Origin: Bacillota bacterium | Lineage (GTDB): Bacteria > Bacillota > Sulfobacillia > Sulfobacillales > JAIMBI01 | Direction of reading: 5' to 3' | DNA: 64,000 nt | Assembly: GCA_021846565.1 (NCBI GenBank) | Contig: JAJZWS010000011.1 | Coordinates: forward strand, 4,797-68,796 | Translations under genes and position numbers: made by a program | The notes under the pieces: generated by a model | What the model was told of the DNA's origin: nothing | Database searches by the model: none | What the model saw: only the letters and a program-made list of their open reading frames with translations | Shown here: positions 1-64,000 of the stretch, one piece after another | How the letters are laid out: each line of letters begins with the position of its first letter | How positions within the stretch are numbered: position 1 is the first letter of the stretch

Positions 1-593
1 TCCGCCCCCTGCCGAGTGGACCAATCCTGCTAGTCAAACCGCGTCACGGCCTCACGCTCCTTCTGAGGAAGCTTGGTCACCTCGGCCCATACGACGAGAC
101 GCTGCTCCGCATCCGCGCCACCTGCTTCGCGGGCCTCGCCGTGGTACAGCGGCACCGTCGTCGGGCCGCGCCGGGACCTCTTGTACTCATCAACCGGGAT
201 TCGGCGCACCACGGTGAACAGCCAAGCCTCCGACGCCGGGCCGCGGGGAGCACGACGTGATGGCTAGAGCCGCCAGAGGGTTTCCTGTGGGATGTCCTGA
301 ACCAAGTCTCGGTCTTGACAGAGGGTCCAAGCAAGCGTGGACCGCCTCGTCCATCCACATCCCGTCGGATGCTGCCGAACCTGCTGCCCAACCCCGTGGC
401 CCGTGGCGTGCCGCTGTCTTTTGACGGTGCGTAACGCACCCCGGCATCGAGTGACTTCGGCGTGTGCCGGTTTTCCGCACGTCCGTCCCCGAGTCGCTGG
501 CCGCCCCAAACGGGGATCCGCTCCGCGGGCGACCCGAGGCGCCCAAGGGTCCTTCCAGGAGGGTGGGCGGACACTTACCGGATGGCCGACCAT
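1..593 (-). pseudogene. ECF-type sigma-70 family factor interrupted by two in-frame TAG codons (264-266 and 30-32). The 3' end runs off the window.
   Basis: ORFs 264..593 and 30..212 share one frame. The joined translation reads ..QDRDLVQDIPQETLWRL*PSRRAPRGPASEAWLFTVVRRIPVDEYKRSRR..LPQKEREAVTRFD*QDWSTRQGA. This fits ECF region 2 (AEDLVQETFLRaW .. WLftIarN..iD..R) and the start of region 4 (LP..qReV..Lr..G.S..EiA). The first TAG sits where the conserved Trp codon TGG is expected. Third-position GC is high in 30..212. Confidence 0.5.
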
Positions 594-774
594 CGAACGA
601 CGTCAGCCCACCCGGGCAGCCGTGGTCTGGCGACAAGGCCAACGTCTTGCTACAGCGCAGGGGCCACCGATTTTCGCGGGCGGACGGGTAGCCCGTCCCA
701 GTCTCCGGAGGACGCCGCCGCCGGCGTCCCGCCGGTTGTTGGCGTTCCAGGACCCGCCATGCCCAGCGGCAAAA

Positions 775-1206
775 TCAGACCCGGCCGATGAGAGCGGTCT
801 CGTCGCCTCCGAAGATTCGCCGCCGCTTCCAGGGGGGCGGCGTCACCGCCAGCTGCCAAGCTCTGAGCTTCCAGTAGGAGAAGAGAAACCACGGCTCATC
901 CAGGGTCCAGGCGTCCCAAAACACCCAGGCGGGTGTCTCCACGCGGTCGCGCACCGTCAGGTACTCCACCGTCGCCGCGACAAAGCAATCCCACCGATGC
1001 CGCTCGAGGTCTGGCGAGAGGGAAATGGGTTCACGGATGAGGGCCGCCCGGAGCTGGGCATCGGGAAACCGGCGCCAGTCGTCGAGGAAGTTGCCCAGCG
1101 CCACCTCCGGGGTCGACGTCCCTTCCACGACGCGAACCCAGGCGTCAGCCAGGGGCATGGGCTGATACGCCAACACCGTCACGACTATTGCGCCTCCTCC
1201 ATGCAA
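775..1206 (-). CDS. Hypothetical protein, downstream partner of an NTase-fold gene. The likely true start is GTG at 1182.
   Basis: 143-aa ORF from a TTG start. GGAGGAGG lies about 10 nt upstream of GTG 1182, which is 2 nt after the TAG stop of the upstream gene. No domain recognised. Confidence 0.45.
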   Translation of the reverse strand: MHGGGAIVVTVLAYQPMPLADAWVRVVEGTSTPEVALGNFLDDWRRFPDAQLRAALIREPISLSPDLERHRWDCFVAATVEYLTVRDRVETPAWVFWDAWTLDEPWFLFSYWKLRAWQLAVTPPPWKRRRIFGGDETALIGRV

Positions 1207-1694
1207 CCCTCGGCAAAGTACTTGTGGCGGACCGTGAGCAGTCGCTCGGGGACGTATTGTTCCACAATAGCCAGCACGTCCTCTATGGAGTGGAGACCCA
1301 AGTGGCGAATCAACGTGACGGCATCATCGGTGTCGCTCCCGCGTGCCGCATAAATCTTTAGGGCCAACATGTAGTCGGCCGACACGGCGTATACCCGCAG
1401 TCCCGGGAACTCCCGCCAAAGCGTCTGGGGCGGCTCGCGAAAGAAAAATCCCTTGATGCCGTCATTCAGCCAATCCTCAGCCAGCCCGAGGGCTTGCGCC
1501 ACCTCGTGGATCGCTTGGTGAATGGGCCCCGTCGGAGGCGCCAGATAGGCATCCATATCTTTGGTGACATCACGAGCTCCGAGGACCAGAGTCATCCACG
1601 CGCCGCCGGCCATTACGATGTCGGCGGGCACACCCCGGTCCGCCAACTGGCGCCCCAGGCGTTCCAGCGCCATCTCCATCTCTGCCACGGTCAT
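1185..1694 (-). CDS. Minimal nucleotidyltransferase-fold protein (DUF6036-like)
   Basis: 169 aa. Contains an NTase-like GG..x..T.D.D signature (MAGGAWMTLVLGARDVTKDMDAY) and a C-terminal helical part (VSADYMLALKIYAARGSDTDDAVTLI) typical of small MNT-like proteins. Confidence 0.55.
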   Translation of the reverse strand: MTVAEMEMALERLGRQLADRGVPADIVMAGGAWMTLVLGARDVTKDMDAYLAPPTGPIHQAIHEVAQALGLAEDWLNDGIKGFFFREPPQTLWREFPGLRVYAVSADYMLALKIYAARGSDTDDAVTLIRHLGLHSIEDVLAIVEQYVPERLLTVRHKYFAEGCMEEAQ

Positions 1695-1791
1695 GGCAAC
1701 GGCCTATCCTCCCGCTGTTAGGTGGGGCCCCTCACGAAGGAATGCTTAAGGGGGGGTCCTCTTCGGCCAGCATACCATGGGAGCCGACGGG

Positions 1792-2919
1792 CTACCGCTC
1801 TGCCGAGAGCGTGGCGGCCATCAGCCGGTGAAAGTGATGCACCCCGTTCTCCCGCGCGGCAACGAAGCGGCCGCGGTCGTAGCTGGCCGACTGCAGCCCC
1901 CGTGCTACATGCTCGCAGATCACGATGTCCTCCTGCTGAACCTCGTCCGAAAAGGCCACCGTGTCGCGAACGGCCGCCTCATCGGTTCCCGGCTGAAAGA
2001 ACCACTCGAAGATCGTCAGCGTCCGATCCACGCCCATTGGCAGGATCACATTGGTGGACACGTTGTCCGGGTAGATGTTCAGCATGAGGTTGGGCCAAAT
2101 CCAGTAGTACAGCGCCTCGGTCCCGGCGTCGTACCGGCCGTAGCCGCTGTGCGCCGCTCCGGTGCCGGCCGACCGCGTGGGGCTGAACTGCTTCGAATAG
2201 TGCCCCCGCGGCTCCACCTGGTAGCGCGCGTAGTCCAACTCCCGAAACAGTCCGGGGTGGACGATGGGGATGTGATATCCCTCCAGGTAGTTGTCGACGT
2301 ACACTTTCCAGTTGCACTGGAGCTCGTAGTCCCGCCGCACGCGGGGAACCACCCGCGCAAGGTCAAACCCGGCCGCGCGCATCTCCTGACCAATCGGGGC
2401 CATCACCGCCTCGAGCGGCGGTGCCGCAGGATCCAGATTCACAAAGACCAGAGGCCCCCACACCGCGACCGCCACGGGGACCAACCCGAACGCCTCGGGC
2501 TCAAAGTGCCCAGTGCCTTCGATCTCCCGCGCCTGACGCAGCCGGCCGTCCAACCCATACGTCCATCCGTGATAGGCGCACTGAAACCCGCGCCGACAGC
2601 CGGACCCCAGCGCCACCGGCCCGGCACGGTGCCGGCAGACGTTGTAAAACGCGCGCAGCAGGCCATCGTCGCCCCTCACCAGCAGCAGCGGCTCGCCCAC
2701 CAGGTTCATGGTCACGTAGTCCCCCGGATTCGCGAGCGCCGCGGCGTGGGCCACCAGCTGCCAGCTGGCGCCGAACACCCGCTCCCGCTCGGCCTGGAAA
2801 ATATCGGCCTGGGTGTACCAGTGGGACGGCAGGGTGAAGGCGTCGGCCACATCTGCTGCCACCAGCGGCCCCTCGCGGTTGGATTCGCCGGTATGGCCGT
2901 GGCTCATTGCGCTCATCAC
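1792..2919 (-). CDS. Rieske [2Fe-2S] aromatic-ring-hydroxylating oxygenase, alpha-subunit type
   Basis: 375 aa. Rieske motif CRHRAGP ..(17).. CAYHGW, followed by a catalytic domain with YLEGYHIPIVHP. AGGAGGAG RBS before the GTG start. Confidence 0.85.
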   Translation of the reverse strand: MMSAMSHGHTGESNREGPLVAADVADAFTLPSHWYTQADIFQAERERVFGASWQLVAHAAALANPGDYVTMNLVGEPLLLVRGDDGLLRAFYNVCRHRAGPVALGSGCRRGFQCAYHGWTYGLDGRLRQAREIEGTGHFEPEAFGLVPVAVAVWGPLVFVNLDPAAPPLEAVMAPIGQEMRAAGFDLARVVPRVRRDYELQCNWKVYVDNYLEGYHIPIVHPGLFRELDYARYQVEPRGHYSKQFSPTRSAGTGAAHSGYGRYDAGTEALYYWIWPNLMLNIYPDNVSTNVILPMGVDRTLTIFEWFFQPGTDEAAVRDTVAFSDEVQQEDIVICEHVARGLQSASYDRGRFVAARENGVHHFHRLMAATLSAER

Positions 2920-3069
2920 GAAGACTCCTCCTGGCTCCTATTCCCTGGGACCATCCACCCCATGATAGCGCATCAGCCACCTCACGCGGCACCGCCTCCT
3001 TCACGCGTGCGGCCGACTCGCCGGTGCCCTCCACCCGCCCCATCTATCGCTCCGCCTGCCCGACAACAC

Positions 3070-4005
3070 CTATGCTTTCCACCCGCCTATGAAGCGAGCT
3101 CCATGCCGGAGGAGTGTCCACCGGCTATCGGTGGCGGGTGCCGCCACCCCATCATCCTCCTGGCTCCACGCCAGGGACAGCGCCGTGTGCACGAGCGTCC
3201 AGCCCAGCACCCGCCCGCCGTCGAGCAGAAGACGCTCGGCCAGAGCCCCCGCCATGCGCTCTGACGGCCCGGATGAGCGCATCCACCGATTCATCAAAAA
3301 GCAGGCGGGTTCGTAGGCCGGATCGCCCCAGACCCCTTTGGGGTCAATGGCATAAAAAGCCCCACCCCCCGCCGCCAAAATATTTTCGTCATGCAGATCG
3401 CCGTGCAGCAGAGACGGGTCACGGGTGGAGGCGGCCAGCCGATGGGCCACGGCCACCACCCACTGCGCGAGGCGCCCTTGCCCCTTCGACAGGGTGGCTT
3501 GCCACACCTCCAGCGCGCCCAGCTGGTGGTCCAGGGTGGGAAATGGGGCGGTCGATGCGCCGGTGCCCTCGGGGTCCGGTACCACCCGGGGCAGGGAGGA
3601 AGCCACCTGGCACCAGGCGTCGACCGCCGCCTGGTCATCGAGCTCCTGGGAGAGCGCGTGTCCGGGCACCACCCGTCCCAGCCACAGCACCCCCTCGTCC
3701 GGAGCGGAAGCAATCAGCGGCACCAGGCCAGGGCTGGCAAGCCGCGTCAGCACCACGGCCTCGCGCCGAGTTCCGGGGTCAGCCGGGGGTCGGCACTTTA
3801 GAACCCCTGGTTGGCCGGAAACATCGTGCACGGCCACCACGACGCTTTCCCAGCCCGTCGCCAGCGGGCCCAGCACCGTTAGGTCCCAAGACGTTGCCAC
3901 CATCGCCACGCGGTCGGGCAGGTCGTGGGCCGCGCAGCGACCGGCGGCCCCATGTCGGCGCTCCCACCCAGGCCGCACCACCGTCACGGCGTGCTCCCAG
4001 TCCAT
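3070..4005 (-). CDS. Aminoglycoside/streptomycin 6-kinase family phosphotransferase (APH(6)-like)
   Basis: 311 aa. Kinase catalytic loop LLHGDLHDENIL and IDPKGVWGDPAYE, typical of the APH_6_hur family. AAGGGAGGGAGG RBS. Confidence 0.75.
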   Translation of the reverse strand: MDWEHAVTVVRPGWERRHGAAGRCAAHDLPDRVAMVATSWDLTVLGPLATGWESVVVAVHDVSGQPGVLKCRPPADPGTRREAVVLTRLASPGLVPLIASAPDEGVLWLGRVVPGHALSQELDDQAAVDAWCQVASSLPRVVPDPEGTGASTAPFPTLDHQLGALEVWQATLSKGQGRLAQWVVAVAHRLAASTRDPSLLHGDLHDENILAAGGGAFYAIDPKGVWGDPAYEPACFLMNRWMRSSGPSERMAGALAERLLLDGGRVLGWTLVHTALSLAWSQEDDGVAAPATDSRWTLLRHGARFIGGWKA

Positions 4006-4106
4006 GTTCCTCCCTCCCTTCTCTTCGGCGTGAGCCCGCCCGACAGCTCACACGCATTGTGACAGACGTTCGCCCATAGGGGATAGGACCCGGCTGCTGG
4101 CCGGAG

Positions 4107-4868
4107 GTGCCGCGCGGATGCCAGAGGGAGGTGCGGCCGGTGGCCCATGTGGTCCTGTCGAGTCTGCTGGCGGGCCTGTTCACGCCCGTGGGGGCCTGGT
4201 TTATCCTGAGCCGCCGGCGCGTGTCGCCCGCCACCCTCTCCTTTACGCTCGCTCTGGCGTCCGGCGTCATGGTGACCGTCGTCGCCACCGAATTGGTCCC
4301 CACCGGCCTCCGACTGGCTGGCGGGCCGACGCTTCTGGCCGCCGGCGTGGCCGGCGCGCTCCTGTTGGCGCTGCTGCGCGGAGCCGCGGCGGAATGGCAG
4401 GGGTCGGGCGCGGGAGAGCCGTCGCGCCTGCGCTTTGTAGGCTGGTTCATCGCCATCGCCATCGCGTTGCACGACATCCCCGAAGGCATGGCGATTGGAG
4501 CCGGCGATGCGGTGGGACGGAGTCTCGGGATCGTCATCGCATTCGCCATCGCGCTGCACAACATCCCGGAGGGCATGAGCATCGCCGCGCCCCTGGCCCT
4601 CGCCGGGGAGCCGCGGCGGCGCATTCTCCTCGCCACCGCGGCCATTGGGCTCGTGACGCCGCTGGGTACCCTGCTGTCTCTGGCCATCGGGCATCTGGGC
4701 CCCGAGTGGTCGGCGATGGTGCTGGGGCTGGCGTCAGGCGCCATGGTGTACGTTGTTGGGCGGGACACCCTCCCGGAGTCCCTCGCTGCAAGCCGCCCCA
4801 TCGCGCTGGCCGGGACGGCCGCCGGCGCCGCCCTGATGTTGGCGCTGGCCGCCGTGCATGGGCTTTGA
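4107..4868 (+). CDS. ZIP family divalent-metal (zinc) transporter. The probable start is GTG 4140.
   Basis: Duplicated signature HDIPEGMAIGAG / HNIPEGMSIAAP and multiple TM segments. GGGAGGTG lies 6 nt before GTG 4140. Confidence 0.85.
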   Translation: MPRGCQREVRPVAHVVLSSLLAGLFTPVGAWFILSRRRVSPATLSFTLALASGVMVTVVATELVPTGLRLAGGPTLLAAGVAGALLLALLRGAAAEWQGSGAGEPSRLRFVGWFIAIAIALHDIPEGMAIGAGDAVGRSLGIVIAFAIALHNIPEGMSIAAPLALAGEPRRRILLATAAIGLVTPLGTLLSLAIGHLGPEWSAMVLGLASGAMVYVVGRDTLPESLAASRPIALAGTAAGAALMLALAAVHGL

Positions 4869-4912
4869 AGCCGGCCCGTATCCGCCAACCCGATCGGCGC
4901 CACGCTACCGCC

Positions 4913-5743
4913 ATGGCAAGTGCAGAGTTTCCCTCCCGGCGCATGCGCTGGTGGCTCGCGGCCGCCGCGGGCGCGACGCTCTGGATCGCATCGCTGGCGC
5001 TCCTGACCTCCCCGGGCCGGTCGGCTGCCGGTCCCCGGATTCCGGTACTGGTGGTGGGCGGATCGGCGGCGGCGGGGTGGCGCGACGGCACCGGCCCCGG
5101 CTACGTCGCCCGAGGCCTCATCCGGTACGCCCGGCGGGCGGGTCTCACGCTCCGGATCGCGAACCAGGCCATTCCCGGCGCCCGCGTGGTAAACCGCCTG
5201 ACCCAGCGGGATTTGGCGGCGTGGATTCGCCGGCCCACGCCGCACCGGCTGGTGGTGCTGGCGTGGGGCATTTTGAACGATCTTCGGCACCACACGCCCG
5301 CCCCCGCCATGGCACGTGCGCTGCATCGTCAGATTGAGACGGCGTTGGCGGCTCACGCCGTCGTGCTGGTCGTAACCCCCGCGGTCACCCGAGCCTCGTT
5401 TGAAGAGGACCGGCTGGCCGAACCGGCCGCCGTGCGGCAGGAACTGGCGGTGGCACAAAGCTTTCATTCATCCCGGCCCTCCCGGCCCTCCCGGCCCTCC
5501 TACGTGTACGAGGTGAACGTGTTTGGCGCGATGAAGCAGTATTTGGCGGTGCACCACGTCGCCTACCACCGCCTGATGGCGGGGCGGTGGCATCCCAACA
5601 CGGCGGGACACCGCCTGGCCGGCAGGCTCTTGGCCCAGGCCCTGGTGACGCTGTGGGGCCCACCGGCTGGCCCTCCACCGGCGCTGGCGCCCCCACCCCC
5701 GCGTCCAGCGGGGCGGGCGGCGGCGCTCATGGGACCTGCCTAA
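4913..5743 (+). CDS. Secreted or membrane-anchored SGNH/GDSL-like hydrolase
   Basis: This is the in-frame ATG at 4913 inside the long 4118..5743 ORF. N-terminal hydrophobic segment WWLAAAAGATLWIASLALL, then VLVVGGSAAAGW .. LAWGILND .. HPNTAGHRL, resembling SGNH blocks I, III and V. Confidence 0.6.
   Translation: MASAEFPSRRMRWWLAAAAGATLWIASLALLTSPGRSAAGPRIPVLVVGGSAAAGWRDGTGPGYVARGLIRYARRAGLTLRIANQAIPGARVVNRLTQRDLAAWIRRPTPHRLVVLAWGILNDLRHHTPAPAMARALHRQIETALAAHAVVLVVTPAVTRASFEEDRLAEPAAVRQELAVAQSFHSSRPSRPSRPSYVYEVNVFGAMKQYLAVHHVAYHRLMAGRWHPNTAGHRLAGRLLAQALVTLWGPPAGPPPALAPPPPRPAGRAAALMGPA
5471..5497 (+). repeat. Perfect 9-bp tandem repeat (TCCCGGCCC)x3 inside the SGNH hydrolase gene, encoding SRPSRPSRP
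   Basis: Read directly: tcccggccc tcccggccc tcccggccc. Confidence 0.9.
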
Positions 5744-6198
5744 AGGGGACTCGGCCGCAGCATGCCTTCCAACGCCTTCGCGGCGGCCTCATCCTGGGCT
5801 ACCAGCAACAGGGTGTCATCCCCCGCGATGGTGCCCAACAGCCCGGGCACCGTCATCACGTCCAGCACCGCACCCACCGCGTGCGCATTGCCCGGCAACA
5901 CCTTCAGCACCAGCAAGTTGTTGGCGCGGGCCAGCGACTGGTAAGCTTCGGCCAACAGTCGGCCCAACCGCACTTCCGGGGCCGGTCCCGCCGGGCCGGC
6001 GGGCACGTGGTAGCGATGGCCTCCGTCGGCCGTCGGCACCTTCACCAGATTCAAGTCCCGAATATCGCGTGACACCGTGGCCTGCGCGGCGGGAAACCCG
6101 GCTCGCGCCAACGCGGCGGCCACCTCCTCCTGCGTGCCGAGGGACTCACGCTCCACCAACTCACGCAGGAACCGCTGACGCACTTCTTTCACTTGCAC
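5740..6198 (-). CDS. argR: Arginine repressor
   Basis: 152 aa. N-terminal wHTH QEEVAAALARAGFPAAQATVSRDIRDL and a C-terminal oligomerisation/arginine-binding part GTIAGDDTLLLV. GTG start with a GGGGGAGG RBS, 18 nt after the argH stop. Confidence 0.9.
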   Translation of the reverse strand: MQVKEVRQRFLRELVERESLGTQEEVAAALARAGFPAAQATVSRDIRDLNLVKVPTADGGHRYHVPAGPAGPAPEVRLGRLLAEAYQSLARANNLLVLKVLPGNAHAVGAVLDVMTVPGLLGTIAGDDTLLLVAQDEAAAKALEGMLRPSPL

Positions 6199-6216
6199 GC
6201 ACGGCCTCCCCCGGCA

Positions 6217-7530
6217 TTATACCGGCTCGGCCACCGCCCTACGCAGCGCCGCCAGCTGGCGGGCGATGCTCAGCGGCCCCGGACCCATCACCCGGTCGCG
6301 CTCCGTGAGGCTCTGGGCCACAGCCGCCCCGGGGGCGGCGGGACTCTGGCGCCAATCGCGTGAGGACGCCACCTGACCATGGGCCTGGCGAAATGGCATG
6401 CCCTCCTCCACCAGCCGGTCGGCTTGGTCCGTCGCCAACAGGTCGGTGGTGAGGGCCGCCCCGGTGCGCTCGGGACGAAAGGTGAGCGCCCCCACAAGGC
6501 CGGTGGCCGCGTCAATGGCGCCCGAGGCCGTGTCATGCGTCCCAAACAGGTAGCCCTTGTCTTCTTGCAGGTCGCGGTTGTACGCCAGCGGCAAGCCCTT
6601 CAACAACGTCAGGAGGCCGGTTAGATGCGCCACCCCCCGGGCCGAGCGGCCCCGCAGCAACTCGGCCACATCCGGGTTTTTCTTGTGCGGCATCATGCTG
6701 GACCCGGTGGCCCACGCGTCGGCCAGTTCGACGAACCCAAATTCGGCCGAGCTCCAGATCACCAGTTCTTCGCCCCAGCGCGACAGGTGCGAGAGGGTGA
6801 GCGCCGCGGCAAACACAAACTCCGCCACGAAGTCCCGGTCCGATACTGCGTCAAGGCTGTTGAGATAGACGGCGGGCCATCCCAGCTGCTGGGCCACGGT
6901 CAGGGGGTCCACTTTAAGGGTCGACCCGGCCAGCGCGCCAGCGCCTAAGGGTGACACCTGGGCCCGCCGCGCCACGTCGCCCAAGCGCTCACGGTCGCGC
7001 TGCCACATGAAGCCATACGCCAAAAGGTGATGGCCCACCGTGATGGGCTGCGCCCGCTGCAGATGGGTGTAGCCGGGCATCGGCAGCGCGGCGTGGATTT
7101 CGGCGACATCGGCGAGCCGCAGGATCAGGCGGGCGAGCGCGGCCGCAAGTTCACGGGCCGCGTCCACGACATAGAGATGCAGATCCAGGGCCACCTGATC
7201 GTTTCGGCTGCGGGCCGTGTGCAGACGCCCCGCCACCGGCCCCAGGCGTTGGGACAGTTCCTGCTCCACCGCCGTGTGGACATCCTCCGCCGCCTCGTCC
7301 CACGGAGGGCAGCCCGCGTCCACCTCCGCCAGCAGCTCCCGCAGGCCGGCCGTCAACTGGTCGCGATCCAGAGGCGTGAGCAGGCCCACCGCCCCCAGCA
7401 TGTCCACGTGCGCCAGACTGCCCACCAGATCGACGTGGGCCAACCGCCAGTCCCAGGACACGGTGCCGGTAAATGCCCGTGCGTCCGGGTGCGATCCTTC
7501 GGGCAGGCGCCCCGCCCACAGGTCAGGCAT
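6217..7530 (-). CDS. argH: Argininosuccinate lyase
   Basis: Lyase_1/fumarase family with the GSSMMPHKKNPD signature. Start MPDLWAGRL at 7530 overlaps the argG stop by 8 nt (ATGCCTGA). The longer 7656 start in the ORF track runs inside argG. Confidence 0.92.
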   Translation of the reverse strand: MPDLWAGRLPEGSHPDARAFTGTVSWDWRLAHVDLVGSLAHVDMLGAVGLLTPLDRDQLTAGLRELLAEVDAGCPPWDEAAEDVHTAVEQELSQRLGPVAGRLHTARSRNDQVALDLHLYVVDAARELAAALARLILRLADVAEIHAALPMPGYTHLQRAQPITVGHHLLAYGFMWQRDRERLGDVARRAQVSPLGAGALAGSTLKVDPLTVAQQLGWPAVYLNSLDAVSDRDFVAEFVFAAALTLSHLSRWGEELVIWSSAEFGFVELADAWATGSSMMPHKKNPDVAELLRGRSARGVAHLTGLLTLLKGLPLAYNRDLQEDKGYLFGTHDTASGAIDAATGLVGALTFRPERTGAALTTDLLATDQADRLVEEGMPFRQAHGQVASSRDWRQSPAAPGAAVAQSLTERDRVMGPGPLSIARQLAALRRAVAEPV

Positions 7531-8800
7531 GCTGCATCGAGGCCACCTGCACGCCCAATACCTCCAACTCCACCGGCTCGATGGGGCGCACGCGCGCGCG
7601 CGTCCGGAGCCCGAGGCCAAACAGCGCCACAAAGCCTTCGGCACTCTTGTGGTCAAAGGCGTCTCCGCTGCCGTACGTGGCCAGGTCCGTGCGATAGAGG
7701 CTCTTTTCCGCCTGGCGCCCCACCACAGTCACGCGGCCGTGGGCCAACGCCAGCGTCACTTCGCCCGTCACCGGCTGGTTCGCCTCCGTCATGAACGCGT
7801 CGAGCGCTTCGCGCGAGGGCGTATACCAGAGCCCCTCGTACGCCAGCCGCGCGTACTCGCCCGCCAGGCTGGCTTTCAGGCGCGCCAGATCGCGCGTCAG
7901 CACCAGCTGCTCCAGCGCCTGGTGGGCCGCGAGCAGCGTGACCGCCGCCGGGGCTTCGTAAACTTCGCGCGACTTGATGCCCACCAGCCGGTTTTCAATG
8001 CTGTCGATACGACCCACGCCCGCACGGCCGGCCAATTCGTTCAGGCTGGCGAGGAGCGTGGGCAGCGGGAGCGCTTTCCCGTTCAGCGCCACGGGCACCC
8101 CATGGAGAAATTCCACCGTGATGCTTGCGGACACCGAGTTCGCGTCGGGATCGGCCGTCCACGACCACGCGTCGTCGGGCACTGGGTTCATGGGGTTTTC
8201 CAGGACGCCGCCTTCCACGCTGCGCCCCCACAGGTTCACGTCCACGCTGTAGGGCGCGGCCGCGGTGACGGGGATGGCAATACCGTGAGTTTGCGCGTAC
8301 TCGATCTCCTGGTCGCGCGTGTAGGCCCACTCACGGACGGGTGCCACCACGGTGAGGGACGGATCCAGCGCCGCCACCGCCACATCGAAGCGAACCTGGT
8401 CGTTGCCCTTGCCGGTGCAGCCGTGCGCCACGGCCGTGGCGCCTTCGCGGTGCGCCACGGCTACCAGCAACTCCGCGATGAGCGGACGCGACAGCGCGGA
8501 CGCCAGCGGATACACCCCTTCGTACAGAGCGTCGGCTTTCAACGCCGGCGCGATGAAGCGCTCCGCAAAGTGTGCCTTGGCATCCACGGCATACGCGCGG
8601 GGGACCCCCAGATGCACCGCCTTGTCCTGAATGGCCGCCAAGTTCGTGTTGGCCCCCACGTCCACCACCAGCGTGACAACTTCCCAGCCTACGTCTTGCA
8701 GCCACTTGATCGCCACACTGGTGTCAAGTCCCCCCGAATACGCCAGGACAATCTTCTTCTTCGTCGTGTGCGTCGCGGTCGCGTTCGTCGTGTTTCCCAC
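7523..8800 (-). CDS. argG: Argininosuccinate synthase
   Basis: 425 aa. IVLAYSGGLDTSV ATP-PPase motif and GCTGKGNDQVRF. Confidence 0.95.
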   Translation of the reverse strand: MGNTTNATATHTTKKKIVLAYSGGLDTSVAIKWLQDVGWEVVTLVVDVGANTNLAAIQDKAVHLGVPRAYAVDAKAHFAERFIAPALKADALYEGVYPLASALSRPLIAELLVAVAHREGATAVAHGCTGKGNDQVRFDVAVAALDPSLTVVAPVREWAYTRDQEIEYAQTHGIAIPVTAAAPYSVDVNLWGRSVEGGVLENPMNPVPDDAWSWTADPDANSVSASITVEFLHGVPVALNGKALPLPTLLASLNELAGRAGVGRIDSIENRLVGIKSREVYEAPAAVTLLAAHQALEQLVLTRDLARLKASLAGEYARLAYEGLWYTPSREALDAFMTEANQPVTGEVTLALAHGRVTVVGRQAEKSLYRTDLATYGSGDAFDHKSAEGFVALFGLGLRTRARVRPIEPVELEVLGVQVASMQHA

Positions 8801-8881
8801 AGCGCGGTTTCCCCTTTCAACTCAGAACCCGAGTGCGGAGCGGGTCGGGTCGTGCTTCTCCGTCATCCGGCTACCGGTATT

Positions 8882-9865
8882 CTACCGGCATTCCAGCAGA
8901 GAAAAGTCAGGCGTCAGCAAACTGGCCAGCAACGCCTTCTCCGTGTGCAACCGGTTTTCCGCCTGCTCCCACACGACCGATTGGGGACCATCCAACACCG
9001 CCGCGGCCACTTCTTCGCCCCGATGCGCCGGCAGACAATGCATAAAGACCGCGTCGGGGGCCGCCGACTGCATGAGCGCGGGCGTTACCTGGAAGCCTGT
9101 AAACGCCTGGCGACGCGCCGTCGCCTCGGCCTCTTGGCCCATTGACACCCACACGTCGGTGTACACCGCCCGCGCGCCATCGACGGCCGCCCCGGGATCC
9201 TCGGTCAGCACAACGCTGCCGCCGACTTGGCGCGCCGCTGCCGACGCCCACGCCGCGAGGGCGGCATCCGGTGCGTAGCCTGCAGGCGTCGCCACGCGGA
9301 GATCGAGCCCCACCAGCGCCGCAGCCTCGAGCCAGGCGGCCGCCATGTTGCTGCCATCCCCCACGTAAGCCACCGGGAACCCTTTGACCCCTCCAAACTG
9401 CTCAGACAGCGTCAGGAGGTCTGCCAGCGTCTGGCACGGGTGATACTGGTTGGACAGCGCATTGACGACGGGGATGGAAGCGGCCTCCGCCAGCTCCTCC
9501 AGCACACTTTGATCGCCCGTACGCAGCACGATGGCATCCACGTAGCGCGACAGCACCCGGCCGGTGTCGGCCAGCGTCTCGGCGCGTGCCAGCTGCAGGG
9601 TATTGGGGGCCAGCTCCAGCGGCAAGCCGCCCAGTTGCTGCACCGCCACGGCAAACGAGACCCGCGTGCGCGTGGAAGGCTTCTCGAAAATCAGGGCCAC
9701 GGTCATGCCGGCCAGCGGCTCGAGCCGTGTAGCCCAGCGGCGCTGCTTCATCTGGTGCGCCAAGTGCACCAGCTGCAGCACCTCGCCGCCACTCACATCC
9801 GCCAGCCGAAGAAAGTCGCGCCCCACCAAATGGGGTTGCGCGGCAAGAACAGGGGCAGTAGCCAC
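8882..9865 (-). CDS. argF: Ornithine carbamoyltransferase
   Basis: 327 aa. FEKPSTRTRVSF, HPCQ and HCLPAHRGEE motifs. GTG start with a GAGGAGG RBS. Confidence 0.93.
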   Translation of the reverse strand: MATAPVLAAQPHLVGRDFLRLADVSGGEVLQLVHLAHQMKQRRWATRLEPLAGMTVALIFEKPSTRTRVSFAVAVQQLGGLPLELAPNTLQLARAETLADTGRVLSRYVDAIVLRTGDQSVLEELAEAASIPVVNALSNQYHPCQTLADLLTLSEQFGGVKGFPVAYVGDGSNMAAAWLEAAALVGLDLRVATPAGYAPDAALAAWASAAARQVGGSVVLTEDPGAAVDGARAVYTDVWVSMGQEAEATARRQAFTGFQVTPALMQSAAPDAVFMHCLPAHRGEEVAAAVLDGPQSVVWEQAENRLHTEKALLASLLTPDFSLLECR

Positions 9866-9885
9866 AGCGACACCTCCTCAGGGAA

Positions 9886-9903
9886 TGTGAATATCTATGC
9901 ATC
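9886..9903. promoter_or_regulatory. Candidate ARG box (ArgR/AhrC operator) upstream of argF
   Basis: TGTGAATATCTATGCATC compared with the consensus wNTGAATwwwwATTCANw. It sits 21-38 nt upstream of the argF start in a local AT-rich patch. Confidence 0.45.
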
Positions 9904-10239
9904 AATGAGAAACTTATGTCAAGCCCACGCGGTCAGGGGCACAAAGTTTTTTGCTGTTCGGGGGCCAGCCGGGCCTGCCGTATCCCCGCACCCCCGAAAG
10001 ACTGCATAAGTCATTCGCGTGCATGCTTACCCCACCCCGAGTGCCCCGCCGGGCCTTTGGAGTTGCTGCGTCATACGATGTAAACCAGGAACCCAGACAG
10101 GCGCGCGGAAAGGTGGCATCGCTGCGCCGACACGAGTTGTCCCGGCGCCAACCGCGGCGACCCAGCGAATCGCTGTCCATGATCCTCGAGGAGGCCCTAC
10201 GTGCGTCGGAGTTTCTGCTGGTCCAATTTTGTGACACGC

Positions 10240-10770
10240 TTGTTGGCCGTGAATCCGATGTGGTGGGCACAAGCCCCGCCCGGGGGGAGATTGCCTGGCG
10301 GGCGCCACCGTACGAGGGGGACGCGGACCGCACTGCACCTCGAGTGGCCGGCCATCAACGTGCGGGCCGCGTTGGCGTACGCGGTTCGCTACGCCGGCGG
10401 GGTGGCCGACGCTCTGGCGGACATGAATCAGAGTGCCTCGGATCTGGCGCGGCAGCCGCCCGGCCGATATGTGTTCACCGTGGACGTCCGTGACGAAGCC
10501 CCACAGCGGCTCGACCATAGCCCGGCGGCTCGGCGAGCACGTGTCCGGCAGTGGCGAGGGCGCTCTCGGTGTCCATTGCGGTCCCCGGCCGGGAGCGCCG
10601 GACGACCTGCCGCTGAAGGAACCCGCCTCCGAGGGCCGCGGGCTGGTGACGGGTGACCTCCGAACCATCCCGCCGCTGCTGCGGCTGTGGGCCGAAGCCG
10701 GTCGGGCGCACGCGGGCGTTATGCTTGCCGACCGATGGACCATTCCCCCCAGCGACACCGGCGTCGGGCC
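10240..10770 (+). pseudogene. Possible decayed DUF433-like / DUF5615 (PIN-like) two-gene module
   Basis: No intact ORF. Across three successive frames the translations give RGTRTAL..EWPAINVRAALAYAVRYA (DUF433-like tail) and then GAPDDLPLKEPASEGRGLVTGDLRTIPPLLRLWAEAGRAHAGVMLA (DUF5615-like GA.De..L..A..EgR.LVT.D..F..L....HAGvi). Family assignment is from memory of consensus patterns only. Confidence 0.3.
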
Positions 10771-10905
10771 GTGCGCTCGCCAGGCTTGTCGTCGACACCA
10801 GTCAGGTGGATTGGACCAACCGCTGCGATTACCGGCATCGCGTCCGCTGATAGCTTTCGTTTCCCTTTCTTCCCCGCGGGCGTGGCGTGCGGTTGGCAAC
10901 CCCGG

Positions 10906-11799
10906 CTACCCGATGGCTGGCTCCAGAAACCGGGCCCACTGGTTCGCCACGTGAGACAGGCGCGCAGGCGCCGAGGCAGTTCGCCCGCGCGCAATTTGCC
11001 GTTCACGCACGTTGACGTTGGTGAGGGCTTCGGTCACCGCGGCCGGGAACGCCTCGACGCGGGTCGCCTCCACCACGAGGGCCGCATGACCCGATGCTTC
11101 GCGGGCAGCGGGCGTGTCCAGTGCCACCGCCGGCAGGCCGGCGGCCGCGGCCCAGCCGAGCCAATAGGGATATCCGTCGTCCTCGGCCTGGACCAAGACG
11201 TCGGCGCCGTGCAACAGGCCGGCGGCTTCGCGCGGTGACACGCGGGGCAGCAGCACCACATGTTCAGACAGGCCCAGATGAGCCACCAGCGGGGCGATGC
11301 GCTCCCGATGCGGCAGCGCCCCCAGCAGCACCAGCTCCCCTTCGCGGTGCAGCACATCGCGCACCAAGGGCAACAGCCGTGTCAGGCCCTGGCCGCGCTC
11401 CCAATCGGCGGCAGCCAACACCCGGGGCCGGGCCTCCAAGTGATAGCGTTCGTTCACGTCGACGACGGCCCGCGTGTCGTCCCAGTCGTAGAGCGGCTCG
11501 GGCGCCGGAAACGGCAGCACCACGACCTGAGCAGCTAGTCCCCTCCCGCGCTCCTGGAGCGCGCGCTTCAGATCCTGGGTGGGGACCACCACCCCCTGCC
11601 CGCGAAACGTCAGAGGCCCGGCGGGCAGGCGGGTAACGGCCGCGACGCCGTGCCGCCGCACGTCGGCGAGCCTCGAGGACACCGCTACCCGCCTCGACCC
11701 CGCGCCCGACGCCGCGGCAATGGCGTCAGGCAAAACGTCCGCCTGGACGCGGTCCGCGTCGGCGGCGCTGCGCGCGACGCGCCAGTCGACGCGGATCAC
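10906..11799 (-). CDS. Short GT-B (GT4-like) glycosyltransferase, translationally coupled to the oxidoreductase anchor gene
   Basis: C-terminal domain resembles GT4: LVLLGALP..HVVLLPRVSPREAAGLLHGADVLVQAEDDGYPYWLGWAAAAGLPAVAL. GTG start at 11799 overlaps the upstream stop as GTGA. The upstream extension of the 10906..12525 ORF is the shadow of the anchor gene. Confidence 0.55.
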   Translation of the reverse strand: MIRVDWRVARSAADADRVQADVLPDAIAAASGAGSRRVAVSSRLADVRRHGVAAVTRLPAGPLTFRGQGVVVPTQDLKRALQERGRGLAAQVVVLPFPAPEPLYDWDDTRAVVDVNERYHLEARPRVLAAADWERGQGLTRLLPLVRDVLHREGELVLLGALPHRERIAPLVAHLGLSEHVVLLPRVSPREAAGLLHGADVLVQAEDDGYPYWLGWAAAAGLPAVALDTPAAREASGHAALVVEATRVEAFPAAVTEALTNVNVRERQIARGRTASAPARLSHVANQWARFLEPAIG

Positions 11800-12761
11800 G
11801 GCGCTGGGGTCCGCGTTGGCTCCCACGGCGAGGCGGCCCCGCTGGTGAGCCAGATGGAGGAGCTGTGGGTGGCGTCTGCAAAAAACAGCCAGCGCTCGTA
11901 GTACACGCCGGCCGCCGCCGTGACAGCTCCCAGGAGGGCGACGGGCGAGGAGGCGCTGACCATCAGGAGCACGGCGGTCAGCACGCCCGCCAGCACCAGC
12001 GGGCCACGGGCGCGCTGGCGTTCTTCGTCCGTCAGCGGGCGCCACACCTGTGGCTGGGTCCGATACGGCGTACGGCTGGTGCCGCTGTCGGCGAGACGGT
12101 ACAGGCGTCCGGGCATGCCCATCGCCTGCCCCGACTCCACACGCACACGCGCCCGCCGAAACACCCGCCACTGAACGCCCTTCAGGACGGCCAACACCAA
12201 CAACGCCCACACCAGCGCGACGGCGAGCCCGGTCTCCGACGCCCGCGTTGCCACCACCAGCAGGGCCCAGGCCCACACCCCGCCCGCCACGAGACCGGTG
12301 CCCATCATGGCCGGCACCGTCATAGGCGTGCGCCAGCTCAACATGGCAGGAATCGTTGCATAAATCATGGCGGTGACCCACATGGCCAGTAGGCCCAACA
12401 GCGCCGTGGCGGTGAAGAGACCGCGCTCCACGCCCGGGGCGACGGGGTGCACCACCGACACTAGGACCGAGAGCGCCGCCGCCACCCCAAACGGCGCTGT
12501 GGTGGCCACCTCGCGTGACAGCCACGAGGACTTAAGGCGCCGCAGGATGAATTTCGCGGCCGCGCGCCGGTGCATGTGGAACGTGGACGCGAGTCCGCCT
12601 CCCCCCACCAGCAGCAGTCCCACGAGCGCCAGGAAACCGGGCGCCGCGCTGTGCAGGAATGGCACCCCTGCCACCCAGCCCAAAGCGGCCAGCACGAAAA
12701 ACACGCCGCCCGCCAGGCCTTGAAGGCCGGTCATCAGGATGAGCGGACCCGTTGGTCGCAT
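11796..12761 (-). CDS. DmsC/YnfH-type polytopic membrane anchor subunit (SoeC-like)
   Basis: 321 aa and about 8 hydrophobic segments. Starts 1 nt after the stop of the 4Fe-4S subunit gene. Confidence 0.7.
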   Translation of the reverse strand: MRPTGPLILMTGLQGLAGGVFFVLAALGWVAGVPFLHSAAPGFLALVGLLLVGGGGLASTFHMHRRAAAKFILRRLKSSWLSREVATTAPFGVAAALSVLVSVVHPVAPGVERGLFTATALLGLLAMWVTAMIYATIPAMLSWRTPMTVPAMMGTGLVAGGVWAWALLVVATRASETGLAVALVWALLVLAVLKGVQWRVFRRARVRVESGQAMGMPGRLYRLADSGTSRTPYRTQPQVWRPLTDEERQRARGPLVLAGVLTAVLLMVSASSPVALLGAVTAAAGVYYERWLFFADATHSSSIWLTSGAASPWEPTRTPAP

Positions 12762-12762
12762 A

Positions 12763-13425
12763 TCAGTAGCTCCCCGTCAGCAGAGTGTCCAGCTTGTCGT
12801 CGTCCACCGCACTCGCCACCGGGCGCCGCGGCAGATAGTGCACGGCCGGATTGGCCCCGAGCTCCGGCAGCAGTTGAAAGCCCCGCTGTTCGGCCACCAA
12901 ACGCGCCACCTTCGAGTCGGGGTCATCCAGGTCACCGTAGGTGCGAGCGTGGGTGGGACAGCTTTGCACACACGCCGGCTGCCGGTCCTCGGGTGCCAGC
13001 GTCTCATCCTCGATGCGGTCGATGCACAGCGTGCACTTTTTGACGACGCCATGGTGCTCGTCAAACTCACGCACCCCGTAGGGGCAGGCCCACATGCACA
13101 GCTGGCACCCGATGCAGCTCTCGTAGTCCACGAGCACGACACCGTTGTCCTCGCGCTTGAACGACGCACCGGTGGGGCAGACCGGCACACACGGCGCGTC
13201 ATAGCAGTGCATGCACGCCTTGGGCAGATACAGAACGTCGGCGTCGGGGTATTCGCCCCCCTCCATGCCCACGATCCGGTTCCACCACATGCCGTCTGGA
13301 TCCGCGTACGGATCCTGGTCCGGCACCGGGCCGAACGACCCCCCGGTGTTGTGCTCCTTGCACGACACCTGGCAGCTTTTGCACCCCACGCATTTATTGA
13401 GGTCGGTGATAATGGTCAGCTGCAT
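12763..13425 (-). CDS. 4x[4Fe-4S] ferredoxin-type electron-transfer subunit (DmsB/SoeB-like)
   Basis: 220 aa. Cys clusters CVGCKSCQVSC, CMHCYDAPCVPVCP, CIGCQLCMWACP and CTLCIDR..ACVQSCP. Confidence 0.9.
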   Translation of the reverse strand: MQLTIITDLNKCVGCKSCQVSCKEHNTGGSFGPVPDQDPYADPDGMWWNRIVGMEGGEYPDADVLYLPKACMHCYDAPCVPVCPTGASFKREDNGVVLVDYESCIGCQLCMWACPYGVREFDEHHGVVKKCTLCIDRIEDETLAPEDRQPACVQSCPTHARTYGDLDDPDSKVARLVAEQRGFQLLPELGANPAVHYLPRRPVASAVDDDKLDTLLTGSY

Positions 13426-13474
13426 GGCACACTCCTCCCTCCATCATGTGGCCTGTGGCATCTGGCGCCGCCGC

Positions 13475-16387
13475 TCATCGCCGCTCATGTCTCGGCAACC
13501 TGAGGTGGTGCAGCAGGTCCGGCGCCCCGGTGGCATGCGGATTGTCCACATGGGTGGTGTACGCGAGCCGCGCCTGGCTCACAGCGCCGGGCCGCCGCGG
13601 CGGCACCGCGGCCACTTTGGGCCACACCTCGTGCAGGTCCGACGGGTAGATCCGCACCCGCGTGTCGTACCAGCCCGCCTGACCCGTCACCGGATCGTTG
13701 TTGAAGAAGATCCCAGGCCCGCTGTGCGGCGCCACGTCCGGAATAATATGATTCACCAGCACCGCGCGGGTGGCCTCGGGCGCATCCGGGTGGAGCCCCC
13801 ACGCTCCCGGCCCCTTGGCAATCGCATTCCAGGTCCAAATGGTGCGGGGCTCCACCGCTTCCGAGAGCCGCACGCGGGCCGTCATCCGGCCGAGGCGCGA
13901 CTCCACCCACACCCACTGACCATCCACGATGTGCAACGATTCGGCCAGCACGGGATTGATAAACACGGGGTTCTCGTGCAGCAGCTGGCGCAGCCACGCG
14001 TTCATCGAGCCCCACGAGTGATAGTGCGTCATGGGCCGCTGCGTCAAAATCCGCAGCGGAAACGCCTCGGCGCCGGGCAGGGTGTCTTCCAGCGGAGGGT
14101 ACCACGACGCCAACGGATCCATGTAGCGCACCAGCCGCGCCGCCAGATGCGGATTGCTGGGCCGCTGGCCCGGCCACAAGCCCTGGCCCGCCAGCCGAAA
14201 TGTCTGCAGCGGCTCCGAGTAAAGATTCAAGACGATGGGAGCGGGCTCCTGGATGAACTTGTGATCCGTCGCCCACGCGAGATACGCCTGGTTGGCCATA
14301 CGGAAGTACCGGGCCCCGGGTGGCAGGTGGAGGCGCCAAAAGGCCCGGTGTGTGGCGTACGCCTCAAGCTGGCCGGGATTGGGCTTTCCCACCAGCTCCG
14401 CCTTGCCGTTGACGCCGCGGAACCCGGCCAAGAGCCCCACCCCCGATCCGGGCTCCGTTTCCCACTCCTGGACGAAATCAGCGTAGCTGTCGTATAGGGG
14501 CTCGCCCTCTTTGTCCACGAACCGGGGCAGCTTCAGGCGGTTTGCCATCTCAATCAGCACATCCGCGGTGGGGCGCACGCCTGGCGGCGGCGGCACCACG
14601 GGCTGGCGAATGGAGTCGGCCGGCCCGTCCGGTTCGGAGATGGGGCGGTCCAGGAGGCTGGTCGCGTCCCAGCGCTCCAAATATGTCGTGTCGGGCAGGA
14701 CCAGATCGGCAAAGTGAACGGTTTCAGAATCATAGGTGTCAAACACCACCACGTGCGGAATCCGGTACTGGCCGGACTCGTCCTGCGCCGTCAGCATCGC
14801 GCGAGTGTCGAGCGTGTTCCACGTGGAGTTCCACGCCAGATTGGCCATGTACACCAAGAGCGTGTCAATCGGGTAGGGATTGGCGTCGTGGGCGTTCCGA
14901 ATCACGTTTTGGATCGCGCCGTGCACCGCCAGCGGGTACTTCCACGAATAGCTCTCATCGATGCGGAGAGGCCGGTCCCCATCCACCAAGAGGTCGTCCG
15001 GCGACGTGGGATACCCCAGGATCGGGCCCGAGGCGGCGCGCTTGGGTTCGTAGTCGTGCGGGCCGTGCGCCGGCTTCACGGGTGGCGGCACCGGCTTCGG
15101 GTAGGGACTCTTGTACAGAAATCCCCCGGGACGGTCAATGGCACCCAGCACCATCATCAGGGTGAACAGGCCGCGAATCGTCTGGAATCCATTGGTGTGC
15201 GCGGCGAGGCCCCGCATGGCGTGAAACGCCACCGGCCGGCCCACGGTCGTGTCGTAGTGCTGGCCGTACACGTCGGTCCAGGGAATAGGAAGCTCGACCG
15301 GATGGTTGAAGGCCGCGTCGGCCATCTCCAGGGCCAACCGCACTATCGTGCGCCGTGGAACATCCGTGAGGGTTTCGGCCCACCGGGGCGTCGCCGCCTT
15401 CAGGCGGTCAAACAGAATCGCCACGGCCGGCCGAACCCGTTCCCCGGCCAGGACCGCCTCACCCTCGAGCGCTCCGTGGCCCGCGGCGTCCAAATACGGC
15501 AGCGGGCGCCCGTCGGGTCCCAGCACCAGCGGCTGTCCCTCGGCATCCCGTGCGAACAATCCGTCACCCGCGGTGCCAGGCGCCACCCGCACCAAGTGGG
15601 CGGCGTTGGTGTAGCGCGCCAAAAACTCCCGGTCGATGAGCCCCTCTTCAACCAGTACGTGCATGAAGGCCATGAACAGCGCGCCATCGGTGCCGGGACG
15701 AATCGGCACCCACTCATCGGCCAGCGCCCCGTAGCCACTCTTGACCGGGTTTAACACCACAAATCGCCCGCCCCGGTCTTTTAAGGCGGCGATCGACAGT
15801 TTCAAGGGATTGGAGGGGTGGTCCTCCGCCACGCCGGCCAAGAGAAACCAACGCGACTCGTCCAGGTCGGGCCAGCCAAACTCCCACATGCTGCCGCCAA
15901 CCGAATACATGCCGCCGGCGGCCATGTTGACCGAGCAGAACCCGCCATGTGCGGCCCAGTTGGGGGTGCCGAACTGCTGGGCCCAAAAGCCGTTGAACGC
16001 CTGCATCTGGTCTCGGCCCGTGAAGTAGGCAAGCTTCCGCGGGTCGGTATCGCGAATGTTGCCTAGCCAGCCGGCCAGCGTGGTGAGCGCGGTGTCCCAG
16101 TCCACGGGCTTTAGTCCCCCCTGCCCCCGCGGAGCATCCGGGTCGCGCATCAGGGGCGTAGTGAGGCGCGCCGGGCTGTACTGCGTCATGATGCCCGCGC
16201 CGCCCTTCGCGCACCACACCCCCTTGTTGACCGGATGCTCCGCAATCCCCTTGATGAAGCGCACGCGATTGTCCTCGACGCGCACTTCCAAGCCGCAGCG
16301 GCACGCACACATGTAGCACGTGGTGTGCACGGTGCGCGTGCTGGGCACGCTCGCAATCGGCTCGACCGTCTCTTTTCGAAGCGCCAT
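13475..16387 (-). CDS. Molybdopterin (bis-MGD) oxidoreductase catalytic subunit without a Tat signal (SoeA-like candidate sulfite dehydrogenase)
   Basis: About 970 aa. N-terminal Fe-S motif CYMCACRCG. No twin-arginine motif before it (MALRKETVEPIASVPSTRTVHTT). GGGAGG lies 6 nt before ATG 16387. Gene order is A-B-C. Confidence 0.85.
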   Translation of the reverse strand: MALRKETVEPIASVPSTRTVHTTCYMCACRCGLEVRVEDNRVRFIKGIAEHPVNKGVWCAKGGAGIMTQYSPARLTTPLMRDPDAPRGQGGLKPVDWDTALTTLAGWLGNIRDTDPRKLAYFTGRDQMQAFNGFWAQQFGTPNWAAHGGFCSVNMAAGGMYSVGGSMWEFGWPDLDESRWFLLAGVAEDHPSNPLKLSIAALKDRGGRFVVLNPVKSGYGALADEWVPIRPGTDGALFMAFMHVLVEEGLIDREFLARYTNAAHLVRVAPGTAGDGLFARDAEGQPLVLGPDGRPLPYLDAAGHGALEGEAVLAGERVRPAVAILFDRLKAATPRWAETLTDVPRRTIVRLALEMADAAFNHPVELPIPWTDVYGQHYDTTVGRPVAFHAMRGLAAHTNGFQTIRGLFTLMMVLGAIDRPGGFLYKSPYPKPVPPPVKPAHGPHDYEPKRAASGPILGYPTSPDDLLVDGDRPLRIDESYSWKYPLAVHGAIQNVIRNAHDANPYPIDTLLVYMANLAWNSTWNTLDTRAMLTAQDESGQYRIPHVVVFDTYDSETVHFADLVLPDTTYLERWDATSLLDRPISEPDGPADSIRQPVVPPPPGVRPTADVLIEMANRLKLPRFVDKEGEPLYDSYADFVQEWETEPGSGVGLLAGFRGVNGKAELVGKPNPGQLEAYATHRAFWRLHLPPGARYFRMANQAYLAWATDHKFIQEPAPIVLNLYSEPLQTFRLAGQGLWPGQRPSNPHLAARLVRYMDPLASWYPPLEDTLPGAEAFPLRILTQRPMTHYHSWGSMNAWLRQLLHENPVFINPVLAESLHIVDGQWVWVESRLGRMTARVRLSEAVEPRTIWTWNAIAKGPGAWGLHPDAPEATRAVLVNHIIPDVAPHSGPGIFFNNDPVTGQAGWYDTRVRIYPSDLHEVWPKVAAVPPRRPGAVSQARLAYTTHVDNPHATGAPDLLHHLRLPRHERR

Positions 16388-16421
16388 TAGCATCCTCCCG
16401 CCAGCCCGAGGGGCGACTTTT

Positions 16422-16436
16422 CGTATGCCATGTACG
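16422..16436. promoter_or_regulatory. Dyad CGTA-N7-TACG in the divergent soeA-like/lysR intergenic region; candidate LTTR box
   Basis: cgtatgccatgtacg, 35-50 nt upstream of the oxidoreductase start. A further GTATG/CATAC inverted pair lies about 30 nt away. Confidence 0.3.
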
Positions 16437-16611
16437 CTAAGACAGTTGATGGGGCCCCGGCATACGGGATTGGTGCATGCCGCGTGCACCGTTTGCGCGA
16501 GCCAGCGGCTGGCCGTGCCCCATCCTCCCAGGAAGCGAACGGGCTATACTGAGCCACTAGGCAGGCGGCGGCGCCGCCCCAGGATTGTGCAGCGAATGGA
16601 GCGTCGGTCGT

Positions 16612-17514
16612 ATGAACCCGCAGAGCTGGGAAACGTTTCGGGCGGTCGCGGAGGCGAGATCCATCTCGGCCGCCGCGCGCACCTTGAACTTGTCCCCGTC
16701 GGCAGTGAGCCAGCAGATTCAACAGATGGAGGAGAGCTATCACTGCCGGCTCCTAGTGCGCCACACGCATGGGGTGAACCTCACGACTGAGGGGGAAGTG
16801 CTGTACCGCTATGCCAAAAGGTTGTTGCGCACACTGGCGGAGTCGCACGAGCGATTAGCCGAGCTGTCAGATCCCGCAGCGTCCCGGCTGCGCATTGGGG
16901 CCAGCCTGACGATTGCGGAGTATGTGCTGCCCGACGTGCTCGCGCAGCTGTATCGGCCCGAGCCACGCGATCACGTGTCGGTCATGATGGCCAACTCCGA
17001 GGCCGTGTGCGACTTTGTCCTGAACCAGGCCGTGGACGTAGGGTTGGTGGAAGCCGAGGTGGAAAAAGGCCCGCTGGTCGCGGAGCGGTTCTACACGGAC
17101 CGCGCGGCGGTCTACGTGGGGGCGGGCCACCGGTGGGCCACTCAACAGGCCATCGACCTAGAGGAGTTCATGCAGGAACCCCTCATTCTCCGAGAACCCG
17201 GCTCGGGCACCCGCCGCGCGCTGGAGCGTGCGCTGGACGACCACGAACGGGGCATCGAGGATTTGTCCGTGCGCCTCGTGCTGGCGACCACCGAAGCGAT
17301 TAAGGCGATGGTGCGGGCGGGATTTGGGGCCACGGTGTTGTCGCCTCTTGCCATCCGCCCCGACGAGACGTCTGGCTTCCATGCGATGGCGGTGCGGGGC
17401 CTTGATCTCACCCGTCACTTTTACGCCGTGCACCTACCCGTCACACTGCCGGCCGGCGCGCGCCGTCTGATTCACCTGTTGACGCGGCCCACTGCAAAAG
17501 TCGGCGAGCAATAA
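16612..17514 (+). CDS. LysR-family transcriptional regulator
   Basis: N-terminal HTH FRAVAEARSISAAARTLNLSPSAVSQQIQQME and a LysR substrate-binding domain. Divergent from the Mo-oxidoreductase operon. Confidence 0.88.
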   Translation: MNPQSWETFRAVAEARSISAAARTLNLSPSAVSQQIQQMEESYHCRLLVRHTHGVNLTTEGEVLYRYAKRLLRTLAESHERLAELSDPAASRLRIGASLTIAEYVLPDVLAQLYRPEPRDHVSVMMANSEAVCDFVLNQAVDVGLVEAEVEKGPLVAERFYTDRAAVYVGAGHRWATQQAIDLEEFMQEPLILREPGSGTRRALERALDDHERGIEDLSVRLVLATTEAIKAMVRAGFGATVLSPLAIRPDETSGFHAMAVRGLDLTRHFYAVHLPVTLPAGARRLIHLLTRPTAKVGEQ

Positions 17515-18190
17515 ACACCCATTCCCGACCCGGTCGATCCGGCGCATCACGCACGTCCTCCACAGTGAACCCCACTTGGGCGATGGACCGCTCCAGTTCC
17601 TCGCGGCTCCGAACCCTCAGCGTGGACTCCGCGGTGAGTGGCGTACCGTCGGCGTCCCGCACCACCACCGTCCGGAACGATACGCGGCCCGGGGCCACGG
17701 TCAGCAGCTCGTGCCAGGTAGCCAGGCGGCCCATGTTGGGAACTTCGCGGTGCGTCTTTAACCGCACACGCGTCCAATGGCGCCAGGCAGCCGCCGCCGG
17801 ATCGTCGCAAGCACCAGCCGCCCACCCCCGACCAGAAGGTCTCGGCATCCCGTCAGCACGGCCTCCCACTCACGGTCTTCTACAAATATTTGGGGCCACG
17901 TGGCCCGTCATCACGACCAGGTTTACGGGCGGCACCAGCCGACGCGCGGCCGCGACGTCGCCATGCACGCACCGCACCCACTCGGCCCCGGTCCGGCGCT
18001 GGGCCACCTCCAGCACGGCCTGGGCGGGGTCCACCCCAATCACGTCCACTCCGCGAGCCGCCAGCCGGCATGCCAGCACCCCGGTCCCACAGCCCACCTC
18101 CAGCACGCGGCCCGCGTGAAATTCATCCACCAAGGCTTCATAAGCGTCCAGATCCGCCCGATCCGCATCCAAAACAAGAGGGCCGCCCAC
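17441..18190 (-). pseudogene. Class I SAM-dependent methyltransferase with a compensated double frameshift and an in-frame TGA at 17870-17872
   Basis: ORFs 17870..18190 (VLEVGCGTGVLA SAM motif) and 17441..17869 share one frame, separated only by TGA. Between about 17896 and 17805 the family-like sequence QIFVEDREWEAVLTGCRDLLVGGGRLVLAT is readable only in the +1 frame. Confidence 0.7.
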
Positions 18191-18424
18191 TCAGGATCTT
18201 CGAATAACGCGTCCGTCCTGGCGCCCGCTTTGTTTTACTGCGGCCTCGACATCCGGACGGCCGTCGGGCCCGACTGGCCCTTCGCCAACCGCGGCCCGCA
18301 TCCTGCGGCAGGGCGACCACCTCGCGCGCTCGGGACGCGAACTTGATAGGATACGGCCAAAAGTCAGATGCGGCCGTGTTCGCTTGGGGCAAAGCCCACA
18401 CAAGCCGCGGCGGCCAAGCCAGGG

Positions 18425-18712
18425 CCGGGGCGGATGGTGGCTGATGCACGCGCGGACCGCCGGGCGTGGGGCTCGAGGAAGGGCGGCGCCGCATTGTGAG
18501 AACCCAGCACGCTGGTGATCGATGTGCAGGACCCCATCGACCTCGGGGCCTCGGGCCTCGTGTCCGGCGGCAGCAACATCACGCTGGGCATGCTGCCCAT
18601 CCGTGCCGACCATGACCGAGGCACTGCGGTCCTGAGAGCTGCGGGACATGGGTCGACCCATGCTCACGTGCGGTGTCGGCGGCCCGGCTGCCCTGGGGGC
18701 CTGAGGTGGCCG
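18425..18712 (+). pseudogene. Decayed paralogue of the rhodanese gene at 29233..29679
   Basis: Long near-identical run (acgctggtgatcgatgtgcaggaccccatcgacctcg .. atcacgctgggcatg.tgcccatccgtgccgaccatga) shared with 29381-29483. The downstream part has diverged and carries frame disruptions. Confidence 0.65.
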
Positions 18713-18721
18713 GGCACCCGG

Positions 18722-18960
18722 CGGGCGCTGGGCGACCACGAACTGGGCATCGAGGGTTCGCACGAGGCGTACCGGCAACCACCGAAGCGACTAGGGCGAG
18801 GGTGCGGGCAGGATTTGGGGCCACGATGCTGTCGCCGCTGGCCAACCGCCGCGAGGAGGCGGCGGCGGCCATGTGAGTGTCCGAGCGCTGGATCTCCCCC
18901 GGCACTCCTGCGCCGTCCGCCTGCCCATCACGCTGCCAGCCGGCGCGCGGCCGACTTTGC
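18722..18960 (+). pseudogene. Decayed paralogue of the C-terminal third of the LysR gene at 16612..17514
   Basis: Collinear similarity to 17225-17480, for example gaccacgaac.gggcatcgagg, accaccgaagcga, ggtgcgggc.ggatttggggccacg.tg.tgtcgcc and ctgcc.gccggcgcgcg. Contains deletions and stops. Confidence 0.55.
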
Positions 18961-19009
18961 CACGGCTTCGGTAGGGTCCGATCAGTCCCCGCGCTTGACG
19001 TGGCCGCCC

Positions 19010-19290
19010 CGAGAACCAAGCCGGCTGAGGGGGACAAGGGGGACATGCCTTCGCCCAAGGACCCTTCGTTTCCGTCGCGCGGCACGCAGCAGCTCGCGAT
19101 AGCGCCTCCACGGCGTGCCCGCCGCGCGATGCCCTCGGGCGCGACGTGCCGCCGAGCCCGATCCAGGTCATAACGGACCAGCAGAGGGACCCCACAGCGG
19201 CAGAGATCTTGAATCTGATTGGGGGGTCGTACGTTTCGCCGCACTGGGGACACTCCAGATGAGTCAGGAAGCTTCTCGACAGCCTTGGCA
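19010..19290 (-). pseudogene. Frameshifted N-terminal fragment of a ThrC/TrpB-like PLP enzyme
   Basis: Spread over two or three frames: SFLTHLECPQCGETYDP, then PNQIQDLCRCGVPLLVRYDLDRARRHVAPEGIARR, then HRELL.. and SLGEGMSPL. This is the zinc-ribbon N-terminus plus the LGEG.TPL motif of threonine-synthase-like proteins. The fragment is truncated against the LysR remnant. Confidence 0.45.
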
Positions 19291-19407
19291 CGTCTCCCTT
19301 CGCATGCGGGGGCATGCCCTGGTGACGGCACCGGGCTGACCCAACGGGCCTCGAGCCGGGAGGTCCCCGACCGCTCGCATCCACAGTCCCACAGCCGCCC
19401 TGGCATT

Positions 19408-21111
19408 CTACCCGCTGATGGTCCAGTGGTTGGGCTGGTTGTAATAGGTCACCGAGTTGAACCACCGATTGACTCCATGGACACTGGGCGCATGGACCGT
19501 CAGCAGGGCGTAGTGCGGCATCCACAGCTCGGGCAGTTGGGTGATGGCATACTGCTGGTAGGCCTGCATGCGGCTGGCCACTTGCGCAGACGTGCCCGGA
19601 AGGTACGTGTTGGTGATCAGGTGGTCCATCGTCTTGTTGCAGTATCCCGTGCCGTTGCTCGCGGCGTTGCAGGCGAAAAGCTCGCCCCCGGTTGGGTAGT
19701 AATCCGGCTCGTAGGTCCAGCCATTGCCCGCCCAGGACGCGGCCCAAGTGCTTTGGCCCGGACTCAACCCGTAGATGGAGTTCTTTTGCATCAACCGCAG
19801 CGTCACGCGAACGCCTTCCTGCGCCCAGTACCCTTGGATGAGCTGGACGATGCGGGCGTCCGTCTGGGACCCTGCGGGATAAATCAACTGAAAACTGAGG
19901 CTGGTCCCGTTGCGCGTCATCACGCCATTGTGCATCGTCCACCCGTGACGCTCAAGCAGGGCTCGGCCGGCCGCCGGATTGAAGCTGTACGGCTGGGGGA
20001 GATTGCGGTAATAAAACACGGTGCCGGGCTCGGAGGGCACGGGACCGTAATCCGGGACCGCGAACCCATCATACATGCGCTGCGCGATGGCCGTCTGGTT
20101 GATGCCCATTTCCAGCGCCTGACGGATGTAGAGGTTTGTGAACAAGTTGCCGACGTTGGGCGCTGCAGACGTCTCGTTGAGCGCGATGCCGGTGAAGCCC
20201 AGCACCCACACATGGGACACCACATCCGGCTTGAGTTGGGTCCGCGATCCGTACAGGCTGAACGGCAAGTACGCCACATTGACGGTGTTGCGTTTCAGAG
20301 CCGCGAAGATCGATGCCCCGGATCCTTCGTACTGGTACACGAGAGATGCAATCGACGCGTGATGTCCACTGTAATGTGTGTTCGGCCTAAAAGCCCAGTA
20401 CTGGGAATTTTTTGCCGCCGTCAAGGTCCAGGGTCCATCCACGACCTTGTAGGGAGCAGCCAAGGGCGAGTTGGCGACTTGCTCAATGTATTTCAACTCC
20501 TGGGTCATATTATGGGGATACTTGTCCCACACGGACATGGGAACCGGCCAAATCTGACTGAGCGCATTGTGCACGAACCAGAGGGGGTTGGCCGACTGCG
20601 CCAAGGTGACCGTCACCTCTCCCGGGTTGGTGGCAATCACGCTTTTCCAGTCGGCAGGGATGCCGCCGCTGCCCGTGCCCCCATAGGTCCACGGCGCGTT
20701 TTTCGCGGTGGACCCTTTGATGATGTCCCACGCAAACACGACGTCCCGAGCGGTCACGGGCCGTCCGTTGGACCAGCGCAGTCCGTGGCGGAGGAACACA
20801 TGGTACACAGTGCCGGTCGCGTTCCAGGTCACGCGCTGCGCCACGGCCCCCTGAGGCGTGACGACGTCTTGCGGGGTGACATTGATGAGGGGCAAGTACA
20901 TCAGGTCGCTGATTTGCCCGTTCAAGTTGGTGTAGGCGGTGGCAGATTCGATTGGAAACCACCAATCGGGTTCGGTCTGGGGCTGCAGCGCGACCACCAC
21001 TTTGCCGGCCGCGGCGGCCGATGGACTGGCCGGTCCACCGCAGGCCGACAAAGCGGCTCCGGCGAACACGATCGCACCAATCCACGCTCCGATGCGTGAG
21101 TGCCTCGACAT
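19408..21111 (-). CDS. ABC transporter substrate-binding lipoprotein, peptide/nickel (family 5) type
   Basis: 567 aa. Lipobox AGAALSACGG after a signal peptide and SBP_bac_5-like body. No permease or ATPase genes adjacent. Confidence 0.85.
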   Translation of the reverse strand: MSRHSRIGAWIGAIVFAGAALSACGGPASPSAAAAGKVVVALQPQTEPDWWFPIESATAYTNLNGQISDLMYLPLINVTPQDVVTPQGAVAQRVTWNATGTVYHVFLRHGLRWSNGRPVTARDVVFAWDIIKGSTAKNAPWTYGGTGSGGIPADWKSVIATNPGEVTVTLAQSANPLWFVHNALSQIWPVPMSVWDKYPHNMTQELKYIEQVANSPLAAPYKVVDGPWTLTAAKNSQYWAFRPNTHYSGHHASIASLVYQYEGSGASIFAALKRNTVNVAYLPFSLYGSRTQLKPDVVSHVWVLGFTGIALNETSAAPNVGNLFTNLYIRQALEMGINQTAIAQRMYDGFAVPDYGPVPSEPGTVFYYRNLPQPYSFNPAAGRALLERHGWTMHNGVMTRNGTSLSFQLIYPAGSQTDARIVQLIQGYWAQEGVRVTLRLMQKNSIYGLSPGQSTWAASWAGNGWTYEPDYYPTGGELFACNAASNGTGYCNKTMDHLITNTYLPGTSAQVASRMQAYQQYAITQLPELWMPHYALLTVHAPSVHGVNRWFNSVTYYNQPNHWTISG

Positions 21112-21196
21112 AGGAATCCCTCCTCCACTCGTTCACTGCGCCCTAAAAGCCTGCGCGCCTTGTGGTCCCGGGAGGTCCGCCACGCGGGACTCCCAT

Positions 21197-22267
21197 TCAT
21201 CCCCGCACCCACTCTGGGGCCCATGCCAGGTCCGGATGGCGGTCTGAAAACGCCACAAGCCGACGGCCCTGCGGGCCTTCTCGGGTTTGGGCCGCCAGCA
21301 GCGCATTCCACACCGCTTCCTCGGTCGCATCCACCGTGGCGCCGTACAGCAAATCCATCACCGGCGCGCGACCCAGCGGGCGGTCCGCGACGAATCCGGC
21401 CGGCGCTGGCGCGCAACCTGAGTCGTCAAGTGAATGGGTCGAGACGGCGAGCGCGAGCTCCCCACTGCCGGACCGACCGATGGAGCCTGTGCGCGCCAGT
21501 CCGAAGCCAACCCGGGCCGCCACCCGCTGCAGCTGATGGGGATGCAGCGGCGCGTCCGTGACCACCACGCCGATACAGGATCCCGGGCGAGGGTCGGCGT
21601 CGGGACCCGGCGGCGCGGATAGGCCCCAAGGCAACCGCAGGTCTTCGGGCCGGCCAAAGTTCGTGAGCAAAAGCACGCCGACTATGCACGTGCCGGCATC
21701 CCAGCTCACAAGGCGGGAAGCGGTTCCAATACCTCCCTTGTAGCCAAAGAGATGCATCCCCGCCCCGGCACCGACCCCGCCTTCGTCAACGGGGCCTGAC
21801 CCCAGGGCTTGGAAGGCCGCCTCCACCGTTTCCGGCCCGCAGACCAGGTCGGGGCTGCTCAGATAGCCGTCGTCGCACTCGCCGACCACAGGCAGCGGAA
21901 GGTCGTTCGCCACCGCCTCTCGATCTTCCGCGAGGGAACGAGCCACCACCGCGTCGTACACGGCCCCAACGCTCCGGGTGCCCGTCAGCACGATGGGCCC
22001 CGTGATCATGCCCTGGGAGTCGACAGCGTCCCGCCCGGTCATCAGGCCGAACCCATTGACGACGGCGCTGCCAGCGAAGTATCGGCACCGCCAGCGGTCC
22101 CGCCCCGGCAGATCGAGGACGGTCACGCCGGTGTGCGCCTCGCCTTCCGACGCAACCAGCCCGGCGTGCCCGACACGCACGCCCGGCACATCCGTGACAG
22201 CGTTGTGGGCCCCGCTCGGGTGTATGGTCCTCATCCAGCCTCGCTCTCGTGCCCGCCTGCTCACCAT
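21197..22267 (-). CDS. DmpA/P1-family (S58) aminopeptidase
   Basis: 356 aa. NAVTDVPGVRVGHA, GVTVL and GGIGTAS patterns typical of L-aminopeptidase/D-esterase and beta-aminopeptidase relatives. Confidence 0.78.
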   Translation of the reverse strand: MVSRRARERGWMRTIHPSGAHNAVTDVPGVRVGHAGLVASEGEAHTGVTVLDLPGRDRWRCRYFAGSAVVNGFGLMTGRDAVDSQGMITGPIVLTGTRSVGAVYDAVVARSLAEDREAVANDLPLPVVGECDDGYLSSPDLVCGPETVEAAFQALGSGPVDEGGVGAGAGMHLFGYKGGIGTASRLVSWDAGTCIVGVLLLTNFGRPEDLRLPWGLSAPPGPDADPRPGSCIGVVVTDAPLHPHQLQRVAARVGFGLARTGSIGRSGSGELALAVSTHSLDDSGCAPAPAGFVADRPLGRAPVMDLLYGATVDATEEAVWNALLAAQTREGPQGRRLVAFSDRHPDLAWAPEWVRG

Positions 22268-22304
22268 CTGCCTCCTTGGCCCAAATACGATAACGCTCTG
22301 CGTT

Positions 22305-22317
22305 ACGATTATATCGT
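22305..22317. promoter_or_regulatory. ACGAT-TAT-ATCGT palindrome in an AT-rich divergent promoter region; candidate IclR operator overlapping a minus-strand TATAAT
   Basis: acgattatatcgt. The reverse strand reads gaTATAATcg. TACGAT recurs 18 nt away (22286-22291). The surrounding 22280-22400 is markedly AT-rich compared with the rest of the window. Confidence 0.4.
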
Positions 22318-22438
22318 TTTATAACTAATCAACGGGTTTCGACGCGGCCTCCGGCATTCCTGCCGGGTTGAGAAAAAATTTTGCAAACTCGATGTATCGG
22401 CCGTGAAACAGGCGTCATGCCTTAGGCGCACATTCAGA

Positions 22439-22457
22439 CGCCCAACACTTGACGGGT
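22439..22457 (+). promoter_or_regulatory. Copy 1 of an exact 19-mer, CGCCCAACACTTGACGGGT, containing a TTGACG -35-like hexamer
   Basis: Identical 19-mer at 54171..54189. Here TTGACG, a 17-nt spacer and CACAAT sit 87 nt before the aminotransferase ATG. Confidence 0.45.
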
Positions 22458-22525
22458 CCGGACGTACCCATCACAATAATCATGGGTGTTGCAGTGCGAT
22501 ACAATGTGCGATGGAGGGATGCGTC

Positions 22526-23788
22526 ATGACCTTGGCCGAACGTTATGGACGAAGCTTGGCAGCCGTCGTGCCCATGGAGTCCCCGATCAACATCGAGCGG
22601 GGCGAAGGGGCTTACCTCGTGGACCGGGACGGCCGTCGCTATTTGGACCTGGTCATGGGCATTGCGGTCAATGCGGTGGGCCATGCCCACCCGGCCGTGG
22701 TGCGCGCGGTTGCCGAGCAGGCCGGGCGGCACCTGCACGTATACAGCGGGACGGGGTATCAGGAGGCGGTCGTCGCGTATGCCGAGGCGCTCCTCGCCGA
22801 CATTGGGCCGAACTATCGGGTGTTCTTTGGCAACTCGGGAGCCGAAGCGGTGGAAGCCGCCATCAAGCTGGCGCGAGCCGCGACGGGGCGCCAGGCCGTC
22901 GTGGCATTCCGCGGCGGTTTCCACGGACGAACCATGGGGGCCTTGAGCTTAACCGCCTCCGCCGCCCGCTATCGGTCCACCTATGAGCCGCTCGTCCCCG
23001 GCGTTTACCACGTGGATTTTCCGGCCCCGACGCGTTTGGGGTTGCCACCGGAAGCCGCCTTTCAGCATACGGTCCAACAGTTCGAGCAGCTCTTGGCCTG
23101 TGAGGTGGAACCCGACCACATCGCCGCGGTGGTCGTGGAGGCCATCCAGGGCGAAGGCGGCTATGTGATTCCTCCGAGCATGTTTCTTCCCTGGCTGCGA
23201 CAAGTCACGGCACGGCACGGCATCTTGCTGGCGGTGGACGAAGTGCAAGCGGGTATGGGCCGCACGGGCCGGATGTGGGCGTACCAGCATGACCGCATTG
23301 AACCCGACCTCATCATAATGGGCAAGGCCTTAGGGGGAGGGCTGCCTCTGTCCGCCATGGCGGGCCGGGACGACTTGATGGACCGCTGGCCCGCAGGCCT
23401 GCATGGCAGCACGTTTGGCGGCAATCCGGTGGCTGCCGCTGCGGGATTGGCGACCTTGCAGATCATTCGACGCGAAGGGTTGGTCGAGCGCGCGGCCACG
23501 CTCGGCCGCCGCGCGCTGGAGGCGCTCGAACCCCTCCGGGCGCGATCCGATGTCAGCGATGTACGCGGCCGCGGCTTGATGGTGGCCGTGGAGTTCCAAG
23601 GGGTCGACGCGCCCACCCACGTGGAGCGGTTGGTAGAGGCCAGCCTGCGCGCGGGCATGTACATTCATCCGGCCGGCATCCACCACCAGGTCATCCGGCT
23701 CATGCCGCCCCTCAATATCGAGGAGGCGGTGTGGCGGGAAGCCCTGGGGACGTTGCGTAGGCTCGTAGAGGAAACAGCCGGGAGGTGA
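22526..23788 (+). CDS. Class-III PLP aminotransferase (GABA/ornithine/acetylornithine aminotransferase-like)
   Basis: GGAGGG RBS 7 nt before ATG 22526. Motifs GIAVNAVGHAHP, FFGNSGAEAVEAAIKLAR, DEVQAGMGRTG and GSTFGGNP. Confidence 0.9.
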   Translation: MTLAERYGRSLAAVVPMESPINIERGEGAYLVDRDGRRYLDLVMGIAVNAVGHAHPAVVRAVAEQAGRHLHVYSGTGYQEAVVAYAEALLADIGPNYRVFFGNSGAEAVEAAIKLARAATGRQAVVAFRGGFHGRTMGALSLTASAARYRSTYEPLVPGVYHVDFPAPTRLGLPPEAAFQHTVQQFEQLLACEVEPDHIAAVVVEAIQGEGGYVIPPSMFLPWLRQVTARHGILLAVDEVQAGMGRTGRMWAYQHDRIEPDLIIMGKALGGGLPLSAMAGRDDLMDRWPAGLHGSTFGGNPVAAAAGLATLQIIRREGLVERAATLGRRALEALEPLRARSDVSDVRGRGLMVAVEFQGVDAPTHVERLVEASLRAGMYIHPAGIHHQVIRLMPPLNIEEAVWREALGTLRRLVEETAGR

Positions 23789-24600
23789 GCCGCTTGCCCC
23801 GTCCGACAGCGGAGGACCGGGATGTTCCGCGCTTCTTTATTCAGGCCGTGGCACGGGGTCTGGCCATGTTAGAGGTGTTTGACGCGGAACATCCAGACTT
23901 GTCGCTCACGGAGTTGTCGCGGGCCCTGGGAACCAACAAGCCCACCGCGCGTCGGTTCGTCCAAACCCTGCTGCAGCTGGGCTACCTGGAGGCGCTGCCC
24001 GGCAAGCGCTACCGGTTGGGCACGCGCACCCTCGAACTGGGTCGCCGCTACCTGGCCAGCGTCTCCCTAACCGACCGCGCGCGCCCGTTCTTGGAGGCTT
24101 TGGCCGCAGCGACCGGGGAGACAACCAACTTGGCCGTGCGAGAAGGGCGCGACGTCGTGTATGTGGTGCGCGTCGAAGCGGCCCCCCGCATTCTCAGCGT
24201 CAACCTGCGGGTGGGATCGCGCCTGCCACTGCACGCCACATCGCTCGGAAAAGCTCTGGTGTCGGAGATGGCCGATGAGAAGCTGCTGGACATCATGGGG
24301 CAGCCGCCGTGGCCCGCCTTGACACCGTATACGGTGCGCAGCCCCCAGGCTCTGCGCCCGCATTTGCAGCACGTGACGGACCACGGCTACGCCGTCTCAG
24401 ACCAAGAACTGGAATTGGGCCTGCGGTCCATTGCGGCGCCGGTTTACGATGCCGAGCGCCGCTTGGTGGCGGCCATCAACGTGTCAACCCCGGTCGCTCA
24501 GGTTTCGAGGGAGCAGCTGACGGGCCCGTTCGCCGTGGCGTTGGTCCGGACGGCTCAACAGCTGTCCGTTGCGCTCGGATGTCCGGAGGTCACCGCGTAA
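23785..24600 (+). CDS. IclR-family transcriptional regulator
   Basis: 271 aa. wHTH LSLTELSRALGTNKPTARRFVQTLLQLGYL plus an IclR effector domain. Overlaps the upstream stop by 4 nt. Confidence 0.9.
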   Translation: MSRLPRPTAEDRDVPRFFIQAVARGLAMLEVFDAEHPDLSLTELSRALGTNKPTARRFVQTLLQLGYLEALPGKRYRLGTRTLELGRRYLASVSLTDRARPFLEALAAATGETTNLAVREGRDVVYVVRVEAAPRILSVNLRVGSRLPLHATSLGKALVSEMADEKLLDIMGQPPWPALTPYTVRSPQALRPHLQHVTDHGYAVSDQELELGLRSIAAPVYDAERRLVAAINVSTPVAQVSREQLTGPFAVALVRTAQQLSVALGCPEVTA

Positions 24601-24625
24601 TCGCAGAGCAAGCGGAGGTGCAGCC

Positions 24626-26215
24626 ATGGGTCTTCCCCCTTTTGCCAACGAACCGCTGTTGAACTTTTCCGACCCGGACGAGCTGGAGTACATGAGAGAG
24701 GCTCACCAGCGCGTGCTGGCGAATTTAGGGATGGAGTGTCCCGTGAGGATCGGCGATCGCGACGTCTACGGTCCCCATCGTGCGGTGGTGCACTGCCCGG
24801 ATGCGGTGGGCCTCGCCCTGGGGTCGGTCGTCATGGGTGGGGCCGCCGATGCTGCCGAAGCCGTGCGGGTGGCTCATGGGGCTTTTGAGTCATGGTCCCG
24901 CACCAGCGTGGAGGAGCGGGCCGCACTGCTGTTGCGGGCCGGGAACATCCTTCGTCACCGCCGCCGACACATCCTCACATGGATGGCGCTGGAGGTCGGC
25001 AAGAACTTTGACCAGGCCGATGGCGAGGTGGCTGAAGCCATTGATCACTTTGAGTGGAACGCACGGCAACTGTTCGCGTGGGCTCAGGGTCGCCCGCTTG
25101 CGCCACATGCTCAGGAGATCAACGAGTATCGGTATCGCCCCCTGGGTGTCGGCGCGGTCATTGCCCCATGGAATTTTCCTGCGACGCTGCCCCTGGGCAT
25201 GGTGGTGGCCGCCATTGCCGCCGGCAACACAGTTGTCCTCAAGCCGTCCGAGCACGCTTCGCTGACGGCGCATCATCTGGTTCAGATTCTGAGGGACGCC
25301 GGCATCCCGCCGGGTGTGGTCAATCTCGTGCCGGGAACGGGGGCCCTCGTGGGCGACGCACTCGTCTCGGACCCGCGCGTGCGGTTTGTCGCCTTCGTCG
25401 GCTCGCGGGATGTCGGGATCCGCATCGCCGAACGCGCCTCAACCGTAGCTGGCGGCCAGCATCACCTGAAGCGCGTCATGACCGAAATGGGCGGGAAAAA
25501 CGCCACGATTGTCACGGACTCCGCGGACTTTGAGTGGGCGGTGGCGGAAGTCACCCGGTCGGCCCTGGGGTTCCAGGGCCAAAAGTGTTCGGCCACCTCC
25601 CGGGTGATTTGCCTCCCGGGGATTCATGATCGTTTTGTGGAGGCCCTGCAGGCGCACATGGAGGCCACCGCGTCCAAAAGGGGGCGTGCCGTGGACAATG
25701 CGCCGTATGGGGCGTTGGTGAGTGCTCAGGCGCGCAACAAGGTCGAGAGCTACGTGGCCACGGCGTCGACGCACGGACGAGTGCTGCTCGAGGGCCAGCG
25801 TGACCCGACGTTGGGATACTGTGTCACGCCGACGCTGGTGGATCGGGTCGACCCGCAGTCCCCCCTGGCCCAAGAGGAGATTTTTGGTCCGGTGGTAGCC
25901 GTGCTGGAAGCGAACACCCTCCCCGACGCCGTGGCGGTGGCCAACAATGTTCCGTATGCGTTGACGGGCGCCGCGTTCACGCACGATCCGCACGAGCTGG
26001 ACTTCATCCGGGAGCATTTCTACGTTGGCAACCTCTATCTGAACCGGAGTTCCACCGGGGCGATGGCCGGTGTGCACCCGTTCGGGGGCTACAAGCTGTC
26101 CGGTACCGGTCCCAAGGTTGGGGGCCCGGACTACTTGGGGTTCTTTCTTGAGGCTCAAGTCATCACACAGGCGGTACGCTATCCAGACCCTCGACCCGCA
26201 GGCCCAGTCCATTAA
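24626..26215 (+). CDS. Aldehyde dehydrogenase, L-glutamate gamma-semialdehyde (P5C) dehydrogenase-like
   Basis: N-terminus FANEPLLNFSDPDE, typical of PruA/RocA-type enzymes. ALDH motifs VAFVGSRDVG, EMGGKNA and FQGQKCSATSR. Confidence 0.86.
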   Translation: MGLPPFANEPLLNFSDPDELEYMREAHQRVLANLGMECPVRIGDRDVYGPHRAVVHCPDAVGLALGSVVMGGAADAAEAVRVAHGAFESWSRTSVEERAALLLRAGNILRHRRRHILTWMALEVGKNFDQADGEVAEAIDHFEWNARQLFAWAQGRPLAPHAQEINEYRYRPLGVGAVIAPWNFPATLPLGMVVAAIAAGNTVVLKPSEHASLTAHHLVQILRDAGIPPGVVNLVPGTGALVGDALVSDPRVRFVAFVGSRDVGIRIAERASTVAGGQHHLKRVMTEMGGKNATIVTDSADFEWAVAEVTRSALGFQGQKCSATSRVICLPGIHDRFVEALQAHMEATASKRGRAVDNAPYGALVSAQARNKVESYVATASTHGRVLLEGQRDPTLGYCVTPTLVDRVDPQSPLAQEEIFGPVVAVLEANTLPDAVAVANNVPYALTGAAFTHDPHELDFIREHFYVGNLYLNRSSTGAMAGVHPFGGYKLSGTGPKVGGPDYLGFFLEAQVITQAVRYPDPRPAGPVH

Positions 26216-26220
26216 GAAAG

Positions 26221-27099
26221 TTGGTGACGGCGGTGGAGTGGCTGTCGGTGTCCGAGGCGGTGGCGCGATACATCGAAGACGGGCAGGTGCTCTATCTAGC
26301 AGGGTTCACGCACCTCATTCCGTTTGCGTTTGGCCATGAGATTATCCGCCAGCACAAGCGTGGCCTGACGCTATGTCGCGCCACGCCCGACCTGCTCTAT
26401 GAGCAGATGCTGGCGGGACACGTGGCCGAAAAAGTGATCTTCAGCTATGCCGGGAATCCCGGCGTGGGGCTGTTGCCCGTGTTTCGCCGCGCCGTCGAGA
26501 CGGGGGCGGTCGCGATCGAGGAGTGGACTCACTTTGAGATGGTGGCCCGGTTGGCGGCGGGCGCGGCCGGCGTGCCCTTTTGGCCCGTGAACACGCTGGA
26601 CAACGATCTGAGTCGCCGTCGAGCCCGCCCACGGGTGGCGAGCCCGTTCACCGGGCAGTTGGTCCCCGTGGTTCCCCCCTTGGCTCCCGACGTCACGCTG
26701 CTGCATGCCCACGCGGCGGATGAGGAGGGCAATATTTACGTGGACGGCCTGCTGGGGGAGATGCGCGAGGCGGCGCTGGCGGCCCGACGGGTCCTGGTGT
26801 CCGTCGAGACATGCGAACCGGCCCGGGAGCTTCGGGCCGGACGCCTCACCCTGCTGCTGCCCGCGTTCCGGGTGGCCAGTGTATCCGTGGAGCCGTGGGG
26901 AGCACATCCGTCATACGTGTTGGGACGGTATGACCGGGATACGCTGTTCTACCGCCAATGGGACGCGCAGGCGCGCCAGGAGCTGGCGGTGGAGGCGTGG
27001 TTGCACGAATTTGTTTACGGCGTCGCAGATCGGGCGGAATATGTTCGGCAGCTGCCAGCGGGGCGGCTGCGCACGCTGAAGGAGGCGGCCCTCATATGA
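26221..27099 (+). CDS. CoA-transferase subunit A (glutaconate CoA-transferase GctA-like, family I)
   Basis: 292 aa. CoA_trans family pattern and pairing with a B subunit that overlaps by 4 nt. Confidence 0.82.
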   Translation: MVTAVEWLSVSEAVARYIEDGQVLYLAGFTHLIPFAFGHEIIRQHKRGLTLCRATPDLLYEQMLAGHVAEKVIFSYAGNPGVGLLPVFRRAVETGAVAIEEWTHFEMVARLAAGAAGVPFWPVNTLDNDLSRRRARPRVASPFTGQLVPVVPPLAPDVTLLHAHAADEEGNIYVDGLLGEMREAALAARRVLVSVETCEPARELRAGRLTLLLPAFRVASVSVEPWGAHPSYVLGRYDRDTLFYRQWDAQARQELAVEAWLHEFVYGVADRAEYVRQLPAGRLRTLKEAALI

Positions 27100-27857
27100 G
27101 CGATCCCCTGCTGACCCCAAAAGAACAAATGGTGGTCATGGCGGCTCGGCTGCTTCGTCCCGCGGAGCGGGTGCTGGTGGGCGTAGGGCTGCCCAACCTC
27201 GCTGCCAACTTGGCCAAGCGGGTTCACGCACCGGACCTGGTGCTGATTTATGAATCCGGCATTCTGGATGCGAATCCCAAGTCCCTGCCGTTGTCCATCG
27301 GCGATCCCGTCCTGGTGCGTGACGCACTGGCCACGATCCCTATGCTGGAACTGTTTAGCAATTACCTGCAGACCGGCTGGATTGACGTGGGATTTCTGGG
27401 CGGTGCACAGGTCGACTGCCGTGGAAATCTCAATTCCACGGTCATTGGACCGTACGAGCACCCGGTGACCCGCCTGGCCGGTTCAGGTGGGGCGGCCGAC
27501 ATCGCGTCCTGCGCGCGGCGCCTCATCCTCATGCTCCCGCAGGACCTCCGGCACTTCCCGCCCCAAGTCGACTTTGTCACCTCACCGGGCCACCCGCCCG
27601 AAGGGCGGCGCCCGGATGGTCAGGGTCCGGCATGGGTGGTCACCGACCGAGGACTGTACGATTTTGACGACGAGGGCCGGATGCGGCTCCGTCAGCTGCA
27701 CCCCGACGAAACCCTCGCGACCGTGCAGAATGCCACGGGATGGCCGCTGGAGGTTCACCCGGACGTCGGGCACTGGGCTCCTCCCACAGACGCGGAATAC
27801 GAGGCGTTGAGGCGGCTTGTGTCCACGACGCCGGTGGACCGCCAGGCGTCGGCATGA
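27096..27857 (+). CDS. CoA-transferase subunit B (GctB-like)
   Basis: Start MSDPLLTPKEQMVVMAARLL at 27096 (ATGA overlap). Contains the ESG motif in VLIYESGILD. Confidence 0.82.
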   Translation: MSDPLLTPKEQMVVMAARLLRPAERVLVGVGLPNLAANLAKRVHAPDLVLIYESGILDANPKSLPLSIGDPVLVRDALATIPMLELFSNYLQTGWIDVGFLGGAQVDCRGNLNSTVIGPYEHPVTRLAGSGGAADIASCARRLILMLPQDLRHFPPQVDFVTSPGHPPEGRRPDGQGPAWVVTDRGLYDFDDEGRMRLRQLHPDETLATVQNATGWPLEVHPDVGHWAPPTDAEYEALRRLVSTTPVDRQASA

Positions 27858-29149
27858 GCGATGTGTTTTACCGCTCGCCCTCAGCGCACTACCCCCTGAT
27901 CGCCGGCGGCGCGGGCATCTATCTGTGGGACGCGGAGGGCCGCCGGTACTTGGATGGATCGTCCGGGGCTCTGGTCGCCAATTTAGGCCATGGGCGCCGC
28001 GAGATTGTTGACGCGATGGCGCAGCAAGCGGGGTCCGTGGCGTTTGCGCACACTCAGCGGTTTACGTCGGCAGCCCAGGAAGCCCTGGGGCATCACGTGG
28101 CCCGACTCCTGCCAGGGGACCTGAGCCATACGTATCCCGTCTCCGGCGGATCGGAGGCGACGGAAACGGCCATCAAGCTGGCGCGGCAGTACTTCCTGGA
28201 AGGTGGACAGTCCGAACGCTACCGGGTCGTCACCCAGTGGCCGTCGTACCACGGCAACACGTTGGGGGCGCTGGCGGCGTCCGGCCACCTCGCGCGCCGA
28301 AGGCCCTACGACCCCCTGCTGAGTGCGGCGGCGTTCGTTCATGCCCCGCAGCCGCGAAGCGATTGCCGCGGGAGGGCGGCCGGCGGCTGGTGCCCGTGCG
28401 TCGCAGAGGTCGGGGCGACCATTGAGCGGGCGGGGCCAGAGACGGTCGCGGCCATCCTGTGGGAACCCATCAGCGGGTCGGCTGCCTCCGGATTCGTACC
28501 GCATCCGGGGTTTTTCACCCAGCTGCGCAAGTTGTGCGACCGCTGGGGGATCCTGCTGATCGTCGACGAGGTGATGGCCGGCCTCGGCCGCACGGGCCGT
28601 ATGCTCGGCGTGGAGCATCATGCGGTCGACCCCGACATCGTTACGCTGGCCAAAGGGTTGTCTGGGGGTTACGCCCCCCTGGGCGCCGTCGTGGCGACCG
28701 ACCGCGTCTACAACGCGATTGCCCAGGGCTCGGGTCGCTTCGTTCACGGGTTTACGTTTGGAGGACATCCCGTCGCTTGTGCCGCGGGAGCCAAAGCGCT
28801 GGAGATCTTGGAGGCGGAGGACTTGGTTCGACGCAGCGCGCTCATGGGCGTTCAGTTGGCCCGGGGACTGCACGCGCTCAGGGCACGGCACCCGGTGGTG
28901 CGCGAAGTGCGCGGCCGTGGCCTGATGCAAGGCTTGGTGCTCGAGACGGACCGCCGGGTGCCGGGAGGGCGGGCAAGCCAGCTTGGTCAGCGGGCGTTTG
29001 ACCGGGGTCTCCTGATATATCCGGGAAGCGGCGAAGGCGCATCCCCGTACGGCGACCACGTTCTCATCGGGCCCCCGCTGGTCATCACGGCGGAGGAAGT
29101 GGCAACCTTGCTCATGATGCTGGACGACAGTCTCGCGGCATTGACGTAA
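27854..29149 (+). CDS. Class-III PLP aminotransferase (omega-amino acid:pyruvate aminotransferase-like)
   Basis: Start MSDVFYRSP at 27854 (ATGA overlap). Motifs SGGSEATETAIKLARQY, DEVMAGLGRTG and AKGLSGGYAPLG. Confidence 0.9.
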   Translation: MSDVFYRSPSAHYPLIAGGAGIYLWDAEGRRYLDGSSGALVANLGHGRREIVDAMAQQAGSVAFAHTQRFTSAAQEALGHHVARLLPGDLSHTYPVSGGSEATETAIKLARQYFLEGGQSERYRVVTQWPSYHGNTLGALAASGHLARRRPYDPLLSAAAFVHAPQPRSDCRGRAAGGWCPCVAEVGATIERAGPETVAAILWEPISGSAASGFVPHPGFFTQLRKLCDRWGILLIVDEVMAGLGRTGRMLGVEHHAVDPDIVTLAKGLSGGYAPLGAVVATDRVYNAIAQGSGRFVHGFTFGGHPVACAAGAKALEILEAEDLVRRSALMGVQLARGLHALRARHPVVREVRGRGLMQGLVLETDRRVPGGRASQLGQRAFDRGLLIYPGSGEGASPYGDHVLIGPPLVITAEEVATLLMMLDDSLAALT

Positions 29150-29232
29150 ACCGGCAACCCGCCACATCTTGGCACACCCACCGTCCTGAAGCTGGTAAGA
29201 TGGGACCAGCCCCAGGCTAGACGCCGGATACG

Positions 29233-29679
29233 TTGGCTGAGGGCAGAGACCAGCTGGCAGAAGACGAAAGGGGTGGTGGCGTGGCATGGACGTTTCGGCA
29301 GATGGTGGCAGATGCGCGTGCCGATGTGGAGGGCGTGGAGCCCGAGGAAGCCCGGCGGCGCGGCCGGGAACAGCCCAACACGCTGGTGATCGATGTGCAG
29401 GACCCCATCGACCTCGCTGCCTGCGGCCTCATTCCCGGCGGCATCAACATCACGCTGGGCATGTTGCCCATCCGTGCCGACCATGAGCTGCCCCTGGCGC
29501 TTCGCTCGCCCGAACTGCGCGACTTCGCGCGACCCATCCTGGTCACATGCGGCGTCGGCGGTCAGGCCGCCCTCGGAGCGCACCTCTTAAAGCGCATGGG
29601 ATACAAGCACGTCGCGTTCATTGAGGGCGGCACCGCCGCCTGGAAGGCCCAGGGGCTTGACGTGGAGCGGCCCGCCTGA
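29233..29679 (+). CDS. Single-domain rhodanese-like sulfurtransferase. Alternative GTG start near 29281.
   Basis: Rhodanese fold LVIDVQDP..GGINI.., active-site loop ILVTCGVGGQAA and IEGGTAAW. Confidence 0.8.
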   Translation: MAEGRDQLAEDERGGGVAWTFRQMVADARADVEGVEPEEARRRGREQPNTLVIDVQDPIDLAACGLIPGGINITLGMLPIRADHELPLALRSPELRDFARPILVTCGVGGQAALGAHLLKRMGYKHVAFIEGGTAAWKAQGLDVERPA

Positions 29680-29712
29680 CTCTGCTGGGCGCCGCGGCCG
29701 CCTCCGTGGTGA

Positions 29713-30873
29713 TTACACCCTACGCGGCGGAACCCCCGGGCCGGATCCGCCTGCCCGGTCGGGTGCTCCCGTTCGGCGCGTGCGCCACCAGGCCACCAGG
29801 GTGGTGGCCGCCACCACCGCCACCGTCCACGCCAAATCTGCGGGGGTGAGAATCTGAAAGAGCCAGACTTCCGCTTCCGCCACGGATCCCACGGACAGAG
29901 CGCCAGCCACGAGGGCCAGTCCCAGGCCTGCCACGAGATATTGTCTTCGTGGGTTGTATCCGCCCACGGGGGGTCCCACGTTCCACGCCGCCACATAGCT
30001 GTGGACCGCTAAATGAAGAACAATAGCGGTGGTCCAGATAATCAGGATAAGCATGCCCACGTCTTGGACGAAAAATGATGACAGTTTTACGATGCTGAAG
30101 ATATAGATAATAGGCCAGGTCATATCGGGAATCACCGCGGGACCGAGCGTCGCCAGTGCGATGAACAGAATGACCATCAATATCACACCCTCCAGGGCGA
30201 TGGCGGCCACGGCCACTGTCCCAGCACTCCAACGGCCGGTTCGACGGACGTGGGGCAGCAGGGCGGCCGTCGTACAGGGGTTGGCGTAGAGAAACCAGGT
30301 CGCCACCGATGCGCGAGCCAGGACCCCTGGCGGGACACCCAAATTCGGGGTCGCGGCCATCGGAAAACGCATGTCGCCCGCGGACAGTGCCACGACCAGC
30401 AGGAACGAGGCCAGGAGCAGCGGAAACCAGAACTGAACGTTGCGTGCAACGACGGTCAGCGACCGAACGGCTATCCACACCGCCAACGCACCAATGGTGC
30501 CCACGGTCACCCAACTAGGCGTCGCGGGGTAAAAGAACGTCTGCAGCAATTCGCCGTACAGATACAAGATGACAGCATCCAACGCCAGCATCAACAGCAT
30601 GGTGATCCAGGTCAGCACCGGTGCCAGCCAGGGGGACCAAGTCGCTTCCATGGCGGCCGGGTACGAACGATAATCCATGCGTCGCATCCACGCGGCCTGC
30701 AGCACGGTCACGCTGGCCGCCACAACGGTGGCGGCCAGCAGCGATGCGTATGCGCCCGGTCCGGCCAGGCCCACCACGTATGCCGGCCACAGATAGACAC
30801 TGCCCACCATGACGGAAACCATAATCATCCAAAAGTACTGCCCCGACGATATCGGCTCAACCCGCTGGGTCAC
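29713..30873 (-). CDS. Spore germination protein, GerAB-type permease subunit
   Basis: About 10 TM segments of the APC-like spore permease family. N-terminus VTQRVEPISSGQYFWMIM. GTG start 30873 overlaps the upstream stop (GTGA). Confidence 0.8.
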   Translation of the reverse strand: MTQRVEPISSGQYFWMIMVSVMVGSVYLWPAYVVGLAGPGAYASLLAATVVAASVTVLQAAWMRRMDYRSYPAAMEATWSPWLAPVLTWITMLLMLALDAVILYLYGELLQTFFYPATPSWVTVGTIGALAVWIAVRSLTVVARNVQFWFPLLLASFLLVVALSAGDMRFPMAATPNLGVPPGVLARASVATWFLYANPCTTAALLPHVRRTGRWSAGTVAVAAIALEGVILMVILFIALATLGPAVIPDMTWPIIYIFSIVKLSSFFVQDVGMLILIIWTTAIVLHLAVHSYVAAWNVGPPVGGYNPRRQYLVAGLGLALVAGALSVGSVAEAEVWLFQILTPADLAWTVAVVAATTLVAWWRTRRTGAPDRAGGSGPGVPPRRV

Positions 30874-31970
30874 GTCGTCACACCCGGCGTTGTCAGATTG
30901 AACGAGACCGTAAACGCCACGTGTGATGACAGGGCCGGCCACGCCAATCCCGGATGGTGGACCCACTCGGGATGGGCAAATAGGAGACTCCGCGCGTAGC
31001 CAAACGGATCCACGTGTCGGGCATTGGCCTCGCGGACGGCTGCTTCGCAATCGGCCAGCAGCAAGCGGGCGGCGGTGGTCTCGATCGCCCGAATGTCGGC
31101 CGGGCGCCCAGCAGTGCCGTACGGGGCCTGGGCCAGCGCCCCGCTCATGGCGACATGGACGTCCACCTGGAGCGGCCCGCCCGTCCAGGCTACGCGCGTG
31201 GTGGCCCGCCCGTGGACACCGGTGACGGCATAACGCTCACCGCCGCGTGACAGGGTCAGCACTTCCCGCGTGACGCGACTCGTAAGCAGCGCCCATCCCA
31301 ATGTCTGCTGCGGAGTGAAAATCACCGGCGGCCCTCGGTGGCCATAGACCGCGATCTGGCTCAGCGCCCCGCTCGACGTGATGTAGGGAGCCACCGGCGA
31401 CATGCCCGGCGTATGGACATCGTCCCACACGTGCCAAAAGGGTTCACTGAGCTGAATCGCCTCGCAGGGTGCACACGAAAATACATGCTGCCACTTCAGT
31501 CGCGGGACCACTTCCTGTGGGGACGCCTGCAGCAGATGCGGCAGGGAGGGCGCCTGGGCCACGCCGACGTAGGTCACTTTGGAGCTGATGCCCTGGCGAT
31601 TGTAGGCATCCACCAACGTGGCCGCCGCATCCGCCGGCAAGTTGGACGACCACAGCAGAACCTTCAGCTGCCCGAGGTACAGGTGGCGGTCCAACAGGCG
31701 CTGCGCGGCCCGCTCGGCTCCGGCCCAACTGTCTGCCGCGACCGCCACCGTATACAGTTGCTGAGTCGATTTGATCTGGGACTGACTGTTCACGGTCACG
31801 GTCGGATTGGGGAAGTAGAACGTCCAGTCCGAGCGGCCAGAGGGATTCCACGCGATGCTTACCATCAGGGCGGCCGCGCGGTCCGAGATGCCCTTTTGGT
31901 CCCAACAGCCGGCCAGTAGGGTAAGGCTTAGCAGCAGCGCCGCCACTGCCGCCCAGCGAGCCTGCCAACG
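30870..31970 (-). CDS. Spore germination protein, Ger(x)C-type lipoprotein subunit
   Basis: Lipobox LLSLTLLAGCWD followed by a Ger(x)C-like body. GTG start 31970 immediately follows the gerAA-type stop TAG. Confidence 0.8.
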   Translation of the reverse strand, partial: RWQARWAAVAALLLSLTLLAGCWDQKGISDRAAALMVSIAWNPSGRSDWTFYFPNPTVTVNSQSQIKSTQQLYTVAVAADSWAGAERAAQRLLDRHLYLGQLKVLLWSSNLPADAAATLVDAYNRQGISSKVTYVGVAQAPSLPHLLQASPQEVVPRLKWQHVFSCAPCEAIQLSEPFWHVWDDVHTPGMSPVAPYITSSGALSQIAVYGHRGPPVIFTPQQTLGWALLTSRVTREVLTLSRGGERYAVTGVHGRATTRVAWTGGPLQVDVHVAMSGALAQAPYGTAGRPADIRAIETTAARLLLADCEAAVREANARHVDPFGYARSLLFAHPEWVHHPGLAWPALSSHVAFTVSFNLTTPGVTT

Positions 31971-31972
31971 CA

Positions 31973-33595
31973 CTACTGATCCCCCCGGTGGCGGCGCCGG
32001 CGCTGTGCACGGTGCAGGTGCGGCGATGGGGCGGAAGCCGCTGCGGGCACCCTCCACGTGTCCTGGCTCGGGCGCGCCTCGGTCCGTCGACGCCCCATCA
32101 ACGTCCAAGGGGCGCGCCAAACACTGTCCGACCAGTCCGCGCTCCGAAATGGAGCGCCGGGGGCAAAGTAGGGCACGCCAAACGACTTCATATCCAGCAC
32201 CACCGCCACAACGGCCACCGTCGCGAGGACGATGCCCAAGATGCCGAGCATTGCCGCACCGATCAGGAGCAGGAATCCCACAAGCCGCCACGCTCCGGTC
32301 AATTCGTACGTAGGCGTGGCAAACAGAGCCAGCGCCGTTAGGGTCATCATGACGATGATCTGCGAGTCGACGATGCCAGCCCGCACGACGGCCGTCCCTA
32401 CGACGATTGCGCCGACGGTGCCGATGGTGGTGCTGAGAAACTTGGGCAGACGGATGGCCGCCTCGCGCAGCACCTCAATGACCACGATCATCAGGACGAT
32501 TTCCAGGAGGGGAGAAAACGGCAGCCCCGAGTGTCCGCCCTGCATCATAATGAACAGGGACGTCGGCAGCAGATTGGGGTTGACCTCCGCCAGCGCCACA
32601 TACAGGGCGGGCAGATACAGACCGAGGCCCCACGATATGAGCCGGATGAGTCGCGTGAAGGCAGCGTCCGCCCACGACGTGGAGTAGTCCATCGCCGTGC
32701 GGTAAAACGAAACCAGCGGGGCCGGAGCCAGCAACACGAACGGGTCTCCGTTAGTCAAGACGGCCGCGCCCCCCTGAAGAATGTGCCACGTCGCCACATC
32801 GACGCGCTCCGTGGCGCGGACCGTGGGGAAGATGGACCGTGGATGGTCTCGAATCAGGCCCGCGATTTGAGTGGACGTAGAGATGCCCGCCACATCGATC
32901 TGCTGGATCCGGCCCACGACGGCATCCACCAGGGACGGGTTTGTCACACCAGCCAGGTGAGCCACGGCCACCGTGCTCTGAGCGGTACGCCCCACATGGA
33001 GATCGGTAAACCGCAGCGCCGTGCTGCCGAGGGCCTGCCGCAACTGGGCTTTTTGAACCGACAGCACTTCGATGAACGCCTGCTCTGGCCCTCGGACCGC
33101 CAACTCCGTCTGGGGCCGCGTCACATCCCGTTGCACATATTTGGCCGTGTCCGCAACCCAGGCGTGGGCCAACCCGCTGGCAAAAATCACTGTAGACCCC
33201 TCCGTCAGGTCGGTCAGCAGTGCGGACCACCGGGATTCTGCCTTCACCCCGGCGCTCGCCAGCGCGGTATGCTGCCACGAGGCCGCTGCGGCGGTGGTCT
33301 GTCCCAACGGACGCACCACGGCCTCCGCCACGCGCTGGTTGTCCACAATGCCATCGATGTAGGCCACTAGCACCCCGTGCTCGGGTCCTGGGGTGGCGAC
33401 GGACACCAGCCGCACGTCCGCACTGCTGCCGAGGCCCCGGCCCAGTCTCTGCCGAACCTCTGCCGTCTCGGTGGGAAAGGGGGTGTCGGCATCCAGCAGG
33501 TTGTCCAGCCGGCGCGAAAGTTCACGCAGGCGCTGGTCCAAGTCGGCCACCTGGTCCGCGTCCAGCTTCACCTTGGCTGACCTCCCTCTGCCCAT
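31973..33595 (-). CDS. Spore germination protein, GerAA-type subunit
   Basis: 540 aa. Soluble N-domain, then 5-6 TM segments (LPALYVALAEVNPNLLPTSLFIMM..), typical of the GerA family. Confidence 0.88.
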   Translation of the reverse strand: MGRGRSAKVKLDADQVADLDQRLRELSRRLDNLLDADTPFPTETAEVRQRLGRGLGSSADVRLVSVATPGPEHGVLVAYIDGIVDNQRVAEAVVRPLGQTTAAAASWQHTALASAGVKAESRWSALLTDLTEGSTVIFASGLAHAWVADTAKYVQRDVTRPQTELAVRGPEQAFIEVLSVQKAQLRQALGSTALRFTDLHVGRTAQSTVAVAHLAGVTNPSLVDAVVGRIQQIDVAGISTSTQIAGLIRDHPRSIFPTVRATERVDVATWHILQGGAAVLTNGDPFVLLAPAPLVSFYRTAMDYSTSWADAAFTRLIRLISWGLGLYLPALYVALAEVNPNLLPTSLFIMMQGGHSGLPFSPLLEIVLMIVVIEVLREAAIRLPKFLSTTIGTVGAIVVGTAVVRAGIVDSQIIVMMTLTALALFATPTYELTGAWRLVGFLLLIGAAMLGILGIVLATVAVVAVVLDMKSFGVPYFAPGAPFRSADWSDSVWRAPWTLMGRRRTEARPSQDTWRVPAAASAPSPHLHRAQRRRRHRGDQ

Positions 33596-33874
33596 CCGTC
33601 TTCACACCCGTTTTGCCACCCGGCGCCAAGGGCGGGACACCGCTGGCATGGGCACAGGCCGGCTGCCCATAGGATGCCCAGCCGGATGAATCTCATGGGC
33701 GGGCGAACGGCGTCAATCCGCATCCATGCGGAAATCGGTGTCTCGGGCCACATGACGCCGGATTTCTAGCGATCTTTCTGCCCAGCCGCGGAGGGCGTCC
33801 GAGAGCGGGTCAGAAACCGCTCACGGCGGCCAGAGCCGCCGAGCTCTAAGCAATCGATGCCGCTATGCTGGAAG

Positions 33875-33908
33875 AGTCCCAGGTTTTTGCCCGGGACTTC
33901 TTGTTTTT
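33875..33908 (+). terminator. Intrinsic-terminator-like hairpin plus T-tract inside the 5' leader of the APC permease gene
   Basis: AGTCCCAGG-TTTTTG-CCCGGGACT (8 of 9 pairs) followed by TCTTGTTTTT. No upstream plus-strand gene for it to terminate. Confidence 0.4.
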
Positions 33909-34023
33909 CAGGATGTGCCTGACGCGTAGACGCTGTGCATAGCCTCCCGTCATCCGTGCTGGCGTGCGAAGGGTTTAGCCGAGATAAAACCCAGCATCTA
34001 TCCAAGCAATCTGATGGTTTCAC

Positions 34024-34053
34024 GGAAAGGAACGGAACGGAACGGAACGGAAA
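34024..34053 (+). repeat. Pentanucleotide tandem repeat GGAAA(GGAAC)x4GGAAA running into the RBS of the APC permease gene
   Basis: Read directly: ggaaaggaacggaacggaacggaacggaaaggag, followed by GTG codons at 34057, 34060 and 34066. Confidence 0.9.
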
Positions 34054-34056
34054 GGA

Positions 34057-35709
34057 GTGGTGCGAGTGGCCCGAACTCGTGCATTTCGACGGGCTCTGAC
34101 CCTATGGGATTTGGTCATGGTCAATTTGGCGGCCATCATTGGGTCGGGGTGGCTCCTGGCCGCCATGGCTGCGGCCGGCCTCGCAGGCCCATCGGCCATT
34201 CTCGCTTGGCTCATCGGCATAGCCGCCTCGCTGGTCATCGCTCCGTTTTTCATGGAGCTGGGGACCTTGTTCCCTGAAACCGGCAGCATGGCCCGCTACG
34301 CGCAGTACACCCAGTCTCCGTTTGTGAGCCACCTGGTCGGCTGGGCTACGTTTATTTCCTGGGCCGCGTTTTCCCCTTTGGAAACCGTCGCCATGATCCA
34401 GTACGGGAGCTCGTGGGTCCCAGGTCTCTATGCGAACGGGTCCCTGACGCCCCCCGGGTTTGTGGTGGGGGCGCTGTTGATGATCGGGTTCATGACCTTG
34501 AACCTCATGGGCATGAAGCTGTTTGCCCGGATCAACAACTATACGATGGCGTGGAAGATGGTCATTCCCGCCCTCACCGTGGTGGTGCTCCTCGTGGCGG
34601 CCCACCACGTGGGCAACCTCACGCACGGCGGCATTCTGCCGTACGGCGTCTCTGGGATGCTGGGGGCGGTGTCGTCCGGCGGCATCATCCTGTCCCTGAC
34701 GGGTTTCCGGCACTCTATTGATCTGGCGGGCGAGGCTAAGAACCCTCAGCGGGATGTGCCGCGTTCCATCTGGATCTCGCTCCTGTTGGCCGGCGCGTTG
34801 TATCTCTGCTTGGAGGTGGCATTCGTGCTGGCCGTGCCGCCGTCCGCGCTGCACCATGGCTGGGCGGGGTTGTCATTCAACGCGCCCTACGTGGACCTGG
34901 CCCTGGTGGCGGGTTTGGGGTGGCTTGCCCTGTTGCTGCGCATTGACGCGGTCATCTCCCCGGCCGACACCGCGCTGGTGAACCTCACCAGCGCGTCGCG
35001 CACGGCGCACGCCATGGGGCGGAACGGATCCTTTCCCACCGTCTTCACGCGGCTCACGGATGCGGGCCAGCCCATCACCGGACTGGTGGTGACCTGGCTG
35101 GTGGGCTTCCTGTTCCTGCTGCCGTTCCCGAGTTGGCGGGCGCTCGCGGGCGTCGTGTCGGACGTCATTGTGCTGACGTATATCATGGGACCCATTTCCG
35201 TGGGCGTCATGCGGCGGGTGGCGCCCAAGCCCGCGCGAAATGTGAGCCGCGTCCCGTGGCTCTCGATCTGGGGGCCGGCCGGCTTCATCATCGGGAGTCT
35301 CTTGATTTACTGGTCCGGCTGGCCCACGATTGGCAAGGTCATGCTGGTGGAGCTGGCCGGCGTGATTGTGTACGCGTACTACTGGACCCACCACCGCGAG
35401 GACGCGGCCACCGACCACGTCGTGGCCAAAAGCGCCTGGTTCGTGGTGTATCTCGCGGTCATTACGGGGTTGGACTATCTGGGCAGCTTCAACGCTGCTG
35501 CCGGCGCCCCCAAGGTGCTGCCGGCCCCCTGGGACTCGCTGGTCGTGGCCGTGGTGGCGTTGGCGTTTTATCGCTGGGGGGTGGCGTCCGGCTACGAGAC
35601 GCAAGACTTGAGACGAGTCCGCACAGCACTGCCCGCCATGCGCCGAGGGCAGGCGACGCAGGGCGAGTCGCAATTTGACGTGCCGTCCGGTGAGGCGGCC
35701 GACGACTAG
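34057..35709 (+). CDS. APC-superfamily amino acid permease. The start may be GTG 34066.
   Basis: 550 aa and about 12 TM segments. N-terminal LTLWDLVMVNLAAIIGSGWL, typical of amino acid/polyamine permeases. Confidence 0.88.
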   Translation: MVRVARTRAFRRALTLWDLVMVNLAAIIGSGWLLAAMAAAGLAGPSAILAWLIGIAASLVIAPFFMELGTLFPETGSMARYAQYTQSPFVSHLVGWATFISWAAFSPLETVAMIQYGSSWVPGLYANGSLTPPGFVVGALLMIGFMTLNLMGMKLFARINNYTMAWKMVIPALTVVVLLVAAHHVGNLTHGGILPYGVSGMLGAVSSGGIILSLTGFRHSIDLAGEAKNPQRDVPRSIWISLLLAGALYLCLEVAFVLAVPPSALHHGWAGLSFNAPYVDLALVAGLGWLALLLRIDAVISPADTALVNLTSASRTAHAMGRNGSFPTVFTRLTDAGQPITGLVVTWLVGFLFLLPFPSWRALAGVVSDVIVLTYIMGPISVGVMRRVAPKPARNVSRVPWLSIWGPAGFIIGSLLIYWSGWPTIGKVMLVELAGVIVYAYYWTHHREDAATDHVVAKSAWFVVYLAVITGLDYLGSFNAAAGAPKVLPAPWDSLVVAVVALAFYRWGVASGYETQDLRRVRTALPAMRRGQATQGESQFDVPSGEAADD

Positions 35710-35771
35710 CAGGAACCGAGGCCGCCGGTCGCGAACTTCCGCCGGACCGAGCCGTTCGGCGGGGAGGAATC

Positions 35772-37019
35772 ATGATGCTGGTGGCCGAGCATGCGCCGCG
35801 ACGGCTTCGGGTATCGGAAAACCTAGCGCTGTCGTTCTTCTGGTTCACGTCCAACGCTCAGTGGACGGCCCTGATTATCATATTGGGGCCGGCCGTCATT
35901 CGACAGTTTGTCGGTGACACCCAGGCCGGTCTGGTACTGTCCGGCCTCACGGCGGTAGGCGCGCTGATTGCGAGTGTGGTGCAGCCGCTCGCGGGCGCCA
36001 TCTCCGACCGCAAGGTGGGAAGCCTCGGCCGCCGACGGCCCTACATGCTGGTGGGCGTGCCGGCGACCGCGCTGTTGCTGTGGTACATGGGCGCCGCTCC
36101 CTCCATCCCGCTGTTTGCCGCTGCGTACTTTCTTCTGCAGGTGGTGGCGAACCTGGCGGCGGCGCCGTATCAGGCGCTCATTCCGGATTTGGTGGTGGCC
36201 GACCAGCGGGGGACCGCATCGGGCTACATGGGGCTCATGACCCAGGCGGCCGTCATTGGCGGCGTGGTGATTGCCAGCGCCTTTGCTATCCGCACGGCGT
36301 TTGAGGTGCTGGCGCTCCTGCAGGTGCTGGGGCTCCTCGTCACGGTCGTGGGCGTCCGGGAGGTGCCCCAGCGCACCGCGGCGGCGCCATTTCGCTGGCG
36401 GGCCTTTTTGCAAAGCTTTTGGATTCCCCCGCGTGAGCACAGCGACTGGTGGTGGGTGTTTGGCACCCGCCTCATGGTGCTCTTGGGCTTCGGCACGCTC
36501 GAATATTATCTCAACTACTATCTGGTGTATGTCCAGCACATGAAAAACCCCAACGGGCCCCTCGAAAGCATCCTGCTGCTGGTGACGATTGGGTCCTTGA
36601 TTTCCGTTCTGACGGCGGGGTGGCTGTCGGATCGGCTGAAGCGACGCAAGATGATGGTGCGCTGGGGTGGCTTGGTCATGGGGCTGTCCGCGCTGGGCTT
36701 CGTGTTTTCCCACGGCATGACGCAGATCCTGGTGCTGTCCGGGCTTTTCGGGGTGGGGTATGGCACCTATCTCTCCACGGATTGGGCGCTGGCTGTCGAT
36801 GTGCTGCCCAAGGGGCGGGATGCTGCCAAAGACATGGGGCTCTGGTCGATTTCGCAGACTCTGTCCCAAACCATTGCGACTTTGATTGCGGGGGGCCTCC
36901 TGGCGGTCCTGGTGTCCAGTGCGGGGCTCGCGATGTCGTACCGGGTGCTTTATCTGGTGACGTTCGTGTACTTCCTGGTGGGATCGCTGTTGATCACCAA
37001 GGTCAAAAGCGTCCGGTGA
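35772..37019 (+). CDS. MFS transporter
   Basis: 415 aa and 12 predicted TM segments. Contains the loop motif GAISDRKVGSLGRRRP. Confidence 0.85.
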   Translation: MMLVAEHAPRRLRVSENLALSFFWFTSNAQWTALIIILGPAVIRQFVGDTQAGLVLSGLTAVGALIASVVQPLAGAISDRKVGSLGRRRPYMLVGVPATALLLWYMGAAPSIPLFAAAYFLLQVVANLAAAPYQALIPDLVVADQRGTASGYMGLMTQAAVIGGVVIASAFAIRTAFEVLALLQVLGLLVTVVGVREVPQRTAAAPFRWRAFLQSFWIPPREHSDWWWVFGTRLMVLLGFGTLEYYLNYYLVYVQHMKNPNGPLESILLLVTIGSLISVLTAGWLSDRLKRRKMMVRWGGLVMGLSALGFVFSHGMTQILVLSGLFGVGYGTYLSTDWALAVDVLPKGRDAAKDMGLWSISQTLSQTIATLIAGGLLAVLVSSAGLAMSYRVLYLVTFVYFLVGSLLITKVKSVR

Positions 37020-37547
37020 GCCATCCGGCCCTCCCCCGCCACAGAGCCTCGGGGTTGTCATCGGCACTCTCTCGGGCCTCCGATGGGCGAAGGGCTCCCG
37101 GGTGGCCGGCTGCAGCAACGGGCCCGCCGACCGCCCCAGCGAGGCCGCCCCAGCAGACCCAACGAGATGTCCCCACGACGTGGCTGCGATGGGACGAGGG
37201 GCTGGCCCGTTGGACCTCCGCGAAAATCTCCGCCACCAAAAGGTCCCTCGGAGCCCCGACCAAGAGGCTTCCCGCCAACGGCATCGGTCAGGAAGGGCTT
37301 GCGTCGTTGCGACCCAGCCCAACCCGGCCACGGCGATGCCCAGCACGATGATCCGGCCGCGGTCGAGGGAAAACCTGACGCCTGTCAAACCGGCGCACAG
37401 ATGAAACGCATCGCGATAGAAAACAATCTGCAACCAGCGCGCGGGCCAGCGTACCTCTCAAAAGCCGTGCCGGTCCGCCCGGCCCACTGGGGTCTCTGAC
37501 ACACGTGACCGACCCTGTCCTGGAGGGGAGCATGGCTGACGTCGTCG

Positions 37548-37850
37548 TTAGGCATGGGAATGACAATCAGTCGGGGGCGTCCCCTCCCGGGGGGGTTCAG
37601 GAGGAACGAGGTCGGGAGGAGGCGCCGGCGCGTCCTCCTGCAAAGAGGCCATGCCGCTGGGGAAAAGCGTCGTGACGTCGATCGGCCAAGCCCTCGCGGT
37701 GGCTCCGCGGGTTTCGCCGATCGCGTCGCGCACCTGTTGCAGGCGCAGGAGGATGCGAAGCTTATCGGCGTACGGCAGGGCGGCCAGCGCCCGGCGCCGG
37801 CGCTGCTTGGCGGCCAGCGCCTCCTGCATGGCGGCCGGCAGCTCGGTCAT
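37548..37850 (-). CDS. Small hypothetical protein, downstream partner of the second NTase-fold gene
   Basis: Start MTELPAAMQEALAAKQRRRR at 37850 overlaps the upstream stop (ATGA). Helical N-half and a Pro-rich tail. No domain recognised. Confidence 0.4.
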   Translation of the reverse strand: MTELPAAMQEALAAKQRRRRALAALPYADKLRILLRLQQVRDAIGETRGATARAWPIDVTTLFPSGMASLQEDAPAPPPDLVPPEPPREGTPPTDCHSHA

Positions 37851-38341
37851 GGGGTCTCCTCCTGGGACGGCACGGACAGGCCATGGCGACCACAAATATC
37901 GGCTAGGCGGACCGTGTTCACAGAACCCTCGTCCATGAGCAACTGGACGCGCGCTCGATCCTTGAGGCGGCCTGTCTGGGCAGCCATGGCAATCAAGTGC
38001 TCAAGTGGTAAGACGCGCGTGGCCACCCCCTCGACGTCAACCAGGCGCGCCTGCTCCAACGCTTCTTCCACCAACGGATTGTAGGCAGGCAGAAACTGAA
38101 CCGGCACGCCCTCAATGACGATGCATTCGCCTTCGGGCTCATATCCGCGCTGTCGCAGCGCGTCATAGATCGGCGTGAGTGTCAGCAGCCCGCTGCTGGT
38201 TGGCAACACCACAAAGATATGCATATCATAGGTGACGGTCGGCTCGACGTAAAACATGGCGGCCATGGCACCGCCGATGGCATACCGGTGAACGATGCCC
38301 TGTCGCTCCAGTTCGTTGAGCACGGCGAGGGTTGCCTTCAT
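37847..38341 (-). CDS. Nucleotidyltransferase-fold protein with a degenerate catalytic motif
   Basis: MKATLAVLNELERQG..AIGGAMAAMFYVEPTVTYDMHIFV (GG..T.D.H in place of D.D) and VLPLEHLIAMAAQTGRLKDRARVQLL, typical of small NTase/AbiEii-like folds. Confidence 0.5.
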   Translation of the reverse strand: MKATLAVLNELERQGIVHRYAIGGAMAAMFYVEPTVTYDMHIFVVLPTSSGLLTLTPIYDALRQRGYEPEGECIVIEGVPVQFLPAYNPLVEEALEQARLVDVEGVATRVLPLEHLIAMAAQTGRLKDRARVQLLMDEGSVNTVRLADICGRHGLSVPSQEETP

Positions 38342-38892
38342 GTATTCCACCCTTCGTTCTCTATTATGCCATCGCCCCCGGCGGACAGCGGGCGATGTCA
38401 TCCTTAGCCGGAGGCCGGGACTCGGCCGGTGGGTCCCGCCCCCGACCCTGACCCCAAGCCGGTAGCTGCAACAGACGTTGCATGCTTGCGGCGAGCCGGA
38501 CCGCTTCGGTCAAGACTCGCCGCACATCGTCACCGGCGCCGACCCGTGGTCTGCTGGCCAGCAGCGGGCACAGTGGGTGCGATGAGCGCGGCTTCGTCAA
38601 CCACGGACGGTAGGTCGCCCGCGTCCACCGCTCGGTGAGCCTGGCACCATCGGGCGAGCGGACCGGCCAATGCCAGGGAGCGGGGCCAAGGTCGCACGAG
38701 AACCACGCCAGGTGGAGATCGAGGCCGCCGTGCAGAGTCAGGTCAAGCTGTCTCGCGTGCGCCGGCCCGTGGGGCTATACGGTTGCACCATCTGGCTGAT
38801 GTCGTTGCCGATGCTGCCCGACGCGACATGTGGCGGATGGTCCCCTCCGCACCTCATCGTGTGCGAACCTCTGGGATTTGTGCGGCCGTCAG

Positions 38893-39414
38893 TCAGCGCG
38901 CGTCGATAAACCCGTACGCCGCCTCGGGCAGGTCAACGCCACCGATGGCCACCGGTCGCTCAGCCAGGCGCTGGCCGCCCATGTGTTCATAGAAGCGAAC
39001 GGTGGGGTTTTGGGTCAGCACCCAAACCACAAAGGGCATCAGGCCTGCGTGCCTAAGGCTTTCCGTCGTATGACGCCATAGGCGGGCACCCGTACCGAAA
39101 CCTTGGGCGGCCCGCGTTAGGTAGATCGAATACACCTCGCCTGGCCACCCGGGAAACGCCCCGCCGCGCTGGGGACCACCCGACGCATGACCCACAATCA
39201 CCCCGGAGCGCTCTGCCACCCACACGGTCGTGTCCCGATGGTCCAGCAGTCTCTGCCATCGGGCTTGCTGGCGCTCTGGATCCATCCCGTCCAAGAACCC
39301 ATCCGGGACAATACCCCGATAGGTCGTCCGCCAGCTTTCCACATGGGCCCGGGCGATGCCCGCCGCGTCGGTAAGCACGGCGGGGCGCACCACGACCGAT
39401 GCGGTGTCCTCCAC
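38893..39414 (-). CDS. GNAT-family N-acetyltransferase
   Basis: 173 aa. Acetyl-CoA binding pattern IYLTRAAQGFGTGARLW. Confidence 0.85.
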   Translation of the reverse strand: MEDTASVVVRPAVLTDAAGIARAHVESWRTTYRGIVPDGFLDGMDPERQQARWQRLLDHRDTTVWVAERSGVIVGHASGGPQRGGAFPGWPGEVYSIYLTRAAQGFGTGARLWRHTTESLRHAGLMPFVVWVLTQNPTVRFYEHMGGQRLAERPVAIGGVDLPEAAYGFIDAR

Positions 39415-39452
39415 GGTGGTCTCCTCCCGCGCCCTTCGACCGCCAGGCCCTG

Positions 39453-41465
39453 CTACTCACTGGACCCCATCGCCATGGCGGCCGGCAGCGGGGTGGCGCG
39501 CATGCCCACCGCCGCGGCCAGCAGCTCCGTCACGTCGGTCACCCGCAGCCGATCATCCACCCCCAGCGCGGTGGCGGCCGCATGAAACATTGACACGTCC
39601 TTGGGACAGGCCACCACGAAGTGGGTAATGCCCGGGAGCGCCAACGCCTCGCGGATGCGCTGGTTGGCGGGACGCTCCACGATGCCGGTCTCATCCATCC
39701 AAATGCGGCCACCCCCTGCACCGCAGCAAAAGCTTTGCTCCCCATGCCGCGGCATTTCTCTGAGGTCCACCCCCAGCGCGCGCAGCAGCTCGCGCGGCGC
39801 TTCGGTGATGTGGTTCCATCGCCCCAGGTAGCACGGGTCATGATACGTGGCGCGAATCGGCACGGGCGTGACAGGCAGGCGGCCCTCCTGAATGAGGGCC
39901 AGAAATGCCTCCGTGTAGTGGAACACGGGCTTGTCGAACCCGAACTTCCGGTATTCATTCTTGAGGGCGTTCAGGGAGTGTGGATCGGTGGTGAACACCC
40001 GCTGGAAGGTGGCCTTCTCCAGGATCTTCAGGTTTTTCTGGGCCAGTGTTTCAAACAGGCCGTACTCCCCAATGCGCAGCGCGTCGTTGCCGGAGTTCAC
40101 CTCCCCCTCGTACAGGATCCCAAAGTCCACGCCAGCCCGATGCAGCAGCTCGCCCACCAGCGGGGTCATTTCGCGGGCACGGGGGTCTAACGCGGCAAAG
40201 TCCCCCACGAACCAGAGCCAGTCCACCGGTTCCTTGCGGGCGTCCTTGATGGGGAACTCCAGTCCCTTGGCCCACTCGGGACGCTTGCGCGCCGGTTGGC
40301 CAAACGAGTTGCCCTGGCGCTCCCAAGCCACCAGCACCTTCTGCGCCGCCGGATCCACGTCGCCGTCTTCGAGGAGCGCCGCACGGAGTCCGGCAATCTT
40401 GGGCACGTGCTCAATGAACACCGGACACGCCTTCTGGCAGGCACCGCACGTAGTGCAGGCCCACAGGGCTTCGCGGGACACGGCGCCACCCGCGAGCGGC
40501 GGAGCGTCGGCCGCCGGCCGCCCCCAGTCGCTCACCAGCCGGTCTCGCAGGTCCAGGATGACCATCTTGGGCGAAAGCGGCTGACCGGCGGCATTGGCGG
40601 GACATACGTCCTGGCAGCGCCCGCACTCCGTGCAGGTGAAAAGGTCCAGCACGTCCTTCCAGCGCATGTCATCGAACGAGCGGATGGCCATCGTCTCTTC
40701 AGGGGGCGACTCCACCAGCTCCCCGATGGGACCGAGCTTGCGAAAGAAGATGTTGGGCACGGCCAGCAGAATGTGAAAATGCTTGGAGTACGGGAGATAC
40801 GCCAAAAACGCGAACACCATCCCGATGTCCATCAGGTAGCCCACGGTGTAGCCCACCATCGCGCCCGTGGGCGTGGTCCAACCGAGGGCCCGCCACAGGT
40901 GGTACAAGCCGTTGCCAAGAAACTCGCTCTTAAGAGACGGGTCCGTCACATGGAAGAATGACGCCGCCACCACGGGGTAGAACGACTCATGCACAACGAT
41001 GCCCACCACGATGATCGCAATGAGCACCAAAATCATGTAAGCATCCCGCTCGTCAGAGCCATGGAAGCGGGCCGGCCGCAGCACGGCCCGATTGTACACG
41101 GCCATCAGCACGCCCACCAGCACCAGTGCCACCCACACATCGACCGCTAGGCTGAGCCACGGCCCGATGCCAAATCCCGGCCGAAACACCTGGCCGATGG
41201 TGCCCACGATGTCCAGCAGCAGCACAACGAATCCGCTGAAAATAAAGTAATGCAGGATGCCGGAGAAGGGGATGCGGACCATGCGGCGATGGCCAAACAC
41301 CTGGGTTCCCACCGAGAGGAGCCGCTCGCCGATCCGGTCCCACCGCACGACGGGCCGAGTCCGACGCATGACGTTCCAGATGGCCCGGCCCCGCACTCCA
41401 AAAACCCCGACGCTGGCCAGGGCCACCACGATGGTGGCGGCCACGAGCACGGTCCGCAGTGTCAT
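39453..41465 (-). CDS. Membrane-bound Fe-S oxidoreductase (EtfD/Emo-like ETF:menaquinone oxidoreductase; HdrD-like CCG domains)
   Basis: 670 aa. About 6 N-terminal TM helices, CTECGRCQDVCP and CTTCGACQKACP clusters, and C-terminal CCG domains (SFCCGAGGG). Immediately downstream of etfBA. Confidence 0.8.
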   Translation of the reverse strand: MTLRTVLVAATIVVALASVGVFGVRGRAIWNVMRRTRPVVRWDRIGERLLSVGTQVFGHRRMVRIPFSGILHYFIFSGFVVLLLDIVGTIGQVFRPGFGIGPWLSLAVDVWVALVLVGVLMAVYNRAVLRPARFHGSDERDAYMILVLIAIIVVGIVVHESFYPVVAASFFHVTDPSLKSEFLGNGLYHLWRALGWTTPTGAMVGYTVGYLMDIGMVFAFLAYLPYSKHFHILLAVPNIFFRKLGPIGELVESPPEETMAIRSFDDMRWKDVLDLFTCTECGRCQDVCPANAAGQPLSPKMVILDLRDRLVSDWGRPAADAPPLAGGAVSREALWACTTCGACQKACPVFIEHVPKIAGLRAALLEDGDVDPAAQKVLVAWERQGNSFGQPARKRPEWAKGLEFPIKDARKEPVDWLWFVGDFAALDPRAREMTPLVGELLHRAGVDFGILYEGEVNSGNDALRIGEYGLFETLAQKNLKILEKATFQRVFTTDPHSLNALKNEYRKFGFDKPVFHYTEAFLALIQEGRLPVTPVPIRATYHDPCYLGRWNHITEAPRELLRALGVDLREMPRHGEQSFCCGAGGGRIWMDETGIVERPANQRIREALALPGITHFVVACPKDVSMFHAAATALGVDDRLRVTDVTELLAAAVGMRATPLPAAMAMGSSE

Positions 41466-41466
41466 G

Positions 41467-42417
41467 CTAACCCGCCTCCCCGAGAAGCTCCGTCAAGAGC
41501 GGCATCAGTTCCAAGATGTCGCAGGTAGCGCCGTAGTGGGCCACCTCGAAGATAGGGGCCGCCGGATCGCTGTTGACCGCGACGATAATCTCGCTGTCTT
41601 TCATCCCCTGCAGGTGTTCGGGCGCCCCACTGATGCCCAGCGCCAGATAGAGCTTGGGCTTCACGGTCTGCCCCGACTTGCCCACCTGCCGCGCCCGGGG
41701 CAGCCAGCCCGCGTCGACCACGGGTCGCGAGCAGCTCACCACCGCCCCCAGCGCCTCCGCCAGCTCATCGGCCAGCTCCAGGTTGTCCGGGTCCTGGATG
41801 CCACGGCCCACACTCACCAGCACATCGGCCCGCGTGATGTCCACGTCCCCGGTTTCCGGCTCAATGGTCCGCACCAGTTCCATCGCGGATTCGGGCGCCA
41901 CCGCCACCTCGCGTACCGGGGTGCCGCCGGCCACCGCATCGTCCGCCGGCCAGGAGCCAGGCAGGACCGTCAGCACGGATCCCTCCGGCACCGCCACCTC
42001 CGCCACCAGCTTGCCCGCATACACCTGGCTGGTTGCGGTGAACTCCCCGCCTTCGACCGCTGTGAGGCTGGTCACATACGCCACCATGGGGCGGCCCTCG
42101 GCCGCCGCCGTAGCCGCGCCCAGGTCCATGCCCATGGTGGTATTGGCCAGCAGCACCAGGCCTGCCGACGTTTCGCGCACCATCTGGCGCAGCGCCGCCT
42201 CCGCCAGGGTGGGCACGTAGGGGTCGGCTCCCACCACCAGCACGGCGTCATCGGCGCCCGACGCCGCCAGGGCGCTTCGGGCCGCCTCGCCAAATCCCAG
42301 GGCCACGACCCGCGTCGACCGCGCTTGCGCCAGCTGGCGCGCGCGGGTTAACAGCTCCCCAGTCGCTGGGCTCATGGCATCGTTCTGCAACTCGACCACG
42401 ACGATAATCGGTCCCAT
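41467..42417 (-). CDS. etfA: Electron transfer flavoprotein alpha subunit
   Basis: 316 aa. C-terminal FAD-binding block KLYLALGISGAPEHLQGMKDSEIIVAVNSD. Confidence 0.92.
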   Translation of the reverse strand: MGPIIVVVELQNDAMSPATGELLTRARQLAQARSTRVVALGFGEAARSALAASGADDAVLVVGADPYVPTLAEAALRQMVRETSAGLVLLANTTMGMDLGAATAAAEGRPMVAYVTSLTAVEGGEFTATSQVYAGKLVAEVAVPEGSVLTVLPGSWPADDAVAGGTPVREVAVAPESAMELVRTIEPETGDVDITRADVLVSVGRGIQDPDNLELADELAEALGAVVSCSRPVVDAGWLPRARQVGKSGQTVKPKLYLALGISGAPEHLQGMKDSEIIVAVNSDPAAPIFEVAHYGATCDILELMPLLTELLGEAG

Positions 42418-42421
42418 GTCA

Positions 42422-43189
42422 TCAGCTCCTTAAGTGCTGTTCATCCAGAAGGGCCACGAGCGCCGCCGCCACCTCGGCCGCATCCCCTTCCCACATCGTG
42501 GCGTGTCCCTGCGCCTCGGGCCGGTAGAGCCGCTGCACGGCGAGCGTCGACTCCGCCGAAGGCGCACCGGCCTCCACCTCCTCCAGCGTTGCGGAGCGAG
42601 ACACCTGGCGAATGCGGGCGATGGGCACATAGCGGGGAGGTTTTTTCGCCGCCTGCACCCCCAGCACCAGGGGGGTGGCCGATCGAAACTCGGCCATGCG
42701 GCCGCCGGCATACTCCTGCACGAAGCTCACCGGGCCAGAACCCACTGCCACGTCGCGCACCACCGAGGCGTGCGGCCACCCCAGCATCCCCCCCAGCAAG
42801 CCGGCAATCTGCCCATCCAGGTCGTCCACAGCCTGGACGCCCGTCATGACCAGGTCGTACCCGGCGTCCGCCAGATAGTCCGCCAAGATGCGCGCTCGCT
42901 GTCGACCGGGCATTGTCCGGTCATAGTCGCCCACCAGCTTGACGGCGCGGTCGGCCCCTTTGGCCAGCGCAGCGTAAAGCATGTTGTCGATGTCACCGGT
43001 GTCCAGCGCCACCGCCGACACATGCGCCCCGGAGGCTTCTTTTAAGAGCAGCGCCTCTTCGAGGGCCTGGTCGTCCCACTCACTGGGCACATAGCTCAAG
43101 TCATCGACGGCCAACGCACGCCCCGATTCGTCCAGCTCCAACTCCTCCACCAGATCCGGGACATCCTTCACCAGCACGGCAATGCGCAC
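42422..43189 (-). CDS. etfB: Electron transfer flavoprotein beta subunit
   Basis: 255 aa. MRIAVLVKDVPD.. with ETF beta family pattern. Confidence 0.92.
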   Translation of the reverse strand: MRIAVLVKDVPDLVEELELDESGRALAVDDLSYVPSEWDDQALEEALLLKEASGAHVSAVALDTGDIDNMLYAALAKGADRAVKLVGDYDRTMPGRQRARILADYLADAGYDLVMTGVQAVDDLDGQIAGLLGGMLGWPHASVVRDVAVGSGPVSFVQEYAGGRMAEFRSATPLVLGVQAAKKPPRYVPIARIRQVSRSATLEEVEAGAPSAESTLAVQRLYRPEAQGHATMWEGDAAEVAAALVALLDEQHLRS

Positions 43190-43237
43190 CTCGAACCCTC
43201 CTCCTTGTCGCGTCGTCAGTTCTCGTTGCCCTTCAGT

Positions 43238-43750
43238 TCAGTGGCCCTGAGACGGCCATCGCTGGGCGGCCTGCTCCGCGACCTGCTGCACCATCTCCAC
43301 CTCCACCGGGGTAAAGGCGTCCCGTTCGGGTGCCAGCAGGACCAATACGGCCAGCACGCCCGGGCGCGTTACCGGCACGGCTACCGCTGACTGCGCCGCC
43401 GGATTGTCCAGGCGGTGCCCATGAAACATGCGCAGCAGCGGAACGATCTGTACCACGCGGTCCGCCGCGGCGGTGCCCACCAGGCCCTCATGCCATGGCA
43501 CGGTGAGCGCCACAGGGCCCCCCTGATGGGCCGCGAGCACCAGCCGAATGCCCGGCGGGTCCGGGGCGTACAGGCTGGCACTGACCAGAGACGGCCGCGC
43601 CTGCCACAAGACGGCACACACGCCCTGCAGGCGGCTGGACCATGGAGCCTCCTCCACGTCCAGCACTACCTGGGCCACCTCGACCACCTCGCGGACCGTA
43701 CTCCCGGGCCCTATGGCCAGGGTCGCCGCCACAACCCGGTCGGGCATCAA
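43238..43750 (-). CDS. Stand-alone GAF-domain protein embedded between the dsrE3-like gene and etfB
   Basis: 170 aa. GAF-like pattern (..SLYAPDPPGIRLVLAAHQG.. HEGLVGTAAADRVVQIV .. AVAVPVTRPGVLAVLVL). Start overlaps the DsrE3-like stop by 4 nt. Confidence 0.6.
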   Translation of the reverse strand: MMPDRVVAATLAIGPGSTVREVVEVAQVVLDVEEAPWSSRLQGVCAVLWQARPSLVSASLYAPDPPGIRLVLAAHQGGPVALTVPWHEGLVGTAAADRVVQIVPLLRMFHGHRLDNPAAQSAVAVPVTRPGVLAVLVLLAPERDAFTPVEVEMVQQVAEQAAQRWPSQGH

Positions 43751-44127
43751 AACGTGATGACGACGTCCGCCTCGGCCGCCATCTCGTTCAGTGCCGTGCC
43801 GCCCACCACGCCGGACACCTCAATCAAGTCGTCCAGGGTGCAGTCGTTCAGATCAAGGCTCGGGGCGCAGACGTAAAACTCCACGCCCGCCTCGCGGGCT
43901 TGATCCATGAAAAACTGCAGCGTGGATCCCTGCCCATACCCCTTGATGTAAAGCGATTCCGCTGCCCCTCGCTTGAGCAGGCTCGTGGCGGTGATGGTGA
44001 ACACCATCCGCGACTCCCCATCCATCAGCGCGGCGGTCGTGGCCAGAAAGAACGGGGAAGCCGACCTCTCCGGGGCTTCGACGCCCGTCGTGAGGATGTA
44101 GAGATACTTCTTGGTCTCGTCAGCCAT
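43747..44127 (-). CDS. DsrE/DsrF-family sulfur-relay protein (DsrE3-like)
   Basis: 126 aa. YLYILTTG..SPFFLATTAA.. and the putative active-site Cys in EFYVCAPSL. Confidence 0.8.
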   Translation of the reverse strand: MADETKKYLYILTTGVEAPERSASPFFLATTAALMDGESRMVFTITATSLLKRGAAESLYIKGYGQGSTLQFFMDQAREAGVEFYVCAPSLDLNDCTLDDLIEVSGVVGGTALNEMAAEADVVITF

Positions 44128-44183
44128 TGACTGCCTCCGTCCTATGGTTCATCGATTTTGCTCCCGTCCTGGTCCAATCCAGT

Positions 44184-44444
44184 TCACTTGGTCCGGCGGA
44201 TGCGAAACCGAAAGACCGAACCGTCCTGCTGGGACAGCAGGAGCTGGTGGCCGGTAGAGTTGGCAAACGCCTTGAAGTCGGCCATGGACCCTGGGTCCGT
44301 GCACTCCACCTCCACCACCTGACCCATCTCGACCCCCACGATTCCCTTCTTGGCCTTGATGACCGGCAACGGGCAGGCCAGCCCCTTGGCATCGATGCGG
44401 GCCGCGACCTCTACGGTTTGAACCTCTGCTTGCATCTCATCCAT
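44184..44444 (-). CDS. tusA: TusA-family sulfur carrier
   Basis: 86 aa. DAKGLACPLPVIKAKK (CPxP motif). Confidence 0.88.
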   Translation of the reverse strand: MDEMQAEVQTVEVAARIDAKGLACPLPVIKAKKGIVGVEMGQVVEVECTDPGSMADFKAFANSTGHQLLLSQQDGSVFRFRIRRTK

Positions 44445-44499
44445 CGCGATCAGCTCCCTTCTTGTGGAAACGGTTCATGCGACCGGTGATGCCCGGTCG

Positions 44500-45618
44500 T
44501 CAGGGTCCCGCGCGTGCGCCTCCCGCCGCGCGGTGGGGCTCGAGGACCCCTGTGGGATCGATGGCGACCGCCTGAGCCCAGGCGCGCCCGACATCGGCTG
44601 CCGTGACGCCCGGCACGCTGATGGTCGCCCAGGCGCGCTCCAGCCGCGGAAGATACGCCTCCGGCAACATGGGCGAACCCACCACCGCCTCGGCCACCCG
44701 GGCCAAGCCGTCGCGCGGCTCCACCAGGAAATCGCCCGCCAACAGCACATCGTCCACTCGGCCGTCGCACTCGCGCACGATGACCCGCACCAAGCCCCCC
44801 GGCGCCTTGGCGACCCCCTCGTACAGGCGCACCCCCTCCCGGATCTTGACGCCTGCCTGCACCCACCCCTCGGTGGACCCGTACGCATACACAAACGCCG
44901 GGTCGAACAGGAGCTCCGCATAGTGGCGGGTGGCCGCCTCTTCCGCGGTCGTCAGGACCCCGCTGTGCACGGGCTCGCCTAAGCGCTCCCCGAACGCGTC
45001 CACCAAGAGGGCCACGGCCTCGGGGCGGGACGGCATGGCGCTCCCCAGCTGCGCCCGCATCGTCGTCATGTAGTCGCGGAGGCTGCTCTGCATTTTGTCG
45101 CGGAACTTCTCCGAGGGCACTGCCAGCACCCGGGTCATGGTGTCCACGTCAAAGTCGAACATCAGGCTGCCCACGATGGCCAGGGCCCCTTCTAGCGTGA
45201 CGGCACCCGTCCCGCCGATCTTCTGAGCCCCGACGACAATGTCGTTGACGGGCCGGTGCTCGGCCGCGATGCCCATCCGGCGGTACGCATCCACCGGTGC
45301 TCCGAGGCATCGGTCGTACACCGCTTGGACGGGTTCGCTCCCTCGCGGCAGGATCAGGTGCCAAAACACTTGGTCGTGGTCCAACAGCACGGCACCTCCG
45401 CCCACCATGCGGCGGGCCACCGGAATGTCGTGCGCGGCGCAGTAGTCCCGATTGACCTCCCGGCTCGCCACCTGATGGTAGCCCACGCACACATACGGCC
45501 CGTCCGGGCTGACCGTGATGAGGGTCGGTTCATCGCCGGCCGCCATGGTGTGCGCCACCCCGTGATACACGGCCTGAGACAAGGGGCGCGACACCGTGCC
45601 GAGATCCACATGCCTCAT
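44500..45618 (-). CDS. Lipoate-protein ligase A-like enzyme (sLpl(AB)-type)
   Basis: 372 aa of the BPL/LplA/LipB family: GYHQ..REVN.., ARRMVGGGAVLLD, KIGGTGA. Adjacent to the GcvH-like genes. Confidence 0.85.
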   Translation of the reverse strand: MRHVDLGTVSRPLSQAVYHGVAHTMAAGDEPTLITVSPDGPYVCVGYHQVASREVNRDYCAAHDIPVARRMVGGGAVLLDHDQVFWHLILPRGSEPVQAVYDRCLGAPVDAYRRMGIAAEHRPVNDIVVGAQKIGGTGAVTLEGALAIVGSLMFDFDVDTMTRVLAVPSEKFRDKMQSSLRDYMTTMRAQLGSAMPSRPEAVALLVDAFGERLGEPVHSGVLTTAEEAATRHYAELLFDPAFVYAYGSTEGWVQAGVKIREGVRLYEGVAKAPGGLVRVIVRECDGRVDDVLLAGDFLVEPRDGLARVAEAVVGSPMLPEAYLPRLERAWATISVPGVTAADVGRAWAQAVAIDPTGVLEPHRAAGGARAGP

Positions 45619-45678
45619 GACGCGTTCCTCCTCGTGGTGACTGCCATCGTGGCTCCTCCGTTTCCCCGCCGCGCGGCA

Positions 45679-46140
45679 TCACGGAATGGGATCGGCGCAG
45701 CGCATGCACGTGAGGCCTTCTTCTTTGAGCTTGGCCCGATACGGGTCGACCGCGTCGGGTCCGTGCCGGAGCCCACTGGCCGCCCACGCCTCGCGACCCA
45801 GGTCGGGACGAAAGGTGAGCAGCCACCCCTCGCCATAGGGATCCCGATTCACCAGGGAGGGGTCCTCCAGCACCGCGGGATTGGCGTCCACCACCGAGCC
45901 GGGAAGCGGAGCGGGCACAGGACCCACCCACTTCCCCGACTCCACGGTGGCCACGCTCTGTCCCGCACGCACCGACTTGTTCGCCCGGACCCGCAGGTAC
46001 AGGAGCTTGCCCGCCCGCGTCTGCGCGGGGTCGGTCATCCCCAGCCGCACCGTGCCGTCGGGCCGGTCCTCCAGCCACACGTCCTGGTCGACGCGGTACC
46101 ACAGATGGTCCGGCAGTTCACAGGCAAACACGAAGGCCAT
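45679..46140 (-). CDS. lbpA: GcvH-like lipoate-binding protein (LbpA), copy 2, with a C-terminal CxxC tail
   Basis: Start MAFVFACELP with a GGAGGTGA RBS. Lipoyl-lysine motif VESGKWVGP. Tail ..KLKEEGLTCMRCADPIP. Confidence 0.8.
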   Translation of the reverse strand: MAFVFACELPDHLWYRVDQDVWLEDRPDGTVRLGMTDPAQTRAGKLLYLRVRANKSVRAGQSVATVESGKWVGPVPAPLPGSVVDANPAVLEDPSLVNRDPYGEGWLLTFRPDLGREAWAASGLRHGPDAVDPYRAKLKEEGLTCMRCADPIP

Positions 46141-46156
46141 ACCCTCACCTCCGTTT

Positions 46157-46630
46157 CTAGCTCGCGCAGTGGATCCCGTCCCGCTCCAACAGCTCGCGAT
46201 ACCGCGCGAGACCATCCGGCCCCCCTGCCAGTTCCTCGCGGTCCACGTCCCACGCGCTGGGTTTCACGCGGATGAGCCACCCGGCCCCGTAGGGATCGCG
46301 GTTCACCGTCTCGGGAGACGCTTTGAGCGCCTCATTCACGGCCACCACCTCGCCCGCCACGGGGGTGGGGATAGTGCCCACCCACTTACCCGACTCCAGG
46401 GTTCCGGCACTTTTCCCACGAGCCAGGGTTTTGCCCAGCCCTCGCAGGTTGACCATCACGATTTTGCCGGCCAGGTGCTGGGCCACATCGGTGAGACCCG
46501 CTTCCACCACGCCGTCGGCGTCCGGTCCGCGTACCCACACATGCTTTTCTGGCCAGTACAGCAAGTCGGCCGGTAATTGGCAACCATTCACTTGGTTCAC
46601 GTCGTGCCCTCCGTCCGCGGCTCCGCTCAT
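46157..46630 (-). CDS. lbpA: GcvH-like lipoate-binding protein (LbpA), copy 1, with a C-terminal Cys tail
   Basis: Start MSGAADGG with a GGGGGAGG RBS. Motif LESGKWVGT. Tail ..YRELLERDGIHCAS. Confidence 0.8.
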   Translation of the reverse strand: MSGAADGGHDVNQVNGCQLPADLLYWPEKHVWVRGPDADGVVEAGLTDVAQHLAGKIVMVNLRGLGKTLARGKSAGTLESGKWVGTIPTPVAGEVVAVNEALKASPETVNRDPYGAGWLIRVKPSAWDVDREELAGGPDGLARYRELLERDGIHCAS

Positions 46631-46670
46631 GACGTCCTCCCCCTCGGGTTCCTCTCGGATCAAGTTTGGG

Positions 46671-47939
46671 TCAGTCCACCAGGGCCATGGATTTGGCCAG
46701 CAACTCCGCAATGTCCATCACCTGAAGCCGGCCCGTGTTGCCCGTGGACTTCACGGCATCCTCAAACCGGGACACTTCGTACGGACAGGTGACGGCCAGC
46801 ACTTCGGCCCCGTACTCAATGGCTTCCAGCACCCGCTTCTCGGAGAGGCGCATGCTGGTGAACTCGGCGGTAAAGCTGTCCATCCACATGCCGCCGCCCC
46901 CGCCGCCACAACAGTACGCGTTTTCCCGGCACCGGCCCATCTCCACCAGCTCAAGGCCCGGAATAGCCTGCAAAAGCTGTCGCGGTGCCTCATATTCGCC
47001 GTTGTGGCGGCCCAGGTAGCAGGGGTCGTGGAACGTGACGCGCCAGGGCAGCTCCCGCCGAAACGCCATGTCGCCGATCCGCGGGGCCAGGAACTGCGTG
47101 TAGTGCCGGGTGGGCCACTCCCCGCCAAACTTCGGGTACTCATGCAGCAGCGCGTTGTACGCATGCGGGTCGGTGACCAGGACCTCGTTGAACATGTATT
47201 GGGACAGCGTTTTGATGTTGTGCTCCGCCAGCATCTCAAACAGCCCCGCCTCACCCGCCATGCGCTGCGAGTCCCCGGAGCACTTTTCTTCGCGACCCAG
47301 AATACCAAAATCTACGCCCAGCGCGTTCAGGATGCGGGCCAGCGCGACCGACGCCTCCTGGCCTCGGGGATGGTAGGCCGGATAGCACTCCACGAACCAC
47401 AGGACGTCCACCGGGTCGGGGTGTTGGCTCATGATGGGGACCGGAACGCCCGCCTGCTTCACCCAGTCGGCCCGCTTGCGCGCAGGCTCCCCCAGCGGAT
47501 TGCCATACCGCGCCGTATTTTCGAAGGCGGACAGCAGTTCCTGGGGCGCCTGGCCATCCGCCACTGCCTGCTCGCGCACGGCCGGCATGATTTGAATCAT
47601 GTTGACCTCTTTGGGACACACGCGCAGGCAATTGGAGCACGTGGTGCACAGCCACAGATCGGGGCTGTCCAGCAAAGGGGTGCCCAGCTGCGTGCGGCGA
47701 AACACCTTGCGCGGAGAGAAGTCGCCGACCGTGTCGACGGGGCACACCGCCGTGCACTTGCCGCACTGATAGCACCAGCCCAGCGACTCGGCGCCCGGGA
47801 TGGCGGTGACCTCGTCCAACACCGACAAGTCATAGCCCGTAATGGGGCGCGGTTCAAACATGCGGCTCCACTGCGGCGTGAGCGCCACGCCGTCCACCAT
47901 CACCGTCTCACGCTCGACGGCCTGCGCCTTCTCAGCCAC
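46671..47939 (-). CDS. Fused HdrC-like / HdrB-like Fe-S subunit (sHdrB3 type)
   Basis: 422 aa. N-half CYQCGKCTAVCP and CTTCSNCLRVCP. C-half has two CCG-type domains (EKCSGDS.., YCCGGGGG). Confidence 0.8.
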   Translation of the reverse strand: MAEKAQAVERETVMVDGVALTPQWSRMFEPRPITGYDLSVLDEVTAIPGAESLGWCYQCGKCTAVCPVDTVGDFSPRKVFRRTQLGTPLLDSPDLWLCTTCSNCLRVCPKEVNMIQIMPAVREQAVADGQAPQELLSAFENTARYGNPLGEPARKRADWVKQAGVPVPIMSQHPDPVDVLWFVECYPAYHPRGQEASVALARILNALGVDFGILGREEKCSGDSQRMAGEAGLFEMLAEHNIKTLSQYMFNEVLVTDPHAYNALLHEYPKFGGEWPTRHYTQFLAPRIGDMAFRRELPWRVTFHDPCYLGRHNGEYEAPRQLLQAIPGLELVEMGRCRENAYCCGGGGGGMWMDSFTAEFTSMRLSEKRVLEAIEYGAEVLAVTCPYEVSRFEDAVKSTGNTGRLQVMDIAELLAKSMALVD

Positions 47940-48639
47940 GCTCCATCGCCTCCCATCGGTTCACGCCCAACAACGTCTGCAGCACCACGGGGAACGGAGG
48001 AAACACGCGCGTGAATTCTTCGGTCAGCTTCCAGGCCGCCATGGTGAACATGTACACCGCGTATACGGCCCCGAGCGCCACCAGCGGCCGGTGCTCGTCC
48101 GACACGGCGGTCAGCCGGCGCGTGCTGTCCAACACCGAGCCCAGAAAGCGCACGTCCTGCCGAATCGCGCCGTAAGCCTCCACCAACCCCACGTCGCGAA
48201 GTCCCTCCATATCGCCGGTCACCAGCGGCAGGGCCCCGGTCCCGCCCTCCCGGCGGTACACCCATCGGCCCCACCACGGCCACTCCGGCGCATGAATGTT
48301 CAGCCAGTACGTGGCCCAGTCCAACAGCCAATCCGGCGTCGCCGGCCGCTCGGCGAGGTGAGCCACCAGCCCCTCCCCGTCGCCCGCCGCCGCCAACTCC
48401 CAGATGGGCTCCAACTCCGGCTGCCAGCGGATCCGGTCCGCCGGGTTAACCCGGCGCGACACCGGCGCCAGCGCCCACCGGGCCGCCCACCCAACAGCCT
48501 CTCGATGTACGCGGGCGGTGCGACGCTGCAGAGCGGCGTCGAGCGCGGGGAGCGCCGGCGGCTCCAGGAGCGGCTCCGCCTTGTCCAGGAACTCCTGGAC
48601 TGCGGCGCCATCCACCACCATCCCGCTCACCGGATTCAT
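47932..48639 (-). CDS. Conserved hypothetical protein in the sHdrH position
   Basis: 235 aa with no recognisable domain. Overlaps hdrA (4 nt) and the B3 gene (8 nt), as the 'hyp' gene does in shdr loci. Confidence 0.55.
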   Translation of the reverse strand: MNPVSGMVVDGAAVQEFLDKAEPLLEPPALPALDAALQRRTARVHREAVGWAARWALAPVSRRVNPADRIRWQPELEPIWELAAAGDGEGLVAHLAERPATPDWLLDWATYWLNIHAPEWPWWGRWVYRREGGTGALPLVTGDMEGLRDVGLVEAYGAIRQDVRFLGSVLDSTRRLTAVSDEHRPLVALGAVYAVYMFTMAAWKLTEEFTRVFPPFPVVLQTLLGVNRWEAMERG

Positions 48640-49697
48640 GCCGACTGGGCGACCAGGCGGCGGAGCAGGCTGACCGTGCGCATCGCCGCCGCTCCTCCCA
48701 TCGAGACCGTATCTTCCAGGTCTTTCGGGCCCGCCGCCGCGCCCGCGACAAACACCCCGGGCACAGGCGTGCTGACCGTGTCCAGCGGCTCGCCCACCGT
48801 GGCCAAAAAGCCATGCGGCTCCCGGGGGAGCTGGAAGATGCGCGCCATCTCAAGTGTTCCTGCAGACGGCTCCATGCCCACCGACAGCACCACTAAATCC
48901 ATCGGCACCTCCACGGGTCGGCCCATGGTGGTGTCCTCGCCCTTGATGAGCAACTGGTCTCCCTTCTTGATCACCTCGGTCACGATGCCGCGAATGTAGT
49001 TGACCTTGTGTTCCTCCTGCGCCTTCCAGTACAGCTGGTCCTCCCAGAACCCGTACATCCGCATGTCGATGTAGAAGATGAACACTTTGGCGTCCGGCAC
49101 CAAGTGCTTCACCTCGATGGACTGCTTCGACGCAATCCCGCAACACACTTTCGAGCAGTACTGGTTGCCGATGCGCCGGTCGCGCGATCCGACGCACTGG
49201 ATGAACGCAACCGAGCGGGGCGGGGCCCCAGTCGATGGACGCACAAACCGGCCTGTCTGCATCATGCGCTCGGCGTCGACCAGCGTGATGACGTCGTCGT
49301 ACTCGTAGTACCCATACATCTGGGTTTCGCGGCCCGGGTCAAAGTGCTGAAAGCCCGTGGCCACCACGACGGCACCGACGGCTTCCACGGACCGCGTGCC
49401 GTCATGCTCCAGCGTGACCTGAAAGTTCCCCGCCGCACCTTCGCTCGCCACCACCCGCGTCGTGGTGCGCACGTCGACCAGGGGATGGCCCTCCACCGCC
49501 CCCTTGACCTCCGCCATCAGCTCGCGCGTGGGCGCGAGATGCGGCGTCAGGGTGGCGTAGGACTCCCAGGGCGTTCCTCCCAGCGTATCCTTCGCCTCCA
49601 CCAAGATCACGGGTGTCCCCAGGTCCGCGATGCCCCGCGCGGCCTCCAGCCCGGCCGGTCCTCCACCCACCACCAGCACGCGATCCGCCGTCGCCAT
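48636..49697 (-). CDS. sHdrA-like FAD/Fe-S flavoprotein
   Basis: Start MATADRVLVVGGGPAGLEAA with an AAAGGAGG RBS. Cluster motif CVGSRDRRIGNQYCSKVCC. About 353 aa (short sHdrA type, not the methanogen HdrA). Confidence 0.88.
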   Translation of the reverse strand: MATADRVLVVGGGPAGLEAARGIADLGTPVILVEAKDTLGGTPWESYATLTPHLAPTRELMAEVKGAVEGHPLVDVRTTTRVVASEGAAGNFQVTLEHDGTRSVEAVGAVVVATGFQHFDPGRETQMYGYYEYDDVITLVDAERMMQTGRFVRPSTGAPPRSVAFIQCVGSRDRRIGNQYCSKVCCGIASKQSIEVKHLVPDAKVFIFYIDMRMYGFWEDQLYWKAQEEHKVNYIRGIVTEVIKKGDQLLIKGEDTTMGRPVEVPMDLVVLSVGMEPSAGTLEMARIFQLPREPHGFLATVGEPLDTVSTPVPGVFVAGAAAGPKDLEDTVSMGGAAAMRTVSLLRRLVAQSA

Positions 49698-49735
49698 AAC
49701 GCGCCTCCTTTGCCCCCTGGTGTCGTTCTGTCGGC

Positions 49736-50956
49736 TTAGAGCACAGACTCCCACGTGAGATAGTCCATCGTGCCCGCCTCGATTTTCTTGACGTCTTCCT
49801 GAAACTCGGCCCATGCCTGCTCCGCATCGATGCCCATCTTGGCCAGAAGCGGTCGATAGTCCGTGGAATGCCAGTGCAGCTGCGTGACGCGAAACGGGTG
49901 GGCCCCCATGGCCAGCGCCGCAAACTGCGACTCGGACATCACCGGCACCCCCACATTGCGTCCGTGTGCCTGAGCCGCAAACTGGCTCTTGTCCAGCGAC
50001 GTCACGCAGCCCGTGTCGTGGGTCAGCACCACGTCAGGATTGGCTTCTTCCTTCATGACCTCGATCTTGCGGAGTGTGGCAAAGGACCGTGTGAAGTCCC
50101 GCTGCACCAGGATGTGTCGGAACCCGAACCCGCAACAGTCATACCAAGTGGAGTAGTCCGCCACCTGCGCCCCCAGCGCCTGCACCACGCCGGTCACCAC
50201 CGCCGTGCGCTGTCCGCCATAAATTTCCGGGTCATAGATGGCATCGCCCGACTGCAGCTTGTAGTAGTGGCAGGCCGGGTGCACCGTCGACACGATCGGA
50301 CTTAAGTCGTGCACCACGCGCTCCTGCAACTGGTCGCGCACTGCGTACATCCACTCACTGTAGTGCACGATCTCCTCCGGGATGACGAAGGGGCGTCCCA
50401 GCCGCTCAATGATGCCCCGCACCTGGCGCCGCAGCGCGTGGTCGTGCACCAGCTCGTGGCGCACTTCTTTGTAGTGGCCGAAGCTGGTGCCGCAGTGGAT
50501 GAGCGGGAAGTACCCGGTTTCGTAAGCGGCGGCGAAGTTGCGCATCGCCACCGCGGCCTGCGCAGCCTGATTGGACGTGGCCGAGGCGTAGTAGTTCCAA
50601 GCGGTGCACGACGTTTGGTCGCGGGGGTCGAAGTAGTCATAGCCCAGCACGCGGTTCAGCCAAAAGATCGACGTCGAATACCCCGGAATGTGCCCGCACT
50701 GTCCGCAGCTCTTGTGGTGCCACGTCCGCTCGTACGGGATTTTCTTCATCCGCCCGTACTTGGTAGGCGCTTCATAGTACGGTTCGGGCACGCGCTGGAC
50801 AATCCACTCGCCCTCGCGCTCAAGCTGCAGCACCGCCTCGCGCAAGTCCTCTTCCGGAGCCTCCCCGGGGTCGGGGCGAAACGTCTTCGTGGTTTCCACC
50901 GAAGTGCCCCGCACCGGAACCGTCCGATCTGTCGTCTTGGTCGTCGACGTGGCCAT
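49736..50956 (-). CDS. sHdrB1-like CCG-domain subunit
   Basis: GGGAGGA lies 7 nt before ATG 50956 (the ORF track extends to 50983). CGQCGH.., CTAWNYY.. and YDCCGFGFRH are CCG-domain elements. Confidence 0.85.
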   Translation of the reverse strand: MATSTTKTTDRTVPVRGTSVETTKTFRPDPGEAPEEDLREAVLQLEREGEWIVQRVPEPYYEAPTKYGRMKKIPYERTWHHKSCGQCGHIPGYSTSIFWLNRVLGYDYFDPRDQTSCTAWNYYASATSNQAAQAAVAMRNFAAAYETGYFPLIHCGTSFGHYKEVRHELVHDHALRRQVRGIIERLGRPFVIPEEIVHYSEWMYAVRDQLQERVVHDLSPIVSTVHPACHYYKLQSGDAIYDPEIYGGQRTAVVTGVVQALGAQVADYSTWYDCCGFGFRHILVQRDFTRSFATLRKIEVMKEEANPDVVLTHDTGCVTSLDKSQFAAQAHGRNVGVPVMSESQFAALAMGAHPFRVTQLHWHSTDYRPLLAKMGIDAEQAWAEFQEDVKKIEAGTMDYLTWESVL

Positions 50957-50982
50957 GGTGAGATCCTCCCTTCGCGTCTTCA

Positions 50983-51675
50983 TCAGTCCGACACCGCGGC
51001 ATCAATGCCGCTGTCCTCCAGGGCGTCGTCCATGATTTCCTCCATGATGTCGTGGAGTCCCTCGTCCAGCTGGGCAATCATGTCCAGCGTGCCGGTCCAC
51101 TTCCAGATGGCGTACAGCTCCCGCATGGTCCGCTCTTCCACATCCCACGAGAGGGCCGTGGTGTGCATGGTCTCCGGCGGCAGCGCGCGGCGCCACACCG
51201 CGAGATGGTCGGCCACATCCTTCACCTGCGGGCCCCAGTCGGGGAAGGCGTCCTCCTGCAGCATGTCGGGCGACACCTGCGTGCCGGTGGTCATGATCTT
51301 GTAGATGATGCGGGTGTACCCCGCGAGCGCTTCTTTGGTCGTGCGGAGCCCGTTGTTGACCGCCACCTCGCGCATGATGGTGATAAGCCCGCCCGGGTTG
51401 TTCCCACGGGGACAGCGGAGGCACGAGAAGCACTGCGAGCAGTTCCATACGTCGTCGTTCATCTGCTCGTACACCAGATCCACGTCCTCGCGGGCCAGCG
51501 CCTGGGCAATCTTGCGGGGAGAGAAATCGTAGAAGCGGGCTGACGGGCAGGCCGCGACGCAGATCCCGCACTCGTAGCACCCATACAGATAGGTGTCAAA
51601 GCGCGCATCCTGCACAACCTCACGATAAAGGCGCGTCTTCTCTTCCGCCGGCACATCCGCGTAAGCCTTCTCCAT
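50983..51675 (-). CDS. sHdrC1-like 2x[4Fe-4S] subunit
   Basis: Start MEKAYADVPAEEK with a GGGGGGAG RBS. Clusters CYECGICVAACP and CSQCFSCLRCP. Confidence 0.85.
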   Translation of the reverse strand: MEKAYADVPAEEKTRLYREVVQDARFDTYLYGCYECGICVAACPSARFYDFSPRKIAQALAREDVDLVYEQMNDDVWNCSQCFSCLRCPRGNNPGGLITIMREVAVNNGLRTTKEALAGYTRIIYKIMTTGTQVSPDMLQEDAFPDWGPQVKDVADHLAVWRRALPPETMHTTALSWDVEERTMRELYAIWKWTGTLDMIAQLDEGLHDIMEEIMDDALEDSGIDAAVSD

Positions 51676-51740
51676 CGGCTGCTCCCCCCATCTGTCGAAA
51701 CAGGTCACGAAAACCGATAGAGCCCGCAGGATGGCGGGCT

Positions 51741-52268
51741 CTACACGAACAGCTGGATCTTGGCGTCGCGGGCGTAGTCCAGGAACGTGGCTGCCCCCAC
51801 CACGTCTTCCACTTCCGGAATCAGGTCCTCGCGCTTCATCCCCATCACGTCCATCGTCATTTGGCAGGCCACCATGTGGACGCCCACCTCATGTGCCGTG
51901 CCGACAAACTCCCGAATGGACATGACCTTCGCCTTGGCAAACTGGGTGCGCATCATCGTGGACACCATGCGCGTTCCCCCGGGCACCATGCCCGCCACCT
52001 TGGCCATCGACGGCATGCTGGGATTGCCCGCGATCGAGATGTCCAGCGAATCGATCTTGTGCCGGTTGATGATGTCGAGCCCCCAGAACGTGAAAAACAG
52101 CATGGAATCCATGTCCATGGCCGCCGCCGCGGTCGCCAGGACAAACGGTGGATAGGCCATGTCCAAAGATCCCTTGGAACAGACAATGGCCAGCCGATCT
52201 TGCTGCACCTCTGGTCCTCCTCTCGCCGTTGGGTCACCGTATACCAATACCCCCACGGGTATCACCAT
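51741..52268 (-). CDS. DsrE/DsrF-like family protein (DsrE2-like), first gene of the shdr string
   Basis: ATG 52268 with an AAGGTG RBS. LAIVCSKGSLDMAYPPFVLATAAAAMDMDSMLFFTFWGL is typical of DsrE-related 'peroxiredoxin-like' proteins in hdr loci. The upstream part of the 51741..52559 ORF looks non-coding. Confidence 0.72.
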   Translation of the reverse strand: MVIPVGVLVYGDPTARGGPEVQQDRLAIVCSKGSLDMAYPPFVLATAAAAMDMDSMLFFTFWGLDIINRHKIDSLDISIAGNPSMPSMAKVAGMVPGGTRMVSTMMRTQFAKAKVMSIREFVGTAHEVGVHMVACQMTMDVMGMKREDLIPEVEDVVGAATFLDYARDAKIQLFV

Positions 52269-52320
52269 CGGTTTACACCTTCGGTGAGGAGCGCGCAAGT
52301 CATTGACGCAATATTTTTTC

Positions 52321-52354
52321 AGACCAATGGACGCTCCGAGGGGTCCATTGGTCT
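52321..52354. promoter_or_regulatory. Perfect 12-bp inverted repeat AGACCAATGGAC-N10-GTCCATTGGTCT in the divergent intergenic region upstream of the shdr string
   Basis: Read directly. Sits 53-86 nt upstream of the dsrE2-like ATG and 87-120 nt upstream of ORF 52441. There is no U-tract on either strand, so it is not a terminator. Confidence 0.6.
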
Positions 52355-52440
52355 CGTCCGGTGGCTCAACGGCAGGCCGTGCTACGATGAAGAGGCGAGG
52401 CGCCGGACGAATTTCACCGAGAAGGAGGGCGAATACCCGT

Positions 52441-52791
52441 ATGGGTATAAAGACAAGCCAAACCATCCTGCTATCGCGCGCAGCGGAGCTGTTTCCGGGG
52501 CTGGCGGACATGCTGTCGCCGATCAACGAAGCGCTCCGGCGCATCAACATGGGCCGCATGGAGTTTTTGCCCTACGACCATCCCGTGGCGGGATATCAGG
52601 TGCATATGCGTGCCGAACTCACGCCGCAGGGCCCGGACCGCCCCCCGCAGGTGGGGCACTGGCAACTCGAAATCCAGCGGGACGACTCCCCGCACGTCCT
52701 GTATCTCCATGGCAAGACCGGTGCGGACGGCGAACTGGGTGAGCTCTGGTCCCCCCAGGACGCGCCACTCGCCAACGGGCCAGCCCAGTGA
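52441..52791 (+). CDS. Hypothetical 116-aa protein divergent from the shdr string
   Basis: AAGGAGGG lies 11 nt before ATG 52441. High third-position GC. No domain recognised. Confidence 0.5.
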   Translation: MGIKTSQTILLSRAAELFPGLADMLSPINEALRRINMGRMEFLPYDHPVAGYQVHMRAELTPQGPDRPPQVGHWQLEIQRDDSPHVLYLHGKTGADGELGELWSPQDAPLANGPAQ

Positions 52792-53147
52792 AAGGCGAGG
52801 AGGAACTGCGCACCGCCTACTGGGAGGATTGCCGCACCGACCCGCGCTTCCCGCTGTGGGTGATTTTTCGACGCGTGGGGCAATCGCCGACCGTCCAGGA
52901 CGGATTGCCCTACGTGCGCCCGGCTGGACCCGATCTGCCCAGCGTGCTCAAGCGTCTGGAGCAGTGGCCCCGTCTGTCCGAGCTTGCGCAGCACCTGGGC
53001 CTGTCCACTGACGACTGCCGTGCGGTGCTTTGGCATCTCATCTGGCGACTGGAACGCGGTGCGGCGGATCCGGCCTGGGTGGACTGGAACGCTCGCGTCG
53101 ACGCGGCGTGGGGTTCGGAGGGCGATCCGCCGCTTGGGTCCGAGTGA
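52788..53147 (+). CDS. Hypothetical 119-aa protein with a possible HTH (LSELAQHLGLSTDDCRAVLWHLIWRLE) and two Cys
   Basis: GTG start overlapping the upstream stop (GTGA). The helix-turn-helix-like stretch resembles ArsR/MarR-type recognition regions. Cys14 and Cys77 are the only cysteines. Confidence 0.45.
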   Translation: MKGEEELRTAYWEDCRTDPRFPLWVIFRRVGQSPTVQDGLPYVRPAGPDLPSVLKRLEQWPRLSELAQHLGLSTDDCRAVLWHLIWRLERGAADPAWVDWNARVDAAWGSEGDPPLGSE

Positions 53148-53223
53148 CCGGCACCTTTTAAGCAGGCCCATTCCATAGTTTGATGGGCGTGCCGGGTACT
53201 CGCACGCTCACGGGAACGCATGG

Positions 53224-53580
53224 CTAGTCCAACTCCGGAGGGTTGGTCCGCGGCGTCCAGCGCTCGCTGTCGCGGTCGTGAAACTTCTGCATGGCTCTCA
53301 GAAACGCTTGGGTCAGGTCAATGTCCAGCGCATTGGCCATCGAGGCCACGACGAACAGCAGATCCCCCAGCTCCTCCGCCACGGACCCCGGGGGCTCGTC
53401 CGGCTTCTTGGGCTTCGGCCCGTAGGTGTGGTTCACCTCCCGCGCAAGCTCGCCCACTTCCTCGGCGAGGCGCGCCACCATGGCCAGGGGTGGAAAATAG
53501 CCCTCTGCAAAGCGGCCAATCCACCGATCCACGGCACGCTGCACCTCGGCCACCGTCAGCTCGCCCGACGCCTCGTCCAC
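53224..53580 (-). CDS. MazG-like nucleotide pyrophosphohydrolase
   Basis: 118 aa. EEVGELAREV .. EELGDLLFVV (EExxE..ExxD metal-binding helices). Confidence 0.85.
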   Translation of the reverse strand: MDEASGELTVAEVQRAVDRWIGRFAEGYFPPLAMVARLAEEVGELAREVNHTYGPKPKKPDEPPGSVAEELGDLLFVVASMANALDIDLTQAFLRAMQKFHDRDSERWTPRTNPPELD

Positions 53581-53597
53581 CGGCGGCCCCCCTCTGT

Positions 53598-54050
53598 TCA
53601 GTCCCGATGATATGGGTGCCCGCGGTCAAGCGTCGACACCCGATAAAGCTGTTCCGCCACCATAAGAATAGCCAGCTCGTGGGGCCACGTCAGCGGCGAG
53701 AGCGACCACGTGGCATCGGCCCGGGCCGTGATGGCCCCGCAGAGCCCCTCGGCGCCGCCAAGCACCAGCACCAGCGGCCGCGGGCCCCCCAGCAGGCCCG
53801 CGAGCCAACGGTGCAGCTCGCGCGTCGTATACGGCCGCCCGCGTTCGTCCAGCGCAATCACGAAATCGGTGGGCCGGATGTGGGCCAGCGCCGCGGTAGC
53901 TGCCTGCCGCCGGGCGGCCGGGCCTCCTTGGTTCTTGGCGGGCACCACCACCCAGTCCCACGCCCACGGCGGCCGCGTGCGGCGGCGGTACGCTTCGACT
54001 GCCGGCGCCCACTCGCCGCCGGACGCCCGCCCGATCGTGATGACCCGCAC
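53598..54050 (-). CDS. rlmH: 23S rRNA (pseudouridine1915-N3)-methyltransferase
   Basis: GAGGAGG lies 7 nt before GTG 54050. VRVITIGR.., LVLVLGGAEGL and a C-terminal GHPYHRD SPOUT signature. Confidence 0.85.
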   Translation of the reverse strand: MRVITIGRASGGEWAPAVEAYRRRTRPPWAWDWVVVPAKNQGGPAARRQAATAALAHIRPTDFVIALDERGRPYTTRELHRWLAGLLGGPRPLVLVLGGAEGLCGAITARADATWSLSPLTWPHELAILMVAEQLYRVSTLDRGHPYHRD

Positions 54051-54170
54051 GTCCCCGCCTCCTCGAGACCCTTCATACTTTAGTCCCATCCCGCTTGATC
54101 CCCCGCGAACACAGGCGCACAATGAACCCTTGTCGTAGTGGCCACGCGGTTTTCCTTCACCGTATCATGT

Positions 54171-54189
54171 CGCCCAACACTTGACGGGT
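54171..54189 (+). promoter_or_regulatory. Copy 2 of the exact 19-mer CGCCCAACACTTGACGGGT
   Basis: Identical to 22439..22457. Lies 82 nt before the ABC exporter ATG. Confidence 0.45.
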
Positions 54190-54217
54190 TGGCGAACGCC
54201 CGCGGGCGGCTTAAGAT
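54189..54217 (+). promoter_or_regulatory. Candidate sigma-A-type promoter of the ABC exporter operon (TTGGCG-17-TAAGAT)
   Basis: TTGGCG at 54189-54194, a 17-nt spacer containing the palindrome CGCCCGCGGGCG, and TAAGAT at 54212-54217. Confidence 0.35.
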
Positions 54218-54252
54218 GAGATTGTTAACTAACTTAGTCATCGGGAGGATCT

Positions 54253-56001
54253 ATGCAGGACTGGTTGATGGGCTTCGTGCGCCCACACTTGCGCGATGGG
54301 ATCCTGGCGGTTATCGGAGCCGTGTTCGCGGCGGGGCTGAACCTGGTGCCCCCGGCCCTGTCGCGTCTATTGGTCAACAACGTGCTGATCGGCCATCAGC
54401 TGCAGTGGCTCTGGCCAATCATCGGGGCATCCATCGGGTTTGCCATTTTGTTTGGCGTGTTTTCCTTTATGCAGGCCTACCTGTCGGAGCGCCTGGGCCA
54501 AGCGGTCTTGCGGCGGATGCGGGATCAGCTGTACGACCACCTCACCGGCCTCTCGTACTCCTTTCACGACTCGGTGCAGACCGGCCAGCTGATGAGCCGG
54601 CTCACGTCGGACGTGCAGTGGGTGTCCATGTTTTTCTCCAGCTTCTTCACCCAGGGGACGCAGGTGCTGTTCACCCTGGTGTTTGTGATTGCGGCGATTG
54701 CGATTTTGGACTGGCAGCTGGCCTTGGTGCTCTTAGGCCTCATGCCGTTTTTGACCCTGATGGTGCTGCGCTTTGACCATCGCATCCGGCCGGCCTTTCG
54801 CGCCATCCGGCAGCAGTTTGCGGTGATGACGACGCAGCTGCAGGAAAACATTACTGGCGTGCGTGTGGTGAAGGCGTTTGGCCAGGAGCCGCGGGAAGCC
54901 GACACCTTCAACGAGACGCTGGACGTGCTGTTTGAGCGCAACCTGGACACCGCCCGGCTGCAGAGCAGCTTCTTTCCGCTGTTTGGCCTTATCGGGGGGG
55001 CTTACGGCGTCGTGGTATTTCTTTTCGGCGGCTGGCAGGCCATTCACCACATCATCTCCGTCGGGAGCCTAGTGGCGATGTCCTCGTACGTGGTGATGAT
55101 GATGGTGCCGCTGCAAAGCCTGGGATTTGTGCTGAACCTGTACGCCCAGTTTGGCACGGCTGGCCAGCGCCTGTGGGAGCTCATGCAAGAAGAAGCCACC
55201 ATCGTCGCGCCGCCGAAGGCCCACCGACCCCAGAAGGTGTCGGGCGCCATCGAGATGACCCAAGTGTCGTCGGCGTATCGGGATGCCATGCGGCCAGCGC
55301 TCACCGGCATTTCCTTCAAGGTGGAGCCCGGCCAGTCCGTGGCGCTGGTGGGGCCTACCGGCGCCGGCAAAACCAGCGTCATCGCCCTCATTCCCCGCTT
55401 ATACGACGTCACCAGCGGGTCGGTGACTGTGGACGGCGTGGATGTGCGGCAGTGGGATCCCGTGTGGCTCCGCCGCCACATCGGCGTAGTGCCCCAGGAA
55501 ACGTTTTTGTTTTCCGCCACGGTGCGCGAAAACATCGCCTATGGCCGGCCGGAGGCGACGTTCGAAGAAGTAAGGCGCGCAGCCGAGATGGCGCAGGCAG
55601 CCGAGTTCATCGACGACCTGGCGCGAGGCTACGACACCATTATTGGTGAGCGCGGGATTGGGCTCTCGGGGGGCCAGCGCCAGCGCATTGCGATTGCGCG
55701 GGCGCTGTTGGTGGACCCGCCAATAATCATCCTGGACGACGCGACCGCGAGCGTCGATTTGGAGACCGAGGCCGCCATCCAAGAAGCTACGCGCCGGCTC
55801 CTGTACGGCCGCACAGCGATTGTCGTGGCGCACCGGCTCTCTTCGCTGCAGGCGGCGCACGAGATTCTGGTGATTGACGACGGGCGCATCGTACAGCGCG
55901 GGCGCCACCCGCAACTGGTGGGAGTCCCGGGCATCTATCGGGACGTCCACGACATTCAGTCCCGCGACCAGCGCCAGGTGTTGGGCGGCACCGCGTCTTA
56001 G
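54253..56001 (+). CDS. ABC exporter, fused permease/ATPase half-transporter (multidrug/lipid exporter type)
   Basis: 582 aa. 6 TM segments, Walker A GPTGAGKTS, signature LSGGQRQRIAIARAL and Walker B IIILDDATAS. Confidence 0.92.
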   Translation: MQDWLMGFVRPHLRDGILAVIGAVFAAGLNLVPPALSRLLVNNVLIGHQLQWLWPIIGASIGFAILFGVFSFMQAYLSERLGQAVLRRMRDQLYDHLTGLSYSFHDSVQTGQLMSRLTSDVQWVSMFFSSFFTQGTQVLFTLVFVIAAIAILDWQLALVLLGLMPFLTLMVLRFDHRIRPAFRAIRQQFAVMTTQLQENITGVRVVKAFGQEPREADTFNETLDVLFERNLDTARLQSSFFPLFGLIGGAYGVVVFLFGGWQAIHHIISVGSLVAMSSYVVMMMVPLQSLGFVLNLYAQFGTAGQRLWELMQEEATIVAPPKAHRPQKVSGAIEMTQVSSAYRDAMRPALTGISFKVEPGQSVALVGPTGAGKTSVIALIPRLYDVTSGSVTVDGVDVRQWDPVWLRRHIGVVPQETFLFSATVRENIAYGRPEATFEEVRRAAEMAQAAEFIDDLARGYDTIIGERGIGLSGGQRQRIAIARALLVDPPIIILDDATASVDLETEAAIQEATRRLLYGRTAIVVAHRLSSLQAAHEILVIDDGRIVQRGRHPQLVGVPGIYRDVHDIQSRDQRQVLGGTAS

Positions 56002-56017
56002 GCGAGGAGGACCATCC

Positions 56018-57847
56018 GTGATTAACCGCATTGACCAAGAAGAAGAGCCGGTGGAACGCCCGTTTGACGGTAAGATGTTCCTGCGGCTCCTCGGGTATCT
56101 CCTGCCCTACAAGCGGATGCTGACGTGGGCCATCATTGCGCTGGTGTTTGGGACCCTCGCGACCCTGGCGATTCCTTACATGTTCGAGCTCGCGATCAAC
56201 CAGGACATTCTGCCGGGCCACTTCCAGGGGCTGTTGTCGCTGGCGGGTGTCATGATCTTTATCTACGTGGTGCGCTACGTGAGCACCCGGATTCAAACCT
56301 GGGTCATCTCCAAGATGGGCCAGGAAGTCCTGCGCGACCTGCGCAGCCAGCTGTTCACGCACATCAACCGATTGAACTTCACGTTCTTTGACCGCCTCCC
56401 GGCGGGAAAAATCATGACCCGGGTGACGTCCGACGTGTCGAACCTGAACTCGCTGTTGAGCCAAGGGTTGGTCAGCACGCTCAGCAACGCACTCACGTTG
56501 GTGGGCACGGTGGCCGCCATGCTGATCCTGAAGTGGAACCTGGCCCTGGTGTCCTTTATCGTGCTGCCACTCTTAGTGACGCTGTCGACACGGTTCCGCC
56601 GCATGATCGTGGAGCGCTGGCGGCGGGTGCGTCGGCAAATTTCCATCGTCAACGCGACGTGGGCCGAGTCGCTGTACGGCGCGCGGGTCGTCTCGTCGTT
56701 CGGCCGCGAGGACCACAACCGGGATCACTTTCACGGCATCTCCCAAGCCAACTTCGTGGCGCACGTGCGCGCCATGATGCTGTCGGCGATGTTTGGCCCC
56801 GCCATCACGTTTGCCGGCACGGTGGGCACTGGGCTGGTGTTCTGGTACGGCACGTCGCTGTACGCCGCGCACGCGGTGTCGCTGGGCCTCATCGTGGCGT
56901 TTCTGAACTACCTGGCCGGGTTCTGGCAGCCCATCTCTCAGCTGGGCAACTTCTACAACCAGCTGCTGGTGGCCATGGCGTCGGCCGAGCGCGTCTTCGA
57001 GTATCTTGACCAGGCACCGCTGGTCACCAATCGCGAACAGACCCGGTCGGTGGACCGGCTCACCGGCGAGGTCGAATTTGACCACGTGGTGTTCGAGTAC
57101 GTCCCGGGCCGTCCGGTGCTGCGCGACGTGTCGTTCCATGTGCCGGCCGGGCAAACCATTGCGCTGGTGGGCGCCACCGGCGCGGGCAAAAGCAGCATCC
57201 TGTCGCTGTTGCCCCGCTTCTACGATGTGGTGGGCGGTGCCATCCTCCTGGACGGCATCGACATCCGCGATATTGAAATGCGGGCGCTGCGCCGCCAAGT
57301 GGCGCTCGTGCTGCAGGACACCTTTATCTTCGACGCCACCATCCGGGACAATATCCGCTATGGGCGGCCGGAAGCCACCGATGCCCAGGTGGAGGCGGCG
57401 GCCGAGGCGGCCTGTGCCCATCACTTCATCAGCGAGCTGCCGCAAGGCTACGACACCCCGGTGAAGGAGCGGGGGTCGCGGCTCTCCCTGGGGCAGCGCC
57501 AGCTGTTGGCGTTTGCCCGCGCGATCCTGGCCGACCCCGCCATTTTGATCCTGGACGAGGCCACCGCCAGCATCGACACCAGCACCGAGGTGCTGGTGCA
57601 GCAGGGCCTAAAGCGGCTGTTGGCGAACCGCACGGCGTTCGTAGCGGCCCACCGACTCTCCACGATTCGCGAGGCCGACCGGATTTTGGTCATCGACCAC
57701 GGCAAGCTGGCGGAGGCGGGCAGCCACGACGAGCTGCTGGCCGCAAGGGGCCACTACTTCCGGTTCCTGAACGCGCAGTTCCAGCTGGAGGCCAATGGGG
57801 GCTGGTTCGGCCACCCCCAGGAGGTGGCCGCCGGCCAGGACGCCTGA
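56018..57847 (+). CDS. ABC exporter, second fused permease/ATPase half-transporter
   Basis: GTG 56018 with a GGCGAGGAGG RBS. Walker A GATGAGKSS, signature LSLGQRQLLAFARAI and Walker B ILILDEATAS. Confidence 0.92.
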   Translation: MINRIDQEEEPVERPFDGKMFLRLLGYLLPYKRMLTWAIIALVFGTLATLAIPYMFELAINQDILPGHFQGLLSLAGVMIFIYVVRYVSTRIQTWVISKMGQEVLRDLRSQLFTHINRLNFTFFDRLPAGKIMTRVTSDVSNLNSLLSQGLVSTLSNALTLVGTVAAMLILKWNLALVSFIVLPLLVTLSTRFRRMIVERWRRVRRQISIVNATWAESLYGARVVSSFGREDHNRDHFHGISQANFVAHVRAMMLSAMFGPAITFAGTVGTGLVFWYGTSLYAAHAVSLGLIVAFLNYLAGFWQPISQLGNFYNQLLVAMASAERVFEYLDQAPLVTNREQTRSVDRLTGEVEFDHVVFEYVPGRPVLRDVSFHVPAGQTIALVGATGAGKSSILSLLPRFYDVVGGAILLDGIDIRDIEMRALRRQVALVLQDTFIFDATIRDNIRYGRPEATDAQVEAAAEAACAHHFISELPQGYDTPVKERGSRLSLGQRQLLAFARAILADPAILILDEATASIDTSTEVLVQQGLKRLLANRTAFVAAHRLSTIREADRILVIDHGKLAEAGSHDELLAARGHYFRFLNAQFQLEANGGWFGHPQEVAAGQDA

Positions 57848-57862
57848 GTCCCCACGACCAAA

Positions 57863-57889
57863 AGGCCCTCCCCAAAAAGGGGAGGGCCT
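57863..57889. terminator. Bidirectional intrinsic terminator hairpin between convergent genes
   Basis: AGGCCCTCCCC-AAAAA-GGGGAGGGCCT, a perfect 11-bp stem, between stop 57847 (+) and stop 57904 (-). Confidence 0.7.
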
Positions 57890-57903
57890 GTCCCTTGGCG
57901 GCG

Positions 57904-58446
57904 TCAGAACGGGGTGGCCGGCGCCAGCGCCGTTTGTCGTTCCCCCAGGGCGTCCAGGACGGCCGAGAGCGCCGCCGCAAGACGGGGCCGCCGCGCCGCT
58001 TCGTCGGAGAGCGGTCCCGGATGGGCCAGTGCCGCCAGCAAGTCGACGTGGCCCGCCAGCCGCGCATCGCACGCCACCAGCAGGTCCAGCAGGTTGTCGT
58101 TGCCGCGAAGCCGATGGAACACCCGATCCTGCGAGGGCATCTCCTGCGCTCGCACGCGTGACGCCTCCGCCGAACACTGGTCGGCCATGTGCTTCAGGTC
58201 CTGCACCCGCGCCATGGCCTCGCGGTCCGGCCATGGGTGCTCGCGCGTGGGCGTCGGAAGACTGCGGTGCGCTTCGGTGTACCACGCACGCCACTGGCTG
58301 GCCACGGCCTCCAGCGCGTCGGCGGTGTGGTTGCGAATCACGTTGTCCCATTGGCGAAGGCTGTCAGCCGTCGCGTAGGGGTTGGTATCCCGCTCTTCGG
58401 AGAGCCACTTGTCCAGAGCCACCGGCCAGGCGTCGTGCCGCTCCAT
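57904..58446 (-). CDS. Hypothetical helical protein, second gene of the SPFH operon
   Basis: 180 aa. Lies 16 nt downstream of the SPFH gene. No motif recognised. Confidence 0.5.
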   Translation of the reverse strand: MERHDAWPVALDKWLSEERDTNPYATADSLRQWDNVIRNHTADALEAVASQWRAWYTEAHRSLPTPTREHPWPDREAMARVQDLKHMADQCSAEASRVRAQEMPSQDRVFHRLRGNDNLLDLLVACDARLAGHVDLLAALAHPGPLSDEAARRPRLAAALSAVLDALGERQTALAPATPF

Positions 58447-58462
58447 CTTCGTTGGTCCTCCG

Positions 58463-59290
58463 TTAGCCGCGCGGCCCAGTGAGGTTGGTGGGATTCACGA
58501 GCGGTGTGCCGCCCGAGATGGTGAACCCGGTGTTGGTGACAATGTTAGGGGCCGTCAAGAGCCCCTTGTCGGCCATGAGCATTGCGATGTGGTATCGGAC
58601 CGCCTGCTCTTCGTTCAGGCCAAACGCGCGGAGCGAAATCAACTGCTTCATGAGAGGGTCGGACGGGGCCACCAGCACCTTCACGTTGTTGAGGGTAATG
58701 CCGTAGGTGCTGAGAAACTCTTGCAGATGGCCGGTCACCAGGTCCGAGATGTCGTGAATGTGCTCGTTGATCTCCTCCAGCGGCGTCACCTGGCACACCT
58801 GGTTGATGGCCTGCTCCAACACTGGCGCCGCGTAGGTGTTCACCTCGGGTGTCTTGATGAAGTGGCCCTCGTACGGCATGTGCTGCACCAGCTTTAGGGC
58901 GTCGTCCTTGGAGTCGACATGAATGTAATAGTCTACCTGGTAGTGCAGCTGGGCCATCTCGCGCGAGAGGGCCTGGCCTTCGGTGCGGATCACCAGCTTG
59001 GCCCGGCTCACGTAGATGGCTTCATACTGCCAGGGAGACTGCCCACCGTAAAACGACTGCTGGATGGCCCCCACAATCACCTTCTGCGGCGTGTCCACCG
59101 GATACTGGCCGGTTTCGTACACGTTCAAGATCGCCCCGCGGGACTTCAGCACGCAGAAGTGGTTCGACTCCACAGTCACCAGTGACCCATTCAAAATATC
59201 GTTGCCGGGATGATGATAAAGCAGCACATCGGGACCCATGATTTCGCGTCCGTCGTTGCCCAGCGTCGAAATCACGTTGCGAATTGCCAT
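58463..59290 (-). CDS. SPFH/band-7-related protein of the YdjI / 'virion core protein-like' family
   Basis: GGAGGAGG RBS before ATG 59290. MAIRNVIS..HHPGNDILNGSLVTVESNHFCVLKSRGAILNVYETGQY.. matches my recollection of YdjI-like proteins. Confidence 0.65.
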   Translation of the reverse strand: MAIRNVISTLGNDGREIMGPDVLLYHHPGNDILNGSLVTVESNHFCVLKSRGAILNVYETGQYPVDTPQKVIVGAIQQSFYGGQSPWQYEAIYVSRAKLVIRTEGQALSREMAQLHYQVDYYIHVDSKDDALKLVQHMPYEGHFIKTPEVNTYAAPVLEQAINQVCQVTPLEEINEHIHDISDLVTGHLQEFLSTYGITLNNVKVLVAPSDPLMKQLISLRAFGLNEEQAVRYHIAMLMADKGLLTAPNIVTNTGFTISGGTPLVNPTNLTGPRG

Positions 59291-59428
59291 CGCCCATCCT
59301 CCTCCAATCGCGTGCCGACGACTCCAGTGCCAGCCCCCTTCCCGGTTTGGGAAAAGCGCCAGGATTAGGATAGCGCATGCTAAGACATTTCGTCGGGTAA
59401 ACGGCCGCATTTGTCGCGAGGCCGCGCG

Positions 59429-60061
59429 CTAGCCCGATTCCTCCTCCACGTTGGAGGGAATCGTGGACCTAATCAGGGCCGCGATGGCCCGCTCTGATTC
59501 GTGGGCACTTTCCGCCAACACCCGCACCACCCGCGCCCGTTGTTCGGCGGGTCGGTTCTGATTAAGCTTCTGCTTGCCCTCGAGGTGCTCCACCTCCACG
59601 GCAATGCCGACAATGGCCTGCCGCTGGGCCACGATGTCGGGGTGATCCAACTGCTGCAAGAGAGGCGCGTCGGGCTCGTGAAACGCCACCAGGCTCTCAA
59701 CCTGTTGGGCCAACTCGTCGTCGGTCAAAATCCGCGCGCGGCCGGTGGCGTGGACGGCGGTGTAGTCCCACGTAGGCACTTCCAACCCCGCCTCATACCA
59801 GCGAGGGGAGATATAACAATGGGGCCCTGCAAACACCACCAGCACCGAGGCGCCACTCACATGCCGCCAGTGGGGATTGGCCCGAGCCACATGACCCAGC
59901 AGCTGCGGCGTATCCGCGTCGGGTCCCCAGATCCACGGAAGGTGGGTGGCCAGCCACTCGCCCTCGGCCGTCTGCGACACCAGGAGTCCAAAGTTGTTGT
60001 GCGCCACGAAGGCCCGCACCGCCTCGCGGTCCTGCATGCGAAACGAAGCCGGATTATACAC
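59429..60061 (-). CDS. FMN-binding negative transcriptional regulator, PaiB family
   Basis: 210 aa. MYNPASFRMQDREAVRAFVAHNNFGLLVS.. with the canonical PaiB N-terminus. Confidence 0.85.
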   Translation of the reverse strand: MYNPASFRMQDREAVRAFVAHNNFGLLVSQTAEGEWLATHLPWIWGPDADTPQLLGHVARANPHWRHVSGASVLVVFAGPHCYISPRWYEAGLEVPTWDYTAVHATGRARILTDDELAQQVESLVAFHEPDAPLLQQLDHPDIVAQRQAIVGIAVEVEHLEGKQKLNQNRPAEQRARVVRVLAESAHESERAIAALIRSTIPSNVEEESG

Positions 60062-60225
60062 GTCGTTGCCTCCCCCACCACCACGGTAGCATGCATTCGG
60101 GAAGCGAGCGCGGCTCCTTCGCGATCGTTGACCCGATGGCGCAGGAGAACCGCATCCAATGCCGAAGCTTCTGAGGTAGCCTTCCGCGCCGTACCCTAAT
60201 GCCGTGTAGAAAGCGAGATGCCGCC

Positions 60226-61452
60226 ATGCCGACCGCCAACCTGCTGCAGGAAGCCCGCAACCTGTTCCCCCGCCTGGTGGAGGTGCGGCGTGCCATTCAC
60301 CGCCACCCGGAGTTAGGACTCGATACCGAGGAAACGGCCCGCCTGGTGGAGCGCGAGCTGCGTGACCTGGGCATCCCCCACCGCCGCCTGGCCGGTACGG
60401 GAGTGGCCGCGTATTTGGGACAGGACCGCCCGGGCCTGGCGCTGGTGCTACGAGGAGACATGGATGGCCTGCCCCTCCAGGAGGACACTGCCCTGCCCTT
60501 CAAAAGCGAAATCGCCGGGCGCATGCACGCGTGTGGGCACGACCTCCACACCACCTGCGTATTGGGGGCGGCGGCGCTGCTAAAGGCGCATGAAGCGGAT
60601 CTGCCCCAGCCCGTGGTTCTCATGTTTCAGCCGGCTGAGGAGGGGCCCGGGGGCGCGCTCCCGATGCTCAAAGACGGCATCCTGTCCGATCCGGCCGTAG
60701 GCGCGGCCATCATGGTGCACTGCGACGTCGAGCTTTCGGCCGGCACGGTGGGCTTTAAGAGCGGGCCGGCCATGGCCAGCGTGGACGACTTCACCATCAC
60801 GGTGCGTGGCCAGGGGGGCCACGCGGCCCACCCGGAGCGGGGCGTGGACGCCCTGGTGGTGGCTAGCCAGATTGTGGTGCTGGCCCAAACACTGGTAAGC
60901 CGCATGACCAATCCCACGGAGCCCGCGGTCCTCACGTTTGGCACGATTCATGGCGGCCACCGGCAAAACATCCTGGCCGACCGGGTGGAGCTCACCGGCA
61001 CCATCCGCACCTTTACGGCCAAGCGCCGTGACGGCATGGAACAAGAGCTCCACCGACTCGCCACCCATGTTGCCGCAGCGGCCGGCGCCCATGTCGAGGT
61101 GGTCGTCGAACACGGCTATCCCTCCGTGATTTGTGACAACCAGATGACTGCTCTGGCGCTTCAAGCTGCCGGCTCCGTGCTGGGAGCGGACCGCGCGGTG
61201 GTCCTTGCGGACCCGTCCACGGGCGCCGAGGACTTCGCGTACGTAGCGGCGCTGGTCCCGTCCGCTCACTGTCATTTGGGGGTGCGGTCCCCCGATACGG
61301 CCGACGTCGGCCCGGGCCGGGGGCTGCACTCGGCCCGCTTTGTGGCCGACGAAGGGGCCCTGCCCATCGGCGCGGCCGTGCTGGCGGGCGTGGCCCTAAG
61401 TGGGACGGCGGCGGTGGCCAGGCGAGCTGGGGCCATCCCCGCCGACTGGTAG
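60226..61452 (+). CDS. M20-family amidohydrolase (N-acyl-L-amino acid amidohydrolase / hippurate hydrolase-like)
   Basis: RRAIHRHPELG, MHACGHD and GGHAAHPE motifs. The ORF track start at 60199 lacks an RBS. Confidence 0.9.
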   Translation: MPTANLLQEARNLFPRLVEVRRAIHRHPELGLDTEETARLVERELRDLGIPHRRLAGTGVAAYLGQDRPGLALVLRGDMDGLPLQEDTALPFKSEIAGRMHACGHDLHTTCVLGAAALLKAHEADLPQPVVLMFQPAEEGPGGALPMLKDGILSDPAVGAAIMVHCDVELSAGTVGFKSGPAMASVDDFTITVRGQGGHAAHPERGVDALVVASQIVVLAQTLVSRMTNPTEPAVLTFGTIHGGHRQNILADRVELTGTIRTFTAKRRDGMEQELHRLATHVAAAAGAHVEVVVEHGYPSVICDNQMTALALQAAGSVLGADRAVVLADPSTGAEDFAYVAALVPSAHCHLGVRSPDTADVGPGRGLHSARFVADEGALPIGAAVLAGVALSGTAAVARRAGAIPADW

Positions 61453-61840
61453 CATCGCCGGGGCGGACCCGGGAGCCCAGGCCCTCTCCGGTTCTTCAGC
61501 CCGCCTCTCTGGCCAAGCCCGCCGGCAACGGGGTGCTGGCGGGCCATCTGCTCCATGGTGAAGTTGGCGACGGTCCCCCCACCACGACGGGGCATTCGCC
61601 GGCCCCCTGGCTCGACAGGAGCGACCACACCCGCCGCCGCGGACGGTTCCGTCGGCACCCCGTCGCATTCCACAGGTACCCGCATGGCGAGATACAATTC
61701 TTCGTCATTGAGCCGCCCGAACTGCGCGGCGAGTCCGGCGATGGCCTGCGTCCGCTATACACAGCTTTCCCGGGCGGCGCAATCCTACATTTCTACATTT
61801 GCATGCTTGGGGTTCGCGGCCTCTGAGGCAGCCGTCGCCG

Positions 61841-62785
61841 TTAGAAGCGCGCGCACGCCGGCCACCTGCCTTTTCCGCGTACTTTTTCGACATGGCGGTC
61901 GGCGTCCCGGCCGGACCCTGTGTAAAAGCGAGCGCTCACCACCAACAGGATCCACACGGGCCCCGTGTTGGGATCGGTGGCAATCCCGCCAAAGAGTCCA
62001 CCCAGATTTTCTCCCCACCACCACAACAGGCACAGGAACACCACCACCAGCCAAAGCGTCCAGGGTCGTCTGAGCGCCACGAGGATGCCGGCGACGGCGA
62101 CCATCAGCGCCACCAGGAATCCGTTGACCAGGGCCGGACGGGCCGTAGCCTCACCGACTAGCCACTGGATGGGTAGCGTGCGCCACGAGACCGGCGTGAC
62201 TACCAGGTTAGCCCGCATCGCCGTCGCCAGCGTCGTCCCGGTCCACCACGCGGGGAGCGCCTGCAACAACGCCCCCATCCCCCACGCGGCGCCCAGCACC
62301 TGGGCGAGGCGCCCCCGGAACCATGCCGGCCGCAGCAGGACCACGGCACCCAACGCATACAGCAGCGCCGATCCCGGCGCGCCGGTCCAAAAGGACATGC
62401 CCGCCCAGAGATTGCCCATCCATTCGGCCATCACCCACAGCACCAGCGCCCAACCGAGCGACAGCGAGAGCGCGACCCGTCCCACCCGACGACCACGGCC
62501 CACCGCCAGCAGCAGGGCGATGACCATCTGCATCACAAACTCGATGGTGACCAGGAGCGCCGCCAGGCGCGCGTGGTACAGCCAGTAGTACACGCTGTTG
62601 CTAAGAAAGTCGATGTACCAGCCAGGCTGACCAAATCCGCCCATCAGCACGATGTCGATTTGGTCAACCGCCATGTGGGGCGTCAGCGCCAAGAGCGCGT
62701 CGACGGCCCAAAGGCCCGCCAAGCCATACCACAGGACGGCGGGTCCGTCTGGTGCCTCGCCCACTGGCCTGCGTTGGCTGTCCAC
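61841..62785 (-). CDS. Polytopic integral membrane protein, function unknown
   Basis: 314 aa with 8 or more hydrophobic segments and high third-position GC. Confidence 0.6.
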   Translation of the reverse strand: MDSQRRPVGEAPDGPAVLWYGLAGLWAVDALLALTPHMAVDQIDIVLMGGFGQPGWYIDFLSNSVYYWLYHARLAALLVTIEFVMQMVIALLLAVGRGRRVGRVALSLSLGWALVLWVMAEWMGNLWAGMSFWTGAPGSALLYALGAVVLLRPAWFRGRLAQVLGAAWGMGALLQALPAWWTGTTLATAMRANLVVTPVSWRTLPIQWLVGEATARPALVNGFLVALMVAVAGILVALRRPWTLWLVVVFLCLLWWWGENLGGLFGGIATDPNTGPVWILLVVSARFYTGSGRDADRHVEKVRGKGRWPACARF

Positions 62786-62887
62786 AGGACCACTCTAAGC
62801 CGCCCGCCGCTGGTACGCTATCGGCCCTTCGGGCATGACTACGACAAAGAGGGTCCCAACTGACACCACTGGAAGGAGGACGACCTC

Positions 62888-63271
62888 ATGGCCGAGCAAT
62901 CACGGGAACGACCGTCGACGACGGACCAACGACCGGTCGCGGTGTACCCCGACGGATCTCCCACCCCCGATACCCCACACGCAGACGTGCTGGCGGTCAG
63001 GGTGGTGCGCATTCTCGCCGGGACTTTGATGGTGCTGCTAGGGTTCCGGTTCGTGCTGGCGCTTTTGGGCGCCAACCCGTACAACGGGTTCGTCCACACC
63101 ATCTATGCGGCCACGTGGCCATTTGCCGCGCCGTTTTACGGCATGTTTGGCTATCCGCCCACGTATCCGCCACGGTTCGAGCTGTACACGCTGTTTGCCA
63201 TGGCTGTGTACGCGCTGGTGGCGTGGGGCCTCATGGCGGTGCTGCGGATCCGACGCCCAGCCCCGCCGTAA
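62888..63271 (+). CDS. Small membrane protein, YggT-like
   Basis: 127 aa. LLGFRFVLALLGANPYNGFVHTIYAATWPFAAPFYGMF resembles the YggT repeat. Two TM segments. Confidence 0.5.
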   Translation: MAEQSRERPSTTDQRPVAVYPDGSPTPDTPHADVLAVRVVRILAGTLMVLLGFRFVLALLGANPYNGFVHTIYAATWPFAAPFYGMFGYPPTYPPRFELYTLFAMAVYALVAWGLMAVLRIRRPAPP

Positions 63272-63278
63272 CCGACGC

Positions 63279-63303
63279 GCGGCCTCTCCCCGGGAGAGGC
63301 CGC
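63279..63303 (+). terminator. Intrinsic terminator hairpin after the YggT-like gene
   Basis: GCGGCCTCTCCCCGGGAGAGGCCGC (stem of 10-11 bp) followed by TGTTTCTGT. Confidence 0.6.
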
Positions 63304-63808
63304 TGTTTCTGTAGGGTCCGTCCTCCGATGGGGCCTTAAGACCCGGGAGGGTCCGCAGCTGCTCCCGCGTCCGCGCCCAGCCGTACTGGGCACCCGCGAC
63401 CGCCTGCTTGGCCGCCGTGTCAAAGCCGTGCTGCTCGAGTCTCCGTCGGGTGACACCCGGTGAGGTTTCTTAGAGTGACAAAGGGCCCACCGGGGGGGGT
63501 CGAGGTCAGTACGGTCAGAGCGCCATACACGTTGACGACCCGTCTTGGAGAGGCTCGTGCCGAGATTCGCGCGCTCCCCCGCTGGAGGAGGCCCCATCCT
63601 TCGCTCAGGATACGTGGCGGCCCACCCCGGGCACCCGCCGCAAGACGCTTTCAGCGGCGGCGGTGATCTGCCGACGGTCGTGGAGCAATTTGTGGCCCGC
63701 TGGGGCCGGGCGGCGGACATCCGGGGATGGGACGCCTGTCAGGCCGCTCATCCGGCCCACTGGACCGAATCCAAGATCGTGGACAGCCGAACATGAAAAG
63801 CGCACGGC

Positions 63809-64000
63809 TTAGGCGGTCAGCGCGTCCGGCCGCCCAGGGTGCTGTGCAGGCGCTGCCGCTGGCAGGCGACCTCGAGGTGGTCGACGCCGGTCGCGCGGGC
63901 GTCGGCGGCTCAGATACACCAACGCCTTCGTCAGACGAGCCAGGCCTCCATATCCACGTGGTCCGGGCAGTTTCCCTGCCGACTCCTGCTCGGGGTGCTG
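63809..64000 (-). pseudogene. C-terminal remnant of an rve/IS3-type transposase, frameshifted; runs off the window
   Basis: Across frames: MEAWLV / LTKALVYL (compare iEsFwgtLKtElvy) and ATGVDHLEVACQRQRLHSTLGGRTR* (compare yi..YN..RlHSaLGyrtP). Confidence 0.4.

Follow-up and report, generated by a model that had tools for sequence, protein, structure and literature searches.

Type II sHdr systems are operationally defined by the occurrence of shdrC1B1AHB3 and etfAB in one syntenic cluster; such clusters lack shdrC2B2, their hosts are aerobic sulfur oxidisers, and spore-forming Bacillota are known to carry them (PMC11094781). In Sulfobacillus acidophilus a 15-gene arrangement has been published as "Hdr cluster IIb" (PMC4378227 Fig. 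4), and this cluster was already drawn by Justice et al. (2014). A route for electrons from ETF through an ETF:menaquinone oxidoreductase (EMO) to menaquinone was previously proposed for type II systems by Kuempel et al. (2024), as cited in PMC11094781. EtfD has been shown experimentally to connect ETF with menaquinone (PMC13083937), and the structure of an EMO-ETF complex has been reported.

The locus described here occupies positions 39453-52208 of the 64-kb stretch of DNA that we analysed (hereafter the window), which derives from an uncultivated Thermaerobacter relative (Thermaerobacter sp. MAG). Its 15 co-directional genes lie on the minus strand in the 5'-3' order dsrE2, shdrC1B1AH, shdrB3, two lbpA, slpl(AB), tusA, dsrE3, a gene for a GAF-like protein, etfBA and emo. 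This composition falls within the published type II definition and is gene-for-gene identical in order to S. acidophilus "Hdr cluster IIb"; the same order recurs in S. acidophilus TPY, L089 and L090, and 24 other type II loci, spread over many phyla, have the core in common with it. We consider it likely, at a probability of roughly 0.85, that the locus is a type II sHdr-LbpA system, orthologous to the S. acidophilus cluster and operating by the mechanism proposed below. An initial annotation had reached the type II interpretation, which is upheld by the gene content, by an sHdrA of the sHdr type, and by conservation of the lipoyl lysine in LbpA. It had also correctly recognised a string on one strand with short gaps or 1-8-nt overlaps, but counted sixteen genes where its own list held 15; independent gene calling on MAG contigs of identical sequence yields the same 15. 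With refined starts, the spacings from dsrE2 to emo are 65, 26, 38, -4, -8, 40, 16, 60, 55, 56, -1, 48, 4 and 1 nt, such that no gap exceeds 65 nt. Pfam searches for the families it had named matched the expected domains, and its assignments stand apart from corrections to the gene count, the tusA reading frame, the dsrE2 start and the spacing. Its view of the host as an endospore former agrees with GerA, GerAC and Spore_permease spore-germination genes at ~29.7-33.6 kb of the window. Three of the four features it had singled out (a spore-forming host, contiguous carrier genes and no lipS1/S2 nearby) are typical of the lineage, the latter two being also true of relatives, which leaves the GAF gene. 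A GNAT acetyltransferase gene (38893-39414), beyond the coordinates initially annotated, follows emo by 38 nt on the same strand.

The core subunits (minus strand, as are all genes below unless stated) resemble, without belonging to, the methanogenic Hdr families. shdrC1 (50983-51675; 230 aa; Fer4_8, Fer4_17, Fer4_9) encodes a two-[4Fe-4S] ferredoxin-like subunit that is HdrC-like, yet scores far under the NCBIfam equivalog cut-off, and shares 56-83% identity with its orthologs in type II loci. shdrB1 (49736-50956; 406 aa) encodes the CCG-domain subunit proposed to be catalytic, with 66-85% identity across type II loci; it aligns with methanogen HdrB (E 8.5e-18), retaining the C-terminal CCG cysteines while the N-terminal set is changed, and the loss of several N-terminal HdrB cluster ligands counts against our preferred reading. 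shdrA (48636-49697; 353 aa; Pyr_redox_2) encodes a short FAD/[4Fe-4S] flavoprotein which aligns from end to end with the crystal structure of Hyphomicrobium denitrificans sHdrA (6TJR; E 1.9e-84) and shares its motif CVGSRDx8CSKxCC. This match, together with scores far below cut-off for all methanogen Hdr, Qmo and Tfr equivalogs in NCBIfam, places the proteins with sHdr rather than with those enzymes, as first annotated. The next gene, in the shdrH position after shdrA (47932-48639), encodes a conserved hypothetical protein of 235 aa that matched no Pfam or NCBIfam family; every type II locus compared has an ORF there with 23-37% identity to it.

shdrB3 (46671-47939; 422 aa; Fer4 and CCG) encodes an HdrC2-HdrB2 fusion with one complete noncubane-cluster site, in which C185, C220, D257, H259, A260, C307, C343, C344, C385 and E388 are invariant. 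It shares 82% identity with its S. acidophilus counterpart and 39% with the soluble half of EMO, and sequence comparison marks it as a soluble paralog of EMO's cytoplasmic domain. EMO itself (emo, 39453-41465; 670 aa; TM, Fer4 and CCG) is EtfD-like, matching M. smegmatis EtfD/EMO (9OJN_A, E 2e-90) over both transmembrane and soluble parts, and combines a cytochrome b domain in the membrane with two cubane sites and a single noncubane site. Conservation extends to H72 and H229/H231 as ligands of heme b, to all eight cysteines of the cubane sites, and to C545, C580, C581, C620 and H496 at the noncubane site. In contrast to mycobacterial EtfD, the four cysteine ligands of the distal Fe-S cluster (D1) are missing from all sHdr-linked EMOs in a ligand table of 36 homologs; D1-less homologs such as FadF and DgcB have been argued to accept ETF electrons at the D2-equivalent cluster (PMC13083937). 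A further difference from EtfD is that the noncubane CxxC has Asp (EMO) or Glu (sHdrB3) in place of its last cysteine, and therefore the cluster chemistry of these two proteins may differ from that of EtfD. Homology to EtfD thus favours the initially annotated passage of electrons via ETF to menaquinone, although this restates the existing proposal.

The same branch admits another explanation, in which B3, EtfAB and EMO form an independent electron-transfer module, serving another donor or regenerating oxidised lipoamide on LbpA, and are merely co-located with the sHdr core. B3-like genes with etfBA and emo do occur without shdrC1B1AH in L031, L033, L034 and L057, as a stand-alone four-gene module in L033, and sHdrB2 of type I systems is regarded as a disulfide reductase (PMC11094781). 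However, B3 directly follows shdrH here, with an 8-nt overlap, and in every type II locus compared; as type II clusters lack shdrC2B2, B3 evidently stands in for a core subunit; and etfBA-emo remain linked to the core in at least 10 phyla despite rearrangements. We regard an independent module as unlikely.

Direction and mode of electron transfer bear on a further alternative, namely that the system works in the reductive direction, or by flavin-based bifurcation or confurcation, as do methanogenic HdrABC and bifurcating Etf complexes. In its favour, bifurcation is classically carried out by HdrA-like flavoproteins and ETFs, and sHdrA aligns with the methanogen HdrA core, albeit only partially (E ~1e-60); the 353-aa form encoded here nevertheless lacks the ferredoxin-type domains of methanogen HdrA. 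EtfB (42422-43189; 255 aa; PF01012), encoded beside EtfA (41467-42417; 316 aa; PF00766, E 1.6e-34; PF01012), finds its best structural match in the non-bifurcating ETF of M. methylotrophus (1O94, E 4.6e-32) and a much poorer one in the bifurcating 5OL2 (E 3.9e-15), whose DGDTAQVGP-type segment is missing from EtfB. The alternative is further opposed by Asp213, which in Bacillota EMOs replaces the distal-heme His that Syntrophus EMO uses in a reverse redox loop, and by the aerobic, sulfur-oxidising habit of type II hosts (PMC11094781). Operation of this kind therefore appears very improbable.

The lipoate and carrier genes fit the type II sHdr-LbpA reading. Two lbpA copies (46157-46630, 157 aa, GCV_H E 3e-33; 45679-46140, 153 aa, GCV_H E 6e-28) encode lipoate-binding proteins; the ESGKW lysine of the first aligns with the lipoyl-lysine of E. 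coli GcvH (ESVKA), and the motif is present in the second. Were these proteins and their ligase part of ordinary glycine cleavage or 2-oxoacid metabolism, the Hdr-like genes would be unrelated neighbours, and one LbpA does narrowly exceed the broader subfamily model PRK01202 (119.3 vs 117 bits). Yet neither reaches the 115.85 bits required by the gcvH equivalog model (scores of 89 and 63), the second copy lies under all GcvH cut-offs, the annotated regions of the window contain neither gcvT nor gcvP, and over 20 loci in different phyla keep the lbpA pair together with shdr genes, which renders this option barely credible and agrees with the initial placement of the pair outside glycine cleavage. 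Because the protein evidence is of sHdr type and points away from glycine cleavage, neither of the sequence-level findings that the initial annotation had named as contrary to it was encountered.

The ligase gene slpl(AB) (44500-45618; 372 aa; PF21948, LplA-B_cat, E 1e-34) encodes an LplA catalytic domain and a C-terminal LplB-like domain (NCBIfam LplAB 9e-29; LplB 1.8e-9 at residues 271-350). No lipoyl synthase (LipS1/S2 or LipA) was found within the 64 kb; in line with the initial annotation, a radical-SAM lipS1/S2-type gene is absent, and the stop-to-stop ORFs of 150 aa or more contain no CxxxCxxC. Carriers are encoded by tusA (44184-44444; 86 aa; Cys-Pro-x-Pro motif GLACPLP; PF01206 in gene calls; NCBIfam TusA 1e-12), dsrE3 (43747-44127; 126 aa; PF02635, E 5e-12; 38-71% identity among type II orthologs) and dsrE2 (51741-52208; 155 aa; PF13686, E 1e-45), the last matching NCBIfam SulfCarrDsrE2 across the full profile (1.7e-38) but under its cut-off. 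A longer frame overlapping tusA, at 44120-44392, has no Pfam hit and was rejected as tusA.

The GAF-like protein (43238-43747; 169 aa; GAF_2, PF13185, E 3e-10) is, on sequence grounds, a degenerate, cysteine-free member of the GAF branch that holds the free Met-R-sulfoxide reductases (fRMsr/YebR): its profile matches the fRMsr structures 3KSF, 1F5M, 3MMH and 1VHM (E 1e-23 to 1e-28), while A, V and D stand in place of the three fRMsr cysteines. The gene keeps its position in five related Bacillota loci, with homologs in L086, L089, L090 and L005.

The dsrE2 start, initially placed at ATG 52268, is most likely GTG 52208, which is preceded by the ribosome-binding site GAGAGGAGGA and yields the N-terminus VQQDRLA, matching MQDRLA and VQEDRLA in orthologs; the ribosome-binding site, too, agrees with theirs. 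A stable hairpin with a perfect 11-bp stem (51717-51744, minus strand; minimum free energy -23.9 kcal/mol, z -3.2 vs shuffles) spans the dsrE2 stop codon and is followed by CGGTTTTCGT; lying between dsrE2 and shdrC1, it is possibly a partial terminator or mRNA stabiliser, could divide the string into two transcripts, and may uncouple the level of dsrE2 from that of the other 14 genes. Upstream, the palindrome ATACCCCCACGGGTAT (52247-52262), 39-54 nt before the dsrE2 GTG, is a candidate CsoR/CstR-type operator, and L090 carries ACACCCGTATGGGTAT at the equivalent position. A second palindrome, ATACCCGTATGGGTAT (52433-52448), overlaps the start codon of a divergent gene; these are the only two matches to the pattern in 64 kb, where 0.05 would be expected by chance. 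Both read TAC-N8-GTA, whereas the CsoR/CstR operators examined from the literature have N9. The window contains no cstR-like gene; CstR-like genes adjoin the cluster in three relatives. The divergent promoter region between the palindromes probably controls expression. On the plus strand, the divergent gene (52441-52791; 116 aa; no Pfam hit) matches just 10 representative clusters in a set of 1.84 billion proteins, and is followed by a gene call for a helical protein of 119 aa (52788-53147) with a possible HTH at residues 50-91 and a low-confidence AlphaFold2 model (pLDDT 57). Both have orthologs in the four relatives that share the GAF homolog (47-55% and 43-50% identity, respectively), and are conserved neighbours of Bacillota type II shdr clusters.

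The cluster is real but already described: its genes follow the order published for S. acidophilus. To this we add modest details: D1-ligand loss in sHdr-linked EMOs, sHdrB3 as a soluble paralog, the identity and positional conservation of the GAF-like protein, the two conserved neighbours, and the palindromes, dsrE2 start and hairpin. Family membership and the type I literature suggest that TusA, DsrE2 and DsrE3 would deliver sulfane sulfur to lipoylated LbpA. By its family, the single-chain sLpl(AB) ligase would attach lipoate or octanoate to LbpA. Under the literature model, the sHdrA/B1/C1 core would then oxidise the sulfur carried by LbpA to sulfite, within the cytoplasm. Electrons may leave through sHdrB3, for which homology to the EMO domain and its one complete noncubane site lead us to propose a role as the docking and reduction site for EtfAB; we infer both this contact and the direction of flow from homology. 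The four-gene module of L033 and the ETF entry point argued for D1-less homologs likewise favour sHdrB3 as the ETF partner. Reduced EtfAB, apparently non-bifurcating, would then be reoxidised by EMO, in which homology to EtfD predicts passage through the noncubane cluster, two cubane clusters and the proximal heme b to menaquinone.

Fifteen co-directional minus-strand genes, not the sixteen counted in the initial annotation (whose own list also holds 15), extend from 39453 to about 52208 in the order dsrE2, shdrC1, shdrB1, shdrA, shdrH, shdrB3, lbpA, lbpA, slpl, tusA, dsrE3, GAF, etfB, etfA and emo. Their products include a two-[4Fe-4S] ferredoxin-like sHdrC1, a CCG-domain sHdrB1, a short-form sHdrA (353 aa), a 235-aa protein of no recognized family in the sHdrH position, a fusion of Fer4 and CCG domains (sHdrB3, 422 aa), two GcvH-like lipoate-binding proteins (LbpA), an LplA-type ligase that ends in an LplB-like domain, and a 670-aa membrane protein with Fer4 and CCG domains (EMO). 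The gene families originally named are borne out by Pfam and NCBIfam, with which separate gene calls made on public contigs of identical sequence agree throughout, and proteins identical to those of the window are also encoded on MAG contigs of GCA_028065455.1, GCA_027419435.1 and GCA_027331685.1. GC content in the window is 63-72%, and with refined starts adjacent genes overlap by up to 8 nt or are separated by up to 65 nt. The dsrE2 start, initially placed at ATG 52268, is most likely GTG 52208, which has a GGAGGA ribosome-binding site ahead of it, as in orthologs. A longer ORF at 44120-44392, which overlaps tusA, was considered as TusA and discarded for want of any Pfam hit; the true tusA lies at 44184-44444.

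A perfect 11-bp hairpin (51717-51744, minus strand; minimum free energy -23.9 kcal/mol, z -3.2) sits over the dsrE2 stop and is followed by CGGTTTTCGT, a weak U-tract, so that a single transcript of this length is not assured. It is possible that the hairpin acts as a partial terminator, or as a stabilizer, between dsrE2 and shdrC1; scans for intrinsic terminators and promoters returned counts no higher than shuffled expectation. At the other end, a GNAT acetyltransferase gene (38893-39414) begins 38 nt after emo on the same strand, followed by genes for a 164-aa protein that weakly matches DUF2204, a nucleotidyltransferase-like family (37847-38341, minus strand), and a 100-aa protein (37548-37850, minus strand), and these three may be co-transcribed with the shdr string. 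In Sulfobacillus acidophilus, by contrast, MutS2 occupies this position.

Two kinds of shdr cluster have been defined, of which type II has the form shdrC1B1AHB3-etfAB-emo and is recognized operationally by shdrC1, B1, A, H and B3 together with etfAB in one syntenic cluster; it has been recorded for 13 phyla (130 GTDB assemblies) and for every sHdr-containing member of the Bacillota (PMC11094781). All seven of the defining genes are present in the window, co-directional and within 9.3 kb. The sHdr-LbpA interpretation is upheld at the sequence level, with neither a methanogenic affiliation of the Hdr-like proteins nor, in the parts of the window that are annotated, a glycine-cleavage context seen for the GcvH-like ones. 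The traits taken as diagnostic of sHdrA were a reduced length of about 350 aa, an FAD site, a CxGxRDx6-8CSxxCC cysteine motif and closest similarity to 6TJR, the structure of Hyphomicrobium denitrificans sHdrA. The window protein aligns with 6TJR end to end (E 1.9e-84) and carries both GGGPAG and CVGSRDRRIGNQYCSKVCC (motif CVGSRDx8CSKxCC), and comparison of PDB and NCBIfam scores sets it apart from methanogen HdrA and QmoA. Methanogen HdrA aligns only with the central part of sHdrA (residues 104-343; E about 1e-60), and the HdrA equivalog models score 213-272 bits against cut-offs of 1100-1400. Since all NCBIfam equivalogs fall far under their cut-offs, and 6TJR is the best match for sHdrA, a methanogenic Hdr, Qmo or Tfr identity is rejected and the sHdr assignment of the initial annotation stands.

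"Hdr cluster IIb" of S. acidophilus, which Justice et al. (2014) drew as gcvH, hdrABC, a hypothetical gene, dsrE, tusA, lpl, etfAB and a long membrane "HdrC" (PMC4378227), matches the window in all 15 genes, their order and their orientation. The sHdrB3 proteins of the two are 82% identical, and identity to those of Kyrpidia and Hydrogenisulfobacillus is 76-79%. As judged by gene content and order, the window locus, which differs in residing in a 66% GC Thermaerobacter sp. MAG, is orthologous to the type II cluster of S. acidophilus. Gene order is also identical in two uncultivated relatives among our comparison loci (L089 and L090). When 80 genome loci were mapped for synteny by tblastn, the core recurred in Chloroflexota, Actinomycetota, Bacteroidota, KSB1, Planctomycetota, Marinisomatota, SAR324 and archaea, and the placement of carrier and lipoate genes varied among the mapped type II loci. 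The contiguity of the carrier genes that had been singled out as unusual is genuine but not distinctive, as it is shared with S. acidophilus, L089 and L090. Similarly, genes for GerA, GerAC and a spore permease at 6-9 kb downstream from emo make a spore-forming host a reasonable proposal, and such a host is typical of the lineage. The interpretation is supported, yet it restates published comparative genomics, and the architecture is not new.

Relative to the type I sHdr-LbpA systems of H. denitrificans and Aquifex aeolicus (shdrC1B1AHC2B2), the window shares sHdrA, sHdrC1, sHdrB1 and sHdrH, as well as LbpA, the lipoate:protein ligase sLpl(AB), and the TusA and DsrE carriers. It differs in having the sHdrB3 fusion, with a single complete noncubane site, in place of C2 and B2, in the addition of etfAB and emo, and in that lipS1, lipS2 and lipT are not adjacent. 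Both LbpA proteins contain a GCV_H domain of the kind linked to shdr genes in more than 20 loci, and retain the lipoyl lysine, ESGKW aligning with ESVKA (K64) of E. coli GcvH. Neither reaches the NCBIfam gcvH equivalog cut-off, and the window, as far as it is annotated, shows no gcvT or gcvP, which counts against a role in glycine cleavage. The ligase combines PF21948 (residues 25-209) and NCBIfam LplB (residues 271-350, E 1.8e-9) in one chain, as expected of sLpl(AB). As for the remainder of the sLpl-LipS1/S2-LipT pathway, the reported lack of lipT and of the radical-SAM genes lipS1 and lipS2 is corroborated by a motif scan of stop-to-stop ORFs of at least 150 aa, none of which bears CxxxCxxC in the 64 kb. 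These genes are likewise absent within 10 kb either side of shdrB3 in L005, L086 (S. acidophilus) and L087; in the genome that the window comes from, they may be located in another part. Two radical-SAM genes lie beside slpl and lbpA in 12 type II loci outside the Bacillota. In L089 (GCA_021820485.1, 18314-21278), a second lipoate-maturation set, which the window lacks, comes directly after emo: an IscA-like Fe-S biogenesis gene leads it, and a further two LplA-type ligases, another GcvH-like protein (the third) and a radical-SAM protein are encoded behind.

As to the electron exit of the system, ETF-to-menaquinone wiring through EtfD has been shown structurally and functionally in M. smegmatis (PMC13083937), and an EMO-ETF complex is reported from Syntrophus aciditrophicus (bioRxiv 10.64898/2026.08.18.745454). 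The 670-aa emo gene begins 1 nt past etfA, and its product matches the M. smegmatis structure (9OJN) with E 2e-90 over residues 41-660, spanning both membrane and soluble parts. The two proteins share an N-terminal membrane region, two Fer4 sites and CCG domains, and a gene position directly after etfBA; the window protein differs in lacking the long disordered C-terminal tail, and its electrons would derive from sulfur oxidation instead of beta-oxidation. Ligands were mapped on an alignment of 36 homologs from the comparison loci. The proximal heme histidines are conserved (H72, equivalent to M. smegmatis His78, and H229 and H231 within SKHFH, as compared with SKHLH), as are 8/8 cubane cysteines and the ligands C545, C580, C581, C620 and H496 of the noncubane cluster D2, of which the fifth cysteine (M. 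smegmatis C712) is replaced by Asp623. The four cysteines of the distal D1/FeS4 cluster, which is a linear [3Fe-4S] in M. smegmatis (C503, C538, C581 and C584; PMC13083937) and a [4Fe:5S] in the Syntrophus EMO (bioRxiv 10.64898/2026.08.18.745454), correspond to D422, N457, D494 and S497. This combination of D1 loss and aspartate substitution characterizes all 23 sHdr-linked EMOs examined with these positions covered, whereas generic EtfAB-linked EMOs lack the signature and retain all of these cysteines. To judge from its ligands, the window EMO belongs to the D1-less kind that PMC13083937 describes for FadF and DgcB. Moreover, the distal-heme histidine of the Syntrophus EMO is replaced by aspartate in 6/6 Bacillota sequences, a substitution which argues for a mono-heme, downhill enzyme.

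A comparable reduction is apparent in sHdrB3, previously described as a C2-B2 fusion with capacity for one noncubane cluster only (PMC11094781). The window protein carries a Fer4 dicluster (residues 56-113) in addition to its CCG domains, of which the second has a complete cysteine set (C307, C343, C344 and C385), and the first only C185 and C220, with D257 and A260 in place of the other two cysteines. It is 39% identical to the soluble half of EMO and, as in EMO, just one noncubane site is complete, its residues being invariant. ETF itself may be non-bifurcating: the best structural match of EtfB is the non-bifurcating Methylophilus ETF (1O94, E 4.6e-32; bifurcating 5OL2, E 3.9e-15), and EtfB has VQAVDDLDGQIAG where 5OL2 has RQAIDGDTAQVGP, the DGDTAQVGP-type segment being missing. 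A proposal linking B3, Etf and EMO is attributed to Kuempel et al. 2024 (doi 10.1016/j.bbamcr.2024.119732), as cited in PMC11094781. In the D1-less homologs FadF and DgcB, ETF electrons are argued to be received at the D2-equivalent cluster (PMC13083937). This docking argument, together with the paralogy of sHdrB3 and EMO and their shared single noncubane site, leads us to infer that ETF would act as a shuttle that takes electrons from sHdrB3 and hands them to EMO.

A less probable account of the same genes is that the B3-EtfBA-EMO module is semi-independent of the sHdr core. The D1-less signature extends to stand-alone modules, in which etfB, etfA and a D1-less emo are joined by a gene whose product resembles B3 (46-48% identity), with no shdrC1B1AH, in Chloroflexota, Verrucomicrobiota and Acidobacteriota (L031, L033, L034 and L057; for example L033, 9938-14979). 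That such four-gene modules exist without the sHdr core favors the view that the four products form one unit, in keeping with the proposed shuttle, and at the same time lends some weight to the semi-independent account.

The GAF gene embedded in the string, which the initial annotation pointed out, is real, and of more interest than was stated there. Its family is tiny, with 8 homologs in a word-indexed search of 5.8 billion proteins, and S. acidophilus, L089, L090 and L005 each encode a homolog at the corresponding place; that of S. acidophilus, which lies between dsrE3 and etfB, has 163 aa and no annotation, and the window protein is about 28% identical to it. The GAF gene is not mentioned in PMC11094781 or PMC4378227. 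A profile of the family matches structures of free methionine-(R)-sulfoxide reductases (fRMsr; 3KSF, 1F5M, 3MMH and 1VHM) with E values from 1e-23 to 1e-28, and the likeness to fRMsr (MsrC/YebR) extends to a lone GAF domain, some 165 aa long, in which the framework GxxL(V/I)xxxQG...G(L/V)xGTAA...Q.VP...F.GH...VPV is kept. The three cysteines typical of fRMsr, one catalytic and two resolving, are, however, replaced by Ala, Val and Asp. An active fRMsr is ruled out, as every catalytic cysteine is gone, and because the acidic residues of the SEIVVP (Glu) and DxD segments are lost along with the catalytic and resolving cysteines, reduction of methionine sulfoxide is not expected. The protein is best described as a degenerate, evidently non-catalytic, fRMsr-like GAF domain. 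Conceivably, its sulfoxide-binding pocket has been repurposed, and would sense or hold a sulfur-oxygen intermediate.

The region upstream of dsrE2 offers a candidate regulatory element. Two perfect palindromes of the form ATACCC-N4-GGGTAT (52247-52262 and 52433-52448) are the sole matches in 64 kb, where 0.05 are expected by chance, and bracket the divergent promoter region. They resemble published CsoR/CstR operators, such as ATATACCCTTATGGGGTATAT of S. mitis CstR, which are defined by a 5'-TAC-N9-GTA-3' pseudopalindrome with G/C tracts and a cognate CsoR-family repressor. The likeness lies in the G/C-tract pseudopalindromes with TAC...GTA flanks, the promoter location and the presence of two candidate sites (PMC8643695, PMC3902906), and the differences in the spacing, which is TAC-N8-GTA in place of N9, and in the lack of a CsoR-family gene anywhere in the 64-kb window. 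Among the 87 loci searched, the exact palindrome occurs in the same species only; a copy with one mismatch is discernible by eye at the same place upstream of dsrE2 in L090, while S. acidophilus does not share the exact form. A CsoR-family protein, TTHA1953, is known to control sulfur oxidation in Thermus (PMC10318464). We propose that the palindrome pair suggests candidate CstR-type operators, and with them persulfide-responsive control.

On the far side of this region are two small plus-strand genes of no Pfam family, encoding 116 aa (52441-52791) and 119 aa (52788-53147). Counterparts with 43-55% identity accompany 5/5 Bacillota type II clusters (the window, L086 from S. acidophilus, L089, L090 and L005); neither was found in loci of other phyla. 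With the 116-aa protein as query, HMMER recovered only 10 clusters among 1.84 billion representatives, and no functional clue, and the AlphaFold2 model of the 119-aa protein (pLDDT 57) was too poor for a fold search. After the two small genes, three relatives carry a two-Cys, His-less CsoR-family gene (CstR-like, PF02583); S. acidophilus has such a gene in this place, whereas the window has MazG and RlmH. A divergent TusA-like gene with a weak PF01206 match adjoins the CstR-like gene upstream of the clusters in L086 (4294-4599) and L089 (3344-3787), and has no counterpart in the window.

Other genes of potential relevance are more remote. A three-gene molybdoenzyme set on the minus strand (11796-16387), adjoined by a LysR gene, encodes a 970-aa molybdopterin subunit, a 220-aa four-cluster Fe-S protein and a 321-aa DmsC-type membrane protein. 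The molybdopterin subunit has no twin-arginine signal (N-terminus MALRKETVEP...CYMCACRCG), and its best NCBIfam match is a partial one to PhsA. This cytoplasm-facing architecture recalls the sulfite-oxidizing enzyme SoeABC, which would consume the sulfite produced by sHdr, but an enzyme of the thiosulfate, tetrathionate or polysulfide reductase type would fit just as well. Beside the spore-germination genes, at roughly 10 kb downstream from emo, a stand-alone rhodanese of 132 aa (29281-29679, plus strand) is a possible additional sulfur transferase. An M20 peptidase is encoded at 60199-61452.

Taken together, these observations raise the prospect, to which we assign a probability of only about 0.3, that the type II system of Sulfobacillia-type Bacillota is larger, and wired differently, than published. 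It would place ETF between two D1-less modules, with sHdrB3 as donor and an sHdr-specific EMO clade as acceptor, the EMO of Bacillota being mono-heme, and would include three lineage-specific parts (the GAF protein and the two small proteins) and a CstR-type persulfide switch. What is added to earlier accounts is the pairing of D1-less EMO with sHdrB3, the cysteine-less fRMsr-like GAF protein, the two accessory genes and the candidate CstR-type operators; the three accessory genes are conserved in Bacillota clusters and have so far gone undiscussed. These are modest additions that refine a known system and fall short of a discovery. As type II sHdr systems are widespread and biochemically unstudied, well-resolved examples should help in the design of experiments, and the paralogy of the D1-less sHdrB3 and the sHdr-linked EMO predicts a place for ETF to dock on each side.

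Follow-up and report, generated by a model that had tools for sequence, protein, structure and literature searches.

The window, as the 64-kb stretch of DNA analysed here is called, carries on its minus strand (39453-52208) a complete type II shdr cluster made up of dsrE2, shdrC1B1AH-B3, two copies of lbpA, lplA, tusA, dsrE3, a GAF gene, etfBA and emo. Domain content and gene order both agreed with the definition of a type II sHdr cluster as shdrC1B1AH-B3 plus etfAB (and emo) in one syntenic cluster (PMC11094781). Pfam and NCBIfam searches found no ArsR-type or other regulator gene within the cluster, as a preliminary description of the locus had implied for ArsR-type regulators. Facing the cluster are two small genes, ORF1 and ORF2, which overlap in a GTGA.

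51741 to 52208, minus strand: dsrE2-like sulfur-carrier gene, leading the type II shdr operon; 155 aa with the corrected start GTG 52208
52441 to 52791, plus strand: ORF1, ATG start; 116 aa, predicted orphan alpha+beta protein (beta-alpha-alpha-beta4), acidic, with no conserved Cys
52788 to 53147, plus strand: ORF2, GTG start; 119 aa, member of an acidic, Trp-rich Bacillota family with a predicted DUF433-like helix-turn-helix (HTH) core at residues ~40-90

The dsrE2 product matched Pfam DrsE_2 (1.2e-45) and scored 130.6 bits against NCBIfam DsrE2, under the cutoff of 210. Its start had been placed at ATG 52268, giving an intergenic region of 172 bp. The true start is most likely GTG 52208, which is preceded by GGAGG; the gene is called at 155 aa in all relatives, and alignment with these revealed frame-breaking indels in 52209-52268. 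The extension to ATG 52268 was rejected on codon-position GC and on these indels, and the control region therefore spans 232 bp (52209-52440). Codon-position GC and indels among relatives likewise ruled out an extension of ORF1 to TTG 52303 (162 aa).

The ORF1 and ORF2 families

Both ORFs have the properties of genes. GC by codon position was 0.72/0.44/0.79 in ORF1 and 0.74/0.53/0.78 in ORF2, and GAAGGAGGG lies 11 nt upstream of the ORF1 ATG. Comparison with orthologues gave dN/dS values of 0.09-0.37 for ORF1 and 0.12-0.27 for ORF2, showing purifying selection on both. The earlier account of coupled 116- and 119-aa genes with a GTGA overlap, good ribosome-binding sites and high third-position GC is thus confirmed (dN/dS 0.09-0.37). 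Neither ORF1 nor the window's ORF2 had a match in Pfam, NCBIfam, PADLOC or the PDB sequences, in agreement with the statement that the pair contains no recognisable domain.

The AlphaFold2 (AF2) model of ORF1 was of good quality (pLDDT 84.9, pTM 0.76), and a Foldseek search of the PDB with it returned no significant match (best E 0.27, TM ≤0.26). The ORF2 model had a mean pLDDT of 57, with helices at 50-58, 63-69 and 74-91 predicted at pLDDT 75-80 and the remainder at low confidence; Foldseek with this model gave a best E of 1.8 in the PDB, several of the weaker matches being homeodomains and other HTH proteins. Structure prediction, suggested in the preliminary description as a check, gave a confident ORF1 fold with no significant PDB match, and for ORF2 a three-helix HTH-like core only.

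The ORF2 family alignment (A5) comprises 53 members of ~115 aa, all from Sulfobacillus/Thermaerobacter-like Bacillota. Sub-threshold matches to Pfam DUF433 were found in 11 of the 53 (the best, in member P0013, had E 9e-4 and 19.5 bits where the cutoff is 23.6, and spanned positions 3-53 of the 56 in the profile), and the rest of the weak matches were to HTH or winged-helix domains. The window's ORF2 itself did not match DUF433 in Pfam. Several members are named 'DUF433 family' by JGI, and one UniRef entry is a 'DUF433 domain-containing protein'; aligned by hhalign with the one DUF433 segment of 2GA1, the family profile gave no significant match (probability 1.8%). The HTH-like stretch noticed earlier in the second protein is upheld by the three-helix segment at 50-95 (AF2 pLDDT 75-80) and by the sub-threshold DUF433 matches. 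The family also has conserved extensions, ELRxxYWxDxR...FPLWVxF on the N-terminal side and WxxWNxRVDxAW on the C-terminal side, and its invariant residues are mostly aromatic. The 'CAP repeat' of PDB 8vd6 and the 2951-aa protein P0014 matched in many weak stretches, none significant singly, and were set aside.

Two cysteines had been reported in ORF2, at positions 14 and 77; the second is correctly placed, and the first is residue 15. Homologues have G, R or N in place of Cys15 and L or F in place of Cys77, and both positions vary even between close orthologues. Neither the 53 ORF2 family members nor the ORF1 family share a conserved Cys, so the proposal of a two-Cys thiol sensor failed. The ArsR/SmtB winged helix (Pfam HTH_5/HTH_20) was absent from ORF1 and ORF2 at E≤0.1 and from the 53 family members at E≤1. 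The ORF2 family is uniformly acidic (pI 4.4-5.7, median 5.1, net charge -6), as is its HTH segment, which also carries a net negative charge, unusual for a DNA-binding surface; both properties weaken the repressor reading.

Conserved sites in the control region

The following sites lie between and across the two starts.

52247 to 52262, no strand: box A, perfect palindrome ATACCC-CCAC-GGGTAT (ATACCCCCACGGGTAT), 38 nt upstream of the dsrE2 start; candidate CsoR/CstR-type operator
52270 to 52298, minus strand: candidate shdr promoter, TTGCGC (52298-52293), 17 nt, TAAACC (52275-52270)
52299 to 52320, no strand: conserved block GTCATTGAC (9-bp palindrome, identity 0.88) followed by the A/T-rich run CGCAATATTTTTTC (identity 0.77)
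52321 to 52354, no strand: inverted repeat AGACCAATGGAC-N10-GTCCATTGGTCT, candidate protein-binding site between the putative divergent promoters
52380 to 52388, plus strand: extended -10-like element TGCTACGAT, candidate ORF1-ORF2 promoter (TGCTAsGAT in four lineages, identity 0.79)
52433 to 52448, no strand: box B, perfect palindrome ATACCC-GTAT-GGGTAT (ATACCCGTATGGGTAT), spanning the ORF1 start codon (52441-52443)

A simple scan for sigma-70 promoters and terminators found no consensus promoter. The hexamers of the candidate shdr promoter fall in the two best-conserved intergenic blocks, TACACCTTCG (identity 0.92) and GCGCAAG plus the palindrome (0.88), and at the corresponding place in the distant locus L027 TTGCAT-17-TATAAC could be read by eye. 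The 9-bp palindrome reads GCCATTGGC in relatives. On the minus strand 52299-52320 reads TGAAAAAAT, which may represent an alternative extended -10 for shdr. The same scan gave a terminator-like hairpin within ORF2 (52840-52861), taken as chance. At a synonymous divergence of pS ~0.45, the footprint showed conservation of the repeat arms and of the boxes, and not of the repeat spacer or most unassigned stretches.

The perfect 12-N10-12 inverted repeat at 52321-52354 was found as described earlier, and no T-run follows it. Perfect inverted repeats with arms of ≥12 and a spacer of ≤20 occurred three times in the 64 kb against 0.35 expected from Markov-1 simulations; the remaining two are GC-rich hairpins. 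The exact 10-mer ACCAATGGAC is confined in the window to the two repeat arms. Identity across relatives was 0.85 for the left arm, 0.55 for the spacer and 0.57 for the right arm, which is weakly conserved and in locus L001 is shifted by 17 bp. The repeat is perfect in this genome only; the relatives retain 7-10 of the 12 complementary positions, and the changes are not compensatory, a pattern that suits half-sites for a protein rather than an RNA stem. A search of the intergenic region against Rfam returned no family, only a sub-threshold and meaningless lncRNA match.

The two ATACCC-N4-GGGTAT boxes had been overlooked in the preliminary description. They are the sole matches to this pattern in the 64 kb at ≤1 mismatch (expected 0.05). 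Mean pairwise identity over five lineages was 0.81 for box A, and it was 0.86 for box B, which is perfect in L010 and has two mismatches in L004, L007 and L001. A related box, ATACCCATACGGGTGT, occupies box A's place in L027, and the distance to the dsrE2 start is kept at ~27-38 nt in the window, L026 and L027. Both boxes are C/G-tract pseudo-palindromes flanked by TAC...GTA, as CsoR/CstR operators are, and are similar to the core of the S. mitis cst (CstR) operator, ATATACCCTTATGGGGTATAT (PMC8643695), with a spacer of 4 nt here versus 5. No box of the ATACCC type was found before the ORF2-csoR pair in the csoR-encoding loci L017 and L026, or in the Sulfobacillus ORF2 promoters of L020, L021 and L022. 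The ORF2 homologue of the metagenome-assembled genome (MAG) L025 has a promoter of its own, and after the TATAAT of this promoter comes a TATACCTATACC...GGGT element. L001 contains a third box-like site (10714-10729), probably by chance.

That each box could form a 6-bp stem with a tetraloop, that both lie immediately upstream of or over a start site, and that the spacing of box A from dsrE2 is kept would suit RNA hairpins in the 5' UTRs, formed by the boxes, the repeat or both, that control translation or mRNA stability, box B hiding the ORF1 AUG. We consider this quite improbable. Besides the missing Rfam match and the non-compensatory changes in the repeat, the box variants GCACCC...GGGTAT and ATACCC...GGGTGT weaken the stem without compensation, and a 6-bp stem with three A-U pairs is, by estimate rather than computation, weak for an organism of hot habitats.

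The preliminary description had proposed that ORF2 is a two-Cys, thiol-sensing HTH repressor acting on the 12-bp repeat in place of an ArsR-type sHdrR/SoxR regulator, with ORF1 as its sensor partner. In its favour, the HTH-like segment and the repeat are both real, the repeat being rare and found nowhere else in the window; ORF1 and ORF2 are tied to shdr, and the cluster is without an ArsR-type gene. Even so, the variable cysteines, the acidity of ORF2 and the restriction of the perfect repeat to this genome make the proposal improbable, and it leaves aside both the two CsoR-type boxes and the CsoR-family partner encoded in related loci (described below).

ORF2 might instead bind the boxes, controlling its own operon through box B and shdr through box A, in which case the conserved stretch with the 12-bp repeat would mainly be core promoter and UP-like sequence, or else be bound by some unrelated factor. 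The only characterised site of a DUF433 protein, TTTCCCT-N2-AGGGTAA, is like the boxes an A/T-flanked CCC...GGG palindrome (PMC3834315). Every lineage with box A has an ORF2 homologue, and not every one has an adjacent csoR; the position of box B over the ORF1 start suits autoregulation, and the L025 element lies behind the TATAAT of the homologue's promoter. This reading is unlikely, given a single experimental precedent, an acidic protein, Sulfobacillus ORF2 promoters that lack the box (L020, L021 and L022), and boxes that also match a CsoR/CstR operator.

Linkage to type II shdr clusters and a CsoR-family neighbour

Among 14 informative contexts of the ORF2 family, 13 lay beside a type II shdr cluster or in an ORF1-ORF2-CsoR module; a metagenome scan for further loci contributed two short contigs, both informative. 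This answers the question, raised in the preliminary description, of whether the same pair stands beside shdr in other genomes. Three architectures were distinguished. In the first, found in the window and five species-level relatives, ORF1-ORF2 is divergent from dsrE2-shdr, and on the far side there is MazG/RlmH, an EAL insertion or 2-oxoglutarate dehydrogenase, depending on the lineage. In the second, seen in S. thermosulfidooxidans, S. thermotolerans and two MAGs, the cluster ends 3' in ...tusA-dsrE3-GAF, and a lone ORF2 homologue comes directly after it. In the third, dsrE2 is divergent from an ORF1 homologue, which is followed by an ORF2 homologue and a CsoR-family gene (L026, L027, L023 and L024). 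ORF1 homologues with 47-90% identity sit before ORF2 homologues in five window-type lineages and in L023, L024, L026 and L027. All lineages are fairly closely related Bacillota, and part of the synteny thus reflects simple descent.

A dithiol CsoR-family gene directly follows the ORF2 homologue in L017, L023, L026 and L027, and is translationally coupled to it in L017 and L026. The L017 pair had no shdr gene within the flanks seen. The closest solved structure to the adjacent CsoR-like proteins is CsoR 4M1P (2e-13), which makes them true family members. Each has two Cys, which by our reading of the 4M1P alignment occupy ligand positions X and Y. Its place after the ORF2 homologue in four related loci makes the CsoR-family protein the likely sulfur sensor and third component, one that is absent from the window. 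Neither tblastn nor the family HMM, run on six-frame stop-to-stop ORFs of ≥50 aa, found a CsoR-family gene in the 64-kb window, so a protein that binds the boxes is hypothetical in the case of this genome.

The DUF433/COG2442 group is known chiefly for VapB-type antitoxins (PMC3834315), and the two genes are small and overlap, from which one might take ORF1-ORF2 for a selfish, toxin-antitoxin-like module, a DUF433-type antitoxin with a novel toxin, that came to lie beside shdr by chance. The constant shdr-adjacent context in 13 of 14 informative cases, unlike the patchy mobile contexts typical of such modules, renders this hardly credible. The searches gave neither a toxin domain, PIN or other, nor a PADLOC match, ORF2 homologues exist without ORF1, and the gene order is reversed, the DUF433-like gene being second.

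A minor but real possibility is that the two proteins are not regulators of transcription in the usual sense: both could be non-regulatory accessory proteins of sHdr (assembly, maturation, adaptors), or ORF2 could be an anti-repressor or partner of CsoR that acts off DNA, with the palindromes bound by others. Both proteins are acidic, the invariant residues of ORF2 are mostly aromatic, and the confidently modelled ORF1 fold has no resemblance to DNA-binding proteins. The Sulfobacillus gene follows the operon on the same strand, and the coupling of ORF2 to csoR in L017 and L026 would be expected of interacting partners. On the other side, a terminator-like hairpin after the GAF gene separates the operon from the ORF2 homologue in the Sulfobacillus-type loci L020, L021, L022 and L025, and -10-like hexamers are readable ahead of the homologue in L021 and L025. 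Divergent transcription, here and in at least six lineages, is usual for local regulators; ORF2 has a predicted HTH-like core, and the L017 pair lies away from shdr within the flanks seen.

A candidate control module for type II sHdr

The genes, their conservation and shdr linkage, and the motifs with their conservation are observed at these loci; from them we infer the promoters, all protein-DNA assignments and the signal in the following model. The stretch 52209-52440 would be a shared control region between the shdr operon (minus strand) and the translationally coupled ORF1-ORF2 operon (plus strand). ORF2 would be a divergent DUF433-like HTH protein modulated by ORF1, its partner of orphan fold; the module would be completed, in four related loci, by the dithiol CsoR-family repressor whose gene directly follows the ORF2 homologue. 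Box A, before the ribosome-binding site of dsrE2, and box B, over the start codon of ORF1, would each lie downstream of a predicted promoter and act as CsoR/CstR-type operators, repressing both units until the repressor is modified by sulfane sulfur; the gene for this repressor would, in this genome, lie beyond the 64-kb window. A second factor may bind the central inverted repeat, which would be placed between or over the promoters, and ORF2 is the obvious candidate for it by analogy with VapB10.

We put at about even odds that ORF1-ORF2 serves type II sHdr as a conserved accessory module dedicated to the cluster, most likely a regulatory one, with the full mechanism as proposed. As a member of a family that accompanies this operon across the group, ORF2 is a promising though unproven candidate for the regulator that the operon lacks. 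The earlier idea of a dedicated regulator couple for the type II system is borne out in that the pair is real, conserved and linked to shdr, and not in its two-Cys sensor or, the family being acidic, in the repressor assigned to it. A more far-reaching version, which we regard as rather unlikely, is that ORF1, ORF2 and a non-canonical dithiol CsoR form an undescribed three-component module governing type II sHdr in Bacillota. ORF1 would be a ligand or protein sensor with a new fold and ORF2 an acidic DUF433-like adaptor that controls the repressor or binds DNA; the window would show a derived state in which the repressor gene no longer lies at the locus and the operators are kept.

The regulation of sHdr has been worked out for type I only, and in the literature searched we found no description of regulators or of the control of type II clusters in Bacillota, which include those of the bioleaching genus Sulfobacillus. 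These genes are drawn as 'hypo' or named 'hypothetical protein' in existing records, and the same literature does not mention them, in keeping with the earlier view that the pair was undescribed. The analysis defines two protein families that had no name, along with several conserved DNA sites, as attached to the type II shdr cluster, and links them to a CsoR-family protein whose cysteines are unusually arranged. The ORF2 orthologues WP_020373185.1 (S. thermosulfidooxidans) and AUW93608.1 (S. thermotolerans) put the idea within reach of culturable organisms. A regulatory role of the module, if true, would mean that sulfane-sulfur sensing at shdr operons has been solved a second time and independently, and would give a DUF433-like domain its first cellular role outside toxin-antitoxin systems.

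The regulators known from type I systems, sHdrR and SoxR of Hyphomicrobium denitrificans, are ArsR-type repressors that respond to sulfane sulfur (PMC12423496, PMC10451225). ORF1-ORF2 shares with them the setting of small candidate regulators beside shdr and a palindromic candidate operator in a divergent promoter region, and differs in having no ArsR/HTH_5 domain and no conserved cysteine pair; sHdrR and SoxR belong to type I systems of Pseudomonadota, the window to a type II system of Bacillota.

The DUF433/COG2442 proteins (PF04255; 2GA1; VapB10) are small with a three-helix HTH-like core, as is predicted for ORF2, and a motif G-x-P-x-[IV]-R ... L ... E-L-[A] ... G-L-[ST]-x-[ED]-D ... A-x-W-[HY] could be followed by eye in ORF2 (~38-84) and 2GA1 (42-88). 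VapB10 of Synechocystis binds an inverted repeat at -88 to -59 of its own promoter, which it activates, and is stripped from the DNA by a partner protein (PMC3834315). In VapB10 a co-transcribed partner governs DNA binding; ORF1 and ORF2 are likewise paired, yet without a PIN-like partner. ORF2 differs further in falling below the Pfam threshold, in its extra conserved N- and C-terminal extensions, and in a context that is fixed beside shdr rather than mobile.

Within the CsoR family, TTHA1953 regulates sox genes in Thermus (PMC10318464), and the boxes of the window resemble the general TAC...GTA pseudo-palindromes of the family, which also includes CstR (PMC8643695). As read from the alignment, the CsoR-like protein of the related loci appears to have its second Cys at the 'Y' position (His) and a Glu at 'Z', giving x-C-C-E, as against x-C-H-C in CsoR and two Cys ~29 residues apart in CstR and TTHA1953.

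The gene pair, its neighbourhood and its distribution

Two unnamed plus-strand genes, ORF1 and ORF2, diverge from the minus-strand dsrE2-shdr operon.

52441-52791, plus strand: ORF1, 116 aa, ATG start, GAAGGAGGG 11 nt upstream of the ATG
52788-53147, plus strand: ORF2, 119 aa, GTGA overlap with ORF1
52208, minus strand: almost certain dsrE2 GTG start, GGAGG ahead; 155 aa, the same length called in every relative

Both the sizes and the overlap were as given in the preliminary description, which had taken the two as coupled, genuine genes, and GC per codon position is gene-like in each. Pairwise dN/dS was 0.09-0.37 for ORF1 and 0.12-0.27 for ORF2 (synonymous differences 0.28-0.71), and therefore both are constrained protein-coding genes. 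Opposite the pair lies a complete type II shdr cluster (dsrE2, shdrC1, B1, A, H, B3, two lbpA, lplA, tusA, dsrE3, GAF, etfB, etfA, emo and GNAT), which fits the published definition (PMC11094781). MazG-like and RlmH genes lie downstream of ORF2 and convergent to it, followed by plus-strand ABC transporter genes. The 60 nt upstream of the dsrE2 GTG carry frame-breaking indels between relatives; with the GGAGG and the 155-aa length in relatives, position 52208 is almost certainly the start, which makes the control region 232 bp, instead of the 172 bp originally measured from a dsrE2 ATG.

The longest shdrA ORF in the window (48636-49814, minus strand, 392 aa) shares 79 nt with shdrB1; relatives have shdrA called at 353 aa, and the real start therefore probably lies some 117 nt downstream of where this ORF begins. 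All the Bacillota type II shdr clusters observed have a gene for a free-standing GAF-domain protein of 150-180 aa (window 43238-43750, minus strand; also L020 7417-7869, L021 7434-7889 and L025 9378-9833), and in Sulfobacillus this gene directly precedes the ORF2 homologue. The protein resembles free methionine-sulfoxide-reductase-type GAF proteins.

Among 5.8 billion proteins, a word-indexed search returned only four clusters for ORF2 and seven for ORF1; of 185,579 species genomes scanned, three uncultured Bacillota MAGs had the pair. Every locus from both searches had the pair in the identical position, divergent from dsrE2-shdr; the far flank varied between MazG/RlmH (as in the window), an EAL-gene insertion and 2-oxoglutarate dehydrogenase. 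At one homologous locus (L001 10367-11336), ORF2 and the 2-oxoglutarate dehydrogenase gene are ~970 bp apart, and this stretch has short direct repeats (GGATGAACGTGGATGAACGTGGATGAGG; GAGAAGGACGAGAAGGACGATGAAGAGGAG) and no called gene.

The ORF2 family grew to 53 sequences (alignment A5) through a full HMMER profile search and a repeat of the word search from a wider alignment. Its members, among them those of Sulfobacillus thermosulfidooxidans, S. thermotolerans, S. harzensis, S. acidophilus, S. benefaciens and Thermaerobacter-like MAGs, are annotated as "hypothetical" except for several JGI entries ("DUF433 family") and one in UniRef ("DUF433 domain-containing protein"). The neighbouring genes of Sulfobacillus were drawn as "hypo" in PMC4378227, and a literature search by accession number found no mention of any ORF orthologue.

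Three gene orders surround the ORF2 homologues, the first being that of the window. In the second, found in four Sulfobacillus-type genomes, a lone ORF2 homologue directly follows ...lbpA-lbpA-lplA-tusA-dsrE3-GAF at the 3' end of the type II cluster, with a terminator-like hairpin between the GAF gene and the homologue at 4/4 loci and a TATAAT hexamer just upstream of it in L021 and L025. In the third (L026 and L027), dsrE2-shdr is divergent from an ORF1 homologue, an ORF2 homologue and a CsoR-family gene, with a glyoxalase gene between the two homologues in L026 only. Two short metagenome contigs carry an ORF1-ORF2-CsoR operon (L023) and dsrE2 divergent from ORF1 ... ORF2 (L024). One lineage (L017-19) has the ORF2-CsoR pair alone, beside spo0A, and the flanks available there are without a shdr gene.

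Of the 14 informative contexts, 13 have the three-gene module or the shdr cluster. The association persists through inversion, a move to the other cluster end and changed neighbours, and the link of the ORF2 family to type II shdr is the strongest result of the analysis. That ORF1-ORF2 is a toxin-antitoxin system is barely conceivable, being a misfit with this constant genomic context.

At the Sulfobacillus-type loci (4/4), a PrsW-family membrane protease gene directly follows the ORF2 homologue.

L020 8527-9477: PrsW-family gene
L021 8398-9351: PrsW-family gene
L022 8498-9442: PrsW-family gene
L025 10430-11386: PrsW-family gene

PrsW proteases cut anti-sigma factors in Bacillus, and a functional tie between the protease and the ORF2 homologue is possible.

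The encoded protein families

The ORF1 model was confident (pLDDT 84.9, pTM 0.76) and consists of a strand, two helices, a long loop and a four-stranded sheet. A structure search against the PDB gave no neighbour (best E 0.27, TM at most 0.26), and profile searches gave zero matches of any kind; as the Pfam search with window ORF2 also gave no match, the initial statement that neither protein has a recognised domain holds. ORF1 homologues with 47-49% identity occupy the equivalent position in L026 and L027, others occur in L023 and L024, and those compared have no conserved Cys.

The AF2 model of ORF2, made from an alignment of only five sequences, was poor overall (pLDDT 57), with residues 50-95 forming three helices at 75-80. 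An HTH-like stretch proposed earlier lies within these helices. Foldseek gave the model no significant match (best E 1.8); its weak matches include several homeodomains as well as proteins of the MarR, NarL and Lrp types. DUF433 was the best sub-threshold Pfam match in 11 of 53 family members (best E 9e-4, spanning nearly all of the 56-position profile), and the remaining recurrent weak matches were to winged-helix/HTH domains. Residues 38-84 can be aligned by eye to the DUF433 domain of PDB 2GA1, and hhalign of the family profile against the single 2GA1 sequence was not significant. Because of the sub-threshold matches and the non-significant hhalign result, the core is termed "DUF433-like" and is not filed as a member.

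Across the 53 sequences, 18 residues are invariant; half are aromatic, and Cys is not among them. Window ORF2 has Cys15 (placed at residue 14 in the preliminary description) and Cys77, and both are substituted even in close orthologues. The two-Cys thiol sensor proposed there is thus very unlikely, its thiol part being essentially excluded. The family is acidic throughout (pI 4.4-5.7), with a net negative charge on the HTH segment. This acidity is the chief reason for giving weight to an alternative in which ORF1 and ORF2 never contact DNA and are accessory proteins or partners of a CsoR-type repressor, a reading we regard as possible if somewhat doubtful.

A CsoR-family gene directly follows the ORF2 homologue at the following loci.

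L026 10366-10644: CsoR-family gene
L027 10383-10646: CsoR-family gene
L017 5319-5618: CsoR-family gene
L023 733-1002: CsoR-family gene

Their family assignment is clear (Pfam 6e-21; closest structure Geobacillus CsoR 4M1P, 2e-13). By our reading of the alignment against 4M1P, the proteins appear to have Cys at positions X and Y (Y is usually His) and Glu at Z (KSCQ...SACSVAE). This arrangement is unlike CsoR, CstR, RcnR and FrmR, and we know of no characterised subgroup with this ligand fingerprint. Such a dithiol CsoR-like protein beside sulfur-oxidation genes would be a natural candidate for a persulfide sensor. No CsoR-family gene was found in the window by tblastn or by the family HMM on six-frame stop-to-stop ORFs of at least 50 aa.

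The divergent control region

Mean pairwise identity over an alignment of five lineages (A2) divides the control region into well-conserved blocks separated by stretches of 0.37-0.58 identity.

Features of the control region, and other inverted repeats of the window
Block TACACCTTCG: identity 0.92
Block GCGCAAG with the 9-bp palindrome GyCATTGrC: identity 0.88
Block TGCTAsGAT: identity 0.79
Block, A/T-rich run: identity 0.77
52247-52262: box A, 38 nt ahead of the dsrE2 start, identity 0.81
52433-52448: box B, spanning the ORF1 start codon, identity 0.86
52321-52354: inverted repeat AGACCAATGGAC-N10-GTCCATTGGTCT, perfect, no T-run after
30712-30739: other inverted repeat, GCTGGCCGCCAC-N4-GTGGCGGCCAGC, GC-rich hairpin
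63279-63303: other inverted repeat, GCGGCCTCTCCC-N1-GGGAGAGGCCGC, GC-rich hairpin

Boxes A and B are the palindrome ATACCC-N4-GGGTAT, absent from the preliminary description, which occurs exactly twice in 64 kb versus 0.05 expected, both times inside the control region. At the matching position ahead of dsrE2, the distant locus L027 has a related box and L026 a weaker one. In a Sulfobacillus-like MAG, the sequence ahead of the ORF2 homologue (L025 9885-9935) contains TATAAT and, after it, ATATACCTATACCAGTGTGGGT; this element has TATACCnATACC...GGGT in common with the window's extended box A (GTATACCAATACCCCCACGGGTAT).

The perfect 12-bp repeat was recovered at the position and with the sequence first reported, again with no U-tract, and the exact 10-mer ACCAATGGAC is confined to it in the window. 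Perfect inverted repeats with arms of at least 12 and spacers of at most 20 number three in the 64-kb window versus 0.35 expected; the two GC-rich hairpins are perhaps terminators or repeat elements. Among the five lineages, identity is 0.85 in the left arm, 0.55 in the spacer and 0.57 in the right arm. Relatives retain just 7-10 of the 12 complementary positions, the changes being non-compensatory, and the most distant one has its right arm shifted by 17 bp; the perfect symmetry is specific to this genome. The arm conservation, the non-compensatory changes and the displaced arm suggest that the repeat behaves as a pair of candidate protein half-sites, of which one is strong and the other drifts, rather than as an RNA stem. 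An RNA hairpin, with which the non-compensatory substitutions fit poorly, is accordingly quite improbable.

The 9-bp palindrome (52299-52307 in A2) reads GCCATTGGC in three relatives, GTCATTGGC in one and GTCATTGAC in the window. The two substitutions are symmetric and preserve the palindrome, which hints at a putative dimer site over back-to-back -35-like TTGCGC (minus) and TTGACG (plus).

A consensus promoter scan of the control region found none. For shdr, we infer a candidate TTGCGC-17-TAAACC (52298-52270) on the two best-conserved blocks, its L027 counterpart being TTGCAT-17-TATAAC, or alternatively an extended -10, TGAAAAAAT (52320-52312); the candidate for ORF1 would be an extended -10, TGCTACGAT (52380-52388). 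With any of these, each box would be downstream of its promoter and the repeat between or over both promoters.

Proposed reading and known systems

We propose, with a probability of about 0.5, that the type II sHdr systems of Bacillota have in ORF1-ORF2 a module dedicated to the cluster and probably regulatory, and that the 232 bp hold divergent promoters together with two or more kinds of operator. A CsoR-type sulfane-sulfur sensor would bind the boxes, and ORF2 would bind the central repeat with ORF1 as its modulator, analogous to VapB10/VapC10; this exact assignment is the one we prefer, and it is much less likely than the general proposal. The csoR gene is either elsewhere in this genome or lost in this lineage, with the boxes read otherwise. 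The finding is a concrete, testable lead for specialists, not a surprise.

The S. mitis CstR operator core ATATACCCTTATGGGGTATAT is closely like the window boxes (PMC8643695), which also fit the TAC...GTA pseudo-palindromes of the CsoR family, a member of which controls sox genes in Thermus (PMC10318464). The boxes are similar as well to the VapB10 site TTTCCCT-N2-AGGGTAA, and VapB10 is the only studied DUF433 protein (PMC3834315); that ORF2 itself reads the boxes is unlikely. ArsR-type sHdrR/SoxR regulators have been described for type I systems (PMC12423496, PMC10451225, PMC11582611). In the module proposed here, the HTH-like small protein, the palindromic operators and the CsoR-family partner are of known kinds; the combination of these elements and both protein families are undescribed.
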